From Dictyostelium discoideum (taxonomy: Eukaryota): a stretch of 64,000 nucleotides of DNA. This document shows, piece after piece, positions 1 through 64,000 of the stretch (within the stretch, counting starts at the first letter, position 1; every line of letters starts with the position of its first letter). The notes beneath the pieces are model-generated. The model had not been told where the DNA came from. It saw only the letters and a list, made by a program, of their open reading frames with translations, and did not search any database. A program made the position numbers and the translations under genes. The stretch spans positions 7,584,001 to 7,648,000 of the forward strand of contig CM000151.3 in the NCBI GenBank assembly GCA_000004695.1. Reading direction: 5' to 3'.

Positions 1-583
1 AAAATTAATTTAAAAACATTAAATATTATTAAATTTTATTAATAATAAAACACGAAAAATACTAATAATTAATAAAACTAATAAAAGAATTATTTATAAA
101 TTACCACCAATGATTGAAACCGAATTGATAATTTTCTTTTTTAAACATTTTTATGGAGATAAAAAAAAAAATAAAAAAAAAAAAAAAAATAAAAAAAAAA
201 TATAAAAAAAACAGATATAAAATAGAACAAATAAGAAAAAAAAAAATTAATTAATTAATTAAAATAATGAAAAAGTGTTTTTAAAAAAATGACAAAGTGT
301 TTTTGTTTTAATTATGATAAATTAATATTATTTTAGATATATTTTTTTTATTTTTTTAATTTCAATTTAAATTACAAATCATACATTATATTGTTCATCA
401 GTTGAATTTTCTTACATAATTGCATAAACATCTTGCATAAATAATTAAAAATAAATAAAAAAACAAAAAGTGTACACATTGTGATTTTAAATTTTAAATC
501 TTTATTTAATTTTATTTTATTTTATTTTATTTATTTTTTTCTTTAATTATTAAAAGTTTATCCAATTAGGATAGAATTAAAAA

Positions 584-690
584 TTGCAGGCCGAATTGTT
601 TCGGACTGCGTTGTGGAATAGTTTGCAAAAAGCACTAACAGTGGATCCCTTATCGGTCACGCCCTACTGCTTTGGTCCCAGCGTAAAGAC
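584..690 (-). ncRNA. candidate small structured ncRNA: a roughly 105-nt GC-rich island in an otherwise more than 85% AT intergenic region; class unknown
   Basis: Seen in sequence: tgcaggccgaattgtttcggactgcg...ggatcccttatcggtcacgccctactgctttggtcccagcgtaaagac is about 50% GC, versus surrounding DNA under 15% GC. It contains a clean hairpin (CCGAA-ttgt-TTCGG flanked by GCAG/CTGC). On the minus strand the RNA would end in AATTTTTAATT (T-run, + 574-585). A CCCATAA box (revcomp of + 747-753 ttatggg) sits about 60 bp upstream of the minus-strand 5' end. That matches the Dictyostelium upstream sequence element (DUSE, [A/T]CCCA[C/T]AA at about -60) known from Dictyostelium snRNA and Class I RNA genes. 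Plus-strand alternative: the sequence ends ...AGACAAAA (ACA-like). No match to U1/U2/U5/U6 motifs that I can recall. Confidence 0.35.
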
Positions 691-746
691 AAAATAAAAA
701 AATCCTTCTAAATCTTAATAAATATTATCATTTGTTAATATTATTG

Positions 747-753
747 TTATGGG
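747..753 (-). promoter_or_regulatory. DUSE-like box (CCCATAA) about 60 bp upstream of the candidate ncRNA 5' end
   Basis: The heptamer matches the Dictyostelium ncRNA upstream element consensus. An AT-rich TATA-like stretch lies at about -30 (+ 712-728). Confidence 0.3.
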
Positions 754-1020
754 CAATTTCCCTATAATAAAATTTTCAATAATTGAATTATTTACAACAA
801 TAGGAACAATATTAATTAAAGGGTTATATAAAAATAAAAAATTCTAAAGTAAATTTTTAAAAAAAAAAAAAATAAAAAAAAAAAATAAAAATTTTTCAAA
901 AAGTTTATTTATTTTTATTAAAAATAAAATTATATTTGAACCTAAAGTTGAAGTACAAGTTGGTTTTGAAATTTAACTAAAAAAAAAAAAAAAAAAATGT
1001 TTGTGATTATTCAATTGTTT

Positions 1021-1170
1021 TTCATTTACTTACGCAATGTTTTCCAGTGGAAGTTTAGCTATAAAATAACAATGGTTCATTAAATCTTCGTGTAAAATAA
1101 TTTTTTGTGAATAACTTCGATGTAATGGTGATTGAAAATGAAAAAAAAAAATAACATAAATAGTTTTTTT
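1021..1170 (+). promoter_or_regulatory. conserved promoter block of sHSP paralog copy 1 (GAA/TTC-rich, TATA-like cATAAATAg)
   Basis: About 150 bp upstream of the ATG at 1241 is about 85% identical to the block upstream of copy 2 (3941-4115). It contains TTCcagtgGAAg and GAAaatGAA blocks and ataaatag about 75 bp before the ATG. HSE-like but not canonical spacing. Confidence 0.35.
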
Positions 1171-1240
1171 TTTTTTTTTGATTAAAACAAAAACAAATAA
1201 ATAAATAAATAAATTAATAAATTGATAAATTAATCAGAAA

Positions 1241-1882
1241 ATGGCAACAATCTTTGATATTTTAAATACTCATAATAATAATAATAATTTTGAAAATTGT
1301 AAAAGACAATGCTCAACCAATAAAAGCAATAAAACGATAATTGATATACTACCATCAATGGATGTAACAATGACAAATGATAAACTAATCATTGAAACAG
1401 AGTTAGCAGGTATTTCAAAAGATCATATTGAAATTGACATTAAAGATTCAATACTCACTATTTAAGGTGAAAAGAAAAAGAATTTAAATAAACAACAACA
1501 ACAACAACAACAACAAAAACAATTAGTTATTGAAAAATCAACATCATCAACAACATCATTAGATAGAAAAGAAGATGAAGCATCAATTGAAGAGTTTGAA
1601 GATGATATTAAACCAAAATCAAAATCTGATAATACAACTGTATCTACAGCCACCACCACCACTAAAGAGAACAAAGAAGACGAAAATAAAACAAAATCAA
1701 CTGATAAAAAGTTTATTTCAGAAAGATCATTTGGTAATTTTAAAAGATATTTAGATTTAACAAAAATTTTATATCAATTAGATTTAAATTCAATCAATAC
1801 TCAATTTGAAAATGGTTTATTAACAATTACAATCAATAAGAAATTACATTATTCAAATACAATTAAAATTAATATAAATTAA
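1241..1882 (+). pseudogene. small heat-shock protein (alpha-crystallin/Hsp20 family, hspG-like) copy 1, with an in-frame TAA at 1463-1465
   Basis: ORF 1241-1465 (MATIFDIL...DIKDSILTI*) continues in the same frame after the TAA through ...[39 protein letters not shown] to a stop at 1880-1882. The alpha-crystallin-domain signature is intact (IxxxGExK ... FxRxxxLP ... NGxLxIxxPK-like). Copy 2 has CAA (Gln) where copy 1 has TAA. It is either a nonsense allele/pseudogene or a sequencing error. Confidence 0.55.
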
Positions 1883-2030
1883 CCAGTGACCACCTTTATT
1901 TTCCCTTCTCTATAATGTTAAATATTAAATAAAACAATAAAAAATAAAAAAAAGGAAAAAGAAATATTAAATTAAATATTTTTTTTTTTATTTAAAGTAT
2001 TTATTATTTTATTTTTGAATATATTGTGTG

Positions 2031-2048
2031 TTATTATTATTATTATTA

Positions 2049-2106
<58 letters not shown>
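2031..2106. repeat. (TTA)n microsatellite
   Basis: Uninterrupted tta repeats with one tgt variant. Confidence 0.9.
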
Positions 2107-2124
2107 CTAAATGTATTTTCACAA

Positions 2125-3242
2125 TTAAAAATTAATTTTATTTTTTGATATTACCATTACTGCTATAGAATAGGAATATTTAAAACCTAATTTTTCAATG
2201 AGAGAATTTGATTTAGTATTGTCATGTGCTGTTGAACATAGTGGTATAATATTATTTTCAATTGATGATAATGTTAATTTTGCTTTAACTTTTAATGCAA
2301 TACCTTTACATCTAAACTCTGGTAATGTAAATAAATTTGATGATTTTCCATCAGATTTAATAAAATTCCAACAAACTAAATTATTATTATTATAATAATT
2401 ATTAATATTGTTTTCATCATTTTCATCAACAACTCTATTGACTTTATTATTGTTATTATTATTAATTTTATAACCAAAAGCTAAACCATTTTCAATTGCC
2501 CAAAGTAATTCATTTATTGAAAATTCCGTTTTGTATCTATAATTGTCATCTATATAATATGCATCAGATTTTGATAAAGGAACAATATTATCATCATCTG
2601 AAATTATAGAATTTAATTTAGAAATTACTTTGGTTTTATTGTCAATATCATTAATATCAATAATATAATGATTAAAAGGAAATTTTTTAACTTCAAATCC
2701 ACATTCTTGGAAATATTCTTCAATGAATTTAACTAAAATTGGGTTTTCAATATCTCCAAAATAAAAAGTATTACTAAAAAAAAAAAAAAAAGGAAAAAAA
2801 AAAAAAATATACTTTATTAGTTTTGAAATAATATATATATATATATATTGCTAATTAAAATTAATTATTACATTTCATTTGAAAAATGATGATTTAAAAT
2901 TGCATCATTTAAATTTGTTTTTTTTAATAGTTCCTCCATTTCAATAGCATTTATACTATTTAAATATCCTTTTTCCCAATCAATTGATTTAATTACATTT
3001 TTAACGATTTTAAAATCTAGATTTTCATTATTTAATGTAAATAATTTTATAAAATTTGTAATTAATGATATTGATACTATTACACTCGGTGAATCATAAT
3101 TATCTGTAAAATATTCATATAATCCAATTTTAGTTTGGTTTTCAATAAAATCAAATTGAGGAAATCCTTTTGTTTTTTTGAAAAAACTTTTATCTTTTAT
3201 AGGTATTAATATTGATTTTTTATGATTTTCTTTTAATAACAT
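2125..3242 (-). CDS. hypothetical protein, 2 exons (3242..2872, 2773..2125), about 339 aa; C-terminus weakly GNAT-acetyltransferase-like
   Basis: ORF 2868-3242 (MLLKENHKK...HHFSNE) ends at a GTAATA donor (minus 2871-2866). After an acceptor ttttag (AG at 2775/2774), an unlisted 215-codon ORF continues in phase: I NTFYFGDIENPILVKFIEEYFQECGFEVKKF...FRCKGIALKVKAKLTLSSIENNIIPLCSTAHDNTKSNSLIEKLGFKYSYSIAVMVISKNKINF*. The R-x-K-G-I-A...N..S..L.EKLGF segment resembles GNAT motif A/B. Confidence 0.5.
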
Positions 3243-3940
3243 TTTTATTTATTTATAAATAGGAATAAAATTAAAAAAATGAATAAGTGTTTTTTTTCTT
3301 TATTATAATTTTATATGTTTTATATTTATTTTTTTTTTTTTCAATTTTTTTTTTAATTTCATTATTGTTAATTTGGTCTTCTAACTTAAATGTATAAACA
3401 TATCATTTTTTTTATATTTTTTTTTATTTTTTTTATTTATTTTTAGGGGGGTGGGGTGGTGTGGTAGGTCACATGTTTCACCAAAAATCATTTAAATTAA
3501 AAATTAAAGGTGTTTTAAATATAAAAAAAGGTTAAAAAATGCAGGATTTACTTTTTTTATATTTAGATTTATTTTAATTTTACAATCAAAATAAAATTAC
3601 GTTTTAATTTAACAGTTACCTTTTAAAAAATTAATATAAAAGACCCAAAATAACACTTAATCAATTAGTGAACAGAAAATGTTTTTAGGCAGTTGAAAGT
3701 TAATAATTTTTGTGGTGGTAATGATGGATAATCAGAATGCACCAAAATTATTTTTTATATTTTAATGTATTTCAATCCGATGAGAAAAATTTAAATAAAA
3801 ATTAAAAAAAAAAAAAAAAGTTATTTTTAGTGTTTAGTCTCTTTTTTTTTTTTTTTTTAAATTTTATTTCCAGATTTTTTACCCCTTTTTATTTTTTTTA
3901 TTTTTTTCAAAAATTTCATTTAATTTCCAATTATTTTTCA

Positions 3941-4115
3941 TTTATTCCTACAATGTTTTTCAGTGGAAGTTAAGTTATAAAATAGCAATGATTCATAAAA
4001 TGTTCGTGTAAAATAATTATTGTGAATGACTCCCATGTAATGGTGATTCACAACTTTAAGAATAAAAATATTTTCAAAATGAAAAAAAAATAATATAAAT
4101 AGTTTGAAAACCTTT
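3941..4115 (+). promoter_or_regulatory. conserved promoter block of sHSP paralog copy 2
   Basis: Paralogous to 1021-1170 (ttccagtggaagtt..., ...tgaaaaaaaaataatataaatagttt). It is followed by an (AAAT)n tract at 4143-4236. Confidence 0.35.
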
Positions 4116-4145
4116 CTTTTTTTTTTTCATTAAATCAAAAACAAA

Positions 4146-4197
<52 letters not shown>

Positions 4198-4266
4198 AGA
4201 TTAATAAATAAATAAATAAATAAATAATAAATTAATAAATTAATAAATTGATAAATTAATCAGAAA

Positions 4267-4516
4267 ATGGCAACAATCTTTGATATTTTAAATACTCTTA
4301 ATAATAATAATTTTGAAAATTGTAAAAGACAATGCTCAACCAATAAAAGCAATAAAACAATTATTGATATACTACCACCAATGGATGTAACAATTACAAA
4401 TGATAAACTAATCATTGAAACAGAGTTAGCAGGTATTTCAAAAGATCAAATTGAAATTGACATTAAAGATTCAATACTCACTATTCAAGGTGAAAGAAAA
4501 GATTTAAATAAACAAC

Positions 4517-4554
<38 letters not shown>

Positions 4555-4916
4555 TTAGTTATAGAAAAATCAACATCAACATCATCAACTTTTAGATAGA
4601 AAAGAAGATGAAGCATCAATTGAAGAAGTTTGAAGATGATATTAAACCAAAATCAAAATCTGACAACAGAACTGTATCTACTACAACCACCGCTACTAAA
4701 GAGAATAAAGAAGATGAAAATAAAACAAAATCAAGTGATAAAAAGTTTATTTCAGAAAGATCATTTGGTAATTTTAAAAGATATTTAGATTTAACAAAAG
4801 TTTTATATCAATTAGATTTATATTCAATCAATACTCAATTTGAAAATGGTTTATTAACAATTACAATCAATAAGAAATTACATTATTCAAATACAATTAA
4901 AATTAATATAAATTAA
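4267..4916 (+). pseudogene. small heat-shock protein (alpha-crystallin/Hsp20, hspG-like) copy 2, two frameshifts
   Basis: ORF 4267-4599 matches copy 1, then a 4-bp insertion (catcaACTTttagatag vs catcattagatag) and an extra A (gaagaAgtttgaa) move the frame twice. The C-terminal half (…[39 protein letters not shown]) is read in ORF 4608-4916. It is about 90% nt identical to copy 1. Confidence 0.5.
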
Positions 4917-5218
4917 CCAGTGACCACTTTTATTTTCCCTTCTTTATAATTCTGGAAATACATGTACATAATAATAAATAATAATACATTTAATAAAATA
5001 ATAAAATAAATACTTTTTGTAAAAACTTTAAAATAAATATGAAATTAATTTTTTCCTTTTTATGATTTTCTTTTTAAACTCTTTGATATGTATATATAAG
5101 TAATTATGAAAAAAATTTAAATTTATTTGATATGATTTTAAGACACGTATTAATTATAAACATCAAACTACAAATAGGGTTTTTTATTATATATATAAAA
5201 AAATTGTTGAAATTTTAT

Positions 5219-7516
5219 TTATTTGTTAATTTTTTTTAACTTGTTTAAAAGAACACTTTCACCTTTTTTACGATAAATTAAAAAACCAATTGCACCAATT
5301 GCGGAAACACCAACAACACTTGCAACTACAGCGACTGGGATAACATAACTTTTTCTTCCATCTTTTGAATTACCACATTCATTTTTAAATTCTGGACTAA
5401 TTAAGACTGAGAAATCTGGATCAATGATACAAGATTCAATGCAATGTGGTAAATCTAATGAAATTGAAATTGAATCCTTACTTTCATTTTTCATTGAAGT
5501 TAATAAATATGTTGGTCTTCCGTCTGAAACTAACTTGTTTATAAATCTTCCTTCTAAAATTTTATTATTTTTTGAAATTTTAATATAATTGAAAGTAGAT
5601 TCACCATCTTTATTATTGATTGTATTAATTGATGTATCCATTTCATTACATTCATTATCATCTGAATTTATTTGATCTACTGATGAAACTAATTCTAATT
5701 TTAAAGTATTTAAGTTATTTTTGTATGAATAGTTATAAATTCCAATACTAAATTTAATTGAACCATATTGTAAATTAAATGTTTCATCTGCAAATGTATA
5801 TTCTTTACCATTTCTGTTTGTAATTTCTTCAATCTTTGAAATAATTGAGCAATTGCTTTGAATTGTTTGAGATAATGTGTAAATAATTTCATTTTTGCTG
5901 TTTGTTGAATTTGTTGTCCAATTGTTTCGAAGAGAATATGTTGCTACTATATTACCATTAAAATCAATTTCGTATAATGATTTGAAAAAGATTTGGAATT
6001 GAACTTCTTGATTTGAAATTGTTGTATTACCAGTACCTGGATCGACACCAGTATCAGTTGGTGGGTTTCCGTTATTACCTCCATCGCTATCGCTATTGCT
6101 TCCTCCGTTATTACCTCCGCCTGGATTAATGATACCACTACAATCTGCACCATTGAATCCATTATTACATTTACATTGACCATTTAAAGTATTGCATGTA
6201 CCTTGATTTGAACATTTATTTGGACATGTTTGGTTATTAATATTTAAATATTGATATTTATCATAAGAGTATGTAATGTTATTTTGAGTTACAACTACAA
6301 GCTTTACACCAAAACCTGGAGGTGCTGTACAATTTAAAACTGTTGTTGAATTATATAGTAATGGACATGGTAAATTTCCAATTGTGATTGATAGATTATT
6401 ATGAGTATCACCAAAGAAGCCAATAAAGCTTGCAACACCACCATTGGTTGTTGAAGGTATTGTTGAAGTTATATAATGGTATGGTATTAAACAAGTTGGA
6501 CCTGACCAAGAATTTTCTTTACAATTGCATTCACCTTTAGTTGTGTCACATACACCATTTGAATTACAATCTAGTGGATCACACTCAATAAATAATATTG
6601 AACAATCACTACCTCGATGAGATGAATCACAAATACATTCACCTATGGTAGTATTGCAATAACCATTACCTGAACAATCTGGAACTGAACATTCAATACC
6701 TAAGCAATCACTACCTATAAATCCTGGTAAACATTTACAAGTACCTGAACTTAAATCGCAAATTGAATTAACTCCAACTGATGTTGAACAATCATTTGGA
6801 CAAACTTGATTATTATCGAAATTTGATTCGATCTTAATATATGCTTTTACATTGAATGAATCTTTTTCAATTGAAATTATTTGTAATGGAATTGTTGAAT
6901 TTGAAATTGGTAATTGTTTACCACTTTCCATTGTACATTGTGCTCCGAAAAAGTCACTACTTGTAATTGTTGAACAATTACCTACATTTTGAATTTGAAC
7001 TTGTTGATTTGTAAATCCTAAATAACTTGAAAAATGTGTACCACTTACTTGAATTTCATTACCTGTGCTTTTAATTAAAACTGATTTTATAATTGGTGGA
7101 ATATTATAATTTGTTGGGAATGTATATGTAACATTATTTGGAGTTGTGAATAAAACTGGAAAATATTCAACATTTTTCAAATTATTATTAGCTCCTACCA
7201 TTGTTGCTGTATAATTTTTACCATTTTGATTAATAACATATGTTGTTGGATCTAATGAAATTGTTAAATTAATTTTCCATAATGTTACATCGAATCCAAT
7301 ATCATTACCAGTTACCATTACTTTATTAAATATACCATCATTAATTAATTCTACTTTTGGTCTAAATGTTGTGCATGGTGTATTTGTATTAAAGTTTGAA
7401 AACTTATTACTAGCAAATCTTGAAAACATTGATTTTTGTGTTAATTTTGAATAACTATTTACTGTTGTTACATTAAAATAACATGCAAAACAAGATGGAA
7501 CTAATCTGAATATTTG

Positions 7517-7583
<67 letters not shown>

Positions 7584-9090
7584 ATTAATAAAAATAAGAA
7601 TTATGATAATAAAGAAATAATAATTAAAACCATACCCTGTTAAATTTCCCAGTGAAACAGCTATTTCAGTTGTGCACCATGATTTATCAATTGTGCCAGT
7701 AAATTTGGTTGTTCCTGTAAAATCAAATGAACCACCAGAACCTAAAAAAGGAGGGAATTGTTCACTTTTTATTGAATTTTGAAAATTTGTTGTAATATCT
7801 GGATTAAAATTTAGATTGTTTGGGAAAACTGTTAAATAACCTCCTATAAAGGATATTTCAATATTCTTTGGAACAATTAAGGGAAATGATCCATTGATAT
7901 TAAATGATGTCCCAGGAACCAATGTAATGGATTTATAAGTGTGGTTTTTAAATAATGTTATATCAAAGAATTCCTTTGGTTTCTTGAATATTGCTGAAAC
8001 ATATATATAAGGAATAATAGAATTATCAAATATATATTGATCTAATGTAGCATTTTGATTGAATGTATCATAGATTGTTAGCATTCCTGATTGATCAGTA
8101 ATTTGTAATTTCTTTAAAAATGAAATAGTTGAGTAATCAAATCTTGGAGAAATTTTAAATGTAACACCTCTTAATTTTTTATAACTTGATAAATCTGATA
8201 TACTATTCAAAGAAATTCTAAAATTTGTTAAGATTGATGATTCATCTGAATTTGCTCCATCTGTATTTAAATAATAATAACTATCAGATGAAAACATATT
8301 TAATGAATATGTAACTTTATCTAAATACTGCATTCTAAATATTGTATTATTTAAGTCATCGCTAAATAATTCACTTAAAATTATTTATTTTTGAAAAAAT
8401 TAAAATTATTTTAATATTATATATATATATATCTATGTATTAACATATAAAACAAAAATTATATTTTACATTAATCTATATGCAGGTAGAGGTTGTGTAA
8501 TTCCACCTAATATTCCAGAAATATTTGAATACCTTACTGTATTGGCAGCTGGAAATTTGTAATATATAAAATTTGGGGTCACTTTTAAATTTTTAACTAT
8601 TCTAAAATTATTATTTAATTACTATTAATATATTTTTTGGAATTATTTTTGACTAAAAAAAAAAAAAAAAACATACAATTCATCCATTTGAGGAAAGCAA
8701 TTTACAAAATTTAATGGGTCTAATATATTATCTGTTCCACCACTATTCAAAGCTAATCTAAAAAAAAAATAAAAAAAAAAAAAAAATAAAAAATTATTAG
8801 TTAATAATTTAAAAAAATCTAATTATTATATTTTAAATAAAAAAAATGAAATAAAAATAATTAATTTACGTTTTAATATTTAGATTGGTCGTGCAAACTA
8901 TATCAGTATTAGCGGTTGTACATATATCAACATATTGGTTATTGGTATCTTTGGTGAATTTTAAAAGGTTATAATCTTGTATCAATGTTGACAAACAATT
9001 ATATTCACTCGGAATAGGATTGACTGATAAACAACCAATAAAATTTAAAAATATTAAAAAAAGTAGTAATTTAAATTTTAACGAAATCAT
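5219..9090 (-). CDS. gene A: secreted/type-I membrane protein with IPT/TIG domain, EGF-like Cys repeats, one C-terminal TM helix and a short basic tail; 5 exons, about 1152 aa
   Basis: Exons (minus): 9090..8870 (MISLKFKLLLFLIFLNFIGCLSVNPIPSEYNC..., signal peptide; donor GTAAAT), 8757..8677 (…LALNSGGTDNILDPLNFVNCFPQMDE; donor GTATGT), 8601..8470 (…IVKNLKVTPNFIYYKFPAANTVRYSNISGILGGITQPLPAYRL; donor GTAAAA), 8373..7636 (ORF 7473-8333 region; donor GTATGG), 7505..5219 (ORF 5219-7429 extended upstream to the acceptor tattcag). All phases are consistent (2/1 across every intron). Domain calls: PPIIKSVLIKSTGNEIQVSGTHF is TIG-like; CxCxxGFxGxDC repeats are EGF-like; SYVIPVAVVASVVGVSAIGAIGFLIYRKKGE is a TM helix plus stop-transfer. 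Confidence 0.75.
7521..7581. repeat. A61 homopolymer inside intron 4 of gene A
   Basis: 61 consecutive A on the + strand. The intron runs 7635..7506. Confidence 0.95.
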
Positions 9091-9643
9091 TTTATTTGTT
9101 ATATAATGAAACGAATTAAAAAAAAAAAAAAAATCAAAAAATTTAGAAAGAAACTTGCTGAAAATGTTCATTGTTTTTTTTTCTTTTTTTTTTAAAAAAT
9201 ATCTGAAAAAATCTCCTATGTTGACGTTTTGTGTATTTTTTTTTTTTTTTTTTTCTCTGAAACAAATTGTTATTTTTTTTTTTTTTTTTAAAAACCATGT
9301 GTTTTTATTAAAGTTTTTTTTTTTTTTTTTTTTTTTTAGATATTTTCTAAAAATATCTTTTTTTTTTGACGATTTTGTTTCTGATAAGGGTGATTGGATG
9401 TACAAAAAATTTAAGCATTAAATTGGTGAAAAGTAATTTTATGTGGCTCTGGTGGGTTTGTCGCCTTTTTTTTTTTTTTTACTTTTATTTTTTTATTTTC
9501 TATGAGACTACCCTTAATTAGTTTCTGATCAGGACCTTTTTTTTAAGACACGTATTAATTATAAACATCAAACTACAAATAGGGTTTTTTATTATATATA
9601 AAAAAAAATTGATGAGAAAATTAAAAAATTGTTGAAATTTTAT

Positions 9644-12600
9644 TTATTTGTTAATTTTTTTTAACTTGTTTAAAAGAACACTTTCACCTTTTTTACGATA
9701 AATTAAAAAACCAATTGCACCAATTGCGGAAACACCAACAACACTTGCAACTACAGCGACTGGGATAACATAACTTTTTCTTCCATCTTTTGAATTACCA
9801 CATTCATTTTTAAATTCTGGACTAATTAAGACTGAGAAATCTGGATCAATGATACAAGATTCAATGCAATGTGGTAAATCTAATGAAATTGAAATTGAAT
9901 CCTTACTTTCATTTTTCATTGAAGTTATTAAATATGTTGGTCTTCCGTCTGAAACTAACTTGTTTATAAATCTTCCTTCTAAAATTTTATTATTTTTTGA
10001 AATTTTAATATAGTTGAAAGTAGATTCACCATCTTTATTATTGATTGTATTAATTGATGTATCCATTTCATTACATTCATTATCATCTGAATTTATTTGA
10101 TCTACTGATGAAACTAATTCTAATTTTAAAGTATTTAAATTATTTTTGTATGAATAGTTATGAATTCCAATACTAAATTTAATTGAACCATATTGTAAAT
10201 TAAATGTTTCATCTGCAAATGTATATTCTTTACCATTTCTGTTTGTAATTTCTTCAATCTTTGAAATAATTGAGCAATTGCTTTGAATTGTTTGAGATAA
10301 TGTGTAAATAATTTCATTTTCGGTATCTGTTGAGTTTGTTGTCCAACTGTTTTGAAGAGAATATGTTGCTACTATATTACCATTAAAATCAATTTCGTAT
10401 AATGATTTGAAAAAGATTTGGAATTGAACTTCTTGATTTGAAATTGTTGTATTACCAGTACCTGGATCGACACCAGTATCAGTTGGTGGGTTTCCGTTAT
10501 TACCTCCATCGCTATCGCTATTGCTTCCTCCGTTATTACCTCCGCCTGGATTAATGATACCACTACAATCTGCACCATTGAATCCATTATTACATTTACA
10601 TTGACCATTTAAAGTATTGCATGTACCTTGATTTGAACATTTATTTGGACATGTTTGATTGTTAATATTTAAATATTGATATTTATTATAAGAGTATGTA
10701 ATGTTATTTTGAGCTACAACTACAAGCTTTACACCAAAACCTGGAGGTGCTGTACAATTTAAAACTGTTGTTGAATTATATAGTAATGGACATGGTAAAT
10801 TTCCAATTGTGATTGATAGATTATTATGAGTATCACCAAAGAAGCCAATAAAGCTTGCAACACCACCATTGGTTGTTGAAGGTATTGTTGAAGTTATATA
10901 ATGGTATGGTATTAAACAAGTTGGACCTGACCAAGAATTTTCTTTACAATTGCATTCACCTTTAATTGTATCACACACACCGTTTGAATTACAATCTACT
11001 GGATCACAATCAATATATGGTAATGAACAGTCACTACCTTGATTTGAAGGTCCACAATCACAAGTACCAGTTTGATTATTACATGTATTTAAACCACCAT
11101 TACATGCTACCCCAGTAGTCATTGGACATTCAACAAATGGTACTGAGCAATCATTTCCTTGGTGAGATGAATCACAATTACAAATACCAGTTTCATTATT
11201 ACATGTATTTAAACCACCATTGCATGGTAATCCATTAGATTCTGGACAATCAATTACTGGTAATGAGCAATCACTTCCTTGGTGAGATGAATCACAATTA
11301 CAAGTACCAGTTTGATTATTACATGTATTTAAACCACCATTACATGGCAATCCATTAGATGTTGGGCAATCAATTACTGGCAATGAGCAATCACTACCTT
11401 GATTTGAAGGTCCACAATCACAAGTACCAGTTTGATTATTACATGTATTTAAACCACCGTTACATGGTAATGAACTGAATATTGGACATGGAACCAATGG
11501 CAATGAGCAATTACTTCCTTGAAACGATGAGCTACAATTACAAGTACCAGTTTGGTTATTACATGTATTTAAACCACCGTTACATGGTAATCCACTAACT
11601 ATTGGGCATTCAATCAATGGTAATGAGCAATCACTTCCTTGGTGAGATGAATCACAACCACAAGTACCAGTTTGATTATTACAAGTGTTTAGACCGCCGT
11701 TACATGGTAATCCACTAACAATTGGGCATTCAATCAATGGTAATGAGCAATCATTTCCTTGGTGAGATGAATCACAACCACAAGTACCAGTTTTATTATT
11801 ACAAGTGTTTAAACCACCGTTACATGGTAATCCACTAACTATTGGGCATTCAATCAATGGTAATGAGCAATCATTTCCTTGGTGAGATGAATCACAAGTA
11901 CAAATACCAGTTTGATTATTACAAGTATTTGAGCCGCCATTACATGGTAAAGAGCCATAAATTGGACAAGGAATGAGTGGTAATAAACAATCGCTACCTT
12001 GATAAGATGAATTACAAATACATTCACCTATGGTATAATCACAATGACCATTACCTGAACAATCTGGAACTGAACATTCAATACCTAAACAATCACTACC
12101 AACAAATCCTGGTAAACATTTACAAGCACCTGAACTTAAATCGCAAATTGAATTAACTCCAACTGATGTTGAACAATCATTTGGACAAACTTGATTATTA
12201 TCGAAATTTGATTCGATCTTAATATATGCTTTTACATTGAATGAATCTTTTTCAATTGAAATTATTTGTAATGGAATTGTTGAATTTGAAATTGGTAATT
12301 GTTTACCACTTTCCATTGTACATTGTGCTCCGAAAAAGTCACTACTTGTAATTGTTGAACAATTACCTACATTTTGAATTTGAACTTGTTGATTTGTAAA
12401 TCCTAAATAACTTGAAAAATGTGTACCACTTACTTGAATTTCATTACCTGTGCTTTTAATTAAAACTGATTTTATAATTGGTGGAATATTATAATTTGTT
12501 GGGAATGTATATGTAACATTATTTGGAGTTGTGAATAAAACTGGAAAATATTCAACATTTTTCAAATTATTATTAGCTCCTACCATTGTTGCTGTATAAT

Positions 12601-14450
12601 TTTTACCATTTTGATTAATAACATATGTTGTTGGATCTAATGAAATTGTTAAATTAATTTTCCATAATGTTACATCGAATCCAATATCATTACCAGTTAC
12701 CATTACTTTATTAAATATACCATCATTAATTAATTCTACTTTTGGTCTAAATGTTGTGCATGGTGTTTTTGTATTAAAGTTTGAAAACTTATTACCAGAA
12801 AATCTTGTCAACATTGATTTTTGTGTTAATTTTGAATAACTATTTATCGTTGTTACATTAAAATAACACGCAAAACAAGATGGAATTAATCTAAATTTTT
12901 AAATTAATAAAAAAAAATAAAGATTAGTAAGTAATTTGAATAAATAAATAATTTATAATCAACATACCCTGTTAAATTTCCAGTTGGGACAGATAGTTCA
13001 GTTGTGCACCATGAATTATCAACTGTACCAACAAAAAGATTTGGAGAATTTGTAAAATAATATGAACCACCAGAACCTAGAAATTTTGTGGGGAATTGTG
13101 TATTTTTTATTGAATTAAAGAAGGAAACTGTAGAATATGGACCCATATTAAGGTTATTTGGAAAAACCGTCAAGTTACCTGATAAAAAATTAAAATCACA
13201 ACTCTCTGGAGGAATTATTGGGAGTGCCCCATTCAAATGATAAAGATTTCCTGGAAAAAGGGTAATTGCTGTATAGGTGTGATTAACGAATGATGACATA
13301 TCATAATATTCAGTTGGTGCATCAAGTGTCGCACTTAGATAAAATTTTGATACTTTTGAATTGTCAAATAAATATTGATTAATTTGTCCAAGAGCACGGT
13401 ATATTGATAATTGATTGGATGATATTGTTTTCATAAAATTAATAGTTGAAAAATCAAATATTAGAGAAAATTGTAAATTTATATTGTTTAATTTGTACAT
13501 TGAAAAAGATACTATGTTATGTACATTGGCATAAAAATTCCCTAATACTGAGGTTCCAGATGGATTTGCGCCATCAGAGTTTAGATAAACATATACATTA
13601 GCAGGAGAAATGTCCAAATTATATATTCCACTATTAATATGCTCCAATCTCAATGTTGTACCATTTAAATCATTTGAATGTATAGTCCTTTTTATTTTTA
13701 AAATAAAAAAAAATAAAAAAAATAAAAAAAATAAAAAAATAAATAAATGAATAAAATTTATGTAAGAAATAAGAATTAGATTTTAGTTTTTTTTTTTTTT
13801 TTGTTTTTTTTTTTTTTATAGAAAATAAATATTTACAAGGATCTAATTGAAGGTAAAGGTTGAGTAATTCCACCTACCACTCCATTAATATTGATATACT
13901 TTGCTATTTGGACACTGGATATTTTTGTATATATAAAATCTGGTGATACTTTTAAATTATTAACCGTTCTTTAATAATAATAATTTTCAATTTTTTAGTA
14001 AATAATTTTGTTGAGAAAAAAAAAAAAAAAAAATTTAAAATACTTACAATTCCACCATCAGAGTAAAACAGGTTGAGAAATTAGATGGAAATAATATATT
14101 ATTTGTACCACCAGGTATTAAAAACCATCCTAAAAATAAAAAAATAAAAAAATAAAAATTTAATATTTATTAGTTTTGATATTAAATTAAAAAAAAAAAT
14201 TAAAAAATTAAAAAATTAAAATTAAACTTATTTCTTTTGAATATAAATTCCCAGAACAAGAAATATCAATTGTGGTGGTTGACAAATGTTTGAATAAAAA
14301 TCGAATGTGTCTTTTGTGAAATTTGGTAGAATAAAAATTTCATTTAAATAACCAACACGTATATTCATCTGGAACAAGAGGGGGGACTTGAGAATAACAC
14401 CCGACAATTATTAAAAATATAAAAAAAAGTTGAGATTTAATTAAAACCAT
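9644..14450 (-). CDS. gene B: tandem paralog of gene A (IPT/TIG + EGF-like repeat type-I membrane protein) with an expanded Cys-repeat array; 5' exon 1 appears decayed
   Basis: Exons (minus): 12890..9644 (1082 codons; ORF 9644-12814 extended to the acceptor aaatttag), 13687..12968 (donor GTATGT), 13968..13837 (…TVNNLKVSPDFIYTKISSVQIAKYININGVVGGITQPLPSIRSL; donor GTAAAT), 14129..14048 (GWFLIPGGTNNILFPSNFSTCFTLMVE; donor GTAAGT). Putative exon 1 is 14450..about 14235 (MVLIKSQLFFIFLIIVGCYSQVPPLVPDEYTCW...). Exon 1 has an in-frame TGA, a frameshift relative to gene A, no recognisable GT donor (GAAATAAGTTTAA where A has CGTAAATTAAT), and a phase mismatch with exon 2 (82 nt vs 81 nt in A). Confidence 0.6.
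11000..12000 (-). repeat. in-frame 120-bp (40-aa) tandem repeat array, about 8 copies, encoding CDSSHQG(N/S)DCSLPLIECPIVSGLPCNGGLNTCNNQTGTC units
   Basis: Consecutive copies are 90-100% identical at the nt level (e.g. 11161-11280 vs 11281-11400). The array is absent from gene A, which jumps from CICDSSHRGSDCSILFIECDPLDCNSNG directly to the shared C-terminal region. Confidence 0.85.
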
Positions 14451-14465
14451 TTTTTTTAATTATTG

Positions 14466-14517
<52 letters not shown>

Positions 14518-16197
14518 TAAAAAAAAAAAAAAAAAAAACCTTTCTAATATTCAGATGACTTTTTAATATTGATTAAAAAAAAAAAAAAAAAAAAAAAACC
14601 TGTTACATTGGGATGACGAAAAAAAAAAAAAAATAAAAAAAAAATAAAATTAATTGGTGAAGTGTTGTCTGGTTTTTGAATGGTTGGTTTTTAAAAAAAA
14701 ACGAAGAAAAATGCATTTTTTTTTATTAAATGTCAAAATATCTTTAAAAATATCTTTTTTTCATTTGATTTCGTCGATGATGTTTTGATTTTTTTTTTTT
14801 GTGCGTCAAAACGATCGTTCTTTTTTTTTTCCAAGCATTTCATAGAACGATTGTTTTTGTAAATTGGTATTTTTTTTTTTTTATTTTATTTTAAACGAAT
14901 ATGAACCAGTTTAAAAATTTCCTTTGATACCACCTGTTGACTGTTGTTTTTTTTTTTAAAAAAAAAAAAGATATTTTTTTTTTTCCATTATTTTCAATAT
15001 TAATTCTTAAAATATTTTTTTTTTTTTTTTTTTTTTTATTATTATTGAAAACTAAATAAAAGAGTATTTAATTTTTGGGGGAAACTTATATTTTTTTTTT
15101 TTTTTTTTTTTTTTTCCAAACAAAAATATTTTTTCCTAAAAAATCAAAAATTTTTAATAATTTGAAAATTTCCCCAAATTTTTTTTTTACAAATTTCCCG
15201 GGGGAAAAACCAAAGTATAACAATTTTTCGGGTATAGTATGGGGAGTTCCCCAAACTTTCCCCCCAATTAAATTTTTCCTAGTAAATCCTTTTTTCTAAA
15301 AAAAAAAAAAAAACCCAAAATTTTGCTTTGGGAAATTAATTTTTTAAAAAGTTTTATTTTAGTATCACTATTATTTTTAAGTTTTCTAAACAAAAGGGTT
15401 GTATTTTTATCCTTTTTAAAAATATTGGTTTTTTTTTTTTTTTTTTTTTTTTTTGATCAAATTTTTTTTTTTCTTGTTTTTTTAACCAAAAAAAAAAATA
15501 AAAAAAAAAAAATAAAAAATAAAAAATAAAAAAAATGGATTTTTTTTTTTTTAATTAAAATCTTTTTAAATTGATTCAACTTATTGCTTGGTGATTAAAT
15601 TAGATTATTTCGCAATTATTTTCTAGTATTGAAAATTAATTTTAATTTTTTATACTTTTTAAAAAAAAACAAAAAAAAAAAAAATAAATTAAAATTATTT
15701 TCAATTGATTTTTGGGGGTATAAATATCTTTTTTTAATTAGACACACATTTCAAAACATAAATGGCATCTTAAAAAAAAAAAAATAATAAAAATAATAAA
15801 AAAAATAAAACTCTAATTCGCAATAATCCTCCTATTTCAATATTAATATAACATAATAATACAAGCTTATTTTTAGTTTTTTTAATATAACCTTAGTAAT
15901 AAAAAAAAAAAAAAGATATTTTTAATAAAAAAAAAATCTAAATTTATTTTTTTATTTTTTTTATTTATTTTTTTATTTTTTAAAGGTGGGTCTGTTAATT
16001 TTTTTTTTTTTTTGAAAATAATTAAACAATAAAAACACTTTTTTTTATTTTTTATTTTTTTTAAATTAATTACAACAAAAAAAAATAAAAAATAAAAAAA
16101 AAAAAAAAAGAAAAATTCGAACCCCTTTTATCTTTTGAAAGTAAATTAAAAAAAAAAAGTGTTTATTTTTAACTATAGCATTAACCTTTTTTAAAAA

Positions 16198-17184
16198 ATG
16201 GTATGGAATAAAAAAAAAAAAAAAAAAATAATTATCATAAAATATATATATGTACTAATTTATTATTTATTAAAAATATATATAGGTAGAATTTACATTA
16301 TTAGAAGATGATGTTTATTTCCATGATTATATAGCAGATTTCATTCCTTTATTTGTATTATCAATTTTACTGGAATTTGTTATAAATGTATTTTTTAAAA
16401 AGAAAAAGAATTATCACTCATTAAGTGATTCATTAAGTAGTATGGGTACAGGTATATCAACAGTAGTTTTAGAAAGAATTGTACCATATACAATTTTATC
16501 ATCAATTGAATTTGTAGGTGCCGTATATATTTATAAACATTATAGATTTTTCGATGTTTCCGAATCTTCAATATTAGCCTGGATAATTTGTTTACTAGCT
16601 GTTGATTTTGTTTATTATTGTAAGTTTTTATATTTTTAAGTTTTTATATTTTTATATTTTTAATGAGGAAAAGAGTGTGTTGTGTGTTGTGATAATATAT
16701 ATAAATTACTAACACATATGTGTTTATTTTATTTTATTTTATTTTTTTTTTTAAAAAAAAAGGGTTTCATAGATTTGCACATGAAATTAATTTTATGTGG
16801 GCAACACATGTTACACATCATTCAAGTGATAAATATAATTTAACAACAGCATTAAGACAAAGTATATTTCAAATGTATTTCTCATGGGTATTATTTTTAC
16901 CAATTGGATTTTTCATACCACCAGGTATTTATGTATTTCATAAACAATTCAATACAATCAATCAATTTTGGATTCATACACAATTGATTGGTAAATTAGC
17001 ATGGCCAATTGAATTTATAATGAATACACCATCACATCATAGAGTTCATCATGGACGTAATCCAAAATATTTAGATAAAAACTATGCTGGTACATTAATA
17101 ATTTGGGATAGATTATTTGGAACATTCCAAGAGGAAGATACTATCACCAACACCACCACCACCACCACCAACACCACTGGTGAA

Positions 17185-17246
<62 letters not shown>

Positions 17247-17889
17247 AAATCAACGTGTTTTCTATGGGTTAGTACACCAATTTGAATCAAGTGATCCAAC
17301 ATGGTCACAAGTTCATCATTGGTTTGAAATTTATGAAAAACAAAAACAATATAACTCGGTTAAAGAGAAATTGAAATCAATTTTCTATGGGCCAGGTTGG
17401 AAAAAAGGTGATACCAATAGAATGGGTGATTTATCAAGTATTCCAATACCAACTGAAAAAGATGACCAATTACGAATTAAAGCATCATTATCAACATCAT
17501 TAAATATTTATTTGTTTATTCATTATTTTTTAGCATCATTTTTAGCATTGTCATTACGTTCACTATTTGAGGATAAAATTGGATCTGCAAATGTAACTTG
17601 TTCTTTTATTTTCGTATATTTCGGTTTAACTTCATTTGGTGCAATCTTTGATAGAAAATGGTATGCAATGATATTAGAACATTTTAGATTATGGTCTTTC
17701 ATTCTATACACTCTGTACTTAGAATCAACCAATCCAATCATATCTCAACAATTTCAAATCATCTCACTATTAAGATACATTTATTTCGTATCTTCATTAT
17801 TTTTAATTTTAAAGAAATTATCACCTTTATCAATTCTATCAAATTATTTAAAATCTTCAAAGAAATTATTAAATAATAAATTAGATTAG
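16198..17889 (+). CDS. alkylglycerol monooxygenase (AGMO/TMEM195)-like fatty-acid hydroxylase superfamily protein; 3 exons (16198..16200, 16286..16619, 16763..17889)
   Basis: Histidine boxes HRFAHE, HVTHHS and HRVHHGRN. Strong colinearity with human AGMO: ...VDFVYY|W|FHRFAHEINFMWATHVTHHSSDKYNLTTALRQS... and NTPSHHRVHHGRNPKYLDKNYAGTLIIWDRLFGTF. Intron 2 (GTAAGT 16620 ... AG 16762) splits the Trp codon (t|gg), recreating the conserved YYWFHR. The open frame upstream of Met16442 (VEFTLLEDDVYFHDYIADFIPLFVLSILLEF..., matching human QTLEEVPDYVKKATPFFISLMLLELV) has no ATG back to the stop at 16283. Proposed exon 1 is just the ATG at 16198, followed by GTATGG and an 85-bp AT-rich intron ending tatatatag. 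The (AAT)n at 17188-17250 encodes poly-Asn. Confidence 0.75.
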
Positions 17890-17898
17890 GAAACTTAC

Positions 17899-17933
<35 letters not shown>

Positions 17934-17972
17934 TAAATAAATTAAACCAAAAATAAAAATATATTTAAAATT

Positions 17973-19585
<1,613 letters not shown>

Positions 19586-20053
19586 TCTTTTAATATTATT
19601 ATTACTATTATTATCACTGCTACTACACTATATAAAAGTATTGTTTGTTTTTTTTTTTTTTTTTCTATTATTCGTTTTGTGTGTGTGAAGAAATAAAAAT
19701 AAAAAAATAAAAAATAAAAAAAAATAAAAAAATTTCAATCTAAAAAAAAAAAAAAAAAAAATAAAAATAAAATAAATTTAAAATTATAATATTAATTTAA
19801 ATAAAATAAATTAAAATAAAAAAAATATATATATATAAGATATTATAATAAAACAATTTAAATAATTAAAATTGAGAAAAAATAATAATTTTTCATCCAA
19901 ATATTGTTTATTTATGTTTATATATAGAATAAATAAAAAATGAAAAAAAAAAAAGCGGGAAAAAATAAAAATAACTAATTTTAGAAATACCCAAAACAAA
20001 ACCAACACACAATGACTTTTTTTTTTTTTTTTTTTTATTATTATTATGAATAT

Positions 20054-20790
20054 TTAATCATAACCAACTGGAATCATATCAGATAAAACTTCTTCTAAAA
20101 CTACTTTAATTTCTGAAGTTGAATCATCAGATAAAGTACATTTAACAAAAGTGCATTTAACTTTCATTTGAACCATTTCCAAAGCACCTCTCATTACACC
20201 ACATAGAATATTTGAATAGTAGAGTTTATGTTTATATTGATCTGGTAATTCGACGAAATCAATCAATGGATTATCTTCAATTGTTAAATGGAATTCCTTT
20301 CTATTTGCATCCCAATCACCAACATGAGCATTTACACCTAAAAACATTTTAAAACCAACTTTTGCAATAACTTCTGCTGTCTCTATAAAATCTGAACATC
20401 TACCAATACCTGATTTTGCTAAAAATTCTTCAATTAAACGAATTCCTATATTATATCCCATTTGTTCTAATTTTATATTAACTTGTTCAATATCTTCATA
20501 ATCTTTTATTAATTGTGTAACCAATGCTCCATATGTTAATGTGAATAATTCTGAATTCTATAATTTATTTAATTAATTAATTAATTAATTATGATTTTGA
20601 GATAATAAAAATAAAAATAATAATAATAATTTTTAAAAAAAAAAAAAAATAGTAATTAAAAATAAAAAAAAAAAATAAAAAAAAAAAAAAATGAAAATGG
20701 TAGCATATTTTTAAAAGAATTAAATCAACTTACAATTTTTTCAACTTTATTGAATACATCATTTCCTAATTTATCGTATTTTTTACTCAT
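20054..20790 (-). CDS. trappc3: TRAPP complex subunit Bet3 (TRAPPC3) ortholog; 2 exons (20790..20734, 20557..20054), 186 aa
   Basis: Exon 2 matches human TRAPPC3 almost residue for residue: ELFTLTYGALVTQLIKDYEDIEQVNIKLEQMGYNIGIRLIEEFLAKSGIGRCSDFIETAEVIAKVGFKMFLGV...LCGVMRGALEMVQMKV. Exon 1 is MSKKYDKLGNDVFNKVEKI, with donor GTAAGT (20733..) and acceptor aaattatag (AG 20559/20558). Confidence 0.9.
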
Positions 20791-21189
20791 TTTTTTGATT
20801 ATATTTTAAAATTTTATTATTATTATTAAAAGTACAAGATTGGGGTGTATATTATTAAATAAAAAATAAAAAAATAAAAATAAAAATAAAAAAAAATAAA
20901 AAAAAAAAAAAATAAAAAAAATAAACTTTCAAAAAAAAAATTAAAAAAAAAAATCTTTTCATGGTATTTTTTTTTTGTGTGTATTACCTTATAAATTTGG
21001 ATTAAAAAAAAAGGATAATTTTCCTATTGTTTTTATTATTTTTTTTTTTTATACATTGAAAATAAAAAAGGAAAAATTGAATAAAATTAAAAATTATTTA
21101 ATTTTATAAATAGAATTCACTTTATTCTTTTTTTGGCTTTTTGTCGAAACAAAGAATTTTCGCATTTTCATTGAATCACCCGGCCACTT

Positions 21190-21220
<31 letters not shown>

Positions 21221-21816
21221 ATCTGGTGTCTGGCTTATTTTTTTTAAAATTTTAATAAAATATCACTTCATTTAAAATATTGTAATTAAATTTTCAAGTA
21301 AATCAATAACCTTTTTTTTTTTTTCAAACTTTTTTGCATTAAAGTAAAAAAAAAAAAATAATAATACTTAATTGGAAAAAAGTAGAAATGCAAATATTCT
21401 TAGTTTCATAATCTTGGCAAAATATTTTTAGATTTGAAAAGAAATAAAAAAAAAAAAAATTAAAAAATAAAATAAAATTAAAAAAATTTAAAAAATTAAA
21501 AAAAAAACACAAAACAGACAACCGTTATATTTTTGGTGGACCAAAAATAATTATTTAATTTTTATTTTATTTTTTTATTTTTTTTTTCCACTTTTTTTAA
21601 TCACAAAAAAAAAAAAAAAAAAAAAAATCATTTTTCATAAAAAAAAAAAAAAAAAAAAAAAAAAATAAAATAAAATAAAATACATGTTATTTTATCTACC
21701 AAATTAACCTTTCCATTTTAATTTTTCTATATTCATTTTATTTTATTTTATTTTTTTTTTTTTTTCATACACGCACTCACATAATTTGACCATATCACTC
21801 ACTCACCCACCCATTC

Positions 21817-21851
<35 letters not shown>

Positions 21852-21968
21852 AAATTTTTTATTTTTTATTTTTTATTTTTTTTAAAATTTTATAATAATT
21901 ATAATAATAAAAAAACTATATATATCTTTTAGATATATCTCTATAAATATTTATTAATTATTATAAAA

Positions 21969-24900
21969 ATGGAAAATAATAATTCCAATAATAATAATAA
22001 TAATAATTTATCAACATTAAGAAAATCAAATATTAATGGTGGTAATTCAAATATAGTTCAAAGTTGTTTATCATTTTTACATAGAAGTTTATCAATAAAG
22101 AAATGGATTGAAAAGATATTAGGAGAGAAATTAAGTGAGGATCATCATGATGATAATGATGGACTGTTATTATTTGGTAAATTAATGAACGGAGTTGTAT
22201 TATGTAAATTAATGTCATGTTTAAAGAGTAACTCAATTCCAAAGATACACACTGGTGAAAGTATTTTAAATTTTAAAATTAGGGAAAATCTTTGTTTCTA
22301 CATTCAAGCATTGGAAGATATTGGTATTAGTAGACATTTTCAATTCCAAGTACCAGATTTACTAGAGAAAAAGAATTTACTTAAAGTATTGGAATCATTG
22401 GAAGTTTTAGCAGATGATTGTACAGACTTTGAAAAACCAATAGAATTATCCGATGAAGAATCATTATTAATTCAATTCACTGATAAACAATTATCAGACA
22501 CTGAACAAATCTTAAAGAAATTAAATGTAACTCATATAAAAAGACAATCACTTAAAAAGTTAACTTCAAATGAACCAAAAAGATTCACAACTTCTGGTAC
22601 AACTTTATCACATTCAACTGGTAGTAGATTAACATTTGGTGGTGGTAGTTCAAATTCTTCAACTGGCAATAGCAATGGCAGTAGCAGTGGCGGTGGTAGT
22701 AGCTTATCTCATTCTGGTGGTGCTCCTCACTCATCCTCAACTCCTTCTTCTTTATCCTCGTCTAGTAATGGTGGTAGTGGTCTAACACAATCTGGTGGTG
22801 GTAGTAGAACATTTCAAACTAGAATTGTGTCAACACCAGCAAATGTTAAACCAAAAGCACCATTATCAGTTGCACAAATTTTGGATAAAGCAAGACCATT
22901 TGAAAAGAGATGGATAAAGATTCAAGCATTCTTTAGAGGACATTTAGCAAGAAAAGCATATCAAAAACGTGTTAGATTTGCAGCATACAGACATAACATT
23001 GTCAAAGAGTTATTAGCAACTGAACAAGTTTATATAGATAGTTTAGATCATGTAGTGGCACATTATTTCAATCCAATGCGTGAGGAATCCTCAAAATTAA
23101 ATATTAAACTGGATCATTTCGGTTTACTAATTTCAAATCTTGAAGTCATTATCAACTATAATAAAAATCTATTACAAAATATTAAACCAAAAGTTGAAAA
23201 TTGGTCACATTCTCAAACAATTGGTGATATTTTTGAACAATTTGTAAAGTATTAAAAATATACAAAAAACCCAAAGAAAACACACAAACACTCATACTAA
23301 TTTTTATAATCTATTTTTTTTTTATTTATTAGACACTTTACTTAAAAGTTTATACTCAATATGTTAAAGAGTATAGTATTTTCTTTGAAGCAATTAATAA
23401 TTTACGTAAAAGTAATACTAAATTCGAATCATTTATAGTTGAAAAAGAATATAATGATAATTATAAATCAATTGGAACTTATTTAATTTTACCAATTCAA
23501 AGAATTCCAAGATATACTTTATTATTAACTGTAAGTTTATTAATTATTAAATTATTTATTATTTTATTATTTTATTATTAATTATTATTTTTTTGTTTTT
23601 TTATTTATTTTTTTTTTTCAATAGGAATTATTAAAAAATACATGGAGTGATCATTTAGATTATAATAATTTACAATTATCATTAAAAAAGATGCAAGAGG
23701 TTGCATTATATGTAAATGAAAAAAAGAGAGAGGCAGAGAATATTGCAAAAGTAACAGAGATTCAAAATAATTTCATTGGTAAATTTGAAAACCTTGCTGA
23801 ACCACATAGAAGATTTGTATTTGAAGGTCATCTAAGTGTTATTGGTCCAGGTGGTAAAGAATCACAAAGAGTAGTTTATTTATTTAATGACGTTTTAATT
23901 AGTACAAAACCAATTACAAGTGGTTTAGTAAAGAAAAAAGTCTCTTTAAAAGTTAAAGAGTCAATTAGAATGAATTTGGTTACAATAAAATCAAAATCAA
24001 ATAATAATAATAATAATAATATAGAAAATAGCGAAAATAATAATAATAATAATAGTAATAATAATATAGCGAATAATAATACACCAACGAAAATATCATC
24101 AACACCAAAATCATCATCAGCATCATCTTTATTAAGTAATTCGACACCATCTTCACCATCACCATCAACAACCAACACTACAACGAATACACCACAACCA
24201 ACACCAACACCAATATCATTATCATCATCAATGCCATCACAACCAACAAAACCAACAACATTGAAACCAGTACCACCACCAAGATCACAAGCAACTTTTA
24301 ATGTTACTTCACCAACACCAAATCCAACAACAACAAATCCAACAACAACAAATCCAACAACAACAAATCCAACAACAACAACAACAACAACAACAAATAA
24401 ACCAACAATTGGTGTTAAAACATCATCATCATCAATAACAATATCAAGTACAAATAAAGAAGTTGTTGAATCAACAAAACCAAGATCATCAACGACTGTT
24501 GTAAATAATAGTACAAATATTAATATTCATAATCAAATTAGACAACCAACACCAATTGCATCAGTAACGGCATCAAGTTCACAAGAGAGATTAATCATTG
24601 AGGAGAAGATGAAAAAACAAAATCAAACCATTGAATTAATTGATACTTTTGGTACTTGTGTATTAAAATTATTATGTTCATCAGTTAAAGAGAAAGATCA
24701 ATGGGTAAGTGAAATTAAAAAAGTTTATGAAGATTTAGATAATAAGAAAATTATAAATGATGAAGCAATGAAAAGATCACAAGAAAGAGCAGGTCTTGCT
24801 AAAGCTGCCTTATCACAACAATATGCTACTTTACGTGTTAAAGGTAGATTATGTGATTTAAATACTTTAAAAACTAGTATAAATCAAGAAGAAGATGGTA

Positions 24901-25442
24901 GTAATAATAGTAATAGTAATAATAGTAGTATTAATAATAGTCCAACAACATCATCACCAATTGTAAATAGTGTTAATGGTAGTGGTAGTGGTAGTGGTGG
25001 TGGTGGCGGTAGTGAACAACAGGATGGTTCTACAAGTAATACAACAAATACAAGTGGTGAAAGAGAATTTAATGTTTTAAGAAGACAAACTTTATCAGCA
25101 AGAAGATCTCAAAATAATGCAACACCACCCCCACCACAATCACAATCTACCACTACTGCCAATACCAACACCACCACTACCAATGATAGTGCAAGTGATC
25201 ATAGTGATACTGATGAAAAGAAAAATGAAAAATCACATTCTAAAACTGGTACAGGTTGGTTCTCATCTTTAAGAAAGAAAAAGAAACATCCAAGTATTCA
25301 AGACACTTTTGGTCTAGATACTTCACCAATTACACCTTCCGATATAAAATCTTCTACCTCAACAACAACACCACCAACTTCAACTTCAACTTCAACTCCT
25401 CCACAATCAAACACTGTAATTTTAAAGCAAGATAACTTGTAG
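21969..25442 (+). CDS. Rho/Rac guanine-nucleotide exchange factor with N-terminal calponin-homology domain, IQ motif, DH domain and PH domain; 3 exons (21969..23243, 23333..23530, 23625..25442), about 1096 aa
   Basis: CH: KWIEKILGEKL...DGLLLFGKLMNGVVLCKLM...ENLCFYIQALEDIGI. IQ: RWIKIQAFFRGHLARKAYQKR. DH: IVKELLATEQVYIDSLDHVVAHYF...IGDIFEQF|TLYLKVYTQYVKEYSIFFEAINNLRKSN...YLILPIQRIPRYTLLLT|ELLKNTW. PH-like: RFVFEGHLSVIGPGGKESQRVVYLFNDVLIS. Introns are GTAAAG...tattag and GTAAGT...aatag. The architecture resembles the Dictyostelium gxc-type RacGEFs. The C-terminus has long S/T/N/P low-complexity regions. Confidence 0.75.
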
Positions 25443-25681
25443 ATATACTAATAATTATATTAGTAATAATAATAATAATAACAAATAAATAATAATAAAT
25501 TCAAAAAAGCAAATAAAAAAAAAAAATAAAAAAAAAAAAACAAATAAGTAATAACAAAAATAAAAATATTTTAAAAAACAAATTATTTAAATTATTTTAT
25601 AAATTTTATATGCACAATCTTATTTTATTTATTTTTTATTTTTTATTTTTTTTTTAACAATTTGTATTAAAAAAAAAAAGA

Positions 25682-26338
25682 TTAGGGTGATATTAAAACT
25701 GAACAATGTGAGGTACGGAGAACTTTTGAACTAACGGAACCAATTAATAATTTTTCTAAACTTGTACCAGTTGAACCTAATACAACACAATTTATTCCAT
25801 ATTTATTTGCAACATCTGTTATTGAGCCAGAGATATCATTTGAAGCAACCAATAGATAATGAATTTTACATTTATCATTTGATAAATTCTTATTGTTAAA
25901 ATAGTGAAATTCTTCTAATGCATTCACTTTTTTATGATTTGAATTTATAATTTGTTCATTCTTTGCTAATTTCTCTTCATCTGGGTCAACTAAATCGGGT
26001 ACACCAGAAAACATTTCAATTACCATCTTTGCAATCGTAGAACTATCAATCGGTTCATTATTTTCATTTGGATTTGGATGTGGTGGGTAAACCTATTATA
26101 ATCATTATTTATTTATTTTATTTTATTTTATTTTATTTTATTTTTAATAAATGAAAATATTAAATTATAAATATATTAATATAAAATAATTAATTAAATA
26201 TTTAAAAAAAAAAAAAAAAAGAAAGAAAATACATACAGAAACAAAATATAGTTCATCACCTTTATTTACAAATTTTAAAGTACTTTCAACAGCTTGTCTT
26301 GCTTTTTTTGACCCATCCAAACATAATAAATATTTCAT
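25682..26338 (-). CDS. universal stress protein (UspA-family) domain protein; 2 exons (26338..26237, 26092..25682), about 170 aa
   Basis: Exon 1 is MKYLLCLDGSKKARQAVESTLKFVNKGDELYFVS (donor GTATGT). Exon 2 (from acceptor tataatag) ends with the USP ATP-binding motif: HYLLVASNDISGSITDVANKYGINCVVLGSTGTSLEKLLIGSVSSKVLRTSHCSVLI. Confidence 0.75.
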
Positions 26339-27509
26339 TTTTTATTTTTTTTTTTATTTTTTTTTTTTAATTATTTTATTTTTAAATATTGGTTGGTTTT
26401 ATTTTATTTCTTTTTTTAAATAATTATTATTATTTTTATTATTATTATTATTAGTTGCTTTTTTAATTTATTTATTTATTTTTTATTTTTTTATGAAAAT
26501 TATTTTTTTTATTATAATTATATTGTTTATTAAAATAAATCCTTTTTTTCATGATTTTTTTTTTTTTCTTTTAAAAAACTTATTTATTCATCTTCAAAAG
26601 GTCCTTATTTTAATTTTTTTTTTTTTTTTTTTTTTTTTAATATTTTTTTTATTTTTTTTTTTTAATTTTTTTTTTAATTTTTTTTTTTTAATTTTTTTTT
26701 GTTTTTTTTTTTTTTTTCCAAATCTGGAATACCCTTTTGTATTTATGAAAGGGCAAATTAAAACGAAACACAAAGTTGAGAGGACATTTTTTTTTTTCGC
26801 TTTGATTGGATATCTTTAAATTTTAACCAAAAAAAACAAAAATAAAAAAAACTCCCCAAATTAATAATTTTATAACTAACAAAGTAATCAATCAAATAAA
26901 GAAAAATTAAAATGGTAATTATTTTTTTTTAATTTTTTTTTTCTTGTAAATTACTAAAATAAAGATTTTTATTTTTATTTTTATTTTTATCAATCAGTTA
27001 AATTTTATTTGTATCCATTGATCGGAATTAAAAACTAAATTAAGTTAAAAAAAAAAAAAAAAAAAACATTGGTTTTTCAAAAAAAAAAATAAATAAAAAG
27101 TAATAGATAGAATTGAAGAAGTTTTATACCATTATAATTTTTGTTATACTTGTTTTTTTTTTTTTTTTTTTTTTTTTTGCATACGTACACAAAATTAAAT
27201 ATTTCTTGTTTTTTATTTTTTTTTTATTTATTTTCGAACCAATCCGAAGGTTTCTCAAAATAATGCAACTTGGATAAGTCGATTAAAAAAAAAAAAAAAA
27301 AAAAATTCAAAAATAATAAAATTTTTTTTTTTTTTTTCAAAATTAAATTTTATTCAAATAAAATAAAATTATTTTTATTTTAATTTAATTTAATTAAATT
27401 AATTCTTTTTGAAACGATGGTGCTGTGGTTAGGTTATTCGACAACCATATTAATATAGTCAAAATTCTTGATTTTTTGATATTATTTTGATTTTTTTATT
27501 TTAATTTAT

Positions 27510-27543
<34 letters not shown>

Positions 27544-27679
27544 ATCTTTGCGAGGATAAGATTAAATTTTTTTTTTTTCATTTTCATTTAATTAATTCTC
27601 TACAAACAATAAAAATCAACTAAAAAAAAAAAAAAAATTTTTATCAATTATTTTTTTGTACATAAATAATCAAAACATA

Positions 27680-27717
<38 letters not shown>

Positions 27718-29725
27718 TACATTTATTACATTTAATATTAATAAAAAATTTATAAATATATAAATATATAAATATATTATTTTTTAATTATTAAATAACC
27801 TTTTTTTTTTAAAATTTGTAAGTTTTAAATACTTTTATTCGAAATTATAATATGTTTTTTACAAAAAACACACCCACAACAATAGCAACAAATAAATTCT
27901 TTTTTTTTTTTTTTTATTTTCCAAATATTTTTTTTATAAATTTAATTTGACTGTTTTATTTTATTATTTTTTTGTTTCTTTAATAAAAATATTCAAATAA
28001 ATCAATACCCAATTACAAATCAATTTTTGATGTATTTTTTGATTTATTCTATTAATTGTTTAGAATTAAAAAAAAAAAAAAAAAAAAAAAAACAATAACT
28101 CCAATATATATTGTTTAAAATAAAAACAAAACAATAACAATATTATTATTATTATTTTCATACCCGAAAACCACCCATTTAAAACTCATTATTAGAATAT
28201 TTCCTTATTATTATTAAAAAAAAAAAAAAAAAAAACACCCCAAAATATAAATGGAATGATTGTTTTTGGAAGTGGGATAATAATAAAAAAAAATTTTATT
28301 TGTAAAATAAAATAAAAATCCCAAAAAAACTCAATTTGTGTGTATGTATGTGTGCTATTTCAAAAAAAAAAAAAAAAATTTATATTACCTTTTTATTTTA
28401 ATATTAAAAATTAAATAATTTTATTTAATTTTTTCACCTAATATGATCTAAAATGGATTTAAAATCGATATTTTCCATTAATGGATATCATTTATTATTG
28501 TATTAAATTAATTCTTAACAAGATTGACAATTATATCCATCTTTTTAATATTATCACACCACCACAACCACAACCACAACCACACACCATATTATCACAA
28601 GATTAAATACAAACAAATCATACACCAAACTTTAATTAATAAAAAACACACATATATAATAGTCATCGAACTATTTTAAATTGTTTTTGTTGTTTTTTTT
28701 TTTTTTTTTTTTTTTAATTCAAACAACACCTTATTTGGGCATATTTTAAATTTAATAAATTAAAATCTTTAAGTAAATCTTTTTTTAAAATTTACCCCAC
28801 CCCACACTTTTTTTAAAAACCACACACATCTTTTATTTTTACACGTCCATACAGAATTATTGTTTTTTTCATTGTGCAGTGTTATTTTTGTGTGGTCTGT
28901 GTGAGTGCGTGGGTAAAATGGGAATGTGCCTTTGTTTAGTGGATAAAATGGACAATGTGTGGATTTGTTTTTTTATTTTTTATTTTTTTTTTTTTTTCTT
29001 TTTATTATAAAAAATAATTAATAATAATTAATCAACGACAAAAATGTCTGATTATTATGTTGTGGTTTTTAAATTTTTGATGACTATTATGATGATGGGA
29101 ATATAATCATTAATATGGTGATGATGAATACCACCATTGATTGAAAAAAATAAAATAAAATAAAAAAAATAAAAAAAAATAAAAAATAATAATAAAAATA
29201 ATTATTTGGATTAAAATAAAAAATTAAAATTTAAAAAATTATCATTTTAATTTTCTCACCACTACCAAAAAAAAAAAAAAATAAATATTTATTTATTATC
29301 AATTTATATCACATAAAAAAGAATTTTTTTTTTTTTTTTTCCAATATTTTCATATTTATTTCATTCCTTCACATTTTTTTTTTTTTTTACCTTAATAAAA
29401 AATAAAAAAAAAAAAATAAAAAAAAAAAAAAAATAATAATAAAACAATTTAATTAATATAGATAAAACAGTAAATATTATTTTATTATTTATATAAAAAA
29501 ATTTTGAAAAAATTTAAAAAAATAATAATAATAATAATAATAACAATAATTAAAATAAAATCATATTATTTTCATTTACACAGAGCATCAAATTTGTATT
29601 TTTAATTTTATTTATTTCCATTTTAATAAATTTTTTTTTTTTTCAAAAAATATTATGTTTTTTTTTTTATTTTTTTTAATTAATTAAAAAAATATATCAA
29701 AGTAATATCAAAAATATATTTAATT

Positions 29726-29763
<38 letters not shown>

Positions 29764-30123
29764 ATTAATTAATTAATTTTTTTTTTTTCAATTTTTTTTT
29801 CCAACACCACAATCACATATTTGTTTTTTTTTTTTTTTTTTTTTTTCATTATTCATCAATTTCAAAAAAATACAAAAGTAATAATAGTTTTTTTTATTAT
29901 TTAATTATCATATAATTTTTTATTTGATTAAAAAAAAAAAAAAAATTAAAAAAAAAATTAAAAAAAACGAACGATCATAATAAATCAATTATTGGAATTG
30001 TTTATTTTTTTTTTTTCAATAATAAACAATAATCACTATCACAAAAAATATAAAAAAAATAAAAAAAAATAAAAAAAAACACTGCTCACACACTCACACT
30101 CGTGTTCATTATATCATTTTTTC

Positions 30124-30124
<1 letters not shown>

Positions 30125-30214
<90 letters not shown>
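30125..30214. repeat. A90 homopolymer
   Basis: 90 consecutive A residues between ttcc and gcgtttggccagc. Confidence 0.95.
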
Positions 30215-30215
<1 letters not shown>

Positions 30216-31233
30216 CGTTTGGCCAGCAGTTCAAAATTATATTAACCAAAAAAATTTCTTATATTTAGGTATTTTTCACATAATTTTATAAAATATATAT
30301 TACAACGAGTCGATATTTTTTAATTATTATTTTTATTATCAAATTATAGATTTTCCACCCTTATTTTTTTTTTTTTTTTTAAATTAATAACAACAATCAA
30401 AACACTAATTATAGTTCAACACACATACACACACACACCCATAAATAAATATATATATAAATTATTCAAAAAACAACAATAGCAATATTATTATACACTT
30501 TTTTTCTTTAATAATTTTATTTTTTCAATTTTTTTTTTTTTTTTTTTATAAATAATATTAAATAAATATATCACACCCACCACTGTATACATTTCAACAA
30601 CAATAATTATAAATAACAACATTGCAATAACAATAATATTTATTGAACCCACTCAATAATACTATCATAACTACTACATTTTTAATCATTTCAATAAAAA
30701 GAGAAAAAAGAAAAAAGTAAACAAATTATATAAATATACACTCACTCATTAAAAAATAAAAATAAAAAAAAAATAAATAAAAATATTTTCAACACATATA
30801 CACACACACGCACACACATACATAGATAAAAATTATTTATTTGTAATAAACACACTCAAATATACCACACCCAAATATATCAATTAACACTTTAACACAC
30901 TAGCACACAGTTCAATCTTTGCTAGCAACATACAAAAAACATACCCAAAAACTAAAAAAAGAATAATCTTTTTAAATAATTTGTATTTGTGAGTGAAAAC
31001 ATTTCAAAAAATCATATACTCACACTTAACCCAATAAGATCAAGAATTAATCGATATAGTGTGGTGATACTATATTCAAAAAAAAAAAAAAAAAAAACAC
31101 TCTCTCTAATAAAAATAATAATAATAATATTATTATTATTAAATTTAACATACCCCACAAATACACACAACACTACCCACTCACAAACACCCACTAAAAA
31201 AAAATTTACATTGTTTTTACTATATAATACAAA

Positions 31234-31284
31234 ATGATGGGGGAATTTCATACACAATTTCAACAAATAAAACAAAATAATATA

Positions 31285-31315
<31 letters not shown>

Positions 31316-31507
31316 GTAATAATAATAATAATTTTGATCCAATAACATCACTAACAAATAATAATAATAATAAAATTATTTCACCATTAAATTCAAATCG
31401 TCAACAACCAAATTCAAATACAAATAATAATAGTAATAATAAAAATAATAATAAATCAAATCTTTTAGATATTATATTAGACAATAATAATTTAGAAAAT
31501 AATATTG

Positions 31508-31570
<63 letters not shown>

Positions 31571-31607
31571 GTAAATCAATAATTAATTTAATAGATAATA
31601 ATAATAA

Positions 31608-31648
<41 letters not shown>

Positions 31649-33080
31649 TTTTAAAAATACCCATTGATTATACTCCTGTCGATAAAAATACAGAGTCCAT
31701 TTTTAAAGGTTTTTCGCCATTTAGTTTTAAACAACAACAACCAATAGACACATCAGATCAACAACAAAAAGAAACTAAAAAACTTCAATTAAATATAAAT
31801 AGTAATAACAAAAATAATAATAATATTATTAATAATAGTAATAATAATAATAACATTAATAATATCGAAAGTAATAACAATAATTTAAATTCAGCATCTA
31901 CATCACCAATACCAACACCAACATCATTAACAGCAGTTAGTGTTCCATCAAGTTCTCCATTACCATCGCCTACTTCACCAAATACTATTTTACAATCGCC
32001 AACAACTACAACAACTACAACTACAACAACCTCAAATTCATCCGTTTCTCCTCAACCAACTCAAATAAATAAAACTGATAAATATTTACTTCCAATGAGT
32101 GCACCAAGAAGTTGTGAATTTTGTGGCTCATCACAAACCCCAACATGGAGAAGAGGTCCATCTGGCAAAGGTTCATTATGTAATGCCTGTGGTATTAAAT
32201 GGAGATTAAAAGGTAAAGACGGTATTTTCAAGCCATCACAAAAACAACAAAATCGTCAAAAACCAATTATGTCTGCTCAAAAACAACCAAAACAACAACA
32301 AAACCAACCACAACAACAACAACCACAACAACCACAACAACCTCAACAACCTCAACAACAAAATCAACAACAAAATCAACAACAATCTATTCAATCACAA
32401 CCACAACAGAGACAAAATAACCATTTAATTTTAAATCAACAAACAATTAACCAACATCTTCAAATGTTAAGTAAACAACATCAACAACAAGCTTCCCAAT
32501 CAATGTTCCAACAACAACAACTTCATAATAACCAACATAGTAATGATAGTAATTATAATTCTTATAACAATAACAATAATAATAACAATAACAATTACTC
32601 ACAACATGAACAATTACCACCAATTTCTTCTTATAATTCAATGAATAATAATAATAATAGTAATAATAGTAATAATAACAATAACAATAATAATTATTCA
32701 CAAATTCCACAATATGGTAGTGATGATAATGTATCAGTTCCAAATCAATCACCAGATTCTTATAAGCCATCTAAAAAAAGAAAGCCAGAATTTATCCATA
32801 CCGACACCTCTGGCAATCCAATTGAATTTGAAAAAGGATACTATTGTAAATATTGTAAAAAAACTTGGCCTCAATCATCATTTAGAAATAGTCAACAATT
32901 TGGTGCTCATTGTAGTAATTGCTCCAGAAAACCAAAAGGTGAACTTGAAGAATTAATCTCAATTAAAAAGAAACTCTCTAAAAAGAAATCAAAAGAAGGA
33001 AACTATTATCAAGAAGAAGATGGGGCTGTACCATATTGGGATATGAATAGATATAATAATAATAATAATAATAATAATGG

Positions 33081-33127
<47 letters not shown>

Positions 33128-33933
33128 GTAATAATAATGGTTCTTATAACAATAATAATAGTAATAATAACAATAACAATAATAGAATTGAACCTATTGT
33201 AAATAACAACATTAATAATTTTAATAGCATTAATAATAATAATAGTAATAATAATAATAATAATAATTCGACCTCTCAAAATGCTCCATTACTTCAAAGA
33301 TTAATTCATGTTGTTGAAAATCAATTATTAGAACCAAATGAATTAAGTTCAATAAGAGAAGATATTGATGTAAGTTTTTTTTTTTTTTTTTTATAATTCT
33401 ATTAAATAATTTTTTAATACTAATTTTTTATTTATTATTATTACTACTAGATAATGAAAAATGATTTAATTTTAAGAAAGAAAAAGAGAATTGCACAATT
33501 AAATGATTTAAAACAAAAAGCAAATAATGATGTTCAAATTTTGAAAGCAAATATTGAAAAAGGATCCAATCAACGTTCTAATGAGTCCAAGTCTTTCATC
33601 ACCGACTTAAAACAAGAAATCGATAAGAGACTCAATCAATACACCCATATATATATCCCACCTGACCATCACTTGGTACCATCTTCAACAAACTATCTAA
33701 GTATTGATAGTTTACAAAATTCTTCCTCTTCAAATAATTATGGAACCATCCATAATAGCAACAACAATAACAATAACAATAATAACAATAACAAAAGATC
33801 ACTTGTTAATTTATCCCCTGAACTTATTCATTCTCCATTAAAGAAACCAATGGTTGGTGGTTATCGTGATGAACAAGGAATGAAACATTTTTCAATTGAT
33901 GGTGATAATTTATCTTTACCATCAATTTCATAA
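31234..33933 (+). CDS. GATA-type zinc-finger transcription factor with very long poly-Asn/poly-Gln regions; 2 exons (31234..33369, 33451..33933), about 873 aa
   Basis: Canonical GATA finger [35 protein letters not shown] (C-x2-C-x17-C-x2-C plus basic tail). A second Cys cluster is [31 protein letters not shown]. The intron is GTAAGT at 33370 ... ctag at 33447-33450, in phase 0. The 3' exon is ORF 33454-33933. Upstream at about 30400-31230 is an A/C-rich, T-poor stretch typical of a Dictyostelium 5' UTR. Confidence 0.8.
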
Positions 33934-34013
33934 TAAAATTTTAATAAATAAATAAAAAATTCATTTATATACATATAAAAATATATTTCTAAAAATAAAA
34001 CAAAACTAAAATT

Positions 34014-34059
<46 letters not shown>

Positions 34060-34078
34060 CTATACAATTTTTATTATT

Positions 34079-34510
34079 TTATTTTTTAAACTTTATTAAT
34101 TCTATATCTAAATGTGGAATTTCTATAATTTCAAATGCATTTTCAATGTTGTTATCATTATTATCGTTACTATTTTTTAAAACCATTGAAATGTCGGAAC
34201 TATTTAAATAATTACAACTGTTATTATTTTTACTGTTTGTTGTAATTATAGTTGAAGGTGATTGAGGAATTTTAATATCATTTATATTATATTTTTCTTT
34301 ATTTGATTTATTTTTTTGAATAATTGAACTAATCCTCTTTCTAAATAGAATACCTAAACATATAATTGTGAAAAAGATAGTTCCTGCTATTATTGGTACT
34401 GCAATTACAATTATATCTTTACTTGATTTATTTACGACTCTTCCAGAATAATATGCCACTAATTCAGCTTTACTATCAGTCATTAAACTAATTGTTGAAT
34501 TCGAATCCAT
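34079..34510 (-). CDS. small single-pass membrane protein (143 aa), hypothetical
   Basis: ORF with one clear TM helix (IIVIAVPIIAGTIFFTIICLGILF) followed by a basic RKR stop-transfer. The rest is N/S-rich. No recognisable homology. Confidence 0.4.
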   Translation of the reverse strand: MDSNSTISLMTDSKAELVAYYSGRVVNKSSKDIIVIAVPIIAGTIFFTIICLGILFRKRISSIIQKNKSNKEKYNINDIKIPQSPSTIITTNSKNNNSCNYLNSSDISMVLKNSNDNNDNNIENAFEIIEIPHLDIELIKFKK

Positions 34511-34747
34511 TAATTTATATTTTTAGCTATATCCAACTGTTAAATATATATTGAATTATTATAAATAGAAAAATAAAATTATTTTACATATAAATAAAAA
34601 AAAATAAAAAATAACACACTTTTTTTTTATTTTATTTTATTTTTAATTTTATTTAATTTTAATTTAATTTTTATTTATTGTATATTTATTGTATTATTTA
34701 TTATTATTATTATTATTATAACAAAAATTGATTTTTTTTTTTTTTTT

Positions 34748-36976
34748 TTATAACCAATTTAAATCAAATTTATAATCATTATGATTTAATAATTCTTTTA
34801 ATAAATGATCAGATAATGTTTTATCATTTTTAATATTATTATTTAATAAATTTAAATGATGACCATTATAATAATATTTAATGATATGAATTTTTTGATC
34901 TTTAATTGCTTTTGTAATTGCAGATTTTGTAATTTTAAATTGAATTGGATGATAATAATGACAAAGTAAAAGGTCACACAATTTAATATCACCAACAATG
35001 AAAGCACTAAGAAACAAATTATCATCGGAATCCAAGTATTCAGCTTCTCCAGTTAATTTTTCTTTTTCTCTTTTTTTATCCAATTCTATTTTAAAATCAT
35101 CATAAATTGATTTTAAAAGTGATTGAGTTTCAGGTTGAATTAGAATTGCTCTACATTGTTTTTCTTTTTGGAAAGAAGTTTCAAAGTTAATATCATCGGC
35201 ATCCATATCATCATCAACATTTGATGCACCATAAGTATCTCTTTGAATTCTAAGTAATTTGATTAAAGCATCCTTACGAGTTTCAATATTCATAAATTTT
35301 TCATAATGATTTGAATTCTTTCTCTTTGATAAGAAATCGATTAAAACACTGAGGAATGCAATTGGAAAAGTTGTATCATTGAAAACATTTAAGTCATACT
35401 TGAATTTATTTGGGTATCTAACTTTATCAAAGTGATTGTTTAATATGAAGACAGCCTCTTGATAAAAACTATAATGAGTATCCAAAGCAAAACGTGGGAA
35501 TGAAAAGAATTGAATATCAAAATTTGCTAAAAGAAATGTTGAAATATCAAATCTGCTCCAATGTAATGATTTTGAGAATAAAGTATCTTCAAATTGAATG
35601 ACATGAAAATTATATTCTAAAAACTTTTGAATAAGTTCTAAATCTGTAATGACCATGAATATTAAATCCAATACCTTTTCAGAGTAATCAAATGAATTTA
35701 TGATTGTTAATGGTTTGAATATACAATGGTCATATTGTATTGTATTTCTTTCACAAAATGGTAGGTATGGTTTTGGAAATTCTCTACCACCACTAAATAA
35801 TTGACTTGTTGGTAATATCGTTGTCATTGGTGAATTATAGGAATACTCTTGAATTGGGAATGGATCATTTGATTTCAATACATAATCCTCAGATGTTGTA
35901 TCCTTTAAATGAGATTGAATTATATCTAAATGTTTAAAGAAAAGATCCACTCTTCTAATATCTAAACAAAATGATAAATCTGCATTCTTTGAAAGTTGAT
36001 AAAAATTATGAACTATATTCTCCTTGAAACAAATATCATTTGATAATTGATCGAAAAGATTTTGAAGAATTTCATCAAATGATGCTGCTGTTGATGATGC
36101 TCCTCCACTACTACTACTTTCGCCACCCAATACATAATCAAATGTAAACATTTCATACTTTAAATGATCTCTAATATCAAAACATCTTTCAGTGAAATAT
36201 TCTCTTGTACTATTATAACGAGAATCCATTGTTACATCAAAGAATGTTTCAATACCTGGTCTTGATAAAATGTACTTTATAAATTTGGCTGATCTAATCT
36301 TTAGATAATAGAAAGCATGAAACAATGAATGTTTGATTGGTATTGAATTTAAACAAAGGAATTGATGAGCCATCCTAACTTGTTCAATTGTTATATATTT
36401 TGTTTGAATTATCATTTCAAAGAAATAATTTAAAATTACTATACATGATTCTGGTAATGATTTTATAGTACCACTGCTACCACCACTACCACTACCACCT
36501 TCTTTCTGATGATCATTATTTACCGTACATCTCCATTTATTTACAATTGTTTTAAATATTGACATTACGAAATCAAATACCAATATTTCATCATGATTAT
36601 GATAAAGATTCAAAGAACTATTGAATAAATTTCTTTCAACTGATTGAATTCTTGTGAAATCTTGTTCTTCAAATTCTATTGCCTCTAAATTATTAATTAA
36701 AAATTCTACCATCTTTAAATTTAATGTAATGATTGAAGCTGTTAACCAACTATTTAGATAAAATTTAAGTGGATTTAAATTTACAACCAAAGTACTACTA
36801 ATTTCTCTTGGTAAATGTTCAATAACTTTTTTTAAAAATGCATGCATGCCATGCTGAATGAATTTGAAATTTGTTTTATTAAGATATTCAATTAAAGCAA
36901 CTATTTTCTTTTCAAAAACATCTGAATCAAATTGATCATCAACAATATTTTGATTGGGTTGTTTTTGTTGTTGTTT

Positions 36977-37062
<86 letters not shown>

Positions 37063-39136
37063 GATCAATTTTAAAATCAAAACTACCATAACTATCAACA
37101 TTTATATTAATTGGTGATGATGGATTTTCAAGACAATTTTTTGTTAAAAAATCTTCAATCTCTTGAAGTCTTTCAACGTTACAAAACTCCATTTCTTTTA
37201 AATAAAATTTAACAAACCAATTTTTCTTACAAAAATAAGATAAACTCTTTTTATTATCTTCCATATCTAAATTTGTGAAAGCTTCAGTAATTGCATAATG
37301 CTTTAATTCAATTAAAGAGTATGAGACCATAGTGAATGATGTACAAACTGCTGTATTAATGACAATTGAATTTGTATTTTTAATCCAATCTATAATTGAT
37401 TTATGTGTGATATTAAAATTTTCCAATTGACCAGGAACACATTCTATCGCTTTAAATAATAATGGGCACCATCTATCATTGGAAGTTGATGATTTCATTT
37501 TCTTTAAATCCTCCAAGAAATACTTGTGTCTATTTGGCATTTTATGGGCTACAAACTCACCCATATACCTAAGGAGTGCTAAAAACTTTTTACAATCACT
37601 ATCGAGATTTGATGAATCGATTCTATCATATGGAAAGTCCCTATGAAATTCATCGATTGACTCTTCATAATGTAGAATATATTGTTTATAGAAAGTTTCT
37701 TGACGTGAATGAATTACAACTAACCTTCTTAACTCTTTTAATTTGGCAGATTGATCCAATTTTTCATTATTTATAATTTCATTATTAATCTTAATTTCTA
37801 ATGTTTCATAAAGTTTTGAATAAAAGTAATAATCTTTTTTGAATAGTGATAAATAAATTCTAAGGTAAACTAATAATTGGTTTAATGAGAATTCAAATTT
37901 GAATAAATCCATTTGGTAATGCTGACGGGCAATTGGTTTCACTACTTTTAAATCCATTAATTTACTCATTGTATCGATTGAGGTAATTGTTAAAAACTTT
38001 TCAAATTTTATATATGGATATTCTGTAACTCTTTCTCTTTCAATCTCTGATAATGTTTCATGATTTCCAAAATAATCATCATAATAACTATCCAATATAT
38101 CTCTATTATCTTCTTCATAATCGTCACCAAAAATATAATCATCATCATCATCATCATCATTATCATTTTCATTATCATCATTACCATAATTATGATAATC
38201 ACTATTTGAATCTGGTTTAATCTTTTTATTTTGATTTTTTGATAATTGATCAATTTGCTTTTGATGTTGTGGTGATGATGATGTTGGTGGTGGTGGTGGT
38301 GGTGTTGGTGTTGGTGTTGGTGGTGGTAATTTATAAAGTGATTCATCTAATATTAAATTAATCATTTCATTTTGATAATGAGTATTAATTGATGCTAAAA
38401 AAAATGCTTTCTTTTTTATATCCTCAGTTAATAATTGTTTATTATTATATGTTAATAATTGTTTTACTATTGAACAATCACAATTTTCAATTGCCCATTC
38501 TAAAGTTGATGGATAAACAATGGTTGAATATTGTTCACAAAGTAGTAATGAAAGAGTATCTAAACAATTGGTTTTAACGGCCAATTGTGTTAGATCACAA
38601 ATTTCAAATTCCAATCTTCTCTTCTCTAACAATAATTTGATAATATATTTTAATGTTTCAATCTCTTTTTCATTTTCAATCTCTTTTTCAATCTCTTTTC
38701 TTTTCTCTTCTTTTTCTTTTTCTTTTACTGCTTTAAGTGTTAATGTTTTGGTAGTTGAATTGGATGATGGTGTTGTTGTAAGTGGTGGTGGTGGTGGTGG
38801 TTGTTTTTTTAATTTTGGAATCGCTGAAAATAAAACTTTGATCGATATTGTATCAAATAAAATAAAATCACCAAATTTAATTTTATTAATTAATAATGGA
38901 TATTGTTTCTTTAAAATCATCCAATCCAATGAATAAACATCTTTAAATTTCCAACGATTTTGAACATTTATCTTTTTATAGGCATCGTAAACTACCCATT
39001 CTGTTGTATGAATATGATGAAATATTAATTTCAATAAATAAACGTTACCAAAAACTTTCCAAAATAATACTTCTTCACTTGAACTTTTATTTAATCTTTC
39101 ACAATTATAATTATTTATCATTTTTAAACTTAACAT
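34748..39136 (-). CDS. large orphan protein (1462 aa) with poly-Q (about 36), poly-P and acidic tracts; function unknown
   Basis: Uninterrupted 4.4-kb ORF. The (CAA)n tract at 36975-37059 (+ strand TTG repeats) encodes Q36. Also present: PPPPPPPLTTTP and PPTPTPTPPPPPPTSSSP stretches and a DDDDDDD tract. Some helix-turn repeats look ankyrin-like but I cannot assign a family. Confidence 0.6.
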
Positions 39137-39163
39137 TTTTAAATGTTTAGTTTTTATTATTAT

Positions 39164-39215
<52 letters not shown>

Positions 39216-39882
39216 TATTTTTTTTTTTATTTATTATTTTTTTTTTTTTATTTTTTATTTTTTTTAATTTTTTTAATTTTTTTAATTTTTTTAATTTTAT
39301 TATTTATTTATTTATTTATTTTTTAACTATTACACAATAGAAAAAAAAAAAAAAAAATAAAAAATAAAATAAAAAAAGAAATTAAAAAGAAATTAAAAAT
39401 TAAAAAAATAAAAAAAATAAAAAAAATAAAAGAAAATTTAAAAAAAAAATTAATTTTTTGATTTTTTTCTCATTAAAAAAAAGTTTCCAAATTTTTAAAG
39501 GAAAACCAAAAAATCTAGATTTTGTGGGACTTAAAAATAATTGAATCGATTATTGGTTATTTATTTTTAGGTTAATCAAATTTACATTTTTATTCCTAAA
39601 ATAAAGTTTTTTTTTTTTTTTTATTATTTTTTTTTTTAAAAAAATTTGTGAAAATAATAAAAAAAAAAACATATTTTGTTGATGATTATGTGTTAAATAA
39701 GATTGATTTTTTTTTATTTTTTTATGATAAATAATTAAATTCTAAAGATTAAAAAAAAAAAATCATTTTTTTATAAATAAAATTAAATCATTATTTAATC
39801 GAATATGAAATCAATAAATTATTTTAATTAACAAAAAAAGGTATGGTTTTTTATTATTATTATTTTATTATTTGTAATTTTA

Positions 39883-42465
<2,583 letters not shown>

Positions 42466-43354
42466 TTTAAATAATAATAATAATAGTGAAAGTGTATAAA
42501 ACGATTAATGAAAAAAGAAAATAAAAAAATAAAAAAAAAATTAAAAATGAAAAAAAAAAAAAAATAAAAAAAAAAAAAAATAAAAAAAAAATTTAAAAAT
42601 AATATTTTTGATAAATTTAAAAAAACGAACTATGTTAGGGGATCGAGTTTGTTGTAATATTTAACTTCAGTTTTTTTTCTTTAAATAGATAAAAAAAAAT
42701 TTTAAAAAAATTAAAAATAATTAAAAATAGTAAATAATTTAAGTCTTTATTATTTTTTTTTTCAATTAATTTTCTCATATTAATTAAAAAATAGGGATAT
42801 GTTTTTTTTTTTTTATTTTTATTTTTTTTATTTTTATTCAAAAATAGTAAAATAAATATGAACAAAAATTCAAATTACTAACAAAACTATTTTTAGCTAG
42901 AAGGAGTAAGATTGGGAAACTTTATATCTTAAAAAATTTTAAATTTAAATAAATAAAAATAATTAATTTTTTTTTTATTTTAAAGAAGTTGAAGAATGTT
43001 TGAGAATGAAGATTTTTTTAAAGGTTTTTTTTGTTTTCCCACCAATAACGTTATTTTTTTTCCCAGTTTTTTATAATTTGAAATTAAAATAAAAAAAAAA
43101 AAAATAATTAAAATTAATTACCATCCTAATAAAATTTGTAAAAAAGACAATCCTTTTTTTGATTTTTGGAAATTTAAAAATCAAAAAATCTGAAATTCCG
43201 AAAAAAAAAAAAAAAAAAAAACTTTACCTGGGTGGGTAACGATTTTTTTTTTTTTTTTAATTTAAAAAAAAAGTATAAAAGGATTTTTTTTTTTTTTAAT
43301 TGTATTATTAACGTTACCAACAAAACTAAAAACAAACAAACAAATAAATATATA

Positions 43355-43360
43355 AATATA

Positions 43361-43451
<91 letters not shown>

Positions 43452-43452
43452 A
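43355..43452. repeat. (AAAT)n microsatellite, about 24 copies
   Basis: Perfect aaat repeats immediately upstream of the ATG at 43453. Confidence 0.95.
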
Positions 43453-43827
43453 ATGAATCAACAAGAATTAATTGAAGAAATAAATAAAATTGAAAGTTGT
43501 TCATTAGTGTTTGAAAGATTTTTTGGTTATTTACCAAACGATATTAAAGAAAGAAAACAATATATTCTCAAATTTAATAAAACTTTAAAAGATGAAAAAA
43601 GAAAATTAAAATGTAAAAAGACATTTAAAGGTGAAAAAAAAAATAAAAAACAAACCTTTTTAAAACATCACCAATCTGATGACCATTCAGAAAACAAGGT
43701 TTATAAAAGTAAAAAATTAGAAAAGAAAATTCAACAACTAAATAAAAAAAAACAACTCATTGATACAAAAATTAACTTTTTAAAAGAAATCAAAGAATCC
43801 AATAAAATTAATAAATCTAAAATATGA
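43453..43827 (+). CDS. small Lys-rich, probably coiled-coil protein (124 aa), hypothetical
   Basis: ORF MNQQELIEEINKIESCSLVFERFFGYLPNDIKERKQYILKFNKTLKDEKRKLK.... Composition is less biased than the surrounding non-coding DNA. No homology recognised. Confidence 0.3.
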   Translation: MNQQELIEEINKIESCSLVFERFFGYLPNDIKERKQYILKFNKTLKDEKRKLKCKKTFKGEKKNKKQTFLKHHQSDDHSENKVYKSKKLEKKIQQLNKKKQLIDTKINFLKEIKESNKINKSKI

Positions 43828-43912
43828 TAAAATAAATAAAACTCTATATTTTAATTTTGTTATTTAATTTTTTTAATTTTATTATTTTATTTATTTTTTT
43901 ATTTTTGATTAT

Positions 43913-46900
43913 TTAATTAACATATAAAGAAGAAGTGAAAACGATATCTCTTTTAATTAATCTCATTGCTTCTTCCATTTTTTGAAGTAATTTAGTATCA
44001 CCGATTACTCTAGCAGCATTTCTAACTTCTTGACAAGTTTCACCGATTCTAGTGATAGCACGAACGATTGAACCTTCTAAAACATTTGTGAGTGTACAAA
44101 TATCATTGAAAGGTGTACCTCTAGCCCATTCGTACACAACTTGCATAAGACCAAATTTAAGAGTTGTTTCTAATTTATCATCAGGTACAACATCTAAACC
44201 TTTATCAGATTCTACTTTATAAGTTTTTTCAGCAGTTTTGATAAGATTTTGTTTTGCTTCTTCTAAACGTGGTGTAAGTGAAGGTTGAACAGCATCCTTT
44301 TCTTGGAATATTAAACAAGATAAAACCGATACAACTTCTGAAGGTTCTAAATTGATGAAAGCATTTTCAAAGATTAATTCAGTGATAACTAAATCCTCGC
44401 AAGTGTTAATCTCTCTTGAAACACGTCCTTTCAAAGTGACAGTATTCTCATCATCAATATAACCCAACTCGTGTAAAATATCTAATCTGATATTAAATTG
44501 TGGCATTAATTTCAAATTTTCATCGGATGCTGTGTATTTAGCATCACGAATTGCGTATTGTAATTGATAACGTTTTTCAGTTTGTTCATAATGGTCATGT
44601 AATCTTGGACATTTATGGCATTTACTCTCTGGTATTAATTTTTCAATCGATTGTAAATGATCATAGGTTGAGACGAAATCAACATCTTTCAATTTCAATT
44701 GTTTAATTGGGTCAATTGATTTTGGACCTAATGGTAATGGATACTCTTCAATTAATCTCAATAATTGTTGCTCTAATGAGTTTATTAAAATTTCACTTTC
44801 ACCACCACTTTCAGCACCTGCTAAAATTGATTTCAAATCACTTTGTTTCAATTGTAATTTTTCATTACAAACTTTCATAATTTCTTTACCACCTGATGAT
44901 GTAATAATTTCATTACCAACACAAAGTACAATATCATTTTCAATCTTTAATTTTAAAGAGAAAATCTTAAATACTCTATCAACTTTTGTATTTGTATATT
45001 GCTTTATCAAAGTTGATTTACATTCTAAAATTAAACCAATTGTATATTTTTCATTTTCAAATATTTCATCATCATCATTATTATCATCATCATCATCATC
45101 ATCATCATTGACTTCTTTTTCAATATTTGATGATGTTGATAAAACTACAACTCTACCAATACTTAAATGATTATCATTTGGTAAATTTAAAATTATATTT
45201 TGAATTTGTTGATTATATTTCTTTGCTTGTGAGAATAGTTTATAATAATGATCAATATCAGGTTCACCCAAGATACAATCGACTTGAGCCAATTGTTTTT
45301 GTTGTTGTTGTAACTTTTCAATTTGTTTTTCAATACCTGGTAATTCTTTTTGAGATGAAAATTCTGAAAATGATCGTTTAATCATATCTTCAACTTTGAA
45401 ATCTGGTACTCTAAGTAAATTTAAAATCATATTATAAGTTAGACGGAATTGACTGTTTAATCTTGACGGAGTGCCGAGTATCATTGATTCGATTGTAGCT
45501 TGTTCTGGTATGTCTTTCCAATAGGTGATGATTACAGTACCAACTTTATCCAAACCTCTTCTACCTGCTCTACCAGACATTTGAGTATACTCACCTGGTA
45601 TTAAATCTCTGAAAGTGATACCATCATGTTTTCTAGTACTACTATAAACCACGGTTTTAGCAGGCATATTCACACCCATTGCAAATGTTTCTGTTGCAAA
45701 TAAAACCTTGACTAAACTCTTTGAGAATAAAATCTCAACCAATTCCTTCACGATTGGTAATAAACCACCATGATGAACACCAATACCACGTTCTAATAAT
45801 TCTTTCATTTGTAAGATTTGTGGTAAACTTTTATCATCTTCACAGAGTCTACCTAATGATTGTTCAATGAAAACTCTAATTTGACTCTTTTCATTACCTT
45901 GAGTTAAATTAACCGATTGTCCTAAACTACCAGCATACTCTTGACATTTATTCTTACTAAATGAAAATATAATAACTGGTAATTGTTGTTTATCTTTTAA
46001 TGTATTAATTAATTTTGACCAACCACTTATATTATTACCACTACCACCTCTTTGTTGTTGTTGTTGATTATGACCACCTCTACCACCACCTCCACCACCT
46101 TTATTATTATCTGTTTTATATAATGAATTATATGCAGAATTATAACCTGATGGTAAAAAATTTCTATTTGAATCTACAATTTTAAATAATTCATTTGAAG
46201 GTGTATGAATATAATGTTCTAATGGAATAGGACGTTTAGTTGTACCAATTACATAGATTGGTAATTGTTTAGTTCTACCAATCCATTGTGCAAATTCTAA
46301 TGGATTTGAAACTGTTGCTGATAAGAACACCATTTTCACATATGGTGGTAACATAATGATAACCTCCTCCCAAACCACACCCCTTTCTAAATCATTTAAA
46401 TAATGAACCTCATCGAAAATCACCCATTCAATATCTCTAATTAAATCAGCACCTTTATATAACATTGATCTTAAAATCTCTGTAGTCAATACTAAACAAC
46501 TACTCGAGGGTGAAATTGATACGTCACCAGTGATCAAACCAACATCGTTGAATGTATTTTTAAAATCTCTAAACTTTTGATTTGATAATGCTTTAATTGG
46601 CGACGTATAGATTGCTCTCGTCATATTCTTTGCAGCCATCGCAATTGCATATTCAGCAATCACAGTCTTACCAGCTGATGTATGTGCTGTAATAAACACA
46701 GACTCCCCTTGCTCCATATGAACGATAGCTTGTTTTTGAAATGAATCCAAATCAAATGGATACTCTATAGCTGGATTGGTTATTAAATCTGATAATGGTG
46801 AAGTTATCTCTTTCTGTTCCAAAAATGCCCACTGTTTCTCTTTTTTACTCTCTTCTTCTTTTCTCTTTGTTTCTTCTTCAATTTCAATTTCAATTTTATT

Positions 46901-47188
46901 TTTATCTTTTAATGTTGTTGACGATGATGATGATGAAGTTGATAATGATGATGAGGTTGGTTGAGGCGGTGATTTAATAATATCATCAATTTCTTCCTTT
47001 GTTTTTTCAATATCATCCAATTCATCCAATTCCTCTTCTTCAATATCTAAATCATCTTCTTGATCATCATCTTCATAAACTTCAGCTTCCTCAGCTTCTT
47101 CTCTCTTTCTTTCTTCTTCAATTTCTCTTTCTAAATCTTTTAATGTATATCTTAAATTAACTTCTTCTTCTTCTTCTTTTTCCTTTTC

Positions 47189-47251
<63 letters not shown>

Positions 47252-48171
47252 GTTATCTTGTTTATTAATATTTTCATTAAAATCTAAAATACCATTATCT
47301 AAACCAGGTGGTTTAACTAATAATGATTTTGAATGCCAAAATTGTACCCAATCAATTGGTGTTTGATTATTATTATTAGTACTATTAGTACTATTGTTAT
47401 TAGGTGATTTTATACCGCCAGGTAAAAATGGTAAATTTGAAGTATTACCACGATGAAAATTATCTTTTGATATTGAATTACTCCATGGTCTATCTAATGA
47501 AGTTGAATTTGAAGAAGTTTTTTCAGTATTTAAGAAAACTTCATGATAGTTTGTAATTGAAATTGAATATTGAATCTTATCAATAACCAATTCAACTGTT
47601 GAACATGGAATTGATAATGTACGCTCTGCAAGTAATTTAAAATCCCAACTATCAGTATCAATATTTCTTGGCCATATTAAATATGATTGTCTCTTTTGTT
47701 CATCATCATCATTCAATTTATGACTTTCAATTGAAAAATCTAAATATTCTCTTCTTATATCTGATAATATTTCTTCTTTATCTGAAAAATTAAATAATTG
47801 GATACACTTTTTTTTAAAAAAAAAAATAAAAAAAAATAAAAAAATTAAAAAAATAAAAAAATTAAAAAAATAAAAAAAATAAAAAATTAGTTTATTTATA
47901 TAATAAATAATAATAAAAATAATCTTACATTATTTGGAATGGTTGGTGAAATTATTGATGATTGAGGAGCAATTGGTGTAATTTCAGGTTGAGCTGATAA
48001 ACCTGTAGGATTTACATACCAATTTGGTAAATCAAAGGATTCTACATTTGTGTTATTACTATTATTTTTAATACTACTATTTGATTTATTTACTGGTGTA
48101 GTGTTTGTTGATGTTATATTTTCTAAATTATTTAATTCTTCTAAAAATGAATCAATGTTTAATTCTATCAT
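43913..48171 (-). CDS. SKI2-type DExH-box RNA helicase (SKIV2L ortholog); 2 exons (48171..47929, 47806..43913), about 1378 aa
   Basis: Helicase core matches yeast Ski2/human SKIV2L: FDLDSFQKQAIVHMEQGESVFITAHTSAGKTVIAEYAIAMAAKNMTRAIYTSPIKALSNQKFRDF...LVLTTEILRSMLYKGADLIRDIEWVIFDEVHYLNDLERGVVWEEVIIMLPPYVKMVFLSATVSNPLEFAQWIGRTKQLPIYVIGTTKRPIPLEHY. The N-terminal LPFLPGGIK matches yeast LPFTPGGIP. Exon 1 (MIELNIDSFLEELNNLENIT...IPNN) ends at GTAAGA (47928). Exon 2 starts after aaaaaaaag (AG 47808/47807) with CIQLFNFSDKEEILSD.... The listed ORF start is a TTG read as Met. Poly-Q (47190-47250) and acidic inserts sit outside the motifs. Confidence 0.85.
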
Positions 48172-48221
48172 TTTTAAATAAATAAATAAAAAACTTGATG
48201 AATTAAAATTGAAGAGTGAAG

Positions 48222-48256
<35 letters not shown>

Positions 48257-48257
48257 G

Positions 48258-48298
<41 letters not shown>

Positions 48299-48372
48299 GG
48301 ATTTAAAGGGGATATTTTATTTATTTATTTATTTATTGGATATTTACAGCTGTTGACCAAAATTAAATGGAA

Positions 48373-49095
<723 letters not shown>

Positions 49096-49366
49096 CTTTA
49101 AAATTATAATTTAATAATTGGAGAATAAAAATAAAAATAATAAAATAAAATAAAATAAAAAAATAAAAAATTAAAATAAAAAATAAAAAATTTTAAAAAA
49201 ATTAATATGTTTTTAAGAAGAAAAAAAATAATAATAAAATAATAAAATATAATTTTTAAATATTTATAAAAAAAATAAATAAATAATAAATTAATATTCT
49301 ACTTTACATTTTTTTTATAAAAGAATAAAAATAAAAAGTAAAAATAATTATTTTTATTAAATATGG

Positions 49367-49399
<33 letters not shown>

Positions 49400-50101
49400 A
49401 AAGTGTGAAAAAAAAAAAAAAAAAAAAAAAATTACCAAATAAAATATATTTTTTAGAACTCTAAGATGATTTAAAAATCTTTCAACATACAATATAATTT
49501 ATTGGTTGTTTTTTTTTTTCTAATAATTTTTTTGATTTTTATTTCCCAATTATTAAATGGTTCAGAAAAAAAAAAAAAAAAAAAAAAAAAGAAAAGTTTA
49601 AAAAGTTAATACCATACTTAAAAAAATAAAAAAAAAATAAAATTTTTAAAAAAACAAAATAATGATAATGGATTATTATTGGGCCACCTTTTATTCTTGC
49701 TTATTGAAGCAACAAATTAATACTAAAAACATAATTTTTGAGAAAAAATAAAAAACACTAAATAAAAAAGCGATAATTATGAGAAATAAACACCCAACCT
49801 ATTTTTAAAAATTCCAAAGTGAACCGATCATTTCAATGTTAATAACTATTTTTTTCTTTTTTCTTCAAATCACAAGAATTGTTAACAAATTTGCGAATGT
49901 GTTGGCTCTTGGCCAATGACAAGCATTTTTTTTAAAAAAAAAAAAAATAAAAAAAATTCAAAAAAAAAAAAATTTTAAAAATGCAACTATCGTTATAGGC
50001 CTCAAATAAAAAAAAAAAAAAAAAAAAAAAAGAAAAAAAAAATGATGGTTTGCTCACGAATTTTGGACTTGCATGAAATTTTTATTGTTTGACTAAAAAA
50101 A

Positions 50102-50134
<33 letters not shown>

Positions 50135-50313
50135 TTCTTTTTTTTTTTTTTTTCTCTGGTTGTTATTAATTTTGATTTTTAAAGATTTAAATCAAAATGA
50201 CAATAGTGTTGTACCATCTATAGACTTACACAAAATTAATAAAATAAATTTAATTTTTTTTTTTTTTTTATGCACATCAATTTTTATTTATTTTTTTTTT
50301 AAAATAACAATTT

Positions 50314-53093
50314 TTATTGTATGATAGTACTTTTAACTTCACTTTGATTTTCATTTTCATTTTGATTTTCTTTATTATCATTAAAAATTAATGGTTTTAT
50401 AGTTGAATCATTTGTAAAAGCAATTGAATAAACATCAGAATAATAATCTACCAAATAAATTTCAATACCTTCTTTAATGAAATCTGGAATTTCTTCCAAT
50501 TGTTTTTTATTCTCTTTTGGAATGATAATGGTTTTAATGGATTCCCTTTTAGCCAAAACTATTTTTTCAACAATACCAGATACACCAATGACCTTTCCAG
50601 TTAGACTAACTTCACCTACCATAGCAAGATCAGGTTTAACCAATTTACCAGTTGCCAATGATAATAATGATGAAACGATTGTAATACCAGCACTTGAGAT
50701 ATCTTTTTGAGTTGAACCATCTGGAGCATGAATATGAATTGAATTCTTGAGGAAATAATCATTTGAGGCATCCACTTTCAAAAGGAAATCCTTAACATAA
50801 CTATAGGATATATCAATGGATTCTCTCATTACCAAACCGAGTGAACCGGTTGTTGTTACGGTTGGACCATTGGTAAATCTATCCAAAGCGCTTTCAATAT
50901 GAATTAAACTACCACCTAAACCCATAACAATGCCTGGTTTTTGTTTTTGGAATAAACGACTTGATGGATATTTGATAGGACCCACATATTGTTCCAAATT
51001 GTCTGGTGTTATAATTACACTTTGTTCCATACCCATCGAGAGTTTATATGCCATCTTTCTGAATATTTTATCAATGAATTTCTTTAAATTTCTAACACCC
51101 GCCTCCCTACAATAGAGTTCGCAAAGCTTCTTAATTGCCTCTGGTGTGAATTGCAATTGCTCCTCGGAGATACCGGTTTCCTTACGTACCAATGGAAGGA
51201 GGTAACGTTTTGCAATCTCCATTTGTTCAGATTGAATATAGCCATTCAATGTCATAACTTCCATTCTATCCAATAGTGGAGCTGGTATTGAATCGGCATC
51301 ATTGGCAGTACAAATGAAAAGTACCCTTGAAAGATCATAAGGTACATCCAAATAGTAATCCACGAAATTCTTATTCTGTTGTGGGTCCAATACTTCCAAA
51401 AGTGCTGAATTTGGGTCACCTTGTGAAGAACGAGAGATCTTGTCAATCTCGTCGATTAGAATAACGGGATTTGAAGTTTTAACGGTTTTCAAAGCTTGAA
51501 TGATTTTACCTGGCATCGATGCTACATAAGTACGACGATGTCCTTTAATCTCTGAAACATCGGATAAACCACCCACTGAAATACGATGGAATTGACGACC
51601 CAATGCATTTGCTATCGATTTACCAACTGATGTCTTACCGGTACCCGGTGGTCCCACCAATAGAATCACTTTACCCCCAATGGAACCTCTCAATTTACCA
51701 ACTGCAATAAAAGTTTGAATCATTTCTTTAATATCTTTTAAACCATAATGATCTCTATCTAATATCTCTTTAACCTTTGAAATGTCGAAATTATCATTTG
51801 TGTATACATTCCATGGTAACAATGTCATCCAATCCAAATAATTTCTAGAGGTATTATATTCTGATGAATTTGATTCACAACTTGATAACTTATCCATCTC
51901 CTCTTTAAAAACTTGTAAGATTTGTTTATCCATTACGGCAATCTCTTTCCATCTACTATTAAATTTATTCTTTATTGTCTCTTTTTCATCCAAATCAATT
52001 CCCAACTCCTTTCTAATTAATTTCATTTGTTCGGTTAAAAAATATTTTTTTTGTTGTGCCATTGTTTTTTCTTCTAATTGTCTAACATATAAAAATAAAA
52101 AAAATAAAAATATTAATTTTTTGTTACTCTGCTTTTTTTTCAAAAATTAAAACATATTAATATTTACTTTTCAATTGAAAAATTGAAATCAAAAACTTCA
52201 CATTTTTTAACAAGCATTGATAAAACCATATTTAATTTCTCTTCTAAACTTTTACATTCTAATAGTTTTTGATATTCACTTGGTGAAGAGATACACAATG
52301 GACCAATTGAATTTAGTAAACTTGAATCATCCATTTTAAATATTGGTAACATACAAATTTGTTTTAAATGTTGAGCAAAACTGGAATCTTGATATCTATT
52401 GATAGCACTATAAATACATTTTACCAATTGAAGTCTTAATGCTCTAACGGTCAAAGAATCACCTAGTTCACTATATTCATGTGGTTCAATTGAAACTTTT
52501 AAATATTTACTTGTTGGTATTTGTGGTACAACTGGTGTAGTTATTGGTGTTATTGATGTTGATGGTGTTGTTGTTGTTGTTGTTGTTGAATCTGATGTAT
52601 CATTTTTTGATTCAGTAATTTCAACTAAATTTGAATTATTATTATCATGATCATTTGAAACACCAGTAATTTCAATTATTGGGCCACCACCTAATACGAA
52701 ATAACCTTGTGTTCGACAGACTGTTGCCAACATACCAACTTTATGAATTTTTGATAGATCAGGTGTGCCATGGGAAAAGGTTGTAAAATTTGATTTTGGT
52801 TTTGATGGTGGTTTAGATTTTGATGCCTCTTGCGATTTCAATTCCTCCATATGTACTTCCCTTTCAGCATCAGAAATTAAAAATAACCCGAAATGAGTTG
52901 GTGATCCCATCTCCCTATACTCTGCTTCTGATAATGTGAGTTGTACATATGATCCGTAAAATACTACATAATCAGTTATTGGTAGTGCTATAACCTGTTT
53001 GGGAATATATGACGCTAATGATGCTGGTGATGATGGTGATGGTAATGGTGGTGGTGGTGGTGGCAGTGGGGATGGTAGTGACGAAGCTGCACT
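50314..53093 (-). CDS. mitochondrial-type Lon protease (LONP1 ortholog), 3' two exons (53093..52168, 52081..50314); N-terminal exon(s) not resolved
   Basis: Colinear with human LONP1: [21 protein letters not shown] (N-domain LPLIAITRNPVFP...), [17 protein letters not shown], the NYLDWMT motif, Walker [28 protein letters not shown], the sensor [11 protein letters not shown], and the protease-domain [55 protein letters not shown]. The intron runs GTAAAT (52167) ... atatgttag (AG 52083/52082), phase 2+1. In frame, the upstream exon is closed by TAG at 53096-53094. Further upstream, a different frame stays open through K/S-rich sequence and an (AAT)64 tract (53393-53583). Confidence 0.8.
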
Positions 53094-53376
53094 CTACACT
53101 GCATTAACACCACCCCCCACTCTTGCTACTACTTCTACTTTTACTATTTAATTTTTCTTTTTTCTGTTTTTGAACTTTCTTTGAAACATTTTCTTCTTCA
53201 GTATCTATCCCTTTATCTGTAGCTCTACTTTTTAATAACTGATTTAAATTTTTTGTTTTTACTTTATATTTTTTATTTAATTGATTTCCTGTGGAAGTAT
53301 TATTGGTATATATTTTATTTAAAATTTTATTTGTATTTTTTTTTTTATTATTTATTTTATTTATTTTATCATTTCC

Positions 53377-53583
<207 letters not shown>

Positions 53584-54785
53584 GGTATTTGAAAAAGTCG
53601 AATATGATTTTAAAAATTCTTTTGGTTTATATATATAATTTACATAGGTTATTGTATTTGTTGTTGAAAAAGGGATTAAAGTGTTTGTTGGATTTTAACC
53701 AAGTAAATTTAACATTTTCCGTTTTTTTTTTTTTTTTTTTTTTTTTGGATTTGGTTTTTTTTATTTGGATTTGGTTTTTTTTTTTTTTTTTTTTTTTGAA
53801 AAGAAATTTAATTAAAAAAAAAAAAAAATTTTAATTTTAAATTAAATTTGAAGATGAAAATATAAGTTTATTTTATTTTTTTTTTATTTTTTTTTTTGTT
53901 TTCACATCAAAATTTTTTTTTTTTTTTTTTTTTTCTCATTAATCATTTTTTTTTATATTAAATATTATTTAAACTCTTAATTAAATTATTTTTTATTTTT
54001 ATATTTTTTATATTTCGAAATATAAATAAATATTTATTTATTTTTTCAAAAAAATTTTTAAATTTTTTCTTTTATTAATTTTTATTTGTATTTGGGAGTT
54101 TATTTCAATCAAAACTGAAGTTCGAGCGACCATTTTTTTATTTTTTTGAAAAAAAAAAAAAAATTAAAAAAAAATTAAAAATTTGACGAATTTTTTTTTT
54201 TTTTTTTAATTTTATTTTTTTTTTTTTTTTTATTTTTTTTCTTTTTTTTTTTTTTCAATTTTTTTTTCAATAAGTTGTATACATAAAGTATGTGTATTTT
54301 TTTTTTTTTTTGTGATACGCTATGAAAAGAGCGAGGGAGAGAGATTAGTGTATGTTATAGGATCACATGTCAAGCTATTGGTTATAGAAAAAGAAATTGA
54401 AAAATAATAATAAATAAATAAATAAAAAAACAATCAACATCTCATATAAAAAAAAAAGATAAATACCATCATAAATCCAAAAAAACAATTATCAACACAT
54501 CCTCAGCAATGAAAATAAAATAACTGGTTTTTTTTTTTTTTTTTTTTTAAAAATAAAAAAAAAGTCCATCATTTTATTTTATAAAACAAATCAATATTGA
54601 ACAAACATAATAAATGATTGCCACCACAACTTCACAATGAAATCAAAAAAAATTTTTATAAAAAAAAAAAAAATAAAAAAAATAAAATAAAACAAAATAA
54701 AAATAATAATAATAATAATAACACATTAATAATAACAATCAATAGCTTAAAACACATACAAAAATCTCTCACTCTCTTCGCTGGT

Positions 54786-54816
<31 letters not shown>

Positions 54817-54954
54817 GATATTTATTTCTGAAAAAAAAAAAAATAAAATAAAAAAAAAAAAAATTTTTTAAAAAAAAAAAAAAAAGAAAAAAAGAGAAAA
54901 GTAAAAGAAATATTAATTATTTATTTTATTATTAAAATATAGTTAATATTAAAA

Positions 54955-55970
<1,016 letters not shown>

Positions 55971-56019
55971 ATATACTCATTATTTTCTTAATGATGTGAC
56001 TTCAATTCGGTCATTTTCT

Positions 56020-56064
<45 letters not shown>

Positions 56065-56819
56065 GTAATATAAATAATATTAATCATGTATATATTGTCC
56101 ATTCATATGTACATGTATTTAATATTTGTTAAATAATATCTAAATTAATAATAACAAAAAAACAAAAAAAAAAAATTAACAAAAAAATAAAATAAAAATA
56201 AAAAACCTTTAATATAGTAAAATAAAAAAAAAAAACAAAATATCAATATGCATTTATATATAAAAAGTCTTTGAATTATTTATTATTTCACAACTATTAA
56301 AGATAATAATTGATAATTTTTTTATTTCATTTTTTTTTTTTTTAATTCTCAAAAATTTAAATTTAAAAAAAAGAGCATTCTGGAAATTACTTTCCAAGTT
56401 TTTTTTTAAAAAAAAAATAGACTTTAAAAGTTGTTTAAGATGTATATGTTTTATATTTTTAAAAATTATTAACCATTTCCAAGTTTCAAAAAAAAAAAAA
56501 GTTTAAAAATATAATAATATAAATAATTTATTTATTTTATTTGAAAAAATAAGGTCTACAAGAATGCCCATTTTTTTTTTTTTCAGTTAAGAAACCTACC
56601 AAATAATAAAAGTGTTTTTCAACCACCAAATATTTTTATTTTATTTTATTTTTTTTTTTTTATTTTTTCTCACACACCACACTTGATTTGGGAGTAAAAT
56701 ATTAAAATTAAAAACAAAGTAAATTCTATGATTGGTAGTTCTTTACACCTATTTTAATTAAGTTTTTTTTTTATTTTTTTATTTTTTTATTTTTTTTTTA
56801 TTTTTATTTTAAATAATAT

Positions 56820-56877
<58 letters not shown>

Positions 56878-56935
56878 AATTTAATCTTTTAAAAAAAAAC
56901 CTCAAACCAATAAAAAAAAAAAAAATTTATACCTA

Positions 56936-56977
<42 letters not shown>

Positions 56978-57136
56978 TTACCAATCTAATAAAAAAATAA
57001 ATTTAATATAAAACAAAATATTAATTTAAAATTAATTTTTATAAAAAAAAAAAAAAAAAAAAAAAAAATAGTAAATTGAATTAATTACTATTTTGCTTTT
57101 TTTTTTTTTTTAAAAAAAAAAGTAAATTAACTCATA

Positions 57137-59212
57137 ATGAGCATGAAAAAGTTTATGAATAAAATCTCGAATATGTTTGATGACTATTCTCACCAATCCA
57201 AACAATTACCAAGCCACCACCAAATTCCACAAAATCAACAATCAATGAATTACAATTCTCCAAACCCTGGAGTTTATAATATCCCAAATCAACAACATCC
57301 ACAATATCAACAACAACAACAACAACATCATCAGCAACAACAACAACAACAACAATATCAATACCAAAACCAAAGCCAACCTCCTCCATATGGCAATAGT
57401 TACCAAAATATGAACAAAAACTCACCCCAACCAGGTGTTTATAATAATAATAATAGTAATTCTCCAAAACAACAGCAACAACAATTCTGTTATCCTCCCC
57501 CACCACCAACATCTTCACATTCACAACAATTTACAAACTATTCTAATCATCAAGGATTACCATTACCACCACCTCCATTATCACCACCAATTAATAATAT
57601 AACAAATAATTATCATAATTATCATCACCACCATCATCATTATGATAACAATAATAACAATAATAATAATGGTAATTATCAAATAAACCCATCACAACCA
57701 ATATCACCATTACAACAAACAAATAAATTATCACCAACAATTACTGGTTCAGGTTCAATTTCAAGATATTCACCACCAAATTCAAGAAATAGTAATAATA
57801 ATTATCAACAACCAAAACAAGCTGTTAATCCAATTCCAGGTGCATATGGTGATGGTATTCATGATGATACTCAAGCAGTTTTAAATTATTTTAATACCTT
57901 TCCAACCAATGTTATTAATATACCACCTGGTAATTATTTAATAACTGCTCCATTGATCATTAAAAAGAATAATATTCAATTAATGGGTTCACCAAATGTA
58001 AAGTTTTTAACTAATTTCCCAATTTGGTTAACACCACCACTTTCCGAAGGTTTTATTAATACAGAAGAGTATGTATTCGTATTGACTGGTGATAACATTG
58101 TACTGGACTCAATTAATTGTTCATGTATAACTGCTGGTAGTTTATCATCATCATTTTTATATCTCTGTGGTAACGGTTTCATAATGAGAAATTGTATCAT
58201 TGATAATTTCAATCAAGGTGTTGTATTTGGTATACTAAATGATTGCAGTGGTAAAATTCCACCTGGTAGTCATTTCACAAATATCAAAATCACAGCAAAC
58301 CAAATCACAAATGTAATGGGTATTGCAGGTGGTAGTATATGTTACGGCGATGGTATTTCCTTTTTTGGTTGTTCAAATGTAGTAATCTCAAATAATTTCG
58401 TATCGGCAAAGGATGGATTCACACCTAGAAATGGTATAAACAGTGGTCCTGAAGGTTTCCTACCCTCTACAAACGTTCAAGTCATTAATAATACAATTCG
58501 TGGTGATTGGGATTATTCGTTAACCACTGAGGGTGGCAATCAATGTACAGTTAGTAATAATGATATCCAAGGTAGTTGTATTTGTGGTATCATTGAAAGA
58601 GGTACCGGTATTAAAGTTTCAAATAATACAATTCATATCATTGGAAGAGAGAAAGAAGGTCAAACTGAACCAACCGGAATTCAATTTTATGGTGTAGACA
58701 ATGGTGAAATCTCAAATAACTCCATCATGGGTAGTGCTAAATATGCCATTCTAATTAAACCATCACATGAAAGTGGAGGTGCTTCAAACTCTGTAGTTGA
58801 GAACAATACCATCGATGGCGAATTCTATAATTGTATATTTATGTCAAATGCAAATCAAGCTAAAATCCATGGAAATGTAGTTATGGGTAAAAGTGATGTT
58901 GACTCTTGTGTTGGTCTTCAAGTATGGTATTCCAATGGTTTAGATATTCAAGGTAATAATATAGATTTACCATCAGGTACAGCTTGTATTTGTTCAGGTG
59001 CTAAAAATGTAAATGTCCTCTCAAATACTATGATGACTTCAAGAGCTGGCTTTTATATTTGTCAAGGTAGTGATGATATTTGTATAGAAAATAATGATTT
59101 AATTGGTGTTACTCAAACTAAATTTGATCAATCGTCCGATAATAAATCTGTTACAACTAGTCAAAATTATGGTTTAGATTACAATCCACCATCAAATAAT
59201 TATAATAATTAA
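57137..59212 (+). CDS. protein with a Q/N/P/Y-rich prion-like N-terminal half (PPxY motifs) and a C-terminal right-handed parallel beta-helix (pectate-lyase-superfamily-like) domain, 691 aa
   Basis: N-terminal half: [55 protein letters not shown]. From about residue 225: AYGDGIHDDTQAVLNYFN (as in the GDG-x-DDT-x-A-hq start of Pectate_lyase_3-type domains), then repeated beta-helix rungs (ISNNFVSAKDG, VINNTIRGDWD, VSNNDIQGS, VSNNTIHIIG, ISNNSIMGSAKYAILI, VENNTIDGEFYNCIFMSNANQAKIHGNVVMG, IQGNNIDLPSG, LSNTMMTSRAGFYICQG). No N-terminal signal peptide is visible. Confidence 0.65.
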   Translation: MSMKKFMNKISNMFDDYSHQSKQLPSHHQIPQNQQSMNYNSPNPGVYNIPNQQHPQYQQQQQQHHQQQQQQQQYQYQNQSQPPPYGNSYQNMNKNSPQPGVYNNNNSNSPKQQQQQFCYPPPPPTSSHSQQFTNYSNHQGLPLPPPPLSPPINNITNNYHNYHHHHHHYDNNNNNNNNGNYQINPSQPISPLQQTNKLSPTITGSGSISRYSPPNSRNSNNNYQQPKQAVNPIPGAYGDGIHDDTQAVLNYFNTFPTNVINIPPGNYLITAPLIIKKNNIQLMGSPNVKFLTNFPIWLTPPLSEGFINTEEYVFVLTGDNIVLDSINCSCITAGSLSSSFLYLCGNGFIMRNCIIDNFNQGVVFGILNDCSGKIPPGSHFTNIKITANQITNVMGIAGGSICYGDGISFFGCSNVVISNNFVSAKDGFTPRNGINSGPEGFLPSTNVQVINNTIRGDWDYSLTTEGGNQCTVSNNDIQGSCICGIIERGTGIKVSNNTIHIIGREKEGQTEPTGIQFYGVDNGEISNNSIMGSAKYAILIKPSHESGGASNSVVENNTIDGEFYNCIFMSNANQAKIHGNVVMGKSDVDSCVGLQVWYSNGLDIQGNNIDLPSGTACICSGAKNVNVLSNTMMTSRAGFYICQGSDDICIENNDLIGVTQTKFDQSSDNKSVTTSQNYGLDYNPPSNNYNN

Positions 59213-59320
59213 ATACTATAGTAAAAATTAGAAAATAAAAAAATTAAATCAAACACTAAATTTTTTTTTTTTTTTTGTGAGAAATATATACATAAACAGA
59301 TAAAAGTTTTTATTTTAAAA

Positions 59321-60893
59321 TTAAAAAATTGAAGCTGTTGTTCCGCCACATGTATTTGATGTACATGCTTCATTAAAATTGTTATTATTATTGTTGTTGT
59401 TATTAAAATTATTATTGTTAAATTGAAAATTAAAAAATTGTTGTTGTTGTTGTTGTTGTGGTTGTATTGGATGAAAATTAAAATTTTGTTGTTGTAATGT
59501 TTGATTAAATAATTGATTATTTTGTTGTTGTTGTTGTTGTTGTTGAGGTAATTGTTGTTGTTGTTGTTGTTGTTCAGTATAAGATTTTGACTTTTTTAAT
59601 AAATTAATATTAAAATCACAATTAATAAAACTATTTAAAGTAGAGAGTGGACCATCAATTTGATATTTTGATTCTAAATGTAACCAATTGATATCAGAGA
59701 ACCATTTATGATTTCTAATGGAACAAGAATCAAAAGTACCCAATCTTTTTGAAGGATCAACAGAGAGTAATTGAAAGATGAAATCTTTAATTTCATCAGA
59801 TAAATAAGAGTTTTGAAAAATCAATTGGAAATCAGCCTTTCTATTTAATAAGGATTCCTTTGAATTGGAGAATGGTAATTTACCAGTGACCAACTCATAG
59901 ACTACAACACCCAAAGCCCACCAATCAACTGGTTTACCATGACCATTGCTTGAATTTAAAATTTCAGGTGCCATATAATCAAAGGTACCACAAACTGAGC
60001 TTGTATTCTTACCGCCGACAGTTTTTTTTGAAAAACCAAAGTCTGTCAATTTGATGTGACCCTTTTCATCGATTAATATATTCTCTGGTTTTAAATCACG
60101 GTATATTATATTTTCTGCGTGTAAATATTCAATGGCAAGTACGATTTCCGCAACGATTAATTTGGTAGTTTGTTCAGTGAAACATTTATTTGCACGAAGG
60201 TGATGGAATAAATCTTTTTTACCGGCATATTCCATTATGAAATGAATTTTAGTTGGTGTATTGAATGTGGAATAGGTTTTGACAATGTATGGATGACTGA
60301 TATTGAGCATGATATTGATTTCATTGTTTACATGCTCCTTATGTTTCTCATGGACAATCGTTTCACGACGTAATGTTTTACTACAGAAAAAGAGGCCACT
60401 ACCACGATGTCTACAAAGTTTAGCAGTACCAAATGATCCTGATCCAAGACTACCATAAAAGTTAAAATCGGATATTTTTGTTCTTTTCCAGTCAATATTT
60501 TCAACTGGATCAATTGATCCATCAAGATAAAATGGTGGTGGAATATTAACAATTGGTGATGAACATATTATTGGTTGTTTTGGAATATCATAAAAATTAT
60601 TTAAATTTGGTTGTGTTGTTGAAAATTGTAAACTTTGATTTGTTTGTTGAGAATTTTGTAAAAAATTATTATTTATTATATTATTATTATTATTATTATT
60701 ACTATTATTATTGGAATTATTATTATTTTGTAATTGTTGATTAAAATTATCTTGTGAAAGTGTAAAATTTGGATGAAATGGAATTGATGATGTTGTTGGT
60801 GATGATGGTGATGAATGTGATGGTGTTGAATTTGATGATGGTGCATTATAAAATTGTTGTTGTTGATTATTATTGTTATTATTGTTATTATTG

Positions 60894-60927
<34 letters not shown>

Positions 60928-61122
60928 CATTGTTAATCATATTACAACTATTATTAAGTGAAATATTATTATTACTTAAATCTAATGGTTGCATATACTC
61001 CATTGTTTCGAATGGAACCTCGCATGATAAACCTTTTAGCATTGGTGCTGGTGGTGGAGTATATAATTTATAATTATCATTTATTATAATTTGTGGTGTA
61101 TTAAAATTATTATTATTATTAA

Positions 61123-61191
<69 letters not shown>

Positions 61192-61364
61192 TAATATTAT
61201 TATTAATATTATTATTAATATTATTTAAATTTTTTGTTAGTGTTTCTAATAAGGATTTTATCGTTTTTACCAAAGATTTATTAATCTCACTGGAATTTTG
61301 ATTATAATCAAAAATTGGTTCATTAAATTCCTGTTTTTTTTGGATAAAAAAAAATTGTGGATTT

Positions 61365-61395
<31 letters not shown>

Positions 61396-61619
61396 AAAGG
61401 AACTTGGAAATTAATATTATTTTATTTTTAAAAAAAAAAAAAAAATTAAAAAGTAAAAAAAAAATAAAATAAAATAAAAATTACCCTCATTATTATATCC
61501 ATTAATTGAGTAGCATTGTCACATAGAGAAAGAATGGTACTATTATTGCCATTATTACTATTATTACTATTTAAACTATTATTTGGAATATATTGGTAAT
61601 TATTCAAAATTGCTGACAT
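59321..61619 (-). CDS. AGC-family (PKA-like) Ser/Thr protein kinase with poly-Asn/poly-Gln flanks; 2 exons (61619..61485, 61330..59321), about 714 aa
   Basis: Kinase subdomains: GSLGSGSFGTAKL (G-loop), FFCSKTLRRE (VAIK-equivalent), HPYIVKT, IIYRDLKPENILI, HIKLTDFGFSK, GTFDYMAPEIL, VDWWALGVVVYELVTGKLPF, DPSKRLG. Exon 1 (MSAILNNYQYIPNN...QLMDIIMR) ends at GTAATT (61484). The acceptor ...aaaaaaacag (AG 61332/61331) precedes EFNEPIFDYNQNSSEINKSLVKTIK. Confidence 0.8.
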
Positions 61620-62154
61620 TATTATTTTTTTTTTTTTTTTTATTTATTTATTTGTTTTTATTATTATTTATTTATTTTATTGTTTTTTTATTTTATTTTT
61701 TTATTTATTATTTTATTTTATTATTTATTTTATATTATTTTTTTTATTATTTTTTATAATAAATGTATTTTGTGAATTGATTAAAAAGAAAAAACAAAAT
61801 AAAAAAATTATTTGTTAGAAGTGAAGAAAAAAAATATGAAAAAACAAAAAATATTGCAAGGTCTGATTAAAAAAAAAAAAATTTTTTTGCAAATTTGAAA
61901 TTTTTGAAGATATAAAAAAATAAAAAAATAAAATTAAAAAAAAACCAGATAAAAAAAAAATTGGTTGTTGATATGTTATATATTTTATATTTATTTATGT
62001 TATTTATATTTATTTTTTATTTTATTATTTTTTTAATTTTATTTTATTTTATTTTATATTATTTTTTTTTTTTTTTTTTTGTTTTATAATCAAATTATAT
62101 TTATATTTATAATATGTTTGGAAAAATTAATAGAAAAAAAAACAATGAATTTTA

Positions 62155-62196
<42 letters not shown>

Positions 62197-62308
62197 TTTT
62201 TTTTTTTAATTATTTTTTTTATTTTTTTTTTATATTTTTTTTCATAATCACATGATTCCAATAAGATTGGATTGATGTGTATTTTTTTTTTTATTTTAAT
62301 TTTTTTTT

Positions 62309-62340
<32 letters not shown>

Positions 62341-63078
62341 TTTTTTAAAACAAAATTACAAATTAAAAAAAAAAAAAAATCTGATATCTCTTTTTTTTTC
62401 GTAATTTTGAAAACGATAAACTTTTTATCCGCAATAAACTGCACCATCAAACCCAAACAAACACTTTTTTTTTTTTTTTTTTTTATTTTTTTTTTATTTT
62501 TTTTTTTTTTTTATTTTTTTTGGTGTTAACGGCTAATTGGTGATTAATTATAAATTAGCCCAATAACCTTCAAAAAAAAAATCTCTTTTTTACTTTTTTT
62601 ATGAAAATATTACTATCAAAATTTCGCTTCAAAAGAAATTTGGGGTGTAGTTTGTCAAAAAATAAAAAATGCGCATAAAAACAAAAAACCCCATTAAAAA
62701 TTAAGATATATCACAAATTTTTTTTTTTTATTTTAAAATTTTTTTATTTTAAAATTTTTTTTTTTTTTTTTGGATTGAAAGAAACTCAGGTGATTAAAAA
62801 AAAAAAAAAAAAAGAAAAAAAAAGAAAAAAAAAGAAAAAAAATATTATTTTTATTATTTGCAACCACAAATGTTTTTTTTTTTTCTTTTTTTTTCTTTTT
62901 TTTTTTTTTAATATTTTTTGAACGCTGTTGGCAGGATCCCACCAAAATCAATATTTCTGATGACGATAATAAAAAGATTTGTTAGGGAGGGGTCAAATTA
63001 ATTTAAAATAATTTTTTTTTTTTTTTTTTTTTTTTAGCCATTTTTTATTAAAAATTAAATTTGGTTGTTTTGAAAAAA

Positions 63079-63110
<32 letters not shown>

Positions 63111-64000
63111 AAATAAAAAAATAAAAAAATAAAGAAAAAAAAAAAAAATAAATAAAATAAAATAAAAAAACAGTAAAGAGAATTTTTATTGGGAACCATT
63201 TTTTTCTTTTTTTTTTTTATCATAATAAAAAACAATTTCTAAAAAAAAAAAAAAGATTGAAAAAAAAAATTAAAATCCAAAAAAATATGTATTTTAAAAA
63301 ATATATGTAATATGATAATGACCAACATTAGTAATTTTGATTTAAAAAAGTTATTTTTATAATCAAAACATGAGCAGTAATTTACTCTTTTTTTAATTAT
63401 CATATGATTTAAGAATGTGATTTAGTGGTGGTGTTGAATATAATTCTTAAATTAACTAAAAAGGAATTAAGCCCCTTTATTCTATTGCAAATTTTAAAGG
63501 GGTGGGGCTTTGGTTTTTTTACATTTTTTTAACAAATTTTTTTTTTTTTTTTTTTTTTTAATTTTGGTCATTTTGATTTACCCACTACTATTTTTGTTAA
63601 TAGTAATTTTTTGTGTAACTGTAATATTTTTTTTATTTTTTCCCATTAATGACAGTTGGGGAGTAATTTAAATTTAAAATTAAACAATCAACAACAAAAA
63701 ACAAAAAACAAAAAAAAAAAAAAAAAAGTTAAATAATAATTAATATTAGAAATTTAAATTCAAATTGTGATATTTTTTTTTTTTTTTCATTTTTTTTAAT
63801 TTTAAATTTTTTAATTTTAAATTTGGGTTTAAAAAAAGGTAAAAAAAAAAATTTTTGGTTTTTTCTTGGACCTTAAATGGTTAAAATTCCTTTTCATAAA
63901 ATTAAAGTTTTTAACCGGTAAATTTTTTTAAAAATAATAATTTTTTCCAAAATAAAATTTGCAATTAACAAAAAAAAAAAAAAAAAACATTTTCCAAATA

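Follow-up and report, generated by a model that had tools for sequence, protein, structure and literature searches.

A GC-rich island in AT-rich Dictyostelium discoideum DNA very probably marks a U4 spliceosomal RNA gene

Identification of the gene

A GC-rich island close to the start of a 64,000-nt stretch of DNA (the window, to which all positions refer) very probably belongs to a gene for the U4 spliceosomal snRNA of Dictyostelium discoideum AX4, read on the minus strand from 690 to 559. When positions 300-1000 were scanned against all 4227 Rfam families, a single significant match was returned—RF00015, U4 spliceosomal RNA, at 690..559 on the minus strand, with 52.3 bits (curated gathering score, 46 bits), an E value of 8.7e-11, and alignment over the full model (positions 1-138 of 138). 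At gathering thresholds, it is also the sole Rfam match in the whole 64 kb, where its E value is 8e-09; no tRNA genes were found in the scan. Membership in the U4 family is thus directly supported by the covariance model. As aligned, the gene is 132 nt long (559-690), and its real 3' end may lie a few nucleotides beyond 559. The organism is likewise directly supported—the minus-strand ORF at 5219-7426 was 100% identical in a homology search to DDB_G0276959 of D. discoideum AX4—and we take the window to lie on chromosome 2 of that strain.

A preliminary description, made from the sequence, had proposed a small non-coding RNA gene on the minus strand and had named an Rfam scan as a check; the RF00015 match at 690..559 bears out both the gene and its strand. 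Its reading of the RNA as novel, possibly an unannotated snoRNA, was wrong, given a match to U4 at 52.3 bits against a cut-off of 46 and a U4 already present in the literature and in GenBank. It had also found no landmarks of U1, U2, U5, or U6, which agrees with RF00015 being the only family matched, but U4 had been left out of that list.

The D. discoideum U4 was reportedly described by Hinas et al. in 2006 (Eukaryot Cell 5:924) under GenBank accession AY918063. A published table lists AY918063 as the U4 and AY953942 as the U6 of this species, secondary sources state that U1, U2, U4, U5, and U6 have all been identified in D. discoideum, and dictyBase holds 18 rnu genes. We infer that the locus is the U4 already described, the same as AY918063, and so a real but ordinary gene rather than a new RNA. 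A full-text search with 17-18-nt stretches of the U4 sequence, in DNA and in RNA letters, found no paper, and U4-specific patterns had no matches in two metagenome scans.

The island itself stands out as the preliminary description had stated. GC content is 49.5% across 584-690, compared to 11.5% for 1-558, 16.3% for 691-1200 (flanks of 11-16%), and 22.3% for the window as a whole; the island peaks at 51% GC, a value reached by only 0.08% of 100-nt segments in the 64 kb, of which the others are mostly coding. That no ORF of note covers it also holds: the ORFs overlapping the island are only 20-37 aa long, all with GTG or TTG starts, and are not meaningful for a eukaryote, while the lone ATG-initiated ORF nearby (32 aa, 749-847) lies outside. 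An extent of about 105 nt had been given for the RNA. The position was right, but the gene occupies 132 nt (559-690), longer than the island, and runs at its 3' side into AT-rich DNA. No second copy of the island sequence was found in the 64-kb window, in keeping with the expectation that it is not a fragment of a repeat or transposon.

Table 1. Features of the U4 locus, in window coordinates (nt, position in the RNA)
Feature	Position	Strand	Basis
U4 gene, 132 nt	559..690	-	Rfam RF00015
nt 1-16, GUCUUUACGCUGGGAC, single-stranded 5' end, partner in U4/U6 stem II	675..690	-	unpaired 5' positions of Rfam model
nt 21-53, 5' stem-loop with K-turn	638..670	-	Rfam alignment and coordinates
nt 57-65, UGCUUUUUG, stem I region	626..634	-	aligns to UGCUAGUUG of Rfam consensus
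nt 81-105, central stem-loop	586..610	-	Rfam alignment and fold; -11.1 kcal/mol folded alone
nt 106-114, AAUUUUUAA, predicted Sm-protein binding site	577..585	-	aligns to AAUUUUUGG of Rfam U4 model with high posterior probability
nt 118-132, 3' terminal hairpin UAUCC-UAAUU-GGAUA	559..573	-	Rfam alignment and fold
DUSE box, 8-mer GCCCATAA, core CCCATAA at 753..747	747..754	-	motif search, distance to 690

Architecture of the RNA

The landmarks of U4 follow one another in canonical order—K-turn, central hairpin, Sm site, and 3' hairpin—and are directly supported by the alignment (Table 1). In the 5' stem-loop, the Rfam alignment places a lower stem of GCAGU/ACUGU followed by a GGG/UCC stem, the latter belonging to a K-turn at 664..643, GGG-CGU-GA-CC-GAUAA-GG-GA-UCC. 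Besides the GGG/UCC stem, this K-turn has a 3-nt bulge (CGU) and tandem G.A/A.G pairs, and a short CC/GG stem in it is capped by the GAUAA pentaloop. Human U4 is laid out alike, with an AAU bulge, GA/GA, a GG/CC stem, and a UUUAU pentaloop. We regard the K-turn as a putative binding site for Snu13/15.5K, which would be expected here; a K-turn has been reported in all U4 and U4atac RNAs (PMC2396436). Downstream, a conserved AAACUAUUCC stretch is aligned between the stem I segment and the central hairpin. The latter is shorter here than in the U4 consensus, and corresponds to a local hairpin that had been noticed beforehand, GCAGGCCGAA-UUGU-UUCGGACUGC, which we recovered at 586-609 with 9/10 pairs, one internal mismatch, and a minus-strand energy of -11.1 kcal/mol.

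The predicted Sm site, with the pattern A U4-6 G/A, is flanked by the central and terminal hairpins (610..586 and 573..559), the second of which sits in AT-rich DNA outside the GC island. This bears on the T-run that had been taken for a pol III-type terminator on the minus strand: the run AATTTTTAA is indeed present, at 585..577, but it aligns to the Sm site (AAUUUUU), and the RNA continues beyond it to about 559.

Folding of both strands, also put forward as a check in the preliminary description, recovered hairpins but gave weak statistics. The minus-strand minimum free energy (MFE) fold contains both downstream hairpins, central and 3', along with some of the 5' stem-loop; MFE z-scores for the whole RNA, at -1.44 and -1.34 on the two strands, are weak both ways, so that thermodynamic folding alone singles out neither region nor strand and it is the covariance model that carries the identification as U4.

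Predicted pairing with U6

The segments that would pair with U6 depart from the eukaryote-wide U4 consensus—UUUACGCUGGG here compared to UUUGCGCAGGG in stem II, and UGCUUUUUG compared to UGCUAGUUG in stem I—and these departures would require matching changes in the U6 of D. discoideum. As a proxy for the partner, we used the human U6 sequence, which is heterologous to D. discoideum. With nt 59-85 of this human U6, the 5' 20 nt pair in the register that human U4 uses, leaving 2 internal mismatches. For stem II, the energy against this proxy was -15.8 kcal/mol, compared to -8.9 +/- 2.7 for shuffled sequences, of which 1.6% did equally well or better. For stem I, the proxy energy of -7.1 kcal/mol was reached by 24% of shuffles, and beyond the UGCU/AGCA core, pairing was no better than chance.

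Stem II is known to covary between lineages, for example, between yeast and human, and because of this covariation specific compensating bases can be predicted for the D. discoideum partner from the two mismatches with human U6 (A7 opposite C, and U11 opposite U). From this comparison, D. discoideum U6 is predicted to carry U opposite U4 A7 and A opposite U4 U11, roughly 5'-CCCAGCGUAAAGA-3' in place of the human CCCCUGCGCAAGG. For stem I pairing with UGCUUUUUG, the stretch preceding AGCA in this U6 should likewise be rich in A.

By homology with U4 of other eukaryotes, a working scheme for the locus can be proposed, in which its expression, the type of cap, the polymerase, and pairing with U6 of the same species would all be as for U4 elsewhere. 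RNA polymerase II would presumably transcribe the gene, starting about 63 nt past the DUSE, and an Sm ring would assemble on AAUUUUUAA between the central and 3' hairpins. Snu13 (15.5K) would bind the K-turn of the 5' stem-loop and, through it, Prp31 would be recruited, while the 5' end and the UGCU region would pair with U6 to form stems II and I. U6 would then be brought to the spliceosome in inactive form within the U4/U6.U5 tri-snRNP, and upon activation U4 would be unwound and released. The product would be a stable nuclear RNA with a trimethylguanosine cap, about 132-136 nt long (within the 130-145 nt or so expected of U4) and ending just past the 3' hairpin rather than at the T-run.

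Upstream promoter box

The preliminary description had pointed to CCCATAA about 60 bp upstream as a match to the DUSE element, and this proved correct—the core lies on the minus strand at 753..747, with its first C at -63 relative to the predicted 5' end (G at 690), a distance that is directly supported. The DUSE, [AT]CCCA[AT]AA, precedes many ncRNA genes of D. discoideum by about 63 bp, snRNA and Class I genes included (PMC3188802; PMC7919456), and in D. purpureum every spliceosomal RNA gene has one upstream (PMC3188802); it accompanies genes of either polymerase, pol II or pol III (PMC7919456). Counting the two strands together, the 64 kb contain 15 occurrences of CCCAWAA, fewer than in shuffled sequences, and only the one upstream of U4 precedes a GC-rich island. 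From these 15 occurrences, we estimate a probability of about 1e-3 that the motif would fall by chance on the correct strand and no more than 5 nt to either side of -63. The 8-mer GCCCATAA departs in a minor way from the published consensus, starting with G instead of A or T; because of this first base, a strict scan for the [AT]CCCA[AT]AA 8-mer misses the genuine snRNA promoter at 747-754, which was found by searching for the 7-mer core.

In full-length architecture, in the DUSE about 63 nt upstream, and in organism, the locus is the same as known U4 (RF00015; D. discoideum U4 AY918063). It shares with the other DUSE-driven Dictyostelium ncRNA genes (U1, U2, U5, U6, Class I, and Class II) the same box at about -60 and the form of a compact GC-rich island in AT-rich intergenic DNA. 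In contrast, the body of the RNA is unlike theirs, having neither a Class I 5' stem nor a CCTTACAGCAA-type motif and matching no other snRNA model. Class I and Class II RNAs, defined by a 5' GTTGA or GCTCG stem together with a conserved CCTTACAGCAA-type motif and a length of 50-60 nt, were considered as candidates and rejected, as CCTTACAG and CTTACAGC are absent from the window and the RNA measures 132 nt rather than the 50-60 nt expected.

For annotation, the practical lesson is that a GC-rich island of 100-130 nt lying about 63 nt past CCCA[AT]AA in the AT-rich DNA of dictyostelids reliably indicates a small-RNA gene, that such islands warrant an Rfam check ahead of any call of novelty, and that a T-run within one can be an Sm site rather than a terminator. 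The significance of the present case is mostly one of annotation hygiene, given that U4 is a core component of the spliceosome and that its gene has been known in D. discoideum since 2006.

Comparison with other strains and relatives

To place the locus among relatives, we compared regions around orthologues of the neighbouring ComC/EGF gene in six assemblies. The first (L001) is another D. discoideum strain, 99.28% identical over 19.1 kb (78 mismatches, 24 gaps), in which U4 and its flanks are identical at 281/281 positions and the Rfam score is again 52.3 bits; identity with a second strain is thus directly supported. In a D. cf. discoideum assembly (L005, GCA_054859205.1), an orthologous copy lies at 16991-17118 on the plus strand, with 91% identity over the aligned 281-nt stretch including flanks. 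This copy keeps the DUSE (CCCCATAA, at -62, the first position of the 8-mer again being neither A nor T), the K-turn, the Sm site, and the 3' hairpin, and the sole substitution in a paired position of its 5' stem, C22 to U, leaves pairing in place (C-G to U.G). Its 5' end, however, is shortened and altered relative to AX4, from GUCUUUACGCUGGGAC to GUCAUUGGGAC, with 4-5 nt lost and 2 nt changed in the part that pairs with U6; the central hairpin is less stable (-4.0 kcal/mol, compared to -11.1 in AX4), and at 38.5 bits the copy falls short of the Rfam cut-off of 46. This snRNA gene copy is probably decaying, or it may possibly be a U4 variant.

The remaining four assemblies (L002, L003, L004, and L006, representing D. 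firmibasis, D. citrinum, and another two genomes of the D. discoideum group) showed no U4 in the 10 kb downstream of the ComC orthologue, with the qualification that the array in L004 is longer and that U4 could sit there past the end of the compared region. Conservation at the syntenic position, one of the checks suggested beforehand, therefore gave a divided answer—the gene is intact in the second D. discoideum strain, but decayed in D. cf. discoideum and not found in the flanks of the other four. Genomes that have no U4 at the syntenic flank must carry one elsewhere.

The U4 locus lies inside a tandem array of HSP20 and GNAT genes whose copy number and order vary between strains. Because the structure of this array differs between strains, and because the gene is decayed in L005 and absent from four syntenic flanks, we consider the locus evolutionarily labile, either lineage-restricted or moved, and the AX4 locus need not be the sole or main U4 gene. 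Turnover of the locus between strains is a minor point for the evolution of snRNA genes.

Alternative explanations

The comparison with relatives raises two related readings of the locus. One is that it is a young, lineage-restricted snRNA gene copy within a fast-evolving HSP20/GNAT array, whose shortened form would constitute a U4 variant if expressed; we hold this to be unlikely, and a simple decaying duplicate is the more probable account of the shortened copy than an expressed variant. Divergent U2 variants are already known in Dictyostelium, and if the L005 copy were expressed, it would be comparable to them as a U4 variant with altered U6 pairing. The other, which we think quite improbable, is that the AX4 locus is itself a pseudogene or a silent extra copy, with the functional U4 elsewhere in the genome. 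The state of the L005 orthologue speaks for it, with its damaged U6-pairing 5' end, weakened central stem, and sub-cut-off score, as do the missing locus in the syntenic flanks of L002, L003, L004, and L006 and the position in an HSP20/GNAT array that differs between strains. Yet the AX4 copy scores above the Rfam gathering score with every landmark intact, the DUSE core stands exactly at -63, so that the copy is no promoter-less retro-copy, and the sequence is 100% identical in a second strain despite 0.7% divergence nearby.

The remaining explanations would take the island out of the U4 family altogether. A new, unannotated small RNA, snoRNA or other, transcribed by pol III and ending at the T-run, would be compatible with the run of five Ts and with a DUSE, which in Dictyostelium is found ahead of pol III genes and Class I RNAs as well (PMC7919456). 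This reading is already refuted by the covariance-model match, and we give it next to no credence: in the alignment the T-run corresponds to the U4 Sm site, with the 3' hairpin required by the model coming after it, no snoRNA or other family was matched in 300-1000 even at E <= 10, the 132-nt RNA has neither CUGA (D box) nor RUGAUGA (C box), and the window contains neither of the Class I motifs, CCTTACAG and CTTACAGC. U4atac, the minor-spliceosome counterpart, has the same K-turn and Sm architecture and belongs to the same Rfam clan, CL00007, but U4 was the match kept as the best among overlapping members of that clan, and minor-spliceosome RNAs have not been found in Dictyostelium (PMC2396436), so the probability of this assignment is negligible. 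Equally negligible is an origin as a piece of a repeat or transposon, such as TRE or DIRS, or as a patch GC-rich by chance, a reading for which we found no support—the island is single-copy in the 64 kb, the intergenic DNA on either side of it is unique and is conserved in L001 and L005, and the structured-RNA match (E = 9e-11) speaks against a chance patch.

Identification as U4 leaves an earlier impression of a snoRNA to be accounted for. Box C/D snoRNAs likewise have a K-turn bound by Snu13/15.5K, and this shared element may explain that impression, but U4 here differs from them in having neither terminal C/D boxes nor guide architecture. Box C/D and H/ACA snoRNAs were both rejected as candidates, there being no CUGA and no UGAUGA in the 132 nt and no snoRNA family at E <= 10.

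Neighbouring genes

Several genes around the locus show features of their own. The HSP20-family gene adjoining U4 (1241-1882, plus strand) is interrupted by an in-frame TAA (…DSILTI*GEKKK…) at a position occupied by Q in the paralogue at 4267; the same TAA is present in L001, so this is probably a pseudogene common to both strains. That paralogue (4267-4916, plus strand) falls into two ORFs because of frameshifts within a CAA/AAC repeat and past its end, while its counterpart in L001 is an intact 216-aa ORF, and the split is either a true strain difference or the result of reference errors at repeats. Further along, tandem ComC/EGF-repeat genes on the minus strand, at 5219-8333 and 9644-12814, are nearly identical in their N- and C-terminal parts, with different numbers of EGF-like repeats; the pair suggests a recent tandem duplication, and relatives have two or three such genes.

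Follow-up and report, generated by a model that had tools for sequence, protein, structure and literature searches.

Are the two tandem small heat-shock protein (sHSP) genes at the distal end of the Dictyostelium discoideum hspG5-hspG11 array recent pseudogenes, or are their broken reading frames errors of the reference sequence? They lie in a 64,000-nucleotide stretch of AX4 chromosome 2 (hereafter the window), and a first-pass annotation had described both as disrupted alpha-crystallin paralogues with conserved promoters. Our overall reading, to which we give a probability of about 80%, is that the first copy, hspG10, would be a young nonsense allele of the NC4 laboratory lineage in an array that gains and loses units, and that the second copy is most likely intact, its AX4 frameshifts being reference errors.

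Two hspG genes at the end of a tandem array

The array consists of units of about 3 kb, each carrying an hspG gene on the + strand and then a GNAT-like gene on the - strand. Only two sHSP copies were found within the window by tblastn, and a tRNA scan of the whole window found none. The gene between the copies (Table 1) belongs to this tandem unit: it is paralogous to the GNAT/FR47-like genes found between successive hspG genes, and its own unit shows 87% nucleotide identity to the others.

The comparison assembly was GCA_054883475.1 (L001, locus tags ACTFIT), which was built from Nanopore and Illumina reads and is independent of the AX4 reference. It differs from positions 1..11914 of the window by 3 mismatches and 11 gaps, places hspG7, hspG8 and hspG9 directly upstream of hspG10, and has six hspG proteins identical to those of AX4. 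The D. discoideum assemblies reported in PMC12745789 are AX2-214, CR116C and OT3A only, and because the latter two are diverged we infer, by elimination, that ACTFIT is AX2-214. The hspG array gains and loses units between strains, the copy number being seven in AX4 and AX2, five in ACTFIR and three in ACTFIW. In the wild strain ACTFIR, a U4 snRNA is followed by the promoter, an intact hspG of 231 aa, a 355-aa gene on the - strand, an intact hspG of 215 aa and finally ComC. This mirrors the gene order of the window, and the syntenic orthologues of both copies are intact.

Identity to hspG5-G9 is 85-91% for repaired copy 1 and for copy 2 in its AX2 form. Like the rest of the hspG family (PF00011), both copies have an alpha-crystallin domain split by a long poly-Q, S/T-rich acidic insert, and both carry the family promoter block; they differ from the family in that hspG10 ends at codon 75 and copy 2 is frame-broken in the AX4 reference. 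The alpha-crystallin core that had been proposed for each copy was confirmed, with Pfam HSP20 (PF00011) matches of 49.8 bits for repaired copy 1 and 47.2 bits for the AX2 form of copy 2, against a gathering score of 20.8 bits.

Table 1. Features of the two hspG copies and their surroundings (window coordinates).
Feature	Position	Strand	Description
hspG promoter block, copy 1	1008..1135	+	holds palindrome TTCCAGTGGAA (1042..1052) and GAATAACTTC (1109..1118)
TATA-like ATAAATAG, copy 1	1156..1163	+	(nearly) invariant column block in 13-copy upstream alignment
Copy 1 = hspG10	1241..1882	+	642 nt, in frame throughout, single nonsense codon (translation)
Annotated hspG10 protein	1241..1465	+	74 aa; Q550E5 / XP_642987.1
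GT..AG stretch	1410..1466	+	57 nt; annotated as intron in AX2-214 model ACTFIT_004657 (194 aa)
TAA, codon 75	1463..1465	+	one C>T change from CAA (Gln in ...ILTIQGEKK...)
Gene between the copies	2009..3242	-	two exons; 351 aa in AX2-214 annotation (L001 gene table)
hspG promoter block, copy 2	3925..4057	+	holds TTCAGTGGAA (3959..3968)
TATA-like ATAAATAG, copy 2	4095..4102	+	13-copy upstream alignment
Copy 2	4267..4916	+	650 nt, frame-broken in AX4; 651 nt, intact 216-aa ORF in AX2-214
Lesion patch	4494..4626	+	133 bp, all copy-2 lesions; six single-base indels and one A>T relative to AX2-214

The two promoter blocks are 88.6% identical to each other. Across four assemblies, 13 hspG copies were compared, and most have the block upstream; the first array copy of both wild strains (FIR_a and FIW_a) diverges over part of it. 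The similarity of the upstream regions and a TATA-like element in each had thus been described correctly, whereas neither 900..1240 nor 3800..4266 contains a heat-shock element of the canonical form, GAAnnTTC or TTCnnGAA. The contrast implied by the first-pass annotation, of broken reading frames beside conserved promoters, falls away on comparison with the coding sequence. Between the copies pS is 0.082, which corresponds to about 92% identity at synonymous sites, and the promoters do not exceed this. Because of this, promoter conservation is silent on function, and the likeness is that of a recent duplication, without selection on these two copies. HSPG1 and HSPG2 are reported to be heat-induced (PMC6584373); hspG10, hspG11 and hspG9 do not appear in the supplementary tables of the dnmA RNA-seq paper.

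The premature stop in hspG10

Comparison with annotated hspG proteins, which had been suggested as a check, identifies copy 1, whose 74-aa ORF is an exact match to AX4 hspG10 (Q550E5). The truncation is hence already public as a 74-aa protein. The single CAA to TAA change reported at codon 75 is present in the window, and CAA (Gln) occupies the same site in copy 2 and in all other family members examined. The stop cuts the HSP20 profile at around position 33-39 of 102; searched against Pfam, the 74-aa product gave zero matches, and it does not contain a complete alpha-crystallin domain.

The TAA is also found in the inferred AX2-214 hspG10 (L001 10001..10642), that is, the lesion is reproduced in independent data (GCA_054883475.1). 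Because it is seen again in an independent assembly of a sister laboratory strain made with a different technology, we count the TAA as a genuine nonsense allele rather than a read error. As to what follows from it, the single C>T change at Gln75 is expected to end translation early: the N-terminal arm would be made, but of the alpha-crystallin domain only the first third. No beta-sandwich would be possible for a 74-aa product of this kind, which is predicted to be non-functional, and we infer that it is inert, as a chaperone.

On this reading the TAA is older than the AX2/AX3 split and was hence inherited from NC4. It is young, given that the promoter and the rest of the ORF are undamaged and that the syntenic orthologue is intact in a wild strain. 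The dN/dS values of hspG10 against its relatives (0.32-0.66) are similar to those of intact pairs (0.21-0.56); they mostly record shared history and speak neither for nor against relaxed constraint, the lesion being too recent for a signal. The decay of hspG10 would be the ordinary loss of one redundant tandem duplicate. It resembles the young non-processed pseudogenes of tandem arrays evolving by birth and death, in which one disabling mutation strikes a redundant recent duplicate and leaves the promoter and the remaining ORF intact. As in such families, copy number varies here by strain, and another member has been independently disabled in a sister lineage, namely ACTFIY_004033, which carries a 7-bp deletion.

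The AX2-214 annotation passes the stop by means of an intron (Table 1), and the product of ACTFIT_004657 lacks exactly the 19 codons of the 57-nt stretch. Several features of this stretch are those of an exon. Its GC content is 0.23, equal to that of the CDS, whereas the neighbouring real intron has 0.08, and it codes for core beta-strands in every intact paralogue. Furthermore, an identical 'intron' is used to span the deletion in ACTFIY_004033. We therefore considered and rejected an intron as the explanation of the hspG10 TAA, there being no upstream GT except that of this exon-like stretch, and we read the 'intron' in ACTFIT_004657 as a probable gene-model artefact reflecting a habit of the predictor. 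That hspG10 is alive after all, either because 1410..1466 is spliced from some transcripts to give a 194-aa sHSP without two core beta-strands or because the 74-aa fragment is made and modulates HspG hetero-oligomers, seems to us barely credible.

The frame breaks of the second copy

Copy 2 is probably hspG11 (DDB_G0277125 / Q550E3), judging by the adjacency of its accession to Q550E5. Q550E3 was not among the results of two homology searches. The second of these, made with intact copy 2, also returned no protein derived from Logan run assemblies, although Logan does include D. discoideum contigs that match a different gene in the window. In AX4 the coding sequence runs in frame 1 to about position 4590, in frame 2 for 12 residues and in frame 3 from about 4627 to the stop. 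The first-pass annotation had accounted for this by two insertions, of 4 bp and 1 bp. The frame does break twice, at about 4590 and about 4626, but the number of events is larger, since comparison with AX2-214 gives seven small ones: four 1-bp deletions at 4494-4516, +T at 4554, A>T plus +T at 4590, and +A at 4626. The first five compensate one another; EKKKNLNK(Q)n becomes ERKDLNKQH(N)n, and what looks like 'poly-N' in copy 2 is thus poly-Q read in a shifted frame.

GCA_054883475.1 has none of the seven changes and shows an intact ORF. The AX4 fragments of copy 2 match PF00011 at 21.6 and 33.3 bits, and the complete domain is found only in the AX2-214 form. Seven of the 12 listed AX4-AX2 differences in the first 9 kb fall within 4494..4626; a Poisson figure of 3e-13 for this clustering presupposes an even background and makes the case look too strong, given the further discrepancy patches described below. 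Each AX4 variant string in the patch is unique to the window among the loci searched, whereas the AX2 strings recur in the other copies examined. The sequence around the patch distinguishes this copy from paralogues G7-G10, from which it differs at no fewer than 5 positions per 101 nt and 11 per 151 nt, and GTTATAGAAAAATCAACATCAACATCATCAAC and ACTCATAATAATAATAATAATTTTG serve as copy-specific k-mers for copy 2 and hspG10, respectively. AX4-type copy-2 products (110 aa and 102 aa) had no match in any assembly; the 216-aa AX2 product and the 213-aa repaired hspG10 were equally absent from the protein collection.

Two other sources of the discrepancy were considered. Gene conversion was rejected for the patch, as no copy in the loci searched carries any AX4 variant. 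Over-polishing of AX2 by reads from paralogues is unlikely, as the copy-specific TAA of hspG10 survived at a spot matching the start of the copy-2 patch, and the lesion contexts are copy-specific.

Taken together, these comparisons suggest poor sequence quality in this part of the AX4 reference, and not a mutation specific to AX4. Copy 2 would then be an intact 216-aa sHSP gene, and its AX4 frame breaks base-calling or assembly errors confined to 133 bp. The patch resembles the frameshift artefacts of low-quality Sanger patches in first-generation assemblies: single-base indels crowd together within short A and T runs, are private to one assembly, and give way to an intact ORF in the newer assembly, made from a near-identical strain. 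It differs from typical cases of this kind in that the error is deduced from a comparison of assemblies and the newer assembly has patchy disagreements elsewhere. Further discrepancy patches between AX4 and AX2, each of a single substitution type, occur at 24647..49201 of the window (A>T seven times, A>C six times, and about 30 T>A changes swapping K and N in a 240-aa ORF). Patchy disagreement between the two is common, and the AX2-214 assembly is not error-free.

Alternative readings and their consequences

The two copies thus divide the explanations offered by the first-pass annotation. Recent pseudogene formation appears to hold for copy 1, whose TAA recurs in the independent assembly, and not for copy 2, whose frameshifts are absent there; sequencing error, conversely, fits copy 2, with its private AX4 changes, and not copy 1. 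Had both been ordinary intact hspG genes, corrected reads should restore both frames, and the independent assembly restores that of copy 2 only. The most serious competitor to our reading, although an improbable one, is that both copies are real, very recent AX4 pseudogenes, the indel cluster of copy 2 having arisen in the AX3/AX4 lineage once this had separated from AX2 (perhaps through a single bout of error-prone repair) or being ancestral and wrongly 'repaired' in the AX2-214 assembly. Both sets of lesions do stand in the AX4 reference, decay within the hspG family does occur, as in ACTFIY_004033, and the disagreements in other patches mean that AX2-214 is no unimpeachable arbiter for copy 2. 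However, six single-base indels and one substitution in 133 bp, when the entire 11.9-kb overlap has just 3 mismatches including the A>T of the patch, form a pattern of poor base calling, unlike the ageing of a pseudogene. AX2 copy 2 has the wording shared by the family at every patch site together with an intact ORF, and a random assembly error would not yield both. AX2 also keeps copy-specific variants between the lesion sites, the contexts map uniquely, and no AX4-type copy-2 product is on record.

The opposite possibility, that the hspG10 TAA is a sequencing error as well, draws on the apparent errors of the AX4 reference in the hspG array and on hspG8 and hspG9, each of which differs between AX4 and AX2 by one residue at a position uniform in the other copies examined. 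We regard it as very unlikely, because the TAA is a substitution and no homopolymer indel, because the Nanopore and Illumina assembly of a different laboratory lineage also has T at 1463, and because the AX2-214 annotators needed an invented intron to pass it. Just as far from likely, in our judgement, is recoding or unusual processing, by read-through of the TAA or splicing of 1410..1466 in hspG10 and +1 frameshifting in copy 2. The undamaged hspG10 ORF downstream of the stop, the stop-skipping 194-aa product modelled in AX2-214 and the detection of hspG11 by RNA-seq (PMC12405889) might be taken in its favour. Neither the stop nor the shift sites are conserved, however, the ACTFIR syntenic orthologues and the other paralogues examined being plain ORFs, and so the low likelihood that the first-pass annotation had assigned to such mechanisms was justified. 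Read-through is also disfavoured by the identity of the stop, TAA being the codon normally used for termination in the AT-rich Dictyostelium genome and the most efficient one. The exon-like composition and beta-strand coding of the 57-nt stretch and the reuse of the same 'intron' across an unrelated deletion argue against splicing, and the frameshifts of copy 2 vanish in AX2-214.

Our preferred reading, a young nonsense allele beside a gene that is most likely intact, bears mainly on curation. hspG10 (Q550E5) deserves a probable-pseudogene flag, the invented intron in AX2-214 model ACTFIT_004657 needs correcting, and the AX4 chromosome 2 reference at window 4494..4626 probably needs correction, leading to annotation of a 216-aa protein. 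Studies of HspG expression should treat these gene models as unreliable, the family being heat- and infection-responsive. For the biology of the organism the finding means little, since redundant duplicates are expected to be lost in this way, here by one nonsense mutation among seven near-identical tandem paralogues.

Truncated hspG10 and its neighbour

Copy 1 has a 74-aa ORF that is identical at every residue to the AX4 'Small heat shock protein hspG10' (Q550E5 / XP_642987.1 / EAL69063.1), placed on a chromosome 2 record of 8,484,197 bp. Hence the alignment to annotated hspG proteins proposed by the first-pass annotation gives an exact match, and the truncation of copy 1 is already in the public annotation. 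The AX4 relatives hspG5, G6, G7, G8 and G9 have 202, 210, 207, 211 and 201 aa, respectively. By accession adjacency, copy 2 is probably hspG11 (DDB_G0277125 / Q550E3). A tblastn search of the whole window with repaired copy 1 found only these two sHSP copies, which can be aligned from ~230 nt 5' of the ATG to ~40 nt beyond the stop.

All family members share a conserved N-terminal part, a variable insert and a conserved C-terminal part, the insert being long, acidic, S/T-rich and poly-Q. Its (CAA)n tract varies across copies from about 3 to >20 codons. Pfam HSP20 (PF00011) matches repaired copy 1 (49.8 bits) and the intact form of copy 2 described below (47.2 bits). The 74-aa hspG10 product gave no Pfam match, because the stop cuts the HSP20 profile at ~33-39 of 102. 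Ending at residue 74 without most of the alpha-crystallin sandwich, this product would, judged from its sequence, be inactive as a chaperone.

Features of the two hspG copies (window coordinates)
Feature	Position	Strand	Remark
Promoter block, copy 1	1008..1135	+	~130 nt, common to both copies
GAATAACTTC	1109..1118	+	within family-wide promoter block
TATA-like ATAAATAG	1156..1163 (copy 1), 4095..4102 (copy 2)	+	common to both
Copy 1 (hspG10) frame	1241..1882	+	642 nt, one TAA
GT..AG stretch left out by AX2 model	1410..1466	+	57 nt, spans hspG10 TAA
TAA, codon 75 of copy 1	1463..1465	+	single stop in frame
Promoter block, copy 2	3925..4057	+	~130 nt, common to both copies
Copy 2 frame in AX4	4267..4916	+	650 nt

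A real stop and an annotated intron

We compared the window with an independent assembly (ACTFIT, GCA_054883475.1), whose source paper (PMC12745789) used Nanopore plus Illumina. Its D. discoideum assemblies number only three: one lab strain, AX2-214, and two wild isolates, CR116C and OT3A, both diverged. Since ACTFIT and AX4 encode six identical hspG proteins, the assembly is by elimination AX2-214. Its locus differs from window 1..11914 by 3 mismatches and 11 gaps.

The single nonsense codon claimed for copy 1 is confirmed, and hspG10 in AX2-214 (10001..10642) keeps it. This recurrence disposes of a sequencing error as its cause. The TAA is a substitution, and each of two technologies recovered it in a different lab lineage; the two lineages descend independently from NC4. 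In the wild strain ACTFIR the order is U4 snRNA gene, promoter block, 231-aa hspG, 355-aa minus-strand gene, 215-aa hspG and ComC-like genes; both hspG genes are intact and the 231-aa gene has CAA where hspG10 has TAA, so the stop is derived. The remainder of hspG10 shows no damage, and its dN/dS values with relatives (0.32-0.66) cannot be told apart from those between intact pairs (0.21-0.56), which fits a recent event. hspG10 is thus a real, young nonsense allele.

The AX2-214 model of this gene, P0006 (ACTFIT_004657, 194 aa), is copy 1 without exactly 19 codons around the stop. We read this 'intron' as a gene-model artefact because its GC content of 0.23 is coding-like (a real intron next door has 0.08), the 19 residues are kept in every intact paralogue, and the same device spans an unrelated 7-bp deletion in ACTFIY_004033 (3001..3620 of that locus). 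Two 2025 Dictyostelium gene models, ACTFIT_004657 and ACTFIY_004033, thus mask a TAA and a 7-bp deletion with the same short spurious intron in the alpha-crystallin domain, and further pseudogenes in the 2025 annotations may be concealed likewise.

Copy 2 and the AX4 reference

Copy 2 was rightly described as frame-disrupted, AX4 reading in frame 1 to ~4590, in frame 2 for 12 residues and in frame 3 from ~4627 to the stop. In AX2-214 it is an unbroken 216-aa ORF with (Q)14 (13025..13675, 651 nt). Seven of the twelve differences listed between the two assemblies in the first 9 kb lie within 4494..4626: four 1-bp deletions, +T at 4554, A>T plus +T at 4590, and +A at 4626. The first five cancel out in frame and convert EKKKNLNK(Q)n to ERKDLNKQH(N)n. 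What looks like poly-N in copy 2 is therefore shifted poly-Q; the last two (4590, 4626) break the ORF. The lesions had been given as a 4-bp plus a 1-bp insertion; the frame shifts stand, but two events become seven listed differences.

Such an indel-dominated cluster, in an otherwise identical gene of strains decades apart, is much more readily explained by base-calling error than by mutation. A Poisson value for the clustering overstates the case, however, because the assemblies disagree in patches elsewhere: A>T seven times at 29760-29804, A>C six times at 42394-42469, and about 30 changes, mostly T>A, at 48296-48944, the last altering 23 residues, mostly K (AX4) to N (AX2), in a 240-aa ORF (48373..49095, minus strand). 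Patches of single-type substitutions cannot have arisen as sister lab strains truly diverged, and therefore one assembly or the other has systematic, patchy errors. We assign the copy 2 error to AX4 because the AX2-214 ORF is intact and matches the family wording, rather than from clustering alone, which favours the sequencing-error option for this copy. Each AX4-specific string of the patch is absent elsewhere in four assemblies, and the AX2 strings recur across other copies. No AX4-type frameshifted product is on record in any assembly, which lends slight support to error. A true pseudogene over-polished in AX2-214 by short paralogue reads is disfavoured, because the hspG10-specific TAA, at a spot matching the start of the copy 2 patch, survived there and because the contexts of each site show at least 5 (101 nt) and at least 11 (151 nt) differences to G7-G10. 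On this sequence comparison the copy 2 frame breaks are very probably an AX4 reference artefact. To the combined explanation, a real hspG10 nonsense allele and a copy 2 reference error, we give a probability of about 0.8; what remains is a truncated gene that was already known plus one probable reference error.

Just upstream of the window, AX4 and AX2-214 differ by one residue in hspG8 (P0007, AX4 ...HYPNPIKININ, against P0084) and in hspG9 (P0017 FKNCKRQ, against P0016 FENCKRQ), at positions where the other copies examined agree; the array may thus contain further reference errors. Poly(A)/poly(T) runs at 7521, 30125, 39166 and 48231 are 27-61 nt longer in AX4, which could be either Nanopore homopolymer collapse or real length instability.

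Promoters and the hspG array

The promoter block lies upstream of most of 13 copies compared. The similarity of the upstream regions, including a TATA-like element, is as first noted; block identity between copies 1 and 2 (88.6%) is no better than at synonymous sites (pS 0.082), and recent duplication explains it. No canonical HSE was found in either upstream region. The most conspicuous conserved motif is a palindrome, TTC(A/C)GTGGAA (1042..1052 and 3959..3968), of the form TTC-N4/5-GAA and loosely STAT or GAS site-like. Heat induction is reported for HSPG1 and HSPG2 (PMC6584373), hspG11 is seen in RNA-seq (PMC12405889), and the HspG family is reported to be repressed early in M. marinum infection, less so in dstA and dstC knockouts (bioRxiv 10.64898/2026.06.09.729547). 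An (AAAT)n tract (4141..4260) lengthens the copy 2 5' leader by ~100 nt relative to copy 1.

The array unit of ~3 kb, an hspG gene (+) plus a GNAT/FR47-like gene (-), is seen in window 1..5000, AX2-214, ACTFIR and ACTFIW. AX2-214 has a model for a 351-aa minus-strand gene whose 3' end includes an (ATT)n microsatellite (2036..2105) that would encode a poly-Asn tail. A U4 spliceosomal snRNA gene (559..690, minus strand; Rfam RF00015, 52.3 bits, full length) lies ~550 nt upstream of hspG10 and likewise upstream of the orthologous hspG in ACTFIR (6141..6540 of that locus). Directly 3' of the array are tandem ComC-like genes (5136..6618 and 9541..11043, minus strand; LRR_ComC, EGF_TEN and ComC_SSD domains) sharing a 1.5-kb segment at 96.9% identity; AX4 and ACTFIW are only about 93% identical in this region, which suggests a fast-evolving locus.

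The array holds seven hspG genes in AX4/AX2-214 (G5-G11), five in ACTFIR and three in ACTFIW, and ACTFIY_004033, with its 7-bp deletion, belongs to the family as well, in a sister lineage. With strain-variable copy number and disabled members (hspG10, ACTFIY_004033), hspG is a birth-and-death family.

Follow-up and report, generated by a model that had tools for sequence, protein, structure and literature searches.

The window analysed here, a 64,000-nucleotide stretch of Dictyostelium discoideum AX4 chromosome 2, carries two head-to-tail five-exon paralogs, both on the minus strand, with gene B as the upstream and gene A as the downstream copy of the tandem (Table 1). This study found that exon 5 of these genes is under ongoing, recurrent, patchy and bidirectional interlocus gene conversion, with tract ends that differ by lineage. 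By their sequence, A and B are ComC-family type-I membrane proteins and not tgr genes. We consider it probable that they form a ComC-family tandem pair in which the last exon is homogenised by recurrent conversion, and the fast-changing heads work as ligand-binding modules in cell-cell communication or adhesion.

The tandem arrangement described in the earlier note was borne out by spliced models of both genes. P0001, the protein matched by the gene A model, carries the name DDB_G0276959. For gene B, the sister assembly L001 allows only one four-intron solution free of stops, and the coordinates of this model were then mapped onto the window; the L001 product is identical to KAM9946366.1 and shares a 90% cluster with XP_642991.1 (DDB_G0277127). 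The gene B reading frame is broken in the window by indels in exons 1-2, and the same exons are in frame both in a sister species and in an assembly made independently from this lab lineage; therefore, the defects are most likely errors in the AX4 reference sequence. Contrived introns cut the AX4 gene model of DDB_G0277127 to 1387 aa, and the 5′ end of this model is wrong. Low-quality stretches of the AX4 reference lie near the gene pair. A tblastn search found no further ComC-type genes in the 64-kb window, where the other large ORFs are ordinary genes (a RhoGEF, a GATA factor, a Ski2/Mtr4-type helicase, a Lon protease, a kinase and a beta-helix protein).

Table 1. Features of the tandem pair, in positions of the window
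Feature	Position	Strand	Remark
Gene A (DDB_G0276959)	9090-5219	-	1152 aa
Gene A exons, stop included	9090-8870, 8757-8677, 8601-8470, 8373-7636, 7505-5219	-	Spliced translation equals P0001 exactly
Gene A exon 4, main part of the ComC-type LRR head	7636-8373	-	63% nt identity to B, not homogenised
T61 homopolymer, gene A intron 4	7521-7581	-	Directly 5′ of the conversion boundary; 30 nt shorter in sister assembly
Gene A exon 5, 5′ block (two ComC beta-sandwiches and first EGFs)	6591-7505	-	97.0% identity to B 11976-12890 (915 nt)
Gene A exon 5, 3′ block (EGF, TIG, EGF, Gly/Asn linker, ComC_SSD, TM, tail) with 83 nt of 3′ flank	5136-6590	-	Against B 9541-11015, 98.5% in CDS
Gene A single IPT/TIG domain, between EGF blocks	6248-6415	-	Pfam TIG 20.9 bits, equal to the cut-off
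Unconverted island in the ComC_SSD region	5896-5928	-	7 differences in 33 nt against B 10321-10353; A-type NSTNSKNE, B-type NSTDTENE
Gene A TM (5347-5273) and 17-aa basic tail RKKGESVLLNKLKKINK (5272-5222)	5222-5347	-	B-type tail
Gene B (DDB_G0277127)	14450-9644	-	True product 1465 aa
Gene B exons, stop included	14450-14235, 14129-14048, 13968-13837, 13687-12968, 12890-9644	-	
Differences in gene B exons 1-2 and intron 1	14115-14360	-	30 differences, including 5 indel positions, against an otherwise identical assembly
Gene B exon 4, ComC-type LRR head	12968-13687	-	Pfam LRR_ComC
B-only insert, eight 120-nt (40-aa) EGF units, type PCNGGxNTCNNQTG	11016-11975	-	960 nt
Gene B TM (9772-9698) and 17-aa tail (9697-9647)	9647-9772	-	Tail identical to that of A

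Both proteins show the same order of parts, namely a signal peptide, a ComC-type LRR head, two ComC beta-sandwiches, EGF repeats, one weak TIG, one EGF, the ComC supersandwich, a TM and a 17-aa basic tail. Pfam LRR_ComC (PF24141) matches the N-terminal part with E 1.1e-28 (101 bits) in A and 4.6e-28 (99 bits) in B, the cut-off being 27 bits; Beta-sand_ComC_1st and Beta-sand_ComC_2nd (PF24142, PF24143) match with E 1e-24 and 9e-24 in A and 1.7e-24 and 1.5e-23 in B; and ComC_SSD (PF22933), covered over its full profile 1-222, reaches E 3.1e-80 in A and 1.4e-79 in B. The N-terminal domain, taken for IPT/TIG in the earlier note, is thus a ComC-type LRR, and the one TIG, between the EGF blocks, lies at the Pfam threshold in A, while Pfam lists none for B. 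The EGF repeats named there were recovered by EGF_2 (E 1.7e-14 in three stretches of A, 6e-29 in ten stretches of B; three and 11 six-Cys EGF patterns, respectively). The suggested membership in the tgr family is contradicted by the Pfam set as a whole (LRR_ComC, two beta-sandwiches, EGF and ComC_SSD, E 1e-24 to 3e-80) and by the head-to-tail order. The hydrophobic N-terminus MISLKFKLLLFLIFLNFIGC is a putative signal peptide, and the TM sequence YVIPVAVVASVVGVSAIGAIGFLIY is followed by the 17-aa tail, which carries no catalytic domain. In the AF2 model of the 1152-aa gene A product (mean pLDDT 75), helices occur at 2-18 (signal) and 1115-1150 (TM), and the LRR head is a periodic array of short strands with pLDDT 85-91. 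Foldseek with this whole model gave only low-TM, domain-level matches and was used solely to confirm two folds, that of the gene A TIG, which matches the TIG domains of CAMTA1 and EBF3, and that of the supersandwich, which matches, among others, the YidC P1 domain, the GH65 N-domain and GLMP.

The same set and order of domains, LRR_ComC, two beta-sandwiches, EGF array and supersandwich with a signal peptide and one TM, is found in comC (DDB_G0271692), and the close relatives found are all from Dictyostelium species for comC as for A and B. Neither A nor B is comC itself, which is the 1501-aa DDB_G0271692 (PMC4931340). A and B differ from comC as two (or three) tandem copies that exchange sequence, which is undescribed for comC in the searched literature; moreover, the phenotype of comC is known, whereas A and B are known here from sequence alone. 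Existing annotation of DDB_G0276959 and DDB_G0277127 gives only hypothetical EGF-like proteins, neither gene ID occurs in the searchable literature, and the literature on comC with lagC or tgrC1 yielded no study of either gene. A literature match for a neighbouring gene ID proved to be an unrelated expression table.

The evolution of the two genes was compared across six genomes of the discoideum complex, in which those other than the AX4 lineage are diverged isolates or cryptic species (PMC12745789). The LRR head changes in protein 3-13 times faster than the flanking gene. Within the complex, B orthologs have an LRR omega of 0.97-1.30 and A orthologs one of 0.34-0.97, against 0.10-0.19 in the stalk or membrane-proximal part and 0.06-0.18 in the flanking gene, and Fisher tests of LRR against stalk Nd:Sd give p 3e-3 to 4e-8. 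This contrast (LRR omega 0.3-1.3 in all against 0.10-0.19 membrane-proximally) upholds the earlier claim of a diversifying distal ectodomain, which escapes conversion and evolves fast. Between AX4 and the other genomes, be they diverged isolates or cryptic species, LRR dN is 0.05-0.19 and flank dN 0.014-0.027, while LRR dS (0.06-0.18) equals flank dS (0.10-0.17). Throughout the ComC family, even between plain orthologs, the N-terminal region evolves faster than the rest, and part of the A/B mosaic is therefore rate heterogeneity.

LRR omega lies near 1 and does not exceed it significantly, which leaves positive selection undemonstrated. It is possible, if rather doubtful, that the LRR head drifts under relaxed constraint like a redundant duplicate and that only the stalk and anchor matter. 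This would fit such an omega, the spread of the changes across the LRR domain, and possible pseudogene-like lesions, since ACTFIW gene A carries 1-nt indels and an in-frame stop precedes the TM in the D. firmibasis ortholog; these lesions may mean that members are dispensable, or may be assembly errors. However, the LRR exons are open in 11/11 members of the alignment with indels in multiples of three only, an outcome to which neutral simulation assigns a P(no stop) of 0.002-0.04 per comparison, the LRR motif positions are invariant, and omega drops to 0.33-0.6 in deeper comparisons, which indicates some constraint.

The earlier note had seen in the pair a possible polymorphic recognition locus with tgrB1/tgrC1 as an analogue; in an allorecognition or kin-recognition locus of this kind, variable heads would define identity and the products would perhaps bind each other. 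Both loci hold adjacent genes for single-pass surface glycoproteins of a social amoeba; in both, the ectodomains evolve fast, paralogs recombine or convert one another, and isolates differ in copy number (PMC12745789). Heads that evolve fast and remain open, variable LRR sites that lean to the predicted strand face (about 2-fold enrichment in predicted strands, p 0.014 and 0.044), a copy number and EGF stalk length that differ between isolates, and the action of ComC, the family founder, in intercellular communication would all suit this reading, which we nevertheless regard as unlikely. A and B are not Tgr proteins, because the Tgr ectodomain consists of IPT/TIG repeats, whereas A and B have one marginal TIG and an LRR as the variable part. 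In addition, tgrB1 and tgrC1 are divergently transcribed, unlike the head-to-tail A and B, and extreme intraspecific polymorphism and receptor-ligand pairing are features shown for Tgr. The synonymous divergence of the locus between isolates is that of its flank, which gives no sign of anciently maintained, balanced alleles, and a fast N-terminus is common to every ComC family member. Copy number at the syntenic site, read directly from the loci, is 1, 2 or 3 (the homology search missed B-type proteins present in its collection, so that absences there are not evidence), with a single gene each in D. citrinum and D. firmibasis; therefore, a two-component lock and key is not conserved. It would likewise be a long shot to take the LRR heads (A, B, and C in one isolate) as a second recognition system of the D. 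discoideum complex independent of tgr, where heads would specify partner or kin identity, conversion would hold stalk and anchor constant, and gain or loss of EGF units would tune head projection. A recognition role for the A and B heads in itself is plausible.

Below the head, the two genes are nearly identical. In AX4, positions 5219-6640 are 97.9% identical to gene B (1392/1422) and positions 5219-6590 are 98.5% identical, with perfect runs up to 306 nt; the NG86 dS of 0.040 in this 3′ part of exon 5 means that synonymous sites are homogenised too. The earlier note had described about 99% identity over the 3′ 1.4 kb, and while the near-identity stands, its extent was too short, for the homogenised tract resumes for 915 nt past the B-only insert, including a 639-nt perfect run at 7381-6743, and so covers all of exon 5. 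At one end the tract stops within about 15-30 nt of the exon-5 acceptor, and at the other it stops sharply at 5136/9541, 83 nt beyond the stop codon, identity collapsing at 5135/9540. Exons 1-4 share 56-71% identity in DNA and 49% in protein, the earlier note having given about 50% for the exons of the N-terminal ectodomain. The LRR core has a dS of 0.89 between A and B in AX4, and LRR paralog dS is 0.85-0.97 overall; since this value of about 0.9 is nearly double the dS found against D. citrinum or D. firmibasis, the A/B duplication is old.

The ongoing conversion proposed earlier for the 3′ part was confirmed across genomes. Exon-5 dS between paralogs within a genome is 0.040 in AX4, 0.040-0.047 in ACTFIZ, 0.093 in ACTFIY and 0.019-0.029 in ACTFIR, and this range of 0.02-0.09 lies below the 0.11-0.25 between orthologs of different genomes; ACTFIW gene A was excluded from these codon analyses because of its indels, which are possibly Nanopore errors. 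In NJ trees the LRR exon sequences cluster with their orthologs and the exon-5 sequences with those of their own genome, each with 100% bootstrap. In the tree of the TM and tail segment, AX4 gene A sits inside the B clade, and a B-type tail on gene A occurs in the AX4/AX2 lineage only. The island in the ComC_SSD region remains unconverted in AX4 and ACTFIY; every ACTFIZ copy has the A-type sequence there, and the two ACTFIW copies have the B-type. AX4 by itself cannot tell one event from many, yet a single recent partial duplication or one-off exon-5 replacement with no continuing conversion is very improbable, because each of the six genomes shows its own within-genome homogenisation, extending to all three copies in ACTFIZ, and the lineage-specific tracts reject it: tail conversion is confined to AX4/AX2, and the island was converted one way in ACTFIZ and the other way in ACTFIW. 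That the identity is an artefact of repeat collapse, for which low-quality reference stretches nearby might speak, or of plain purifying selection is scarcely credible, as L001, an independent long-read assembly and the only same-lineage genome compared, reproduces exactly all 47 exon-5 sites at which A and B differ and shows zero substitutions over both genes (5100-14100), and purifying selection on protein cannot account for homogenised synonymous sites (dS 0.04 against 0.9).

These findings show that recurrent conversion maintains a common stalk and anchor below diverging heads. The LRR head is perched on a stalk of two beta-sandwiches, EGF repeats and one TIG, with the supersandwich next to the membrane. 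Conversion reaches its 5′ limit at intron 4; the homology upstream, about 63%, is too low by then, and the intron of gene A holds the T61 tract, a homopolymer that may act as a conversion barrier. In the AX4/AX2 lineage, a recent B-to-A tract spans the tail and extends 83 nt beyond the stop codon, where the likeness of the two copies breaks off. The head escapes conversion and gathers amino-acid changes with its frame kept open, and we propose that it is a ligand-binding specificity module under relaxed and/or diversifying selection. TRF resolves the array of gene B into a period of 120 with 7.8 copies and 86% matches, and EGF unit number across genes and genomes is 0, 1, 2, 7, 8 or 10; unequal exchange inside the 120-nt array alters stalk length by 0 to 10 extra units. 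The heads would be shown at different heights on a common conserved anchoring and signalling module. A and B would signal via partners and not through their own short tail and, like ComC, would serve cell-cell communication or adhesion in multicellular development. This functional reading is drawn solely by analogy with ComC, whose phenotype comprises aberrant aggregation and streaming and cell-non-autonomous sporulation (PMC4931340).

Comparable sequence exchange occurs in other gene families. The tomato Cf-4/Cf-9 (Hcr9) clusters consist of tandem extracellular-LRR genes with one TM and a short tail, in which sequence exchange holds the C-terminal part near-identical and the variable N-terminal LRRs carry specificity; however, their LRR type and kingdom are unrelated, they lack EGF, TIG and supersandwich, and their role is pathogen recognition. 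In paired animal receptors, homogenisation often affects the ligand-binding domain; in A and B it affects the stalk and anchor and spares the ligand-distal head. Concerted evolution is described for CEACAM paralogs, where paralogs are closer than orthologs via gene conversion and some segments or members escape (PMC7042247).

In conclusion, the placement in the ComC family and the separation from tgr prevent a wrong analogy for this locus. Gene conversion between tandem duplicates is textbook, and the conceptual gain is therefore modest unless a recognition function is demonstrated; here the textbook mechanism is met in an unstudied family. The A/B locus provides a clean six-genome case of domain-limited concerted evolution in a social amoeba, and it makes the LRR head of ComC proteins a candidate for determining specificity when cells communicate during development.

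Both genes of the tandem pair, gene A (DDB_G0276959, 1152 aa) and gene B (DDB_G0277127), which stand head to tail on the minus strand of a very AT-rich window (14-32% GC), unambiguously encode members of the ComC family, since every defining domain was found in both products. Exon 4 of A and of B matched the Pfam family LRR_ComC (E 1e-28), and this N-terminal leucine-rich repeat (LRR) head is followed by Beta-sand_ComC_1st (E 1e-24), Beta-sand_ComC_2nd (E 9e-24), EGF repeats, TIG in gene A, one more EGF and ComC_SSD (E 3e-80), and then by a hydrophobic transmembrane (TM) segment and the tail RKKGESVLLNKLKKINK. The only IPT/TIG match, in gene A alone, scored 20.9 bits, exactly the threshold. 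The earlier note had read the proteins as an IPT/TIG-like domain followed by EGF repeats, a TM helix and a short basic tail; this list of parts was right, but its order was wrong, as Pfam places an LRR domain at the N-terminus and the single TIG internally. Membership in the Tgr family, which it had considered, fails on architecture and on gene orientation, and a tgr-like function of the pair is quite improbable. Neither gene is comC, which is DDB_G0271692 (1501 aa), and the two are therefore paralogs of comC. The comC mutant aggregates and streams aberrantly and has a sporulation defect that is cell-non-autonomous (PMC4931340 supplement). No ComC-type gene beyond A and B was found in the 64-kb window, and a literature search found no paper naming DDB_G0276959 or DDB_G0277127.

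An AlphaFold2 model of protein A, computed from an 18-sequence family alignment (mean pLDDT 75), predicts a signal helix, some 14 short strands at periodic intervals, as is typical of an LRR solenoid (pLDDT 85-91), a stalk of all-beta domains and a helix at the C-terminus (1115-1150). With this model Foldseek recovered from the PDB, at modest scores, TIG domains (CAMTA1, EBF3, plexin/MET IPT) and supersandwich folds (YidC P1, GH65 N-domains, GLMP luminal domain). The best whole-protein matches (YidC and GH65 supersandwich domains; luminal domain of GLMP, a lysosomal membrane glycoprotein) came without reported aligned residues and were ascribed to the ComC-type supersandwich domain of A (residues about 875-1093, window 6061-5402); at such modest scores, they offer a hint of a carbohydrate-binding-like fold adjoining the membrane in the gene A product.

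In the window, the frame of gene B exons 1-2 is broken by indels. L001 (GCA_054883475.1), an independent assembly of the same lab lineage as AX4, has zero substitutions against the window over 5100-14100 and gives a single stop-free four-intron solution for gene B, whose 1465-aa product is identical to KAM9946366.1 and falls in the same cluster as XP_642991.1 (DDB_G0277127). The two assemblies differ in clusters at 14115-14360 (30 positions) and 15100-15450 (about 55 positions) and are otherwise identical. Both clusters show a neighbour-base "smearing" pattern (e.g. GGGGAACTCCCCATAC vs GAGTAACTCCACATAC), and in the first a sister species sides with L001 against the window. These look like low-quality AX4 reference stretches; they disrupt DDB_G0277127 exons 1-2 and account for the AX4 model of this gene, shortened to 1387 aa through contrived introns. 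Elsewhere in the window, GC skew is strongly negative (to -0.53) and AT skew positive at 28000-34000, spanning a GATA-factor gene region (31234-33396), and at 56000-58000, probably owing to Asn/Gln-rich simple coding repeats.

Gene models, identity between genes A and B by segment, and ComC-type genes at the syntenic loci
Feature	Coordinates or locus	Strand	Observation
Gene A (DDB_G0276959)	9090-8870, 8757-8677, 8601-8470, 8373-7636, 7505-5219	minus	database protein P0001 threaded through the DNA, five exons
Gene B (DDB_G0277127)	14450-14235, 14129-14048, 13968-13837, 13687-12968, 12890-9644	minus	L001 solution mapped to the window
3' part of exon 5 and 3' flank	A 5136-6618 vs B 9541-11043		96.9% (blastn)
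5' part of exon 5	A 6601-7536 vs B 11986-12921		96.9% (blastn)
Interval of the earlier note	A 5219-6640 vs B		97.9%
CDS 3' of EGF array	A 5219-6590 vs B		98.5%
CDS 5' of EGF array	A 6591-7505 vs B		97.0%, perfect run of 639 nt
83 nt past stop codon	A 5136-5218 vs B		98.8%
Exon 4 (LRR)	A vs B		63%
Exon 3 (N-terminal)	A vs B		71%
Exon 2 (N-terminal)	A vs B		70%
Exon 1 (N-terminal)	A vs B		56%
D. discoideum ACTFIW	L005		2 ComC-type genes
D. discoideum ACTFIR	L007		2 ComC-type genes
D. cf. discoideum ACTFIY	L003		2 ComC-type genes
D. cf. discoideum ACTFIZ	L002		3 ComC-type genes
D. citrinum	L004		1 ComC-type gene
D. firmibasis	L006		1 ComC-type gene

The two blastn blocks between A and B are split by a 960-nt insert present only in B (11016-11975), which is made up of eight units of 120 nt, each encoding a 40-aa EGF module. 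On the 3' side similarity breaks off at 5135, and on the 5' side in the last 15-30 nt of intron 4, directly 3' of a homopolymer of 61 T (coding strand) in gene A (window 7521-7581; L001 has 30 nt fewer). The upstream regions of A and B are unrelated to each other, and their expression patterns would be expected to differ. The leftover differences are clustered, with nine at the exon-5 5' end, about 24 beside the EGF array and seven within a 33-nt island at 5896-5928.

For comparison, the syntenic locus, which lies between an HSP20 array and a group of TRAPP, CHMP7/Snf7 and fatty-acid hydroxylase genes, was taken from the six further genomes tabulated. Their assemblies appear to come from a ten-genome study in which tgr genes were analysed, and comC and EGF proteins went without mention (PMC12745789). 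The third tandem gene of ACTFIZ (L002 14268-18273; 1231 aa, P0004) lies downstream of the A ortholog. Its product has an LRR resembling that of A (64% aa identity to AX4 A), two additional EGF units and a tail of the A type, and all three ACTFIZ copies are homogenised in exon 5. An in-frame stop directly before the TM segment of the single D. firmibasis gene (L006 about 11702-14119) and several 1-nt indels in the ComC_SSD region of ACTFIW gene A (L005 about 13100-13650) could reflect pseudogenisation or residual long-read errors. Downstream of gene A, window 1135-5100 contains a tandem repeat unit with small HSP20 genes (e.g. 4267-4916; copy near 1191-1916) and a GNAT/FR47 acetyltransferase gene (about 2128-3258); its copies are 84-94% identical and vary in number among genomes, forming a second copy-number-variable array adjoining the ComC pair.

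Sliding identity over an 11-gene alignment (200-column windows) indicated that within-genome paralogs are 98-100% identical in most windows of exon 5, with dips limited to the vicinity of the EGF array and, in genomes other than AX4, to the 3' end, whereas orthologs from different discoideum-complex genomes are mostly 93-98% identical; the LRR exons show the reverse relation (paralogs about 60%, orthologs 80-96%). Nei-Gojobori dS for the 3' part of exon 5 was 0.040 between the AX4 paralogs, 0.040-0.047 in ACTFIZ and 0.093 in ACTFIY (0.019-0.029 over both parts in ACTFIR), vs 0.11-0.25 between genes from different genomes and 0.85-0.97 for the LRR core of paralogs; the flanking hydroxylase gene gave 0.10-0.17 between AX4 and the discoideum complex and 0.46 and 0.44 against D. 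citrinum and D. firmibasis, respectively. The LRR dS places the A/B split at about twice the age of the divergence from D. citrinum and D. firmibasis, and given that age these two species would have lost one copy at the site; the third ACTFIZ copy differs from A by a dS of about 0.36-0.51. In neighbour-joining trees, the LRR exon groups by orthology, with an A clade, to which the third ACTFIZ copy is sister, and a B clade that takes in D. citrinum, all at 100% bootstrap, and both exon-5 halves group by genome (99-100% bootstrap).

In the TM and tail segment the genes group by orthology, the one exception being AX4_A, gene A of AX4, which falls among the B genes; gene A of ACTFIR, ACTFIW, ACTFIY and ACTFIZ encodes a different tail, of 19 aa (RRKI...NNIK). 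The tract that extends 83 nt beyond the stop codon is thus confined to the AX4/AX2 lineage and runs from B to A. At the island, AX4 and ACTFIY keep both A-type and B-type states, all three ACTFIZ copies are A-type and both ACTFIW copies B-type, so that transfer occurred in both directions. Assembly collapse, purifying selection and a single recent duplication are ruled out by these results as the cause of the exon-5 identity. This comparative evidence shows recurrent, patchy, bidirectional interlocus gene conversion confined to exon 5. The conversion of the 3' part claimed in the earlier note, synonymous sites included, is thus borne out, but the tract is larger, taking in the 5' part of exon 5 too. 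The D. purpureum ComC-family proteins P0011, P0012 and P0013 are mosaic as well (P0011 vs P0012, same 73-kb contig: 62% identity at the N-terminus, 90% over the C-terminal 480 aa; P0011 vs P0013: 100% over 201 N-terminal residues, 86% at the C-terminus); the ComC family as a whole may undergo segmental exchange, or the D. purpureum draft assembly may be redundant. Tandem ComC-family clusters occur at other sites too, for example D. purpureum DICPUDRAFT_34197, 79331 and 36890.

The diversification proposed for the distal ectodomain was also recovered, as the LRR head escapes homogenisation and its omega lies above that of the stalk. Omega of the LRR core was 0.97-1.30 among B orthologs in the discoideum complex, 0.34-0.97 among A orthologs and 0.33-0.6 in deeper comparisons, not significantly above 1, vs 0.10-0.19 for the EGF-TIG-SSD part of exon 5, 0.17-0.58 for its beta-sandwich part and 0.06-0.18 (one close pair 0.25) for the flanking hydroxylase gene. 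The Nd:Sd difference between LRR and stalk was highly significant (p from 4e-8 to 3e-3), and LRR dN between AX4 and other complex members was 0.05-0.19, against 0.014-0.027 for the flank. The LRR exon is not decaying: it is open in 11/11 aligned copies with in-frame indels as the only length changes, and of trials simulating neutral substitution to the observed divergence just 0.2-4% retained an open frame. Predicted LRR strands are enriched about 2-fold for variable positions (B p 0.014; A p 0.044), weakly supporting a concentration of change on the LRR sheet face. In all family members the N-terminus changes fastest, even between plain orthologs (64-67% vs 83-86% identity). The locus shows no more synonymous divergence than the flank and thus carries no signature of long-lived balanced alleles.

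These comparisons show tandem ComC-family paralogs in which recurrent two-way patchy conversion homogenises exon 5, while the LRR head escapes it and evolves fast; unequal exchange in the 120-nt EGF array yields the 0, 1, 2, 7, 8 or 10 units seen across genes and genomes, and copy birth and death the one to three genes per genome. Conversion may halt at intron 4 because upstream homology was already too low and because of the long homopolymer in gene A. The heads could be specificity modules held at different heights, the B stalk being the A stalk plus eight EGF modules, on a common module of stalk, anchor and tail that would be kept uniform; as only 17 residues are cytoplasmic, signalling would presumably proceed through partners.

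The closest analogies for this evolutionary pattern are the plant Cf-4/Cf-9-type LRR receptor-like protein clusters and animal receptor families in partial escape from concerted evolution. The A/B pair is a well-delimited and solid case of a known process, not surprising in kind, in an unstudied family, and is of value for annotation and as an experimental lead; by analogy with ComC, its products may have a role in developmental cell-cell communication or adhesion.

Follow-up and report, generated by a model that had tools for sequence, protein, structure and literature searches.

The window, a 64-kb stretch of Dictyostelium discoideum DNA, carries two adjacent tandem paralogs, genes B and A, within the gene order FA_hydroxylase - B - A - HSP20. 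Gene B was matched at 100% identity to ACTFIT_004673 and is the ortholog of AX4 DDB_G0277127; gene A is DDB_G0276959. Databases already list the two as hypothetical EGF-like proteins. In the library searched, neither the two gene identifiers, nor ComC together with EGF, nor EGF copy number or gene conversion in Dictyostelium led to an earlier description. Exon mapping and Pfam assignment gave the following features.

13836..14450, minus strand: small 5′ exons of gene B (14361-14450, 14047-14112, 13836-13967) by exon mapping, signal peptide and start of the LRR, with aa 31-78 unmapped
12967..13686, minus strand: exon of gene B with most of the LRR_ComC head, aa 145-384 (exon mapping, Pfam)
9647..12889, minus strand: last exon of gene B, aa 385-1465 (exon mapping, Pfam), followed by the stop codon at 9644-9646
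7635..9090, minus strand: 5′ exons of gene A (8869-9090, 8676-8756, 8472-8600, 7635-8372), signal peptide and LRR_ComC head (exon mapping, Pfam)
5222..7504, minus strand: last exon of gene A, aa 392-1152, with the architecture of that of gene B but lacking the long EGF units

The last exon of gene B encodes, in order, two ComC beta-sandwiches, EGFs together with a repeat array, a TIG domain, an EGF, a Gly/Asn/Ser-rich linker, the ComC supersandwich, a TM helix and a short tail. In both A and B the domains LRR_ComC, first Beta-sand_ComC, second Beta-sand_ComC and ComC_SSD occur in that order (gene B E-values: PF24141, 6e-28; PF24142, 1.7e-24; PF24143, 1.5e-23; PF22933, 1.4e-79; gene A similar). 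The likeness to the ComC family thus extends to all the ComC-specific Pfam domains in the same order, the signal peptide, the TM helix and the short tail; A and B are paralogs distinct from comC itself. With its signal peptide, TM helix and short basic tail, the gene B product is predicted to be a ComC-family type I membrane protein, the array being part of its extracellular stalk. Proteins of this family are confined to group-4 dictyostelids, and the founding member is required for normal aggregation (PMC4931340, PMC2873529); that member, comC, is one of the communication-mutant genes, and its aggregation phenotype is aberrant (Kibler et al. 2003, as cited in PMC2873529; PMC4931340).

The gene B array is the one long-period tandem repeat found by TRF in the 64-kb window, at 11010-11950 (period 120, 7.8 copies, 86% matches, 0% indels, score 1203); the runners-up are microsatellites scoring no higher than 398. 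Eight copies in gene B, spaced by exactly 120 nt, were returned by a second repeat search. The array and its surroundings are as follows.

11057..12016, minus strand: array of eight units of 120 bp, with one 40-aa EGF-like module per unit (TRF, unit coordinates and peptides)
11897-12016, 11777-11896, 11657-11776, 11537-11656, minus strand: units 0-3, in the ‘C-D-S-S-H’ register
11417-11536, 11297-11416, 11177-11296, 11057-11176, minus strand: units 4-7, in the same register
11657..11896, minus strand: units 1 and 2, a recent duplicate pair (96.7% nt identity, dS 0.12)
11987..12076, minus strand: short-type EGF N-terminal of the array, CSVPDCSGNGHCDYTIGECICNSSYQGSDC (translation), common to gene A
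10916..11008, minus strand: short-type EGF C-terminal of the array, CDPVDCNSNGVCDTIKGECNCKENSWSGPTC (translation), common to gene A

The eight domains occupy 11009-11968 when counted in EGF-domain register. One exon, the last of gene B, holds the entire array in frame, inside a 1056-aa minus-strand ORF (9644-12814). The paralogous ORF of gene A (5219-7429) has 736 aa, and its shortfall is exactly 320 aa, or 8 x 40. TRF and the ORF comparison thus agree with the original prediction that about eight in-frame 120-bp units are present in B and absent from A, and that ectodomain length changes by about 320 residues; its consensus peptide for the unit is likewise borne out by the unit translations. 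What it described as two flanking degenerate copies in gene A are short-type EGFs, a different subtype that flanks the array in B as well. These follow the pattern C-x3-C-x5-C-x6-C-x-C-x8-C and are 44-56% identical to the 40-aa unit in register; they contain nothing that corresponds to the opening half of the long unit (CP....LPCNGG.NTCNNQTG.C). The C-terminal one, CDPVDCNSNGVCDTIKGECNCKENSWSGPTC, is identical to its gene A copy at 64/69 nt.

The unit had been credited with eight cysteines per 40 aa; the translations contain six, at positions 1, 10, 17, 25, 32 and 39 (48 in 320 aa), spaced C-x7-C-x6-C-x6-C-x-C-x8-C. The EGF_1 signature (C-x-C-x5-G-x2-C, Cys4-Cys6) is present in every unit, every 40 aa from ORF aa 305 and 345 through to 585. 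Each unit has one conserved N-x-T N-glycosylation sequon, which is kept together with all six cysteines in 61/61 units from 8 genomes. A three-unit segment matched Pfam EGF_2 (PF07974) with 40.2 bits, the cutoff being 22.1 (E 4.4e-10, three stretches on the three units); one unit alone scored 20.2 bits, slightly below that cutoff. Weaker profile matches were to EGF_TEN and EGF_Tenascin. Judged by cysteine spacing and profile matches, each 40-aa unit is a complete EGF-like domain of the Pfam EGF_2 type. Of the earlier assignment as EGF/laminin-EGF-like the first half therefore holds. The laminin type, which has eight cysteines in ~50-60 aa, is ruled out by the six cysteines per 40 aa and by the score of PF00053 on the array segment (19.5 bits, under the cutoff of 21); the PF00053 match on the whole gene B protein falls at aa 213-242, outside the array. 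The calcium-binding EGF pattern PS01187, in the form [DEQN]-x-[DEQN](2)-C ... C-x-[DN]-x(4)-[FY]-x-C, had 0 matches across the gene B ORF. A Pfam Plasmod_MYXSPDY match on the unit linker (24.1 bits) was rejected as a spurious short-motif match.

Structure prediction was carried out with AF2 on three units. An alignment of 6 rows from the window gave pLDDT 42; with 21 rows of homologous units one usable model was obtained (pLDDT 70.6), the other four of five being poor. An EGF fold comprises two small beta-hairpins with disulfides 1-3, 2-4 and 5-6; the best model predicts short hairpins every 40 residues, the disulfide pairing being unreadable from it. In a Foldseek search of the PDB with this moderate-confidence model, the 17 best matches were runs of EGF domains in Notch and Del-1 (probability 0.97-1.00, E 3e-5 to 4e-3); against the tandem EGFs of Notch1, Del-1 and integrin-beta the probability was 1.00, with low global TM-scores (0.3-0.47). 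A sequence search of the PDB with the three-unit segment returned nothing at E up to 1.

Tandem repeats are generally known as a source of assembly error, and this is the sole point for regarding the array as a collapse or expansion artefact, the probability of which is vanishingly small. The AX4 Sanger-derived protein and the present independent assembly have an identical 8-unit array (compared at the protein level), and pairs of independent assemblies agree too, one pair having 10 units each and another 7 each. No two units differ by fewer than 4 nt, and for most the difference is 14-33 nt, which lets each be placed uniquely in an assembly; the assemblies were made from Nanopore long reads and Illumina reads (PMC12745789). 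The reading frame is intact, with 0 indels. The array is not an assembly artefact.

In the orthologs examined, the unit counts are 8, 8, 8, 8, 10, 10, 7, 7, 2 and 1. Eight units are present in this strain, in AX4 and in two ‘cf. discoideum’ assemblies, and ten in two other D. discoideum assemblies; the syntenic single-locus gene has 7 in D. citrinum and 1 in D. firmibasis. With a period that is a multiple of 3, 0% indels and orthologs at 7, 8 or 10 units, the array is a coding tandem repeat of variable copy number. The 8-unit and 10-unit lineages are ~6-12% diverged in neighbouring DNA, and the copy-number contrast is thus one between lineages. Orthologs of A have 0 long units in 5/5 lineages. 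More distant ComC paralogs carry the same 40-aa module in arrays of 5-16, and EGF copy number across the family ranges from 0 to 16. The expansion had been placed in gene B only, which holds against gene A; the implied polarity is partly wrong, as long units occur, if only singly, in all relatives but A. In a neighbour-joining tree the D. firmibasis gene groups with the A/C clade (82% bootstrap), the deeper nodes being weak (63%). A polymorphism hotspot of the tgrB1/C1 kind was considered and ruled out, neighbouring genes being equally diverged between assemblies (88-94% nt).

Outside the array, the similarity of A and B is strongly partitioned. Their LRR exons are only 56-69% identical in nucleotides, and in the LRR tree each gene clusters with its orthologs (82% and 94%). 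Trees of the regions before and after the array group A and B by strain instead, as in the FIZ A+B+C clade (100% and 95% support), and gene conversion is indicated by this grouping of the last exon. Two tracts were delimited.

12074..12873, minus strand: upstream conversion tract in B, paired with A 6689-7488 (sliding identity, strain clustering)
9541..10973, minus strand: downstream conversion tract in B, with A 5136-6548 as its partner (families D4 and D7 of the repeat search)

The upstream tract is 96-100% identical between A and B (93% over the opening 100-nt bin, where the exon begins; dS 0.007), and the downstream tract mostly 98-100% (one 100-nt bin at 93%; dS 0.022), reaching about 80-100 nt beyond the stop codon. 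Bins of very low identity far from the array are indel frame-shifts in the ungapped comparison and represent no real divergence. Tract boundaries are sharp in the sliding identity profile. Identity of A and B falls to 86-92% in the last 100 nt before the array, the 3′ part of the CSVPDCSGNGHCDYTIGECICNSSYQGSDC EGF forming the upstream ‘divergence shoulder’. Such shoulders, within ~100 bp of the array and at 87-94% identity before it and 82-86% after it, recur in 5/5 lineages, where the contrast of 0 versus 8-10 units also persists. These results indicate, from sequence comparison, that the last exons of A and B have been repeatedly homogenised by gene conversion. The view of A and B as otherwise homogenised paralogs is accordingly right for the last exon and ~80 nt past the stop, and wrong for the LRR exon. 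A and B are old paralogs, the separation of their LRR heads being earlier than the splits of D. citrinum and D. firmibasis. Since the tracts end ~100 bp short of the array on both sides, only the LRR head and stalk length stay different. Selection against converted products, or a mechanical block, could account for the ends of the tracts at the array.

Partial concerted evolution of tandem paralogs with a protected specificity region is described for mammalian TLR1/TLR6 in PMC2077338, and long-lived converted gene pairs are on record in PMC2720389. Pairs of this type resemble A and B in that, over part of the gene, paralogs of one genome are closer to each other than orthologs of different genomes, in sharp tract ends and in a region escaping homogenisation. 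They differ in that two regions escape in A/B, the LRR head and an internal 960-bp length difference; this length difference divides the converted region in two, and divergence shoulders lie at its edges.

The array had been described as recent, made of nearly identical copies differing by a handful of substitutions. This applies to units 1-3, which are mutually 92-97% identical; across all eight units pairwise nucleotide identity is 72.5-96.7%, the remaining units differing at 14-33/120 nt. Most unit pairs are at 73-88% identity with dS of 0.2 to >1, 10-100 times that of the A/B flanks; over all pairs dS runs from 0.12 to >1, against 0.007-0.022 for the flanks. Six of the 8 units are nearest to their positional counterparts in other lineages (92-95%, against 77-88% within their own array, with a tie at 94.2% for unit 3). 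The unit tree likewise recovers positional orthology, with 96% bootstrap for the position-0 clade and 90% for the last-position clade. Units 1 and 2 are sisters in this tree (78% bootstrap) and reciprocal best matches, and the ‘KDCPTY’-type unit that occupies position 1 in other lineages is missing from this array. Interior units turn over and edge units are stable, as seen from the tree and the copy counts. On this evidence only the duplication giving units 1 and 2 is clearly lineage-specific and recent, and most units are older than the split of the discoideum-clade lineages.

The similarity of units 1-3, and the lack of an array in A while the A/B flanks are ~98% identical, would fit a young array that arose in gene B alone, when the flanking EGF copies were amplified after A and B had become nearly identical. 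This history is extremely unlikely. It is contradicted by the unit dS, by positional orthology across lineages, by the 7 units of the syntenic D. citrinum gene and the presence of the module in other paralogs, and by the long-unit first half, which is without a match in the flanking short EGFs. The near-identity of the flanks comes from gene conversion rather than recent duplication, and therefore does not date the array embedded between them. As a practical caution, near-identical flanks of paralogs give no age for a repeat that lies between them.

At the place in gene A where the array of B would sit, a half-unit is found.

6581..6631, minus strand: junction half-unit of gene A, CDSSHRGSDCSILFIEC (A-ortholog sequences)

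Because gene A alone among the relatives is without any long unit, its empty state is most simply an old loss, by parsimony over few taxa; the last-exon sequence that would bear on unit loss has been overwritten by conversion. The same distribution, and the form of the junction, where one hybrid-looking half-unit CDSSHRGSDCSILFIEC abuts the distal short EGF, would also suit a recent deletion in A, in which a B-like array was lost by one unequal crossover between its first and last units. Yet the half-unit matches the equivalent part of any present B unit at only 38-41/51 nt. It is conserved in 5/5 A orthologs, the same junction and empty state being found in five lineages that are 6-12% diverged in neighbouring DNA, and the shoulders beside it are A-specific in every lineage. 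A recent deletion is thus very unlikely, and an ancient loss in the A lineage is the likely event.

Taken together, the most probable account, in which we place considerable confidence, is that of an old, variable-length EGF stalk array in the ComC-family gene B, whose copy number changes by out-of-register recombination and whose flanks are gene-converted with A, a likely ancient loss in A being part of it. In this mechanism, out-of-register recombination or replication slippage between units would add or remove whole domains, and such gain and loss would give the 7, 8 or 10 units of the orthologs examined. As 120 bp is 3 x 40, that is 40 codons, and the unit is one folding domain, a change in copy number would leave frame and fold intact. 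Judging from domain type only, the array may act as a glycosylated spacer that holds the LRR head of B ~20 nm further from the membrane than that of A, given a rise per EGF domain of roughly 2.5-3 nm.

The array taken alone is a familiar feature, a tandem EGF stalk with drifting copy number. It shares with metazoan EGF stalks (Notch, Delta/Jagged, Del-1, SCARF1, integrin-beta I-EGF, tenascin, teneurin) the six-Cys spacing, the EGF_1 signature and domains set head to tail like beads on a string; the fold predicted in the moderate-confidence AF2 model matches EGF runs of Notch1. Unlike those stalks it has no calcium-binding EGF signature and lies in one exon instead of one exon per domain, and its units (72-97% nt) resemble one another far more closely than Notch EGFs do. 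What the array shares with those stalks is a type of domain, which implies neither orthology nor signalling. Variation in the copy number of coding domains is well known in surface proteins such as LPA kringle IV-2, the yeast FLO adhesins and mucins. There too the units are in frame and vary in number between lineages, presumably by unequal recombination, with turnover among interior units and stable edges; in B, however, the variation is modest (7-10) and seen between diverged lineages, and the units are old and individually distinguishable rather than near-identical.

Variation among units concentrates in the inter-cysteine loops at positions 14-16 and 19-22, the scaffold being invariant. 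Estimates of dN/dS are 0.10-0.24 for the scaffold, 0.5-1.35 for the loops and 0.15-0.35 for the whole unit. This pattern would be expected if the array were a recognition surface whose variable loops bind partners and whose turnover of units diversifies specificity, as in polymorphic adhesins; by analogy, Notch and its ligands bind through their tandem EGFs, and the top structural matches were Notch-ligand complexes. We consider such a role rather unlikely. The loop estimates come from 2-5 synonymous and 9-17 nonsynonymous changes, so few that they are indistinguishable from relaxed constraint. The whole-unit ratio is low, divergence of the locus between lineages is no higher than that of its neighbours, and the LRR head is the more obvious binding module.

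The preferred account, of an old stalk array between converted flanks, adds a clear case, from nature, of mosaic evolution between Dictyostelium paralogs: head and stalk length have long stayed distinct in lineages some of which may be cryptic species, and conversion has repeatedly overwritten the remainder of the last exon. B-type heads are found with 7-10 EGFs and A/C-type heads with 0-2. It is conceivable, but doubtful, that the array is a selected ‘height setting’ that co-varies with the type of LRR head, the 960-bp difference itself ending the conversion tracts. If so, tandem adhesion or receptor genes would share a homogenised membrane-proximal module and keep two reaches and two specificities, and stalk length would be a functional feature of cell-cell contact, open to evolution, in aggregative multicellularity. 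The restriction of the ComC family to group-4 dictyostelids and the role of its founding member in aggregation make the A/B paralogs useful here, and their orthologs provide a ready-made series of 0, 2, 8 and 10 EGFs for asking whether ectodomain length affects cell-cell communication.

Tandem Repeats Finder resolved window 11010-11950 as a single array (period 120, 7.8 copies, 86% matches, 0 indels, score 1203). No other long-period repeat was found in the 64-kb window at a score threshold of 250, the remainder being AT-rich microsatellites scoring at most 398. Eight copies spaced at exactly 120 nt were located by a repeat search of the window, in keeping with the original prediction of about eight in-frame units, and the 40-aa consensus peptide quoted there was correct. 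As had been proposed, the array is present in gene B and absent from its tandem neighbour, gene A. Their ORFs differ by exactly 320 aa (8 x 40), the predicted change in ectodomain length.

Positions in the window
9644-12814, minus strand: gene B ORF holding the array, 1056 aa
11057-12016, minus strand: the eight units, in the register of the original prediction
5219-7429: gene A ORF, collinear with that of gene B, 736 aa

Each unit contains six Cys, at positions 1, 10, 17, 25, 32 and 39 (48 in 320 aa), rather than the eight first counted. Nor are the units near-identical: pairwise nucleotide identity ranges from 72.5 to 96.7% and exceeds 92% for units 1-3 only. Counted from Cys 17, a unit comprises one whole EGF-like domain (C-x7-C-x6-C-x6-C-x-C-x8-C) and then a linker of six residues. 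The PROSITE EGF_1 signature (C-x-C-x5-G-x2-C) recurs at 40-residue intervals along the array, and Pfam EGF_2 scored 40.2 bits against a cutoff of 22.1 on a three-unit segment, with one stretch per unit. The EGF-like part of the earlier assignment was thus borne out and the laminin-EGF part was not, that profile staying under its cutoff on the array segment (19.5 vs 21). The gene B ORF has no match to the calcium-binding EGF signature. The two EGFs retained in gene A are of a short type (C-x3-C-x5-C-x6-C-x-C-x8-C), and the same two border the array in gene B. Their reading as decayed long units was rejected, since they are a shorter subtype present on both sides of the array in B too. The short motif in the unit linkers (window 11609-11968) scored 24.1 bits with Plasmod_MYXSPDY (Pfam PF07981; gathering cutoff 21.1), almost certainly a spurious short-repeat match.

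Structure prediction with AlphaFold gave a mean pLDDT of 42 with a six-row alignment. With 21 more diverse three-unit homolog segments the best model reached 70.6, the remaining four being poor, and showed short beta-hairpins at the 40-residue repeat. Nearly all Foldseek matches to this model in the PDB were tandem EGF structures (Notch1 EGF8-12, 4-7, 20-24 and 11-13; Del-1; SCARF1; integrin-beta I-EGF), with E-values of 3e-5 to ~1e-2 and probabilities mostly near 1.00. Global TM-scores were low (0.3-0.47), attributed to rods of several domains probably differing in the angles between their domains. Searching the PDB by sequence returned no matches. The modelling supports a predicted EGF fold for the units.

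Taken together with their upstream exons, the A and B ORFs encode every domain of the ComC family, namely LRR_ComC, ComC beta-sandwiches 1 and 2, EGFs, TIG and the ComC supersandwich (Pfam), along with a TM helix and short basic tail. In a database search gene B matched D. discoideum ACTFIT_004673 (1465 aa) at 100%, with AX4 DDB_G0277127 in the same cluster. Gene A is DDB_G0276959, whose protein is identical between AX4 and the window strain. The AX4 model of DDB_G0277127 (1387 aa) has an identical EGF array and is ~78 residues short near the N-terminus; this looks like a 5' gene-model (annotation) difference in small exons, window ~14047-14450, and not a sequence difference. The window strain is probably AX2, because it is identical to AX4. 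The ACTFI*-tagged assemblies appear to come from a Nanopore and Illumina study of AX2, CR116C, OT3A, M4B, S6B and citrinum-clade isolates (PMC12745789). In assembly ACTFIW, the annotated gene A product (P0013, L007 11790-15676) is only 1036 aa long and has gaps within the supersandwich; the cause may be pseudogenisation, a deletion allele or faulty annotation. A literature search found mention of neither DDB_G0277127 nor DDB_G0276959; comC itself is listed as group-4-restricted and developmentally essential, with EGF domains, marks for secreted and transmembrane, and an aberrant-aggregation phenotype (PMC4931340; PMC2873529). The feature is of an ordinary class: an EGF stalk with a variable number of domains, in a gene family already annotated.

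The expected variability in array length was confirmed, with 7, 8 or 10 units among lineages. Gene order is conserved (FA_hydroxylase - B - A - (C) - HSP20, where C is a third tandem ComC paralog), with one ComC gene at the site in D. citrinum and D. firmibasis.

Long units at the locus in relatives
B orthologs of AX4, the window strain and two 'cf. discoideum' assemblies: 8
B orthologs of two other D. discoideum assemblies: 10, a di-unit and one further unit being duplicated
Two D. citrinum assemblies: 7, with a 240-bp super-period
Paralog C, single assembly: 2
D. firmibasis: 1
A orthologs, all five: 0

Since the adjoining genes are 88-94% identical between the window strain and other discoideum-clade assemblies, the 8 vs 10 difference lies between well-diverged lineages, even though macrocysts are formed by AX2 with both CR116C and OT3A (PMC12745789). 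The same neighbour identities led us to reject the locus as a special divergence hotspot. In the D. citrinum arrays (L003, L006) the two-unit super-period sets units 0/2/4 against 1/3/5, and points to di-unit amplification, probably independent of the discoideum-clade events. Across three discoideum-clade assemblies, another ComC paralog group has arrays of the same 40-aa module with 11, 16 and 5 copies (P0011, P0007 and P0016; P0011 is ACTFIT_005258, at a different locus of the window strain), a wider range (5-16) than here, and D. firmibasis tandem paralogs hold 6, 8 and 10 copies of a 41-aa variant. These arrays argue that the module and its readiness to vary in number are ComC family traits.

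A recent origin of the array, as originally proposed, was not upheld. The lowest dS between units was 0.12 (1 vs 2, 1 vs 3), rising above 1 for unit 0 against others; A/B flank dS was 0.007 upstream and 0.022 downstream of the array. Neighbour-joining analysis of 61 units drawn from eight genomes clustered them mostly by position, not genome: position-0 units formed a clade (96% support), as did last-position units (90%), and a 'KDCPTY' type at position 1 (96%) was sister to odd-numbered D. citrinum units. Six of the eight window units were best matched in another lineage (92-95%, vs 77-88% inside their own array), with a tie for unit 3 (94.2%). Reciprocal best matches inside the array were confined to units 1 and 2 (96.7%), and the position-1 type of other lineages was absent from it. 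This positional matching and the single close pair show one unit loss and one duplication of a different unit in the AX lineage, the rest of the array being older than the discoideum-clade lineage split.

Identity between A and B changes in zones.

LRR exon: 56-69%
Near last-exon start: rises to 99-100%
200 nt upstream of the array: 96%, then 86%
Directly past the array: 90%, then mostly 98-100% (one 100-nt bin 93%), to ~80 nt beyond the stop codon
Further downstream: unrelated

In a bootstrapped LRR tree, A orthologs grouped with paralog C and D. firmibasis (82%), and B orthologs with D. citrinum (94%). In both array-flanking regions same-strain A and B tended to be sisters (57-100% support where resolved; two strains lacked clean resolution in one region each). 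This pattern is the signature of repeated gene conversion. In all five lineages identity is lower next to the array, at 87-94% over the 100 nt on its upstream side and 82-86% over the 100 nt on its downstream side, and the gene A junction half-unit matches any B unit at only 38-41 of 51 nt; both observations argue that the copy-number difference is old and has persisted although the flanks were homogenised many times. On each side the tracts seem to come no closer than ~100 bp to the array; the 960-bp heterology may stop them mechanically, or selection may act against converted products. At least one long unit occurs in every relative but gene A, including the A-side D. firmibasis gene (1) and paralog C (2), and distant paralogs have arrays. 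On these few taxa and neighbour-joining trees, the most parsimonious reading would be ancient loss in the A lineage with ancient expansion in the B lineage. Beside an ordinary variable EGF stalk, the locus is a tidy case of mosaic concerted evolution. Paralog C (ACTFIZ_010430, L002 19662-23667), found in a single 'cf. discoideum' assembly, combines an LRR head like that of A with two long units, the last clustering with the last unit of the same strain's gene B (94% bootstrap); this suggests that conversion may have acted inside the array region too. A pure 61-nt poly(A) (window 7521-7581) lies in the intron preceding A's last exon, near the upstream conversion-tract boundary.

The six Cys, Q6, G27, N30, N34, T36 and G37 are kept in 61 of 61 units, as is the N-x-T sequon at 34-36, even with an altered middle residue. 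For orthologous units dN/dS was 0.15-0.35 (scaffold 0.10-0.24), and 0.5-1.35 at loop positions 14-16 and 19-22, from very few changes. These values are in line with a structural module that folds, is probably glycosylated and tolerates change in its loops, though the loops may also take part in binding. The array separates the head, made of the LRR and beta-sandwiches, from the TIG and supersandwich near the membrane, and we infer a spacer setting the projection distance of the head. At a rise per EGF domain of ~2.5-3 nm, a rough textbook figure, eight domains would span roughly 20 nm.

Given a 120-bp period, one domain per unit and a single exon holding the whole array, domains would be gained or lost entire and in frame through out-of-register recombination or replication slippage. 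The AX single-unit duplication and loss, the di-unit duplication in two strains and the D. citrinum di-unit amplification are consistent with such change, and the edge units of the array are the most stable. The HSP20 small heat-shock genes beside gene A are also tandemly duplicated (window ~4200-5138 and ~1012-1985), the syntenic site in relatives (L003, L004, L006) holding one in D. firmibasis, two in one D. citrinum assembly and five in the other.

Follow-up and report, generated by a model that had tools for sequence, protein, structure and literature searches.

The apparent decay of gene B (DDB_G0277127), a ComC-family gene of Dictyostelium discoideum, is very probably a sequence error in the AX4 chromosome 2 reference, and comparison with other assemblies points to an intact gene of five exons. 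The lesions that break its first exon in the window, the 64,000-nt stretch of the reference analysed here, are absent from a near-isogenic second assembly that is otherwise identical to the window across the whole of gene B. The first-pass annotation had offered sequence errors in an A/T-rich stretch as the third of its explanations, and it is this one that the intact exon 1 in four other assemblies bears out. Its suggestion of a young pseudogene with a 3' part preserved through conversion from gene A is not supported, as the lesions are private to one assembly, extend over ~250 nt only and carry a technical signature.

Gene B and its tandem paralogue

Genes A and B are tandem paralogues of the ComC family on the minus strand of the window (Table 1). 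Gene A is DDB_G0276959, and its spliced model is identical to XP_642990.1. In both genes Pfam detects LRR_ComC (PF24141), two ComC beta-sandwiches (PF24142 and PF24143), EGF repeats and ComC_SSD (PF22933), all above the gathering score, with 266-268 bits for ComC_SSD, 115-148 for LRR_ComC and 83-87 for the beta-sandwiches. The full domain set of the family is thus present in each, together with a signal peptide and a C-terminal transmembrane segment, and the corrected gene B shows nothing out of the ordinary for a ComC protein. Gene B differs from gene A in having eight additional EGF-like repeats of 40 aa; its exon 5 holds the array of eight 120-nt repeats (10897-12036), the ComC_SSD domain and the transmembrane segment, while exon 1 codes for the signal peptide and an N-terminal segment with cysteine. 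The 3' halves of the two genes are 97-100% identical, and, as far as can be read from the sequences, the genes probably exchange sequence there. A literature search on the identifiers of gene A and gene B gave no match. The window as a whole has a G+C content of ~20%, with poly-A/T tracts and short AT-rich introns.

Table 1. Features of genes A and B and of the low-quality patches, in window positions. L001 to L004 are the four other assemblies compared.
Feature	Position	Strand	Remarks
Gene B, ATG to stop	9644..14450	-	EGF-repeat type I membrane protein, ComC-family
Gene B exon 1 in the window	14235..14450	-	216 nt, versus 218 nt intact; alignment with L001-L004
Gene B exon 2	14048..14129	-	82 nt in the window
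Gene B exon 3	13837..13968	-	132 nt
Gene B exon 4	12968..13687	-	720 nt
Gene B exon 5	9644..12890	-	3247 nt
In-frame TGA, codon 37	14340..14342	-	
Exon 1 donor position	14233..14234	-	GA in the window; GT (GTAATT) in 4/4 other assemblies
Annotated exon 1	14450-14353	-	98 nt, donor GTTATT
Annotated mini-exon	14129-14109	-	21 nt, donor GTACAA
Annotated acceptor within exon 3	13914	-	first 54 nt of exon 3 dropped
Patch of assembly-private differences	14114..14359	.	23 substitutions and 6 indel positions versus L001
Second, larger low-quality patch	15000..15520	.	intergenic, 600 nt upstream; 48 substitutions and 7 indel positions
Gene A, intact tandem paralogue (comparator)	5219..9090	-	5 exons, 1152 aa
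Gene A exons	9090-8870, 8757-8677, 8601-8470, 8373-7636, 7505-5219	-	exon 1, 221 nt; exon 2, 81 nt

Lesions in the reference and the annotated model

Exons 2-5 of gene B are all open, as the first-pass annotation had stated, and amount to 1392 codons; the translation of the window is identical to that of an intact orthologue (P0003, the 1465-aa product of L001) at residues 79-1465. The damage lies at the 5' end. Translation from the ATG at 14450 gives MVLIKSQLFFIFLIIVGCYSQVPPLVPDEYTCWLFK before it meets a TGA, so that the in-frame stop described earlier after DEYTCWLFK is indeed present in the deposited sequence. This stop is not a nonsense substitution, as it is exposed because 2 nt have been lost upstream, at ~14359. 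The frame of exon 1 had further been said to be shifted once, by 1 nt, in mid-exon. Disruption of the frame is confirmed, but there is no single 1-nt shift: at least two frame changes take the reading from frame 1 to frame 2 and back to frame 1, and alignment with the intact orthologues shows 2 nt missing from the window at ~14359, 1 nt missing at ~14270 and a surplus T at ~14246. The gene A-like reading continues in frame 2 (NFTKDTFDFYSNIC in gene B versus KFTKDTNNQYVDIC in gene A), and frame 1 is regained before the exon ends.

The loss of the GTAAAT donor was likewise seen correctly, with AAAC/GTAAAT in gene A (the slash marks the exon boundary) against AAAG-AAATAAG in gene B; the donor site of the window reads GAAATA (14234-14229), that of the orthologues GTAATT. 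Exon 2 does measure 82 nt, compared with 81 nt in gene A, because it holds one additional C at 14114/14115, which displaces the frame of its first 15 nt and gives WFLIP in the window where the true reading is MVFNT. The reported mismatch between the phases of exons 1 and 2, on the other hand, can be reconciled through a weak donor, A/GTTTAA (exon 1 14450-14228, 223 nt). With this donor at 14227 the ATG frame spans five exons and 1467 codons, and the TGA is its sole interruption. We regard this donor as a coincidence, since the donor of the orthologues lies 7 nt upstream and their exon 2 has 81 nt. Splicing within exon 1 offers no way around the stop: a 42-nt GT...AG "intron" that removes the TGA is too short and lies inside coding sequence homologous to gene A, and among the GT positions of exon 1 upstream of the TGA, all of which we enumerated, those compatible in phase (14398 and 14356) create a T/GA stop at the junction.

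The annotated gene B protein (XP_642991.1 / Q550E1) has 1387 aa and starts MVLIKSQLFFIFLIIVGCYSQVPPLVPDEYTCW-MVFNTW-CVQIAKY. The window reproduces XP_642991.1 exactly with the annotated splicing, which a brute-force junction search over the window recovered; its junctions are GT-AG and include 14353/14129 and 14109/13914. This exact match identifies the window as AX4 reference sequence. With gene B intron 1 set aside, genes A and B have seven introns, whose donors are of GTA type (GTAAAT, GTATGT, GTAAAA, GTATGG and GTAAGT). Pfam LRR_ComC covers residues 3-285 of the intact protein (135 bits) and 40-285 of the AX4 model (115 bits). The AX4 model of gene B splices round both the stop and the frameshifts, at the cost of 78 of the 1465 residues.

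Differences between assemblies and their error signature

The near-isogenic assembly (L001, GCA_054883475.1) is a second D. discoideum assembly, which we reached via the gene A protein. Over 19.1 kb it shares 99.28% identity with the window, and the 137 differing columns are unevenly spread, with 29 in 14114-14359, 54 in 15000-15500 and none in 9500-14000. Nearly all remaining differences are changes in poly-T length, together with a small cluster of indels at 4495-4626, and isolated substitutions outside the patches number six in ~18.3 kb; against this background, 23 substitutions in 271 nt have a Poisson probability of ~2e-47. The patch in gene B takes in the greater part of exon 1, then intron 1 and the first bases of exon 2. 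L001 has an open exon 1 of 218 nt, an AA/GTAATT donor and an 81-nt exon 2; its gene B occupies nearly the same interval as in the window and yields a product of 1465 aa, and the intron phases are those of gene A (221 and 81 nt). Exon 1 of L001 translates as MVLIKSQLFFIFLIIVGCYSQVPPLVPDEYNCFVNLIENFNLTKFTKDTFGFYSNICQTTQTDITCSGNYISK, and exon 2 begins (K)MVFNTGGTNN. At the damaged sites L001 has AACTGTTTTGTTAATTTAATTG at ~14359, AAAGTAATTAG at the donor and AATACTGG in exon 2, and the correct transcript would join the two exons at ...GGGAATTATATTTCAAA/GATGGTTTTTAATACTGG. A corrected sequence restoring frame and donor, which the first-pass annotation had listed as evidence against its own reading, is therefore present in this assembly. 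Taken together, the alignments read gene B as a gene of five exons that encodes 1465 aa.

The laboratory strains AX4 and AX2 both descend from NC4, and we infer that L001 is a laboratory strain of NC4 lineage such as AX2-214. The new assemblies probably derive from a study that covered AX2-214 and nine wild isolates, possible cryptic species included, with Nanopore plus Illumina sequencing (Holland et al, 2025; PMC12745789, PRJNA1300491).

The diverged assemblies, one of D. discoideum (L002) and two of D. cf. discoideum (L003 and L004), agree with L001 in structure. Exon 1 is open in each and is followed by a GTAATT donor, and exon 2 has 81 nt (78 nt in L002, through an in-frame 3-nt deletion); the gene B products have 1522, 1462 and 1465 aa in L002, L003 and L004, respectively. 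Gene B has the same start codon and the same exon 1 in all four other assemblies. The window and L001 differ at 32 columns, for which the three diverged assemblies supply 96 calls; 86 of these equal L001 and six equal the window, and gene A too matches L001 at many of these columns. Among the four intact orthologues the dN/dS ratios of exons 1-2 are 0.45-0.74, and cysteines and splice sites are kept. Error would not give four independent assemblies an open frame, a canonical donor and phases like those of the paralogue, which makes the window the deviant version.

How do the differences in the patches look in themselves? In the exon patch, 21 of the 23 substitutions copy the neighbouring base (8.7 expected), and transitions to transversions stand at 4:22, versus 12:14 to 19:23 for real differences between strains. 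The copying is symmetrical, however, with 21/23 in the forward and 19/23 in the reverse direction, and consists mostly of shifts at run boundaries. The direction of the error in the exon patch is therefore taken from the outgroup assemblies and from the integrity of the reading frame and splice sites, not from the signature alone. The upstream patch is directional: a neighbour is copied in each of the 48 substitutions (20.7 expected), compared with three of 48 in reverse, and homopolymer runs lengthen from a mean of 1.66 to one of 2.56. Examples, from L001 to the window, are GGAGGTAATGTTTGAGTAAC to GGGGGGAAAGTTTGGGGAAC and TGTATATATAAAATCTGGTGAT to TGTAAAAAAAAAATTTGGGGAAAT. This neighbour-copying in the upstream patch is a base-calling artefact. 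A third patch, at 4495-4626, falls in an HSP20-like gene (4267-4916, plus strand), which is split over three frames in the window and forms an intact 216-aa open reading frame in L001.

We infer from these patterns that read quality is the cause of the patch in gene B. In this proposal, ~250 nt of the reference (14114-14359) would have been assembled from poor-quality sequence, in which miscalls mostly repeated the neighbouring base and insertions or deletions of one and two bases were added. The errors would comprise two frame shifts that expose the TGA, a donor changed from GT to GA, an additional T in exon 1 and an additional C in exon 2. The gene predictor would then have spliced round the damage, giving the 1387-aa annotated protein.

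Alternative readings and significance

Could the lesions be real and confined to AX4? Ectopic conversion from a decayed paralogue or a local mutational burst would then have left gene B as a pseudogene of very recent origin or as a gene with an altered N-terminus, which we consider unlikely. The defects do occur in the deposited sequence, and L001 may be another laboratory strain and not AX4; yet the six isolated substitutions in the rest of the 19.1 kb indicate one shared haplotype. Strains of D. discoideum do differ unusually strongly in the ComC 5' region (8.4% between two assemblies), but a divergence of ~12% within 250 nt and none in the adjoining 4.5 kb is unlike decay. Signs of conversion are seen in the 3' halves of genes A and B, whereas the states specific to the window are absent from gene A and occur consistently in no other haplotype; two adjacent discrepant bases (14239-14238, n=2) match one D. 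cf. discoideum assembly. The excess of transversions and the neighbour-copying pattern are, moreover, technical and not mutational in character, and the window has two more patches of the same kind, one of them intergenic with its 48/48 signature. A conversion donor sought within the window was not found there, and it seems improbable that the patch stems from templated conversion by an unseen decayed ComC paralogue or from localised mutation during derivation of the axenic strain. If this were true, AX2 and wild strains would have a normal DDB_G0277127 protein and AX4 would not, a loss confined to one strain within a cell-surface gene family that has links to cell-cell signalling in development.

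Two further readings take issue with the gene model or with the other assemblies. The sequence may be correct and the gene expressed through the annotated splicing or through an unrecognised upstream first exon or promoter, and we hold this to be very unlikely. The annotated donors GTTATT and GTACAA are unlike the GTA[AT][AG][TAG] of the seven other introns, conserved residues and 37 LRR_ComC positions are deleted, and no other assembly needs this splicing, even though the model has formal GT-AG junctions, an open 1387-aa product and its signal peptide. The alternative first exon or promoter that had been proposed finds no counterpart in the other assemblies, all of which use the 14450 ATG and the same exon 1. 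A search for an upstream ATG exon, suggested for 14460-15000 and extended here to 16200, returned a single ATG...GTA candidate, at 14716-14607 (donor GTAACA), which was rejected because its translation is that of a poly-T tract and looks nothing like the N-terminus of a ComC protein. It is hardly conceivable that polishing or consensus artefacts have corrupted all four other assemblies and that the window alone is correct, or that the TGA is recoded by selenocysteine or programmed frameshifting. Homopolymer errors do exist in Nanopore assemblies, such as the poly-T lengths at 7521-7550, but nothing further speaks for either case. Such artefacts would have had to yield, in four independent assemblies, not only the open frame, canonical donor and paralogue-like phases but also a higher similarity to gene A. 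Recoding was dismissed as well, as the lost donor and the second, third and fourth indels would stay unrepaired.

An error in the reference, the reading we prefer, would place gene B beside known cases. Errors in the AX4 genome with compensating wrong gene models have been described for clcD/DDB_G0278639 and DDB_G0279477, with at least 104 further suspect genes (Singh et al, 2017, BMC Genomics; PMC5282741). These cases resemble gene B in that AX4 sequence errors break the reading frame, the compensating splicing is implausible and conserved protein sequence is lost. They differ in how the splicing compensates, through introns of <5 bp as opposed to a 21-nt mini-exon and weak donors, and in the damage, which is one or two isolated base errors there but dense in gene B, with ~29-32 positions and a destroyed donor. 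The evidence differs too, being RNA-seq in Singh et al and comparative genomics here. The text and supplements of Singh et al make no mention of gene B. Viewed from the window alone, gene B also looks like a young unitary or duplicated pseudogene, with a stop, frameshifts and a lost donor in exon 1 and the rest open; unlike such a pseudogene, its lesions are absent from L001 and other strains, sit in one patch and bear a base-calling signature.

The 64-kb window contains at least two low-quality patches besides the one in gene B, of which one breaks the HSP20-like gene, and apparent pseudogenes, odd mini-exons and weak splice sites in this part of AX4 chromosome 2 therefore call for comparison with the newer long-read assemblies before any interpretation. 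For genome scans, this means that a "young pseudogene beside an intact paralogue" can be an assembly artefact. In terms of curation, the RefSeq/UniProt entry of DDB_G0277127 (XP_642991.1 / Q550E1) would be amended from 1387 to 1465 aa. The corrected product would have its N-terminal cysteine-containing segment intact and its LRR_ComC domain complete. The biological interest of the apparent decay is accordingly low, and gene B would count as an ordinary intact member of the ComC family.

Discrepancies between the window and a near-isogenic assembly

The patch upstream of gene B (DDB_G0277127) differs from its counterpart in the near-isogenic assembly (GCA_054883475.1; locus L001) by 48 substitutions and 7 indel positions. 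All 48 substitutions copy a neighbouring base, and runs in the window are longer on average (2.56, against 1.66 in L001). These differences are a textbook low-quality-read artefact of the reference. Further reference error probably also accounts for the lesions at 4495-4626, distorting or removing the model of a small HSP20-like gene: 8 clustered indel or substitution differences leave this gene spread over three reading frames in the window, whereas its L001 counterpart (14145-14795, minus strand) is an intact 216-aa ORF. The two poly-T differences are homopolymer-length discrepancies in which either assembly may be correct.

The HSP20-like paralogous copy carries an in-frame stop (...DSILTI*GEKK...). 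The window and L001 show zero differences across it and, because they agree there, the stop looks real. The L001 gene caller reports a 194-aa product, which presumably bypasses the stop; the copy could be a true pseudogene, or an intron could have been called wrongly.

Features of the window, with differences relative to the near-isogenic assembly
Feature	Position	Strand	Description
HSP20-like paralogous copy	1241-1882	+	94% identical to copy at 4267-4916
Small HSP20-like gene	4267-4916	+	lesions at 4495-4626
Poly-T tract	7521-7550		gene A intron 4; 30 nt longer in window
EGF-like Cys-rich repeat array, gene B	10897-12036		eight units of 120 nt (40 aa)
Low-quality patch	15000-15520		intergenic, upstream of gene B
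Poly-T tract	17902-17907		6 nt longer in window

Identity between genes A and B

Identity between gene A (DDB_G0276959; 5195-9090 in this comparison) and gene B (9620-14450) rises steeply from 5' to 3', from ~60-70% in exons 1-3 through ~85% in mid-gene to 96.9% over the final 1.5 kb. It reaches 100% over the 300 nt that contain the stop codon and 3' flank of the two genes (5195-5494 and 9620-9919). Such a gradient suggests that two functional paralogues have undergone gene conversion with each other or share a recent partial duplication.

Variation of gene B among strains

The EGF-like array of gene B, whose units are 79-85% identical to one another, is absent from gene A. The number of these repeats may vary among strains, as suggested by the length of the gene B orthologue in a second, diverged D. 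discoideum assembly (locus L002), which is 1522 aa vs 1465 aa.

From exon 1 to exon 2 of gene B, the two assemblies differ by 8.4% (L001:4640-5050 vs L002:4285-4700); nucleotide diversity across the species is far lower, with a quoted mean of ~0.003 (bioRxiv 10.1101/2025.10.22.684067). Because dN/dS over this region is 0.45-0.74, this ComC paralogue appears to have an N-terminus that evolves fast between strains.

Follow-up and report, generated by a model that had tools for sequence, protein, structure and literature searches.

A predicted start-codon intron in the putative alkylglycerol monooxygenase gene of Dictyostelium discoideum

Start-codon introns and alkylglycerol monooxygenase

Start-codon introns are a described class of phase-0 introns that lie between the first and second codons of a gene (Nielsen and Wernersson 2006, BMC Genomics 7:256, PMC1626468). 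The class has been surveyed in vertebrates, arthropods, fungi and plants, a sample that holds no Amoebozoa, and was found to be enriched in short, lysine-rich and highly conserved proteins, for example ribosomal proteins (PMC1626468). The gene considered here lies in a 64-kb stretch of Dictyostelium discoideum DNA (64 000 nucleotides, hereafter the window), where a first reading of the letters had proposed that an alkylglycerol monooxygenase (AGMO) gene begins with an exon of a single codon, and had added that introns placed directly after the start codon are known in compact AT-rich genomes. Like the introns surveyed, AGMO intron 1 is of phase 0 and of spliceosomal type and directly follows the ATG, and its second codon starts with G, such that the TG|G junction resembles the proto-splice site discussed in PMC1626468. 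It differs from the class in two respects: the gene codes for a 487-aa multi-pass membrane enzyme, and in place of ancient conservation the intron appears to be young and restricted to group-4 Dictyostelium. The protein has no signal peptide-like N-terminus.

In animals AGMO (AGMO/TMEM195) is a tetrahydrobiopterin-dependent enzyme that cleaves ether lipids. The assignment of the window gene, on chromosome 2, as the D. discoideum AGMO/TMEM195 ortholog within the fatty-acid-hydroxylase superfamily is well supported by sequence comparison. The 487-aa model matches the Pfam family FA_hydroxylase (PF04116) with 103.8 bits (E=1.2e-29), and its score for the AGMO-specific C-terminal domain AGMP_C (PF24858), 22.6 bits (E=1.1e-4), is below the curated cut-off of 28.3; a precomputed PF24858 domain is present in the D. 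purpureum ortholog. Those non-dictyostelid eukaryotic relatives that carry names are called alkylglycerol monooxygenase or have generic names (E 1e-91 to 1e-78), and identity to animal AGMO is 36–40% over 85–95% of the length. The Dictyostelium protein shares with animal AGMO the full set of His boxes (HRFAHE, HVTHH, SHHRVHH) and the Glu after the first box, an almost identical NTPSHHRVHHGRNP.Y.DKNYAG block and a hydrophobic C-terminal domain, and residues H115, H119, E120, H128, H131 and H132 do not vary among the aligned sequences. It differs in a shorter N-terminus before the conserved xDY motif (about 13 residues, as opposed to about 36 in primates) and in a poly-Asn insertion that animal AGMO lacks. 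The Dictyostelium protein would be expected to have alkylglycerol monooxygenase activity.

Structure of the gene and of its 5' end

The features of the gene are collected in Table 1. The coordinates that the original prediction had given for the ATG (16198–16200), the GTATGG donor, the TAG at 16283–16285 and the downstream Met at 16442 all match the window base for base. The ATG stands in an A-rich context (TTTAAAAAATGG). Without splicing, translation from this ATG would run into intron 1, whose length is not a multiple of 3, and would end after a 37-codon nonsense peptide that is out of frame with the enzyme. The frame of the enzyme is open from 16286 (GTA GAA TTT) and is without Met from codon 2 to codon 52, the first Met being codon 53.

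Table 1. Features of the AGMO gene model in the window and coding exon 1 of its orthologs in group-4 Dictyostelium
Feature	Position	Strand	Description
Start codon ATG	16198..16200	+	Read directly from the sequence; whole coding part of exon 1
Intron 1	16201..16285	+	Phase-0 start-codon intron, 85 nt, 8.2% G+C
Intron 1 donor GTATGG	16201-16206	+	Directly abuts the ATG
Branch-like motif TACTAAT	16253-16259	+	In intron 1, 26-27 nt before the acceptor
In-frame TAG	16283..16285	+	5' closure of the downstream frame, also source of the acceptor AG
Intron 1 acceptor ATATAG, AG	16284-16285	+	Reads ...ATATATAG
Exon 2	16286..16619	+	334 nt; Val-Glu-Phe start; residues 2-112
First in-frame Met in exon 2	16442..16444	+	Residue 53; start of any truncated model
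Intron 2	16620..16762	+	143 nt, phase 1, GTAAGT...AAG; splits the Trp codon of YYW|FHR
Exon 3	16763..17889	+	Stop TAG 17887-17889
Wild D. discoideum ortholog			KAM9965927.1 (P0001), L001; 3-nt coding exon 1, 90 nt intron
D. firmibasis ortholog			RB653_003113 (P0002), L002; 3-nt coding exon 1, 98 nt intron
D. purpureum ortholog			DICPUDRAFT_51289 (P0003), L003; 3-nt coding exon 1, 76 nt intron

Exon 2 includes the first hydrophobic segment (about residues 17–38) and the beginning of the first His box, and exon 3 codes for the remainder of the fatty-acid-hydroxylase domain, the His boxes, the poly-Asn tract and the C-terminal hydrophobic domain. Intron 2 holds a perfect TACTAAC at 16707–16713, and an intron is found at the equivalent position in Polysphondylium violaceum. 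With both introns removed, the model is 1464 nt long and codes for 487 aa with the N-terminus MVEFTLLEDD....

The 5' end of the gene is very probably composed of the ATG at 16198–16200, an intron at 16201–16285 and an exon that starts at 16286. Splicing at 16200^16286 is what we infer from the sequence, and the same goes for the transcription start and for any regulatory role of intron 1. In the proposed mechanism the first exon of the transcript would be a 5' UTR that ends exactly with the AUG, the spliceosome would remove 16201–16285 (GTATGG...TACTAAT...ATAG), and the AUG would be joined to GUA (Val2), from which the 487-aa membrane protein would be translated. Unspliced RNA codes only for the 37-residue nonsense peptide, so splicing would be required for expression. 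The proposal that exon 1 consists of the ATG alone therefore has to be narrowed: it holds for the coding part, and fails for the physical first exon, since that exon must also hold the 5' UTR.

Upstream of the ATG, a short block that contains G+C (TTCGAACCCCTTTTATCTTTTGAAAG, window 16120–16150, + strand, about 50–80 nt from the ATG) is shared by the window and one wild D. discoideum isolate, the surrounding DNA being otherwise A/T-only; a role in the promoter or the 5' UTR is conceivable. The conserved upstream block TTCGAACCCC was considered as a tRNA remnant and rejected, ARAGORN and Rfam both being blank; across 14000–18500 neither program reported a tRNA or a known RNA family.

Within exon 3, 20 AAT (Asn) codons stand in a row at window 17185–17244 (+ strand), between the catalytic and C-terminal domains. 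This run is found in the window and in the identical lab-strain locus L009 (see below) only; D. firmibasis, D. citrinum, D. dimigraforme and wild isolates of D. discoideum have no Asn run at this place. A trinucleotide expansion that kept the frame, took place recently and is probably specific to the strain lineage of the window and L009 would account for this distribution.

Alternative splice models and the role of chance

An exhaustive listing was made of all combinations of an ATG up to 1.5 kb upstream, a GT donor in frame with it and an AG acceptor as far as 16335 that keep the main frame open. Seven combinations were found, and only ATG16198|GT...AG|16286 unites a consensus donor with a short intron. 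The other six, all of them formally open, make up the rival reading in which a different upstream exon or acceptor provides the start. Five depend on non-consensus donors (GTCAAA, GTTCCC) and would reach back over more than 1 kb, for example to the ATG at 14711 or the ATG at 15239, with introns of 1.0–1.6 kb, far above the 85–143 nt of the introns verified in the window. The remaining one reads on from ATG16198 through intron 1 and would use 16286 as donor and 16334 as acceptor; the conserved FHDY motif is then lost in favour of a poly-K/I peptide. Not one of the six yields the Met-Val N-terminus that is common to the orthologs without the intron, and we regard this reading as very unlikely.

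The preferred intron is of the same type as validated introns nearby: two introns of the neighbouring DDB_G0277131, whose exact limits follow from the AX4 protein of that gene, are 89 and 94 nt long with 5–18% G+C. The start-codon arrangement is also rare by chance. Within the low-GC, non-coding-like 28% of the 64 kb, both strands counted, the only ATGGTA[AT]G is that at 16198, and when the local intergenic DNA was simulated with a first-order Markov model such a site arose in 0.16% of trials (usable 255 nt). A scan of the window for more ATG|GTA start-codon introns turned up no convincing case: the other candidates, among them a site at 47295 (minus strand), lie inside coding sequence in other frames and were rejected.

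Coding status of the codons before Met16442

Translation might instead start at Met16442, the earliest ATG in frame within the uninterrupted ORF, to give a 435-aa protein, in which case 16286–16441 would be 5' UTR that is open by accident. The 52 codons upstream of this Met have been compared at several evolutionary distances. Residues 15–53 align to residues 38–75 of gibbon AGMO (BLASTP E=3e-5), and in an alignment of seven dictyostelid, Capsaspora, Lingula and primate AGMO sequences Y16, P22, F24, E31, D49 and S53 are invariant, which upholds the homology that had been proposed for this stretch. Against D. firmibasis the 52 codons carry 16 substitutions, 13 of them at third positions, that fall into 11 synonymous and 3 non-synonymous codons; the three differences from one wild isolate of D. 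discoideum are without exception synonymous. Residues 15–40 hold the most hydrophobic 19-residue stretch of the whole protein (Kyte-Doolittle mean 2.42), so a start at Met53 would cost the first membrane segment, as had been foreseen, and the N-terminal segment upstream of Met53 is contained in all dictyostelid orthologs. Judged by their pattern of substitution and conservation, the 52 codons are coding, and a start at Met16442 is thus highly improbable, against the start at ATG 16198 that we favour.

Orthologous genes and the history of intron 1

Annotated orthologs were retrieved by a homolog search from wild D. discoideum, D. firmibasis, D. purpureum, Tieghemostelium lacteum and P. violaceum, and likewise from Acytostelium subglobosum, Cavenderia fasciculata and Heterostelium album; their clusters also contained proteins of D. 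citrinum, D. dimigraforme and additional isolates. Their exon structures were obtained by solving the encoding DNA exactly against each protein. Comparison with other dictyostelids had been put forward as a check on the one-codon exon, and it gave a positive answer: a 3-nt coding exon followed by an intron of 76–98 nt is present in all three group-4 species (Table 1). The group-4 orthologs (P0001–P0003 and L009) agree with the window in coding exon 1, in the positions of introns 1 and 2 and in the Val at the start of exon 2, which begins with GTA or GTG in L001, L002 and L003; P0001–P0003 differ from the window in the length and sequence of intron 1. Every group-4 protein retrieved has the N-terminus MVEF. 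The lengths of intron 1 in the window, L001, L002 and L003 leave remainders of 1, 0, 2 and 1 when divided by three, and these differences indicate that the intron is non-coding. ATGGTATGGAAT is kept in wild D. discoideum and in D. firmibasis, though the DNA upstream of it cannot be aligned, and the donor stands conserved amid otherwise unalignable DNA.

Hardly credible is the reading in which the juxtaposition of ATG and GT is coincidental, in a decaying pseudogene or a gene with non-AUG initiation: the donor has an atypical G at +6, where T is usual, and the exact protein is missing from the protein collection, but all three exons are undamaged and open and show purifying selection between strains and between species, no His-box residue is lost, the ATG and the donor are kept in D. 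firmibasis and D. purpureum, and the chance of such a site is about 0.002.

Outside group 4 the start-codon intron is absent. In T. lacteum (ATGGTC...) and P. violaceum (ATGGTT...) the Met and Val codons are contiguous, and the intron is absent from Acytostelium, Heterostelium and Cavenderia too, which makes five dictyostelid species without it. The Met-Val N-terminus of the 487-aa model matches that of these intron-less orthologs. In the dictyostelid phylogeny groups 1 and 2 stand opposite groups 3 and 4, and P. violaceum is placed next to group 4. On this tree a single gain in the group-4 ancestor would be the simplest account and more parsimonious than three losses. We therefore lean towards a lineage-specific gain of intron 1 in the group-4 ancestor, at the very boundary of Met1 and Val2 (ATG|GTN), which we hold to be somewhat better than an even bet; such a position would agree with the proto-splice-site argument made for the class (PMC1626468). 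As part of the same reading, the gain would be later than the separation of group 4 from the lineages of P. violaceum and Tieghemostelium, in which ATGGTN is still contiguous.

An origin of the intron by tandem duplication was also considered. It was suggested by the similarity of the 5' end of the intron (GTATGGAAT) to the start of exon 2 (GTAGAAT), and of the acceptor ATAG|GTA to ATG|GTA. The alignment scores were unremarkable: relative to null sets of GTA sites and of AT-rich AG sites from the same loci, the fraction of null scores at least as high as the observed score was 0.08–0.9. The observed scores are thus within the null, and a duplication origin was rejected as unsupported.

Annotation status

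The original prediction had expected gene finders to miss the intron and to start the protein at Met16442. This proved not to be the case, as all retrieved group-4 annotations have the MVEF start with a 3-nt coding exon. The window is lab-strain DNA. The 23-kb locus L009 of assembly GCA_054883475.1, part of a 2025 set of Dictyostelium genomes (PMC12745789), is base-identical to the window across the AGMO gene. The gene call there (L009 4248–5939, 487 residues, no stored Pfam hit) begins at exactly the base of ATG 16198, and its DNA is identical to window 16198–17889. For 487 aa to come from a span of 1692 nt, 228 nt of introns are needed, which is the sum of 85 and 143; the public model is therefore the model proposed here. 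The annotation of D. firmibasis was made with MAKER from genome-guided Trinity transcripts (~1576x mRNA-seq) and the D. discoideum reference proteome (PMC11193728), and its AGMO model thus provides indirect RNA support for the start-codon exon. With homology transfer from the AX4 proteome a possibility, the annotations that agree may depend on one another.

Several searches gave little. The exact 487-aa product had no match in a collection of 15 billion proteins, and no AX4 protein for the AGMO gene was among the homologs found. Neighbouring AX4 proteins are in the collection, EAL68841.1 and part of EAL68877.1 (DDB_G0277131) being exact matches to ORFs of the window, and the missing AX4 or 487-aa entry may be a mere database gap. 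A query with the N-terminal 154 aa returned three distant fragments only and no D. discoideum transcript products. The spliced-junction 23-mer, searched against metagenome contigs, gave one chance match in an unrelated repeat-protein gene, and the literature searched yielded no usable statement on introns after the ATG in Dictyostelium specifically.

Neighbouring genes

In the window the AGMO-like gene is placed between comC-like genes and the CHMP7 gene, near DDB_G0277131. The AGMO-like gene and a CHMP7 gene are adjacent and tail to tail in D. discoideum, D. firmibasis, T. lacteum, P. violaceum, C. fasciculata and H. album (L001, L002, L004, L005, L007 and L008), and in D. purpureum and T. 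lacteum an Nramp gene is found upstream of the AGMO-like gene. In D. discoideum assemblies the minus-strand neighbour (window ~17973–20780; L001 4741–7451; L009 6017–8831) is annotated as a single product of 673–680 aa with TRAPP (PF04051) and CHMP7 (PF25880, PF03357) domains. The other dictyostelids with an annotated neighbour at this place have a CHMP7-only protein of 467–531 aa, and the TRAPP-CHMP7 product could be either a merged gene model or a real fusion.

Two further observations concern gene models in and around the locus. The H. album ortholog P0010 (L008 1501–3167; 372 aa) is missing about 55 conserved residues (NLTTALRQ...HKQFNT) that are otherwise in all orthologs; its model has an unusually long 'intron' of 237 nt after a 44-nt exon, which was probably mis-called in an old annotation. 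Upstream of the AGMO gene, on the minus strand of the window, two large tandem ORFs (5219–7429 and 9644–12814) contain repeated units with ATGGTA at matching offsets; they correspond to ComC-type LRR/EGF proteins of related loci and look like tandem paralogs with internal repeats.

Implications

The model with an intron after the ATG is already in public annotation, and the intron belongs as an ordinary case to a class described before; as public annotations carry the right model no correction is needed. The choice of start codon matters for work on the protein. If the start were put at Met53, this putative enzyme of ether-lipid catabolism would lose conserved residues along with its first transmembrane segment, and a model truncated in this way would mislead topology, tagging and knock-out work in Dictyostelium. 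The distribution of intron 1 adds a small data point for studies on intron gain at start codons and, if the proposed history is true, the AGMO gene would illustrate cleanly how an intron-poor genome can gain an intron at a proto-splice site of a start codon.

Follow-up and report, generated by a model that had tools for sequence, protein, structure and literature searches.

A leaderless right-handed beta-helix protein of Dictyostelium discoideum and its small family in Eumycetozoa

A 64,000-nucleotide window of the Dictyostelium discoideum genome contains an intronless gene whose product joins a long disordered N-terminal region to a right-handed parallel beta-helix and carries no signal peptide. 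The best overall explanation, in which we place about even confidence, is that it belongs to a small family of leaderless beta-helix proteins that is confined to Eumycetozoa, has not been described before and has tailspike- or depolymerase-like ancestry. As part of that explanation, the protein is most likely an enzyme that binds or cleaves glycans, with an ancient source in bacteria or phages.

Gene and beta-helix fold

The open reading frame proposed in the earlier note lies at exactly 57137..59212 on the forward strand, and its 691-aa product has the same sequence as D. discoideum AX4 XP_642690.1 / EAL68841.1 / UniProt Q86K88. Database annotation of Q86K88 is limited to "carbohydrate-binding domain-containing protein", a name that presumably derives from the CASH domain. 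With a TAA codon in frame three codons 5' of the ATG (Table 1), the reading frame cannot extend upstream without splicing. Codon usage is host-like, as had been claimed: GC3 is 0.16-0.18 versus 0.15 in the adjoining kinase gene, and RSCU values correlate at 0.87. On the opposite strand, ORFs 57153-57524 and 57976-58212 are low-complexity mirror ORFs.

A literature search by accession (Q86K88, XP_642690, EAL68841) found no paper, nor did a relevant one emerge for right-handed beta-helices, the pectin lyase fold or HGT in amoebae; a paper bearing the annotation phrase concerns another gene, DDB_G0293762. Neither the expression of the gene nor its localisation or phenotype is covered in the literature searched, and Q86K88 does not appear in the supplements of Dictyostelium prion-like-protein papers. 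A Logan contig considered as transcript evidence was rejected, because it continues into the neighbouring gene and is hence genomic. The gene is well defined and conserved, and as things stand uncharacterised.

Table 1 Features of the gene and its product (nucleotide positions refer to the window)
Feature	Residues	Position	Strand	Basis or remark
Complete intronless coding sequence, 691 aa + stop	1-691	57137..59212	+	ORF call and protein identity
In-frame TAA stop, 3 codons 5' of ATG		57128..57130	+	
Intrinsically disordered region, Q/N/P/S/Y/H-rich	1-232	57137..57832	+	Composition, AF2
Conserved basic amphipathic motif MKKFMNKISNMF	3-14	57143..57178	+	AF2 helix 4-14, low confidence
Sole strict PPxY, PPPY	82-85	57380..57391	+	Conserved in 5/8 dictyostelid orthologs
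His run HHHHHH, then Tyr	163-168	57623..57640	+	
Right-handed parallel beta-helix	233-685	57833..59191	+	Pfam, AF2, omega about 0.05-0.06
N-terminal cap motif GDGIHDDT	238-245	57848..57871	+	Common to GH55, GH87, AlgE and tailspike proteins
Six central rungs with family-invariant polar residues	405-545	58349..58771	+	Putative substrate groove/active site

The C-terminal ~460 aa had been read as a pectate-lyase-fold beta-helix, and both profiles and structure prediction confirm it. Pfam Beta_helix (PF13229) matches with 75.5 bits (cut-off 25.9, E 4.7e-21) and NosD (PF05048) with 52.3 bits over aa 488-675 (cut-off 23.6, E 6.5e-14); the AF2 model (pLDDT 90.6, pTM 0.90) is all-beta with rungs. Three-stranded coiled rungs, an Asn ladder and structural similarity to solved beta-helices are all found. 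The stacked Asn rungs are equally real: the pattern [IVLMF]x[NGSD]Nx[IVLMF]x matches at 12 places spaced 22-32 aa apart, versus 1.7 +/- 1.3 in shuffles. As for the GDG-x-DDT start, the motif is there (G238-D-G-I-H-D-D-T245), but with two intervening residues, that is GDGxxDDT. Pect-lyase_RHGA_epim / Pectate_lyase_3 (PF12708) has no match in the 691-aa protein even at E<=1, and is recorded for homologs P0009-P0011, P0013 and P0015. An NCBIfam search of the protein returned zero matches. The beta-helix domain is acidic, with 38 D+E versus 21 K+R.

Disordered N-terminal region and absence of a leader

The earlier description of the N-terminal part as disordered and Tyr/Gln/Pro-rich agrees with the composition of its ~232 aa (Q 19%, N 18%, P 14%, S 11%, Y 7%, H 6.5%; Q+N 37%) and with an AF2 pLDDT <50 over residues 1-227. 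In non-dictyostelid members the N-terminal extension is just 15-89 aa long and not Q/N-rich. A basic amphipathic motif near the N-terminus is found in most of the family members that have an N-terminal extension, and motifs related to MKKFMNKISNMF, namely MKRLSRKVSSLF, MKKITKKISTIF and MKKIKEKINKIL, are present in distant relatives of ~500 aa. Its hydrophobic moment is 0.67-0.83 in six of seven sequences, values reached by 0.4-1.5% of shuffles; the motif of P0012 is not amphipathic. A His run of at least three residues is kept in seven of the eight dictyostelid orthologs, and also in P0012.

Three PPxY-like motifs had been counted in this region. The strict count is one, as the proline runs YPPPPP and LPPPPLSPP are not PPxY, and among the eight dictyostelids compared the PPPY is absent from P. 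violaceum, C. fasciculata and H. album. A single PPPY as the whole basis of a WW/NEDD4-ligand role leaves that idea weak or unsupported; a literature search on PPxY/NEDD4 in Dictyostelium was uninformative.

That the protein lacks a signal peptide is supported, for it and for the family as a whole. Neither a signal peptide nor a TM segment is seen in it, the maximum Kyte-Doolittle value being 1.3 for any 19-mer and 0.24 for any 9-mer in the first 40 aa. Besides the upstream stop of the D. discoideum gene, a transcript-like contig has an in-frame stop 5' of its MKR start. Hydrophobic N-termini occur in 0/11 family proteins versus 65/137 outgroup proteins, and signal peptide, TM segment and lipidation motif are absent from all family members examined. 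Since no member has a signal peptide, the protein is presumably synthesised in the cytosol.

Family, relatives and the invariant polar strip

The family is tiny: 13 clusters at E<=1e-30 among 1.84 billion (1.84e9) representatives. All named members come from Eumycetozoa (all dictyostelid groups, Clastostelium and Physarum), joined by a few environmental sequences, and the gene is single-copy in the dictyostelids where it is found. The gene is under strong purifying selection, with omega about 0.05-0.06 for the helix; the alignable codons of aa 1-232, where indels are many, are also under purifying selection, with omega about 0.15. Downstream, a convergent kinase gene is conserved in D. purpureum; in D. 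citrinum and D. firmibasis the same place is taken by a convergent gene for 752-762 aa, whose identity as the kinase is not established. By this synteny, the gene has been inherited vertically since its putative acquisition.

Scans of 185,579 GTDB species genomes and IMG/VR with family motifs found no relatives, and a second, word-indexed homolog search with the profile found no additional ones. The 70-124 kb contig that carries P0015 may come from a giant virus or a protist; it shows no enrichment of the Mimivirus early-promoter motif, and IMG/VR contains no relatives. The closest sequences beyond the family are those of Bacillota (Paenibacillus, Priestia) and phage tailspike-like proteins, the best non-eukaryotic matches being about 22-26% identical. 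The restricted distribution and these nearest relatives are consistent with an old horizontal acquisition from an ancient bacterial or phage source, without proving it.

Known phage tailspikes and depolymerases include the cyanophage Pam1 tailspike (7EEA), the Klebsiella K1 lyase (7W1C), phi29 gp12 and the 'putative pectate lyase' of Bacillus phage Goe8. The Dictyostelium protein shares with them a right-handed beta-helix with a GDGxxDDT cap; it reaches a TM-score of 0.73 with the Goe8 protein in BFVD, matches PHROG tail-spike families and has weak tblastn matches to Bacillus phages. Unlike them, it has a disordered N-terminus, lacks a leader, a virion-attachment domain and any phage context, and is encoded by a vertically inherited eukaryotic chromosomal gene with synteny. 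The family also has invariant motifs of its own (TPRNGINSGPEG, GDWDYxxTTEGG, IIERG and PSHE), found in 0/137 outgroup representatives.

The nearest full-length non-family sequences, which match the family profile at E 1e-21 to 1e-30, are Bacillota right-handed parallel beta-helix repeat-containing proteins (Paenibacillus oleatilyticus MFB0847340.1, Priestia WP_340926278.1), together with the relatives P0023, P0027 and P0028. They share equivalents of G404-D405, R431 and E465 but lack the family-specific motifs, and are themselves uncharacterised. P0028 has a Tat-like signal; P0027 and P0029 share a C-terminal extension, which in P0027 matches phage tailspikes.

The cap motif aligns with the mannuronan C5-epimerases AlgE4, AlgE6 and AlgG and with PL6 alginate lyases, which are secreted or periplasmic; no similarity extends past the cap, and the catalytic YG(F/I)DPH(D/E) of AlgE/AlgG is absent, also in its short form DPH[DE]. 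For GH87 alpha-1,3-glucanases (7C7D, 5ZRU) the profile matches the cap (6.2e-8), with just the N-terminal ~80 residues aligning by sequence. The protein has no Pec_lyase_C match at E<=1 and no Glyco_hydro_28 match, and the signatures of PL1 pectate lyase (vWiDH, RxPxxR) and GH28 polygalacturonase (NTD, RIK) are absent. Finally, the PF05048 match reflects generic rungs shared with NosD/CASH proteins, whose architecture differs; unlike NosD, the protein is leaderless and has no periplasm, nos operon or NosFY partners, its gene neighbours being a protein kinase and unrelated genes.

Across 15 sequences, with identity down to 32%, 61 alignment columns are invariant, and the charged and aromatic ones among them cluster in aa 405-545. 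The family-invariant polar residues of this stretch are D405, R431, N432, N435, E439, D457, W458, D459, Y460, T463, T464, E465, E487, R488, Y518, S543, H544 and E545. In the DSSP strand pattern these residues share one strand position of six successive rungs or lie in flanking loops, while the Asn ladder sits in the turn between the two remaining strands. In pectate lyase C the Asn-ladder turn is T2; if the same applies here, the invariant strand is PB1, the canonical substrate face. From the periodicity and the DSSP assignment of the model, we infer that this strip on one sheet corresponds to the canonical substrate groove. The bacterial and phage outgroup retains D405, R431 and E465 as well, while the motifs PRNGIN and IIERG occur in 0/137 of its representatives. 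In the Physarum paralogs P0019 and P0021 most of the invariant polar residues are gone, and yet these paralogs persist.

Proposed function and competing readings

We propose that the most likely ligand of the C-terminal beta-helix is an extended polymer, in all probability a polysaccharide, lying in a groove that one beta-sheet and the loops beside it form along about six rungs. There the invariant carboxylates and arginines, with His, Trp and Tyr, would cleave or modify the polymer, in the manner of a hydrolase, lyase or epimerase. The N-terminal part, in which a short amphipathic helix of basic character precedes a disordered Tyr/Gln/Pro-rich linker that is greatly expanded in Dictyostelia, would most likely contribute to localisation, regulation or partner binding, and not to catalysis. 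The protein may act in the cytosol or at a membrane surface, or may exit the cell non-classically.

The 61 invariant columns, the clustering of charged and aromatic ones and their place on one strand of six rungs argue for an enzyme. This reading is weakened by the lack of any known catalytic signature, by a sequence similarity to solved enzymes limited to the N-terminal cap and generic rungs, and by the best Foldseek match in the PDB, the non-enzymatic adhesin PfbA. In other eukaryotes, cytosolic beta-helix (CASH) domains bind proteins and not glycans, and to our knowledge the Dictyostelium cytosol offers no obvious polysaccharide substrate besides glycogen; both points count against it as well.

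The PfbA match and the missing catalytic signature lend some plausibility, still on the doubtful side, to a beta-helix that serves for binding or as a scaffold without catalysis, much like CASH or PfbA, within an intracellular adaptor or condensate component. The protein is leaderless, and its long disordered region is partly constrained, with conserved islands and short linear motifs (PPPY, proline runs, the His run and Tyr-rich repeats). The persistence of P0019 and P0021 despite their losses points the same way. However, the dense invariant Asp/Glu/Arg/His strip, maintained at 32% identity and with omega about 0.05, resembles an active site more than a protein-binding surface. Three residues of the strip are common to bacterial and phage relatives, and about half of the 137 outgroup proteins have signal- or TM-like N-termini; both argue against an adaptor.

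An enzyme could also work outside the cell or in the lumen of a compartment after leaderless export, with polysaccharide of the spore coat, stalk or slime sheath or surface polymers of ingested bacteria as its substrate; we consider this unlikely. Dictyostelium does export discoidins, DdCAD-1 and AcbA without a classical leader, and the named family members all belong to fruiting-body-forming organisms. The class to which the closest phage and Bacillota relatives belong degrades bacterial capsule, EPS or teichoic acid, and, more speculatively, an acidic helix would suit glycans that are cationic or neutral, GalN-containing polymers for example. Against export, no member has a signal peptide, a TM segment or a lipidation motif, and Q/N/Y-rich disorder together with a His run is seen more typically in proteins of the nucleus and cytoplasm.

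We give little credence to a more specific scenario, in which Eumycetozoa domesticated a phage or bacterial capsule, EPS or teichoic-acid depolymerase as a leaderless intracellular protein. It might serve as a cell-autonomous immune effector stripping the surface polysaccharide of bacteria that have entered the cytosol or damaged vacuoles, or act on an unrecognised cytosolic glycan. As an effector, it could be recruited to membranes or condensates by its amphipathic helix and Tyr-rich disordered region.

It is very improbable that the Q/N-rich segment is a true prion domain toggling the enzyme between soluble and aggregated states. The segment is indeed prion-like in composition (Q/N-rich with 7% Tyr, low-complexity and predicted to be disordered over its ~232 aa), as had been noted, but this does not set it apart: about 24-25% of D. 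discoideum proteins have prion-like regions (PMC11537047, PMC13093961), so the label carries little weight. The shorter, non-Q/N-rich extensions outside dictyostelids make the segment look like a lineage-typical repeat expansion of a shorter linker, and its proline content disfavours amyloid. Lastly, recent transfer from a bacterium or phage, or contamination of the assembly, which an intronless gene with a bacterial/phage-like domain might suggest, has a negligible chance and was rejected, given orthologs in all dictyostelid groups, conserved downstream synteny, host-like codon usage, the empty GTDB and IMG/VR motif scans and the low identity of the best non-eukaryotic matches.

If the groove is catalytic, these proteins would form a lineage-specific carbohydrate-active family not obviously within existing CAZy signatures, made in the cytosol of fruiting-body amoebae and descended from phage tailspike-like ancestors. 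Such a family would offer a testable entry into the non-classical export of glycan enzymes in Dictyostelium, into an intracellular glycan so far unknown, and into the reuse of phage depolymerases by predators of bacteria.

The gene and its locus

The window gene belongs to a small family of tailspike-like beta-helix proteins that lack a leader; the family is undescribed and restricted to Eumycetozoa. The surrounding DNA is dictyostelid, with a GC content of about 14-32% and poly-N/Q tracts in coding sequence. The uninterrupted ORF proposed in the earlier note holds exactly, and codon analysis upholds its host-like codon usage. Its 691-aa product is a 100% match to D. discoideum AX4 XP_642690.1 (EAL68841.1, UniProt Q86K88), whose 8.48-Mb source contig we take to be chromosome 2. 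The sole annotation is 'carbohydrate-binding domain-containing protein', and we found no experimental work on the protein in the literature.

An in-frame stop codon precedes the ATG, and the 1.1 kb 5' of the ORF is A/T-rich intergenic DNA in which no ORF was seen. Farther upstream, a listed 92-aa ORF, mostly poly-Ile, was rejected as a gene and put down to a long intergenic (ATT/ATA)n simple repeat. Downstream lies a convergent protein kinase gene with long poly-N/poly-Q flanks, 108 bp separating the two stop codons. A convergent kinase is found at the same place in D. purpureum; in D. citrinum and D. firmibasis the position is held by a convergent gene of 752-762 aa, with no Pfam annotation on record.

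Features of the beta-helix gene, its neighbours and two related loci (L001, L006)
Feature	Position	Strand	Remarks
Listed ORF, 92 aa	window 55502-55780	+	rejected as a gene
In-frame TAA	three codons 5' of the ATG of the beta-helix ORF	+	sequence
Beta-helix ORF	window 57137-59212	+	691 aa
NSP(N/Q)PGVYN, first copy	aa 40-53 (57254-57295)	+	disordered region
PPPY	aa 82-85	+	strict PPxY
NSP(N/Q)PGVYN, second copy	aa 95-105 (57419-57451)	+	disordered region
Cap GDGIHDDT	aa 238-245	+	sequence
Protein kinase gene	window 59321-61273	-	Pkinase 5.3e-78, aa 272-525 of ORF
P0015 (family member)	L001 10001-11374		no N-terminal extension; ENA ERZ28597098 scaffold_76; L001 = 1-21374
Tandem LRR paralogs	L001 18397-21369	-	conserved ends in common
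MNMKKFMNKISN	L006 2952-3000 (D. firmibasis)		in frame, directly 5' of the annotated Met of P0003

The beta-helix and its putative groove

The C-terminal part is a member of the right-handed beta-helix superfamily. Its pectate-lyase-like, tailspike-like character, first read from the sequence, is borne out by several lines of evidence. Pfam returned Beta_helix (PF13229, 4.7e-21) and NosD (PF05048, 6.5e-14) and no other significant model, and NCBIfam gave no match to the protein. Using a family alignment of 15 sequences, AlphaFold2 confidently predicted stacked short strands for aa 221-691 (mean pLDDT 90.6, pTM 0.90). Foldseek searches of the PDB and BFVD retrieved the same structural classes at 9-18% identity, and the PHROGs matches are 'tail spike protein' families. 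There are 12 copies of the rung motif, where shuffled sequences have 1.7 +/- 1.3, and the characteristic cap is present. At the profile level, similarity to PDB sequences is confined to this cap and generic rungs.

Across family sequences, with identity down to 32%, 61 positions are invariant. Leaving aside glycines and the structural Asn ladder, they make up the motifs GGSIxxGD(G/A)IxFF, TPRNGINSGPEG, GDWDYxxTTEGG, IIERG and PSHE. The invariant polar set comprises D405, R431, N432, N435, E439, D457, W458, D459, Y460, T463, T464, E465, E487, R488, Y518, S543, H544 and E545. In the predicted model, DSSP assignments place these residues on one strand of six successive rungs or in its flanking loops, and the Asn ladder in the turn between the two other strands. 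This ladder is in T2 in pectate lyase C; the polar strand is thus presumably PB1, the substrate-groove face of enzymes with such a fold.

Equivalents of D405, R431 and E465 are present in the bacterial and phage outgroup; none of its 137 representatives contains PRNGIN or IIERG. Membership in PL1, GH28, AlgE/AlgG or true NosD was rejected; the protein may be related to GH87. Motif scans of the protein found neither vWiDH nor RxPxxR, both features of PL1, neither NTD nor RIK of GH28, and no DPH[DE], the catalytic signature of AlgE/AlgG. The protein likely has a polymer-binding groove that is probably catalytic; its chemistry may be that of a hydrolase, a lyase or an epimerase. Conservation of this putative groove is enzyme-like. 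Physarum sequences have lost most of the invariant polar residues: in P0019 (Physarum polycephalum) and the relative P0021, N432 is replaced by S, the GPEG loop is missing, DWDY reads NWLC or NWEC, and IIERG reads IQALG or IFARG. These two may represent a diverged subfamily, and may be non-catalytic paralogs or have changed specificity.

A disordered N-terminal part with a conserved start

Residues 1-232 are rich in Q (19%), N (18%), P (14%), S (11%), Y (7%) and H (6.5%), and in the full-length AlphaFold2 model aa 1-227 stay below pLDDT 50, with a weak helix at 4-14 as the exception. The Q/N-rich composition behind the earlier 'prion-like' label is real but unremarkable alone, being shared by about 24-25% of D. 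discoideum proteins (PMC11537047, PMC13093961). Of three PPxY-like motifs claimed, a single strict one was found; the absence of a signal peptide stands by hydropathy, which indicates no TM segment either. The protein may be cytosolic or may leave the cell by a non-classical route. The motif NSP(N/Q)PGVYN, a possible Tyr-based linear motif, is duplicated in the disordered region, and D. purpureum has a resembling SPYPGCY.

A basic amphipathic motif occupies the first 12-14 residues: MKKFMNKISNMF in Dictyostelium, with counterparts MKRLSRKVSSLF, MKKITKKISTIF and MKKIKEKINKIL in distant relatives. Its hydrophobic moment is 0.67-0.83 in six of seven sequences, which 0.4-1.5% of shuffles attain; the seventh, from the relative P0012, is not amphipathic. 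This conserved helix looks like a putative targeting or regulatory element. N-termini are wrong in public gene models of some orthologs: in D. firmibasis (P0003) the motif is encoded upstream of a truncated annotated start, and the C. fasciculata model (P0007) begins with an unrelated hydrophobic 'MYLLVLVVSF' that may be a mis-called first exon. A transcript-like contig carries an in-frame stop upstream of its own MKR start.

The spacer separating motif from helix runs to 196-377 aa in Dictyostelia, against 75-89 aa in the environmental group; in Clastostelium, Physarum and the relatives P0013 and P0015 the helix is preceded by only 15-34 aa. Where such a spacer exists, Tyr makes up 7-11% of it. 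PPPY is present in five of eight dictyostelid species and a His run in seven of eight, and the islands PPLSPP and KLSPT are kept in D. discoideum, D. citrinum, D. firmibasis and D. purpureum. From these lengths, Tyr contents and kept islands, the disordered region seems to be an older Tyr-rich linker, carrying a few short motifs, that has undergone lineage-typical expansion.

Distribution and origin of the family

A search of 5.8 billion clusters yielded orthologs from D. citrinum, D. firmibasis, D. purpureum, Polysphondylium violaceum, Cavenderia fasciculata and Heterostelium album, one further dictyostelid-like sequence, and relatives of about 500 aa from metagenomes and transcriptomes. Clastostelium recurvatum and Physarum polycephalum are two more named members. 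When 1.84 billion representatives were searched exhaustively with the profile, only 13 clusters reached E<=1e-30; below them, generic beta-helix proteins form a continuum (18,420 at E<=1e-3). Judged by this distribution, the family is Eumycetozoa-wide and otherwise very rare. Each dictyostelid species contributes one cluster only, so the gene appears to be single-copy there. Against D. citrinum and D. firmibasis, dN/dS is 0.05-0.06 in the helix and about 0.15 in the alignable disordered region. The gene is old, vertically inherited and constrained.

The closest full-length matches outside the family are bacterial, namely Paenibacillus and Priestia 'right-handed parallel beta-helix repeat-containing protein'; another near match carries a Tat-like leader, and a further one has a C-terminal module in common with Dickeya and Brucella phage tailspikes. 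With tblastn, the Dictyostelium domain gave weak matches to Bacillus phages. Signal- or TM-like N-termini occur in about half of the 137 outgroup representatives versus none of 11 family members, and motif scans of GTDB species genomes and IMG/VR found no family-specific motif. Provisionally, all this agrees with an ancient transfer from bacteria or phages, no later than the base of Eumycetozoa. The observation in the earlier note was largely right and its interpretation partly so.

The contig of P0015 (70-124 kb, GC 26-30%) holds about 27 intronless genes per 21 kb, most without a Pfam match, and also encodes a PARG-like gene and DUF4246. It looks like a giant-virus-like or compact protist genome; were it viral, the family would have passed between amoebae and their viruses.
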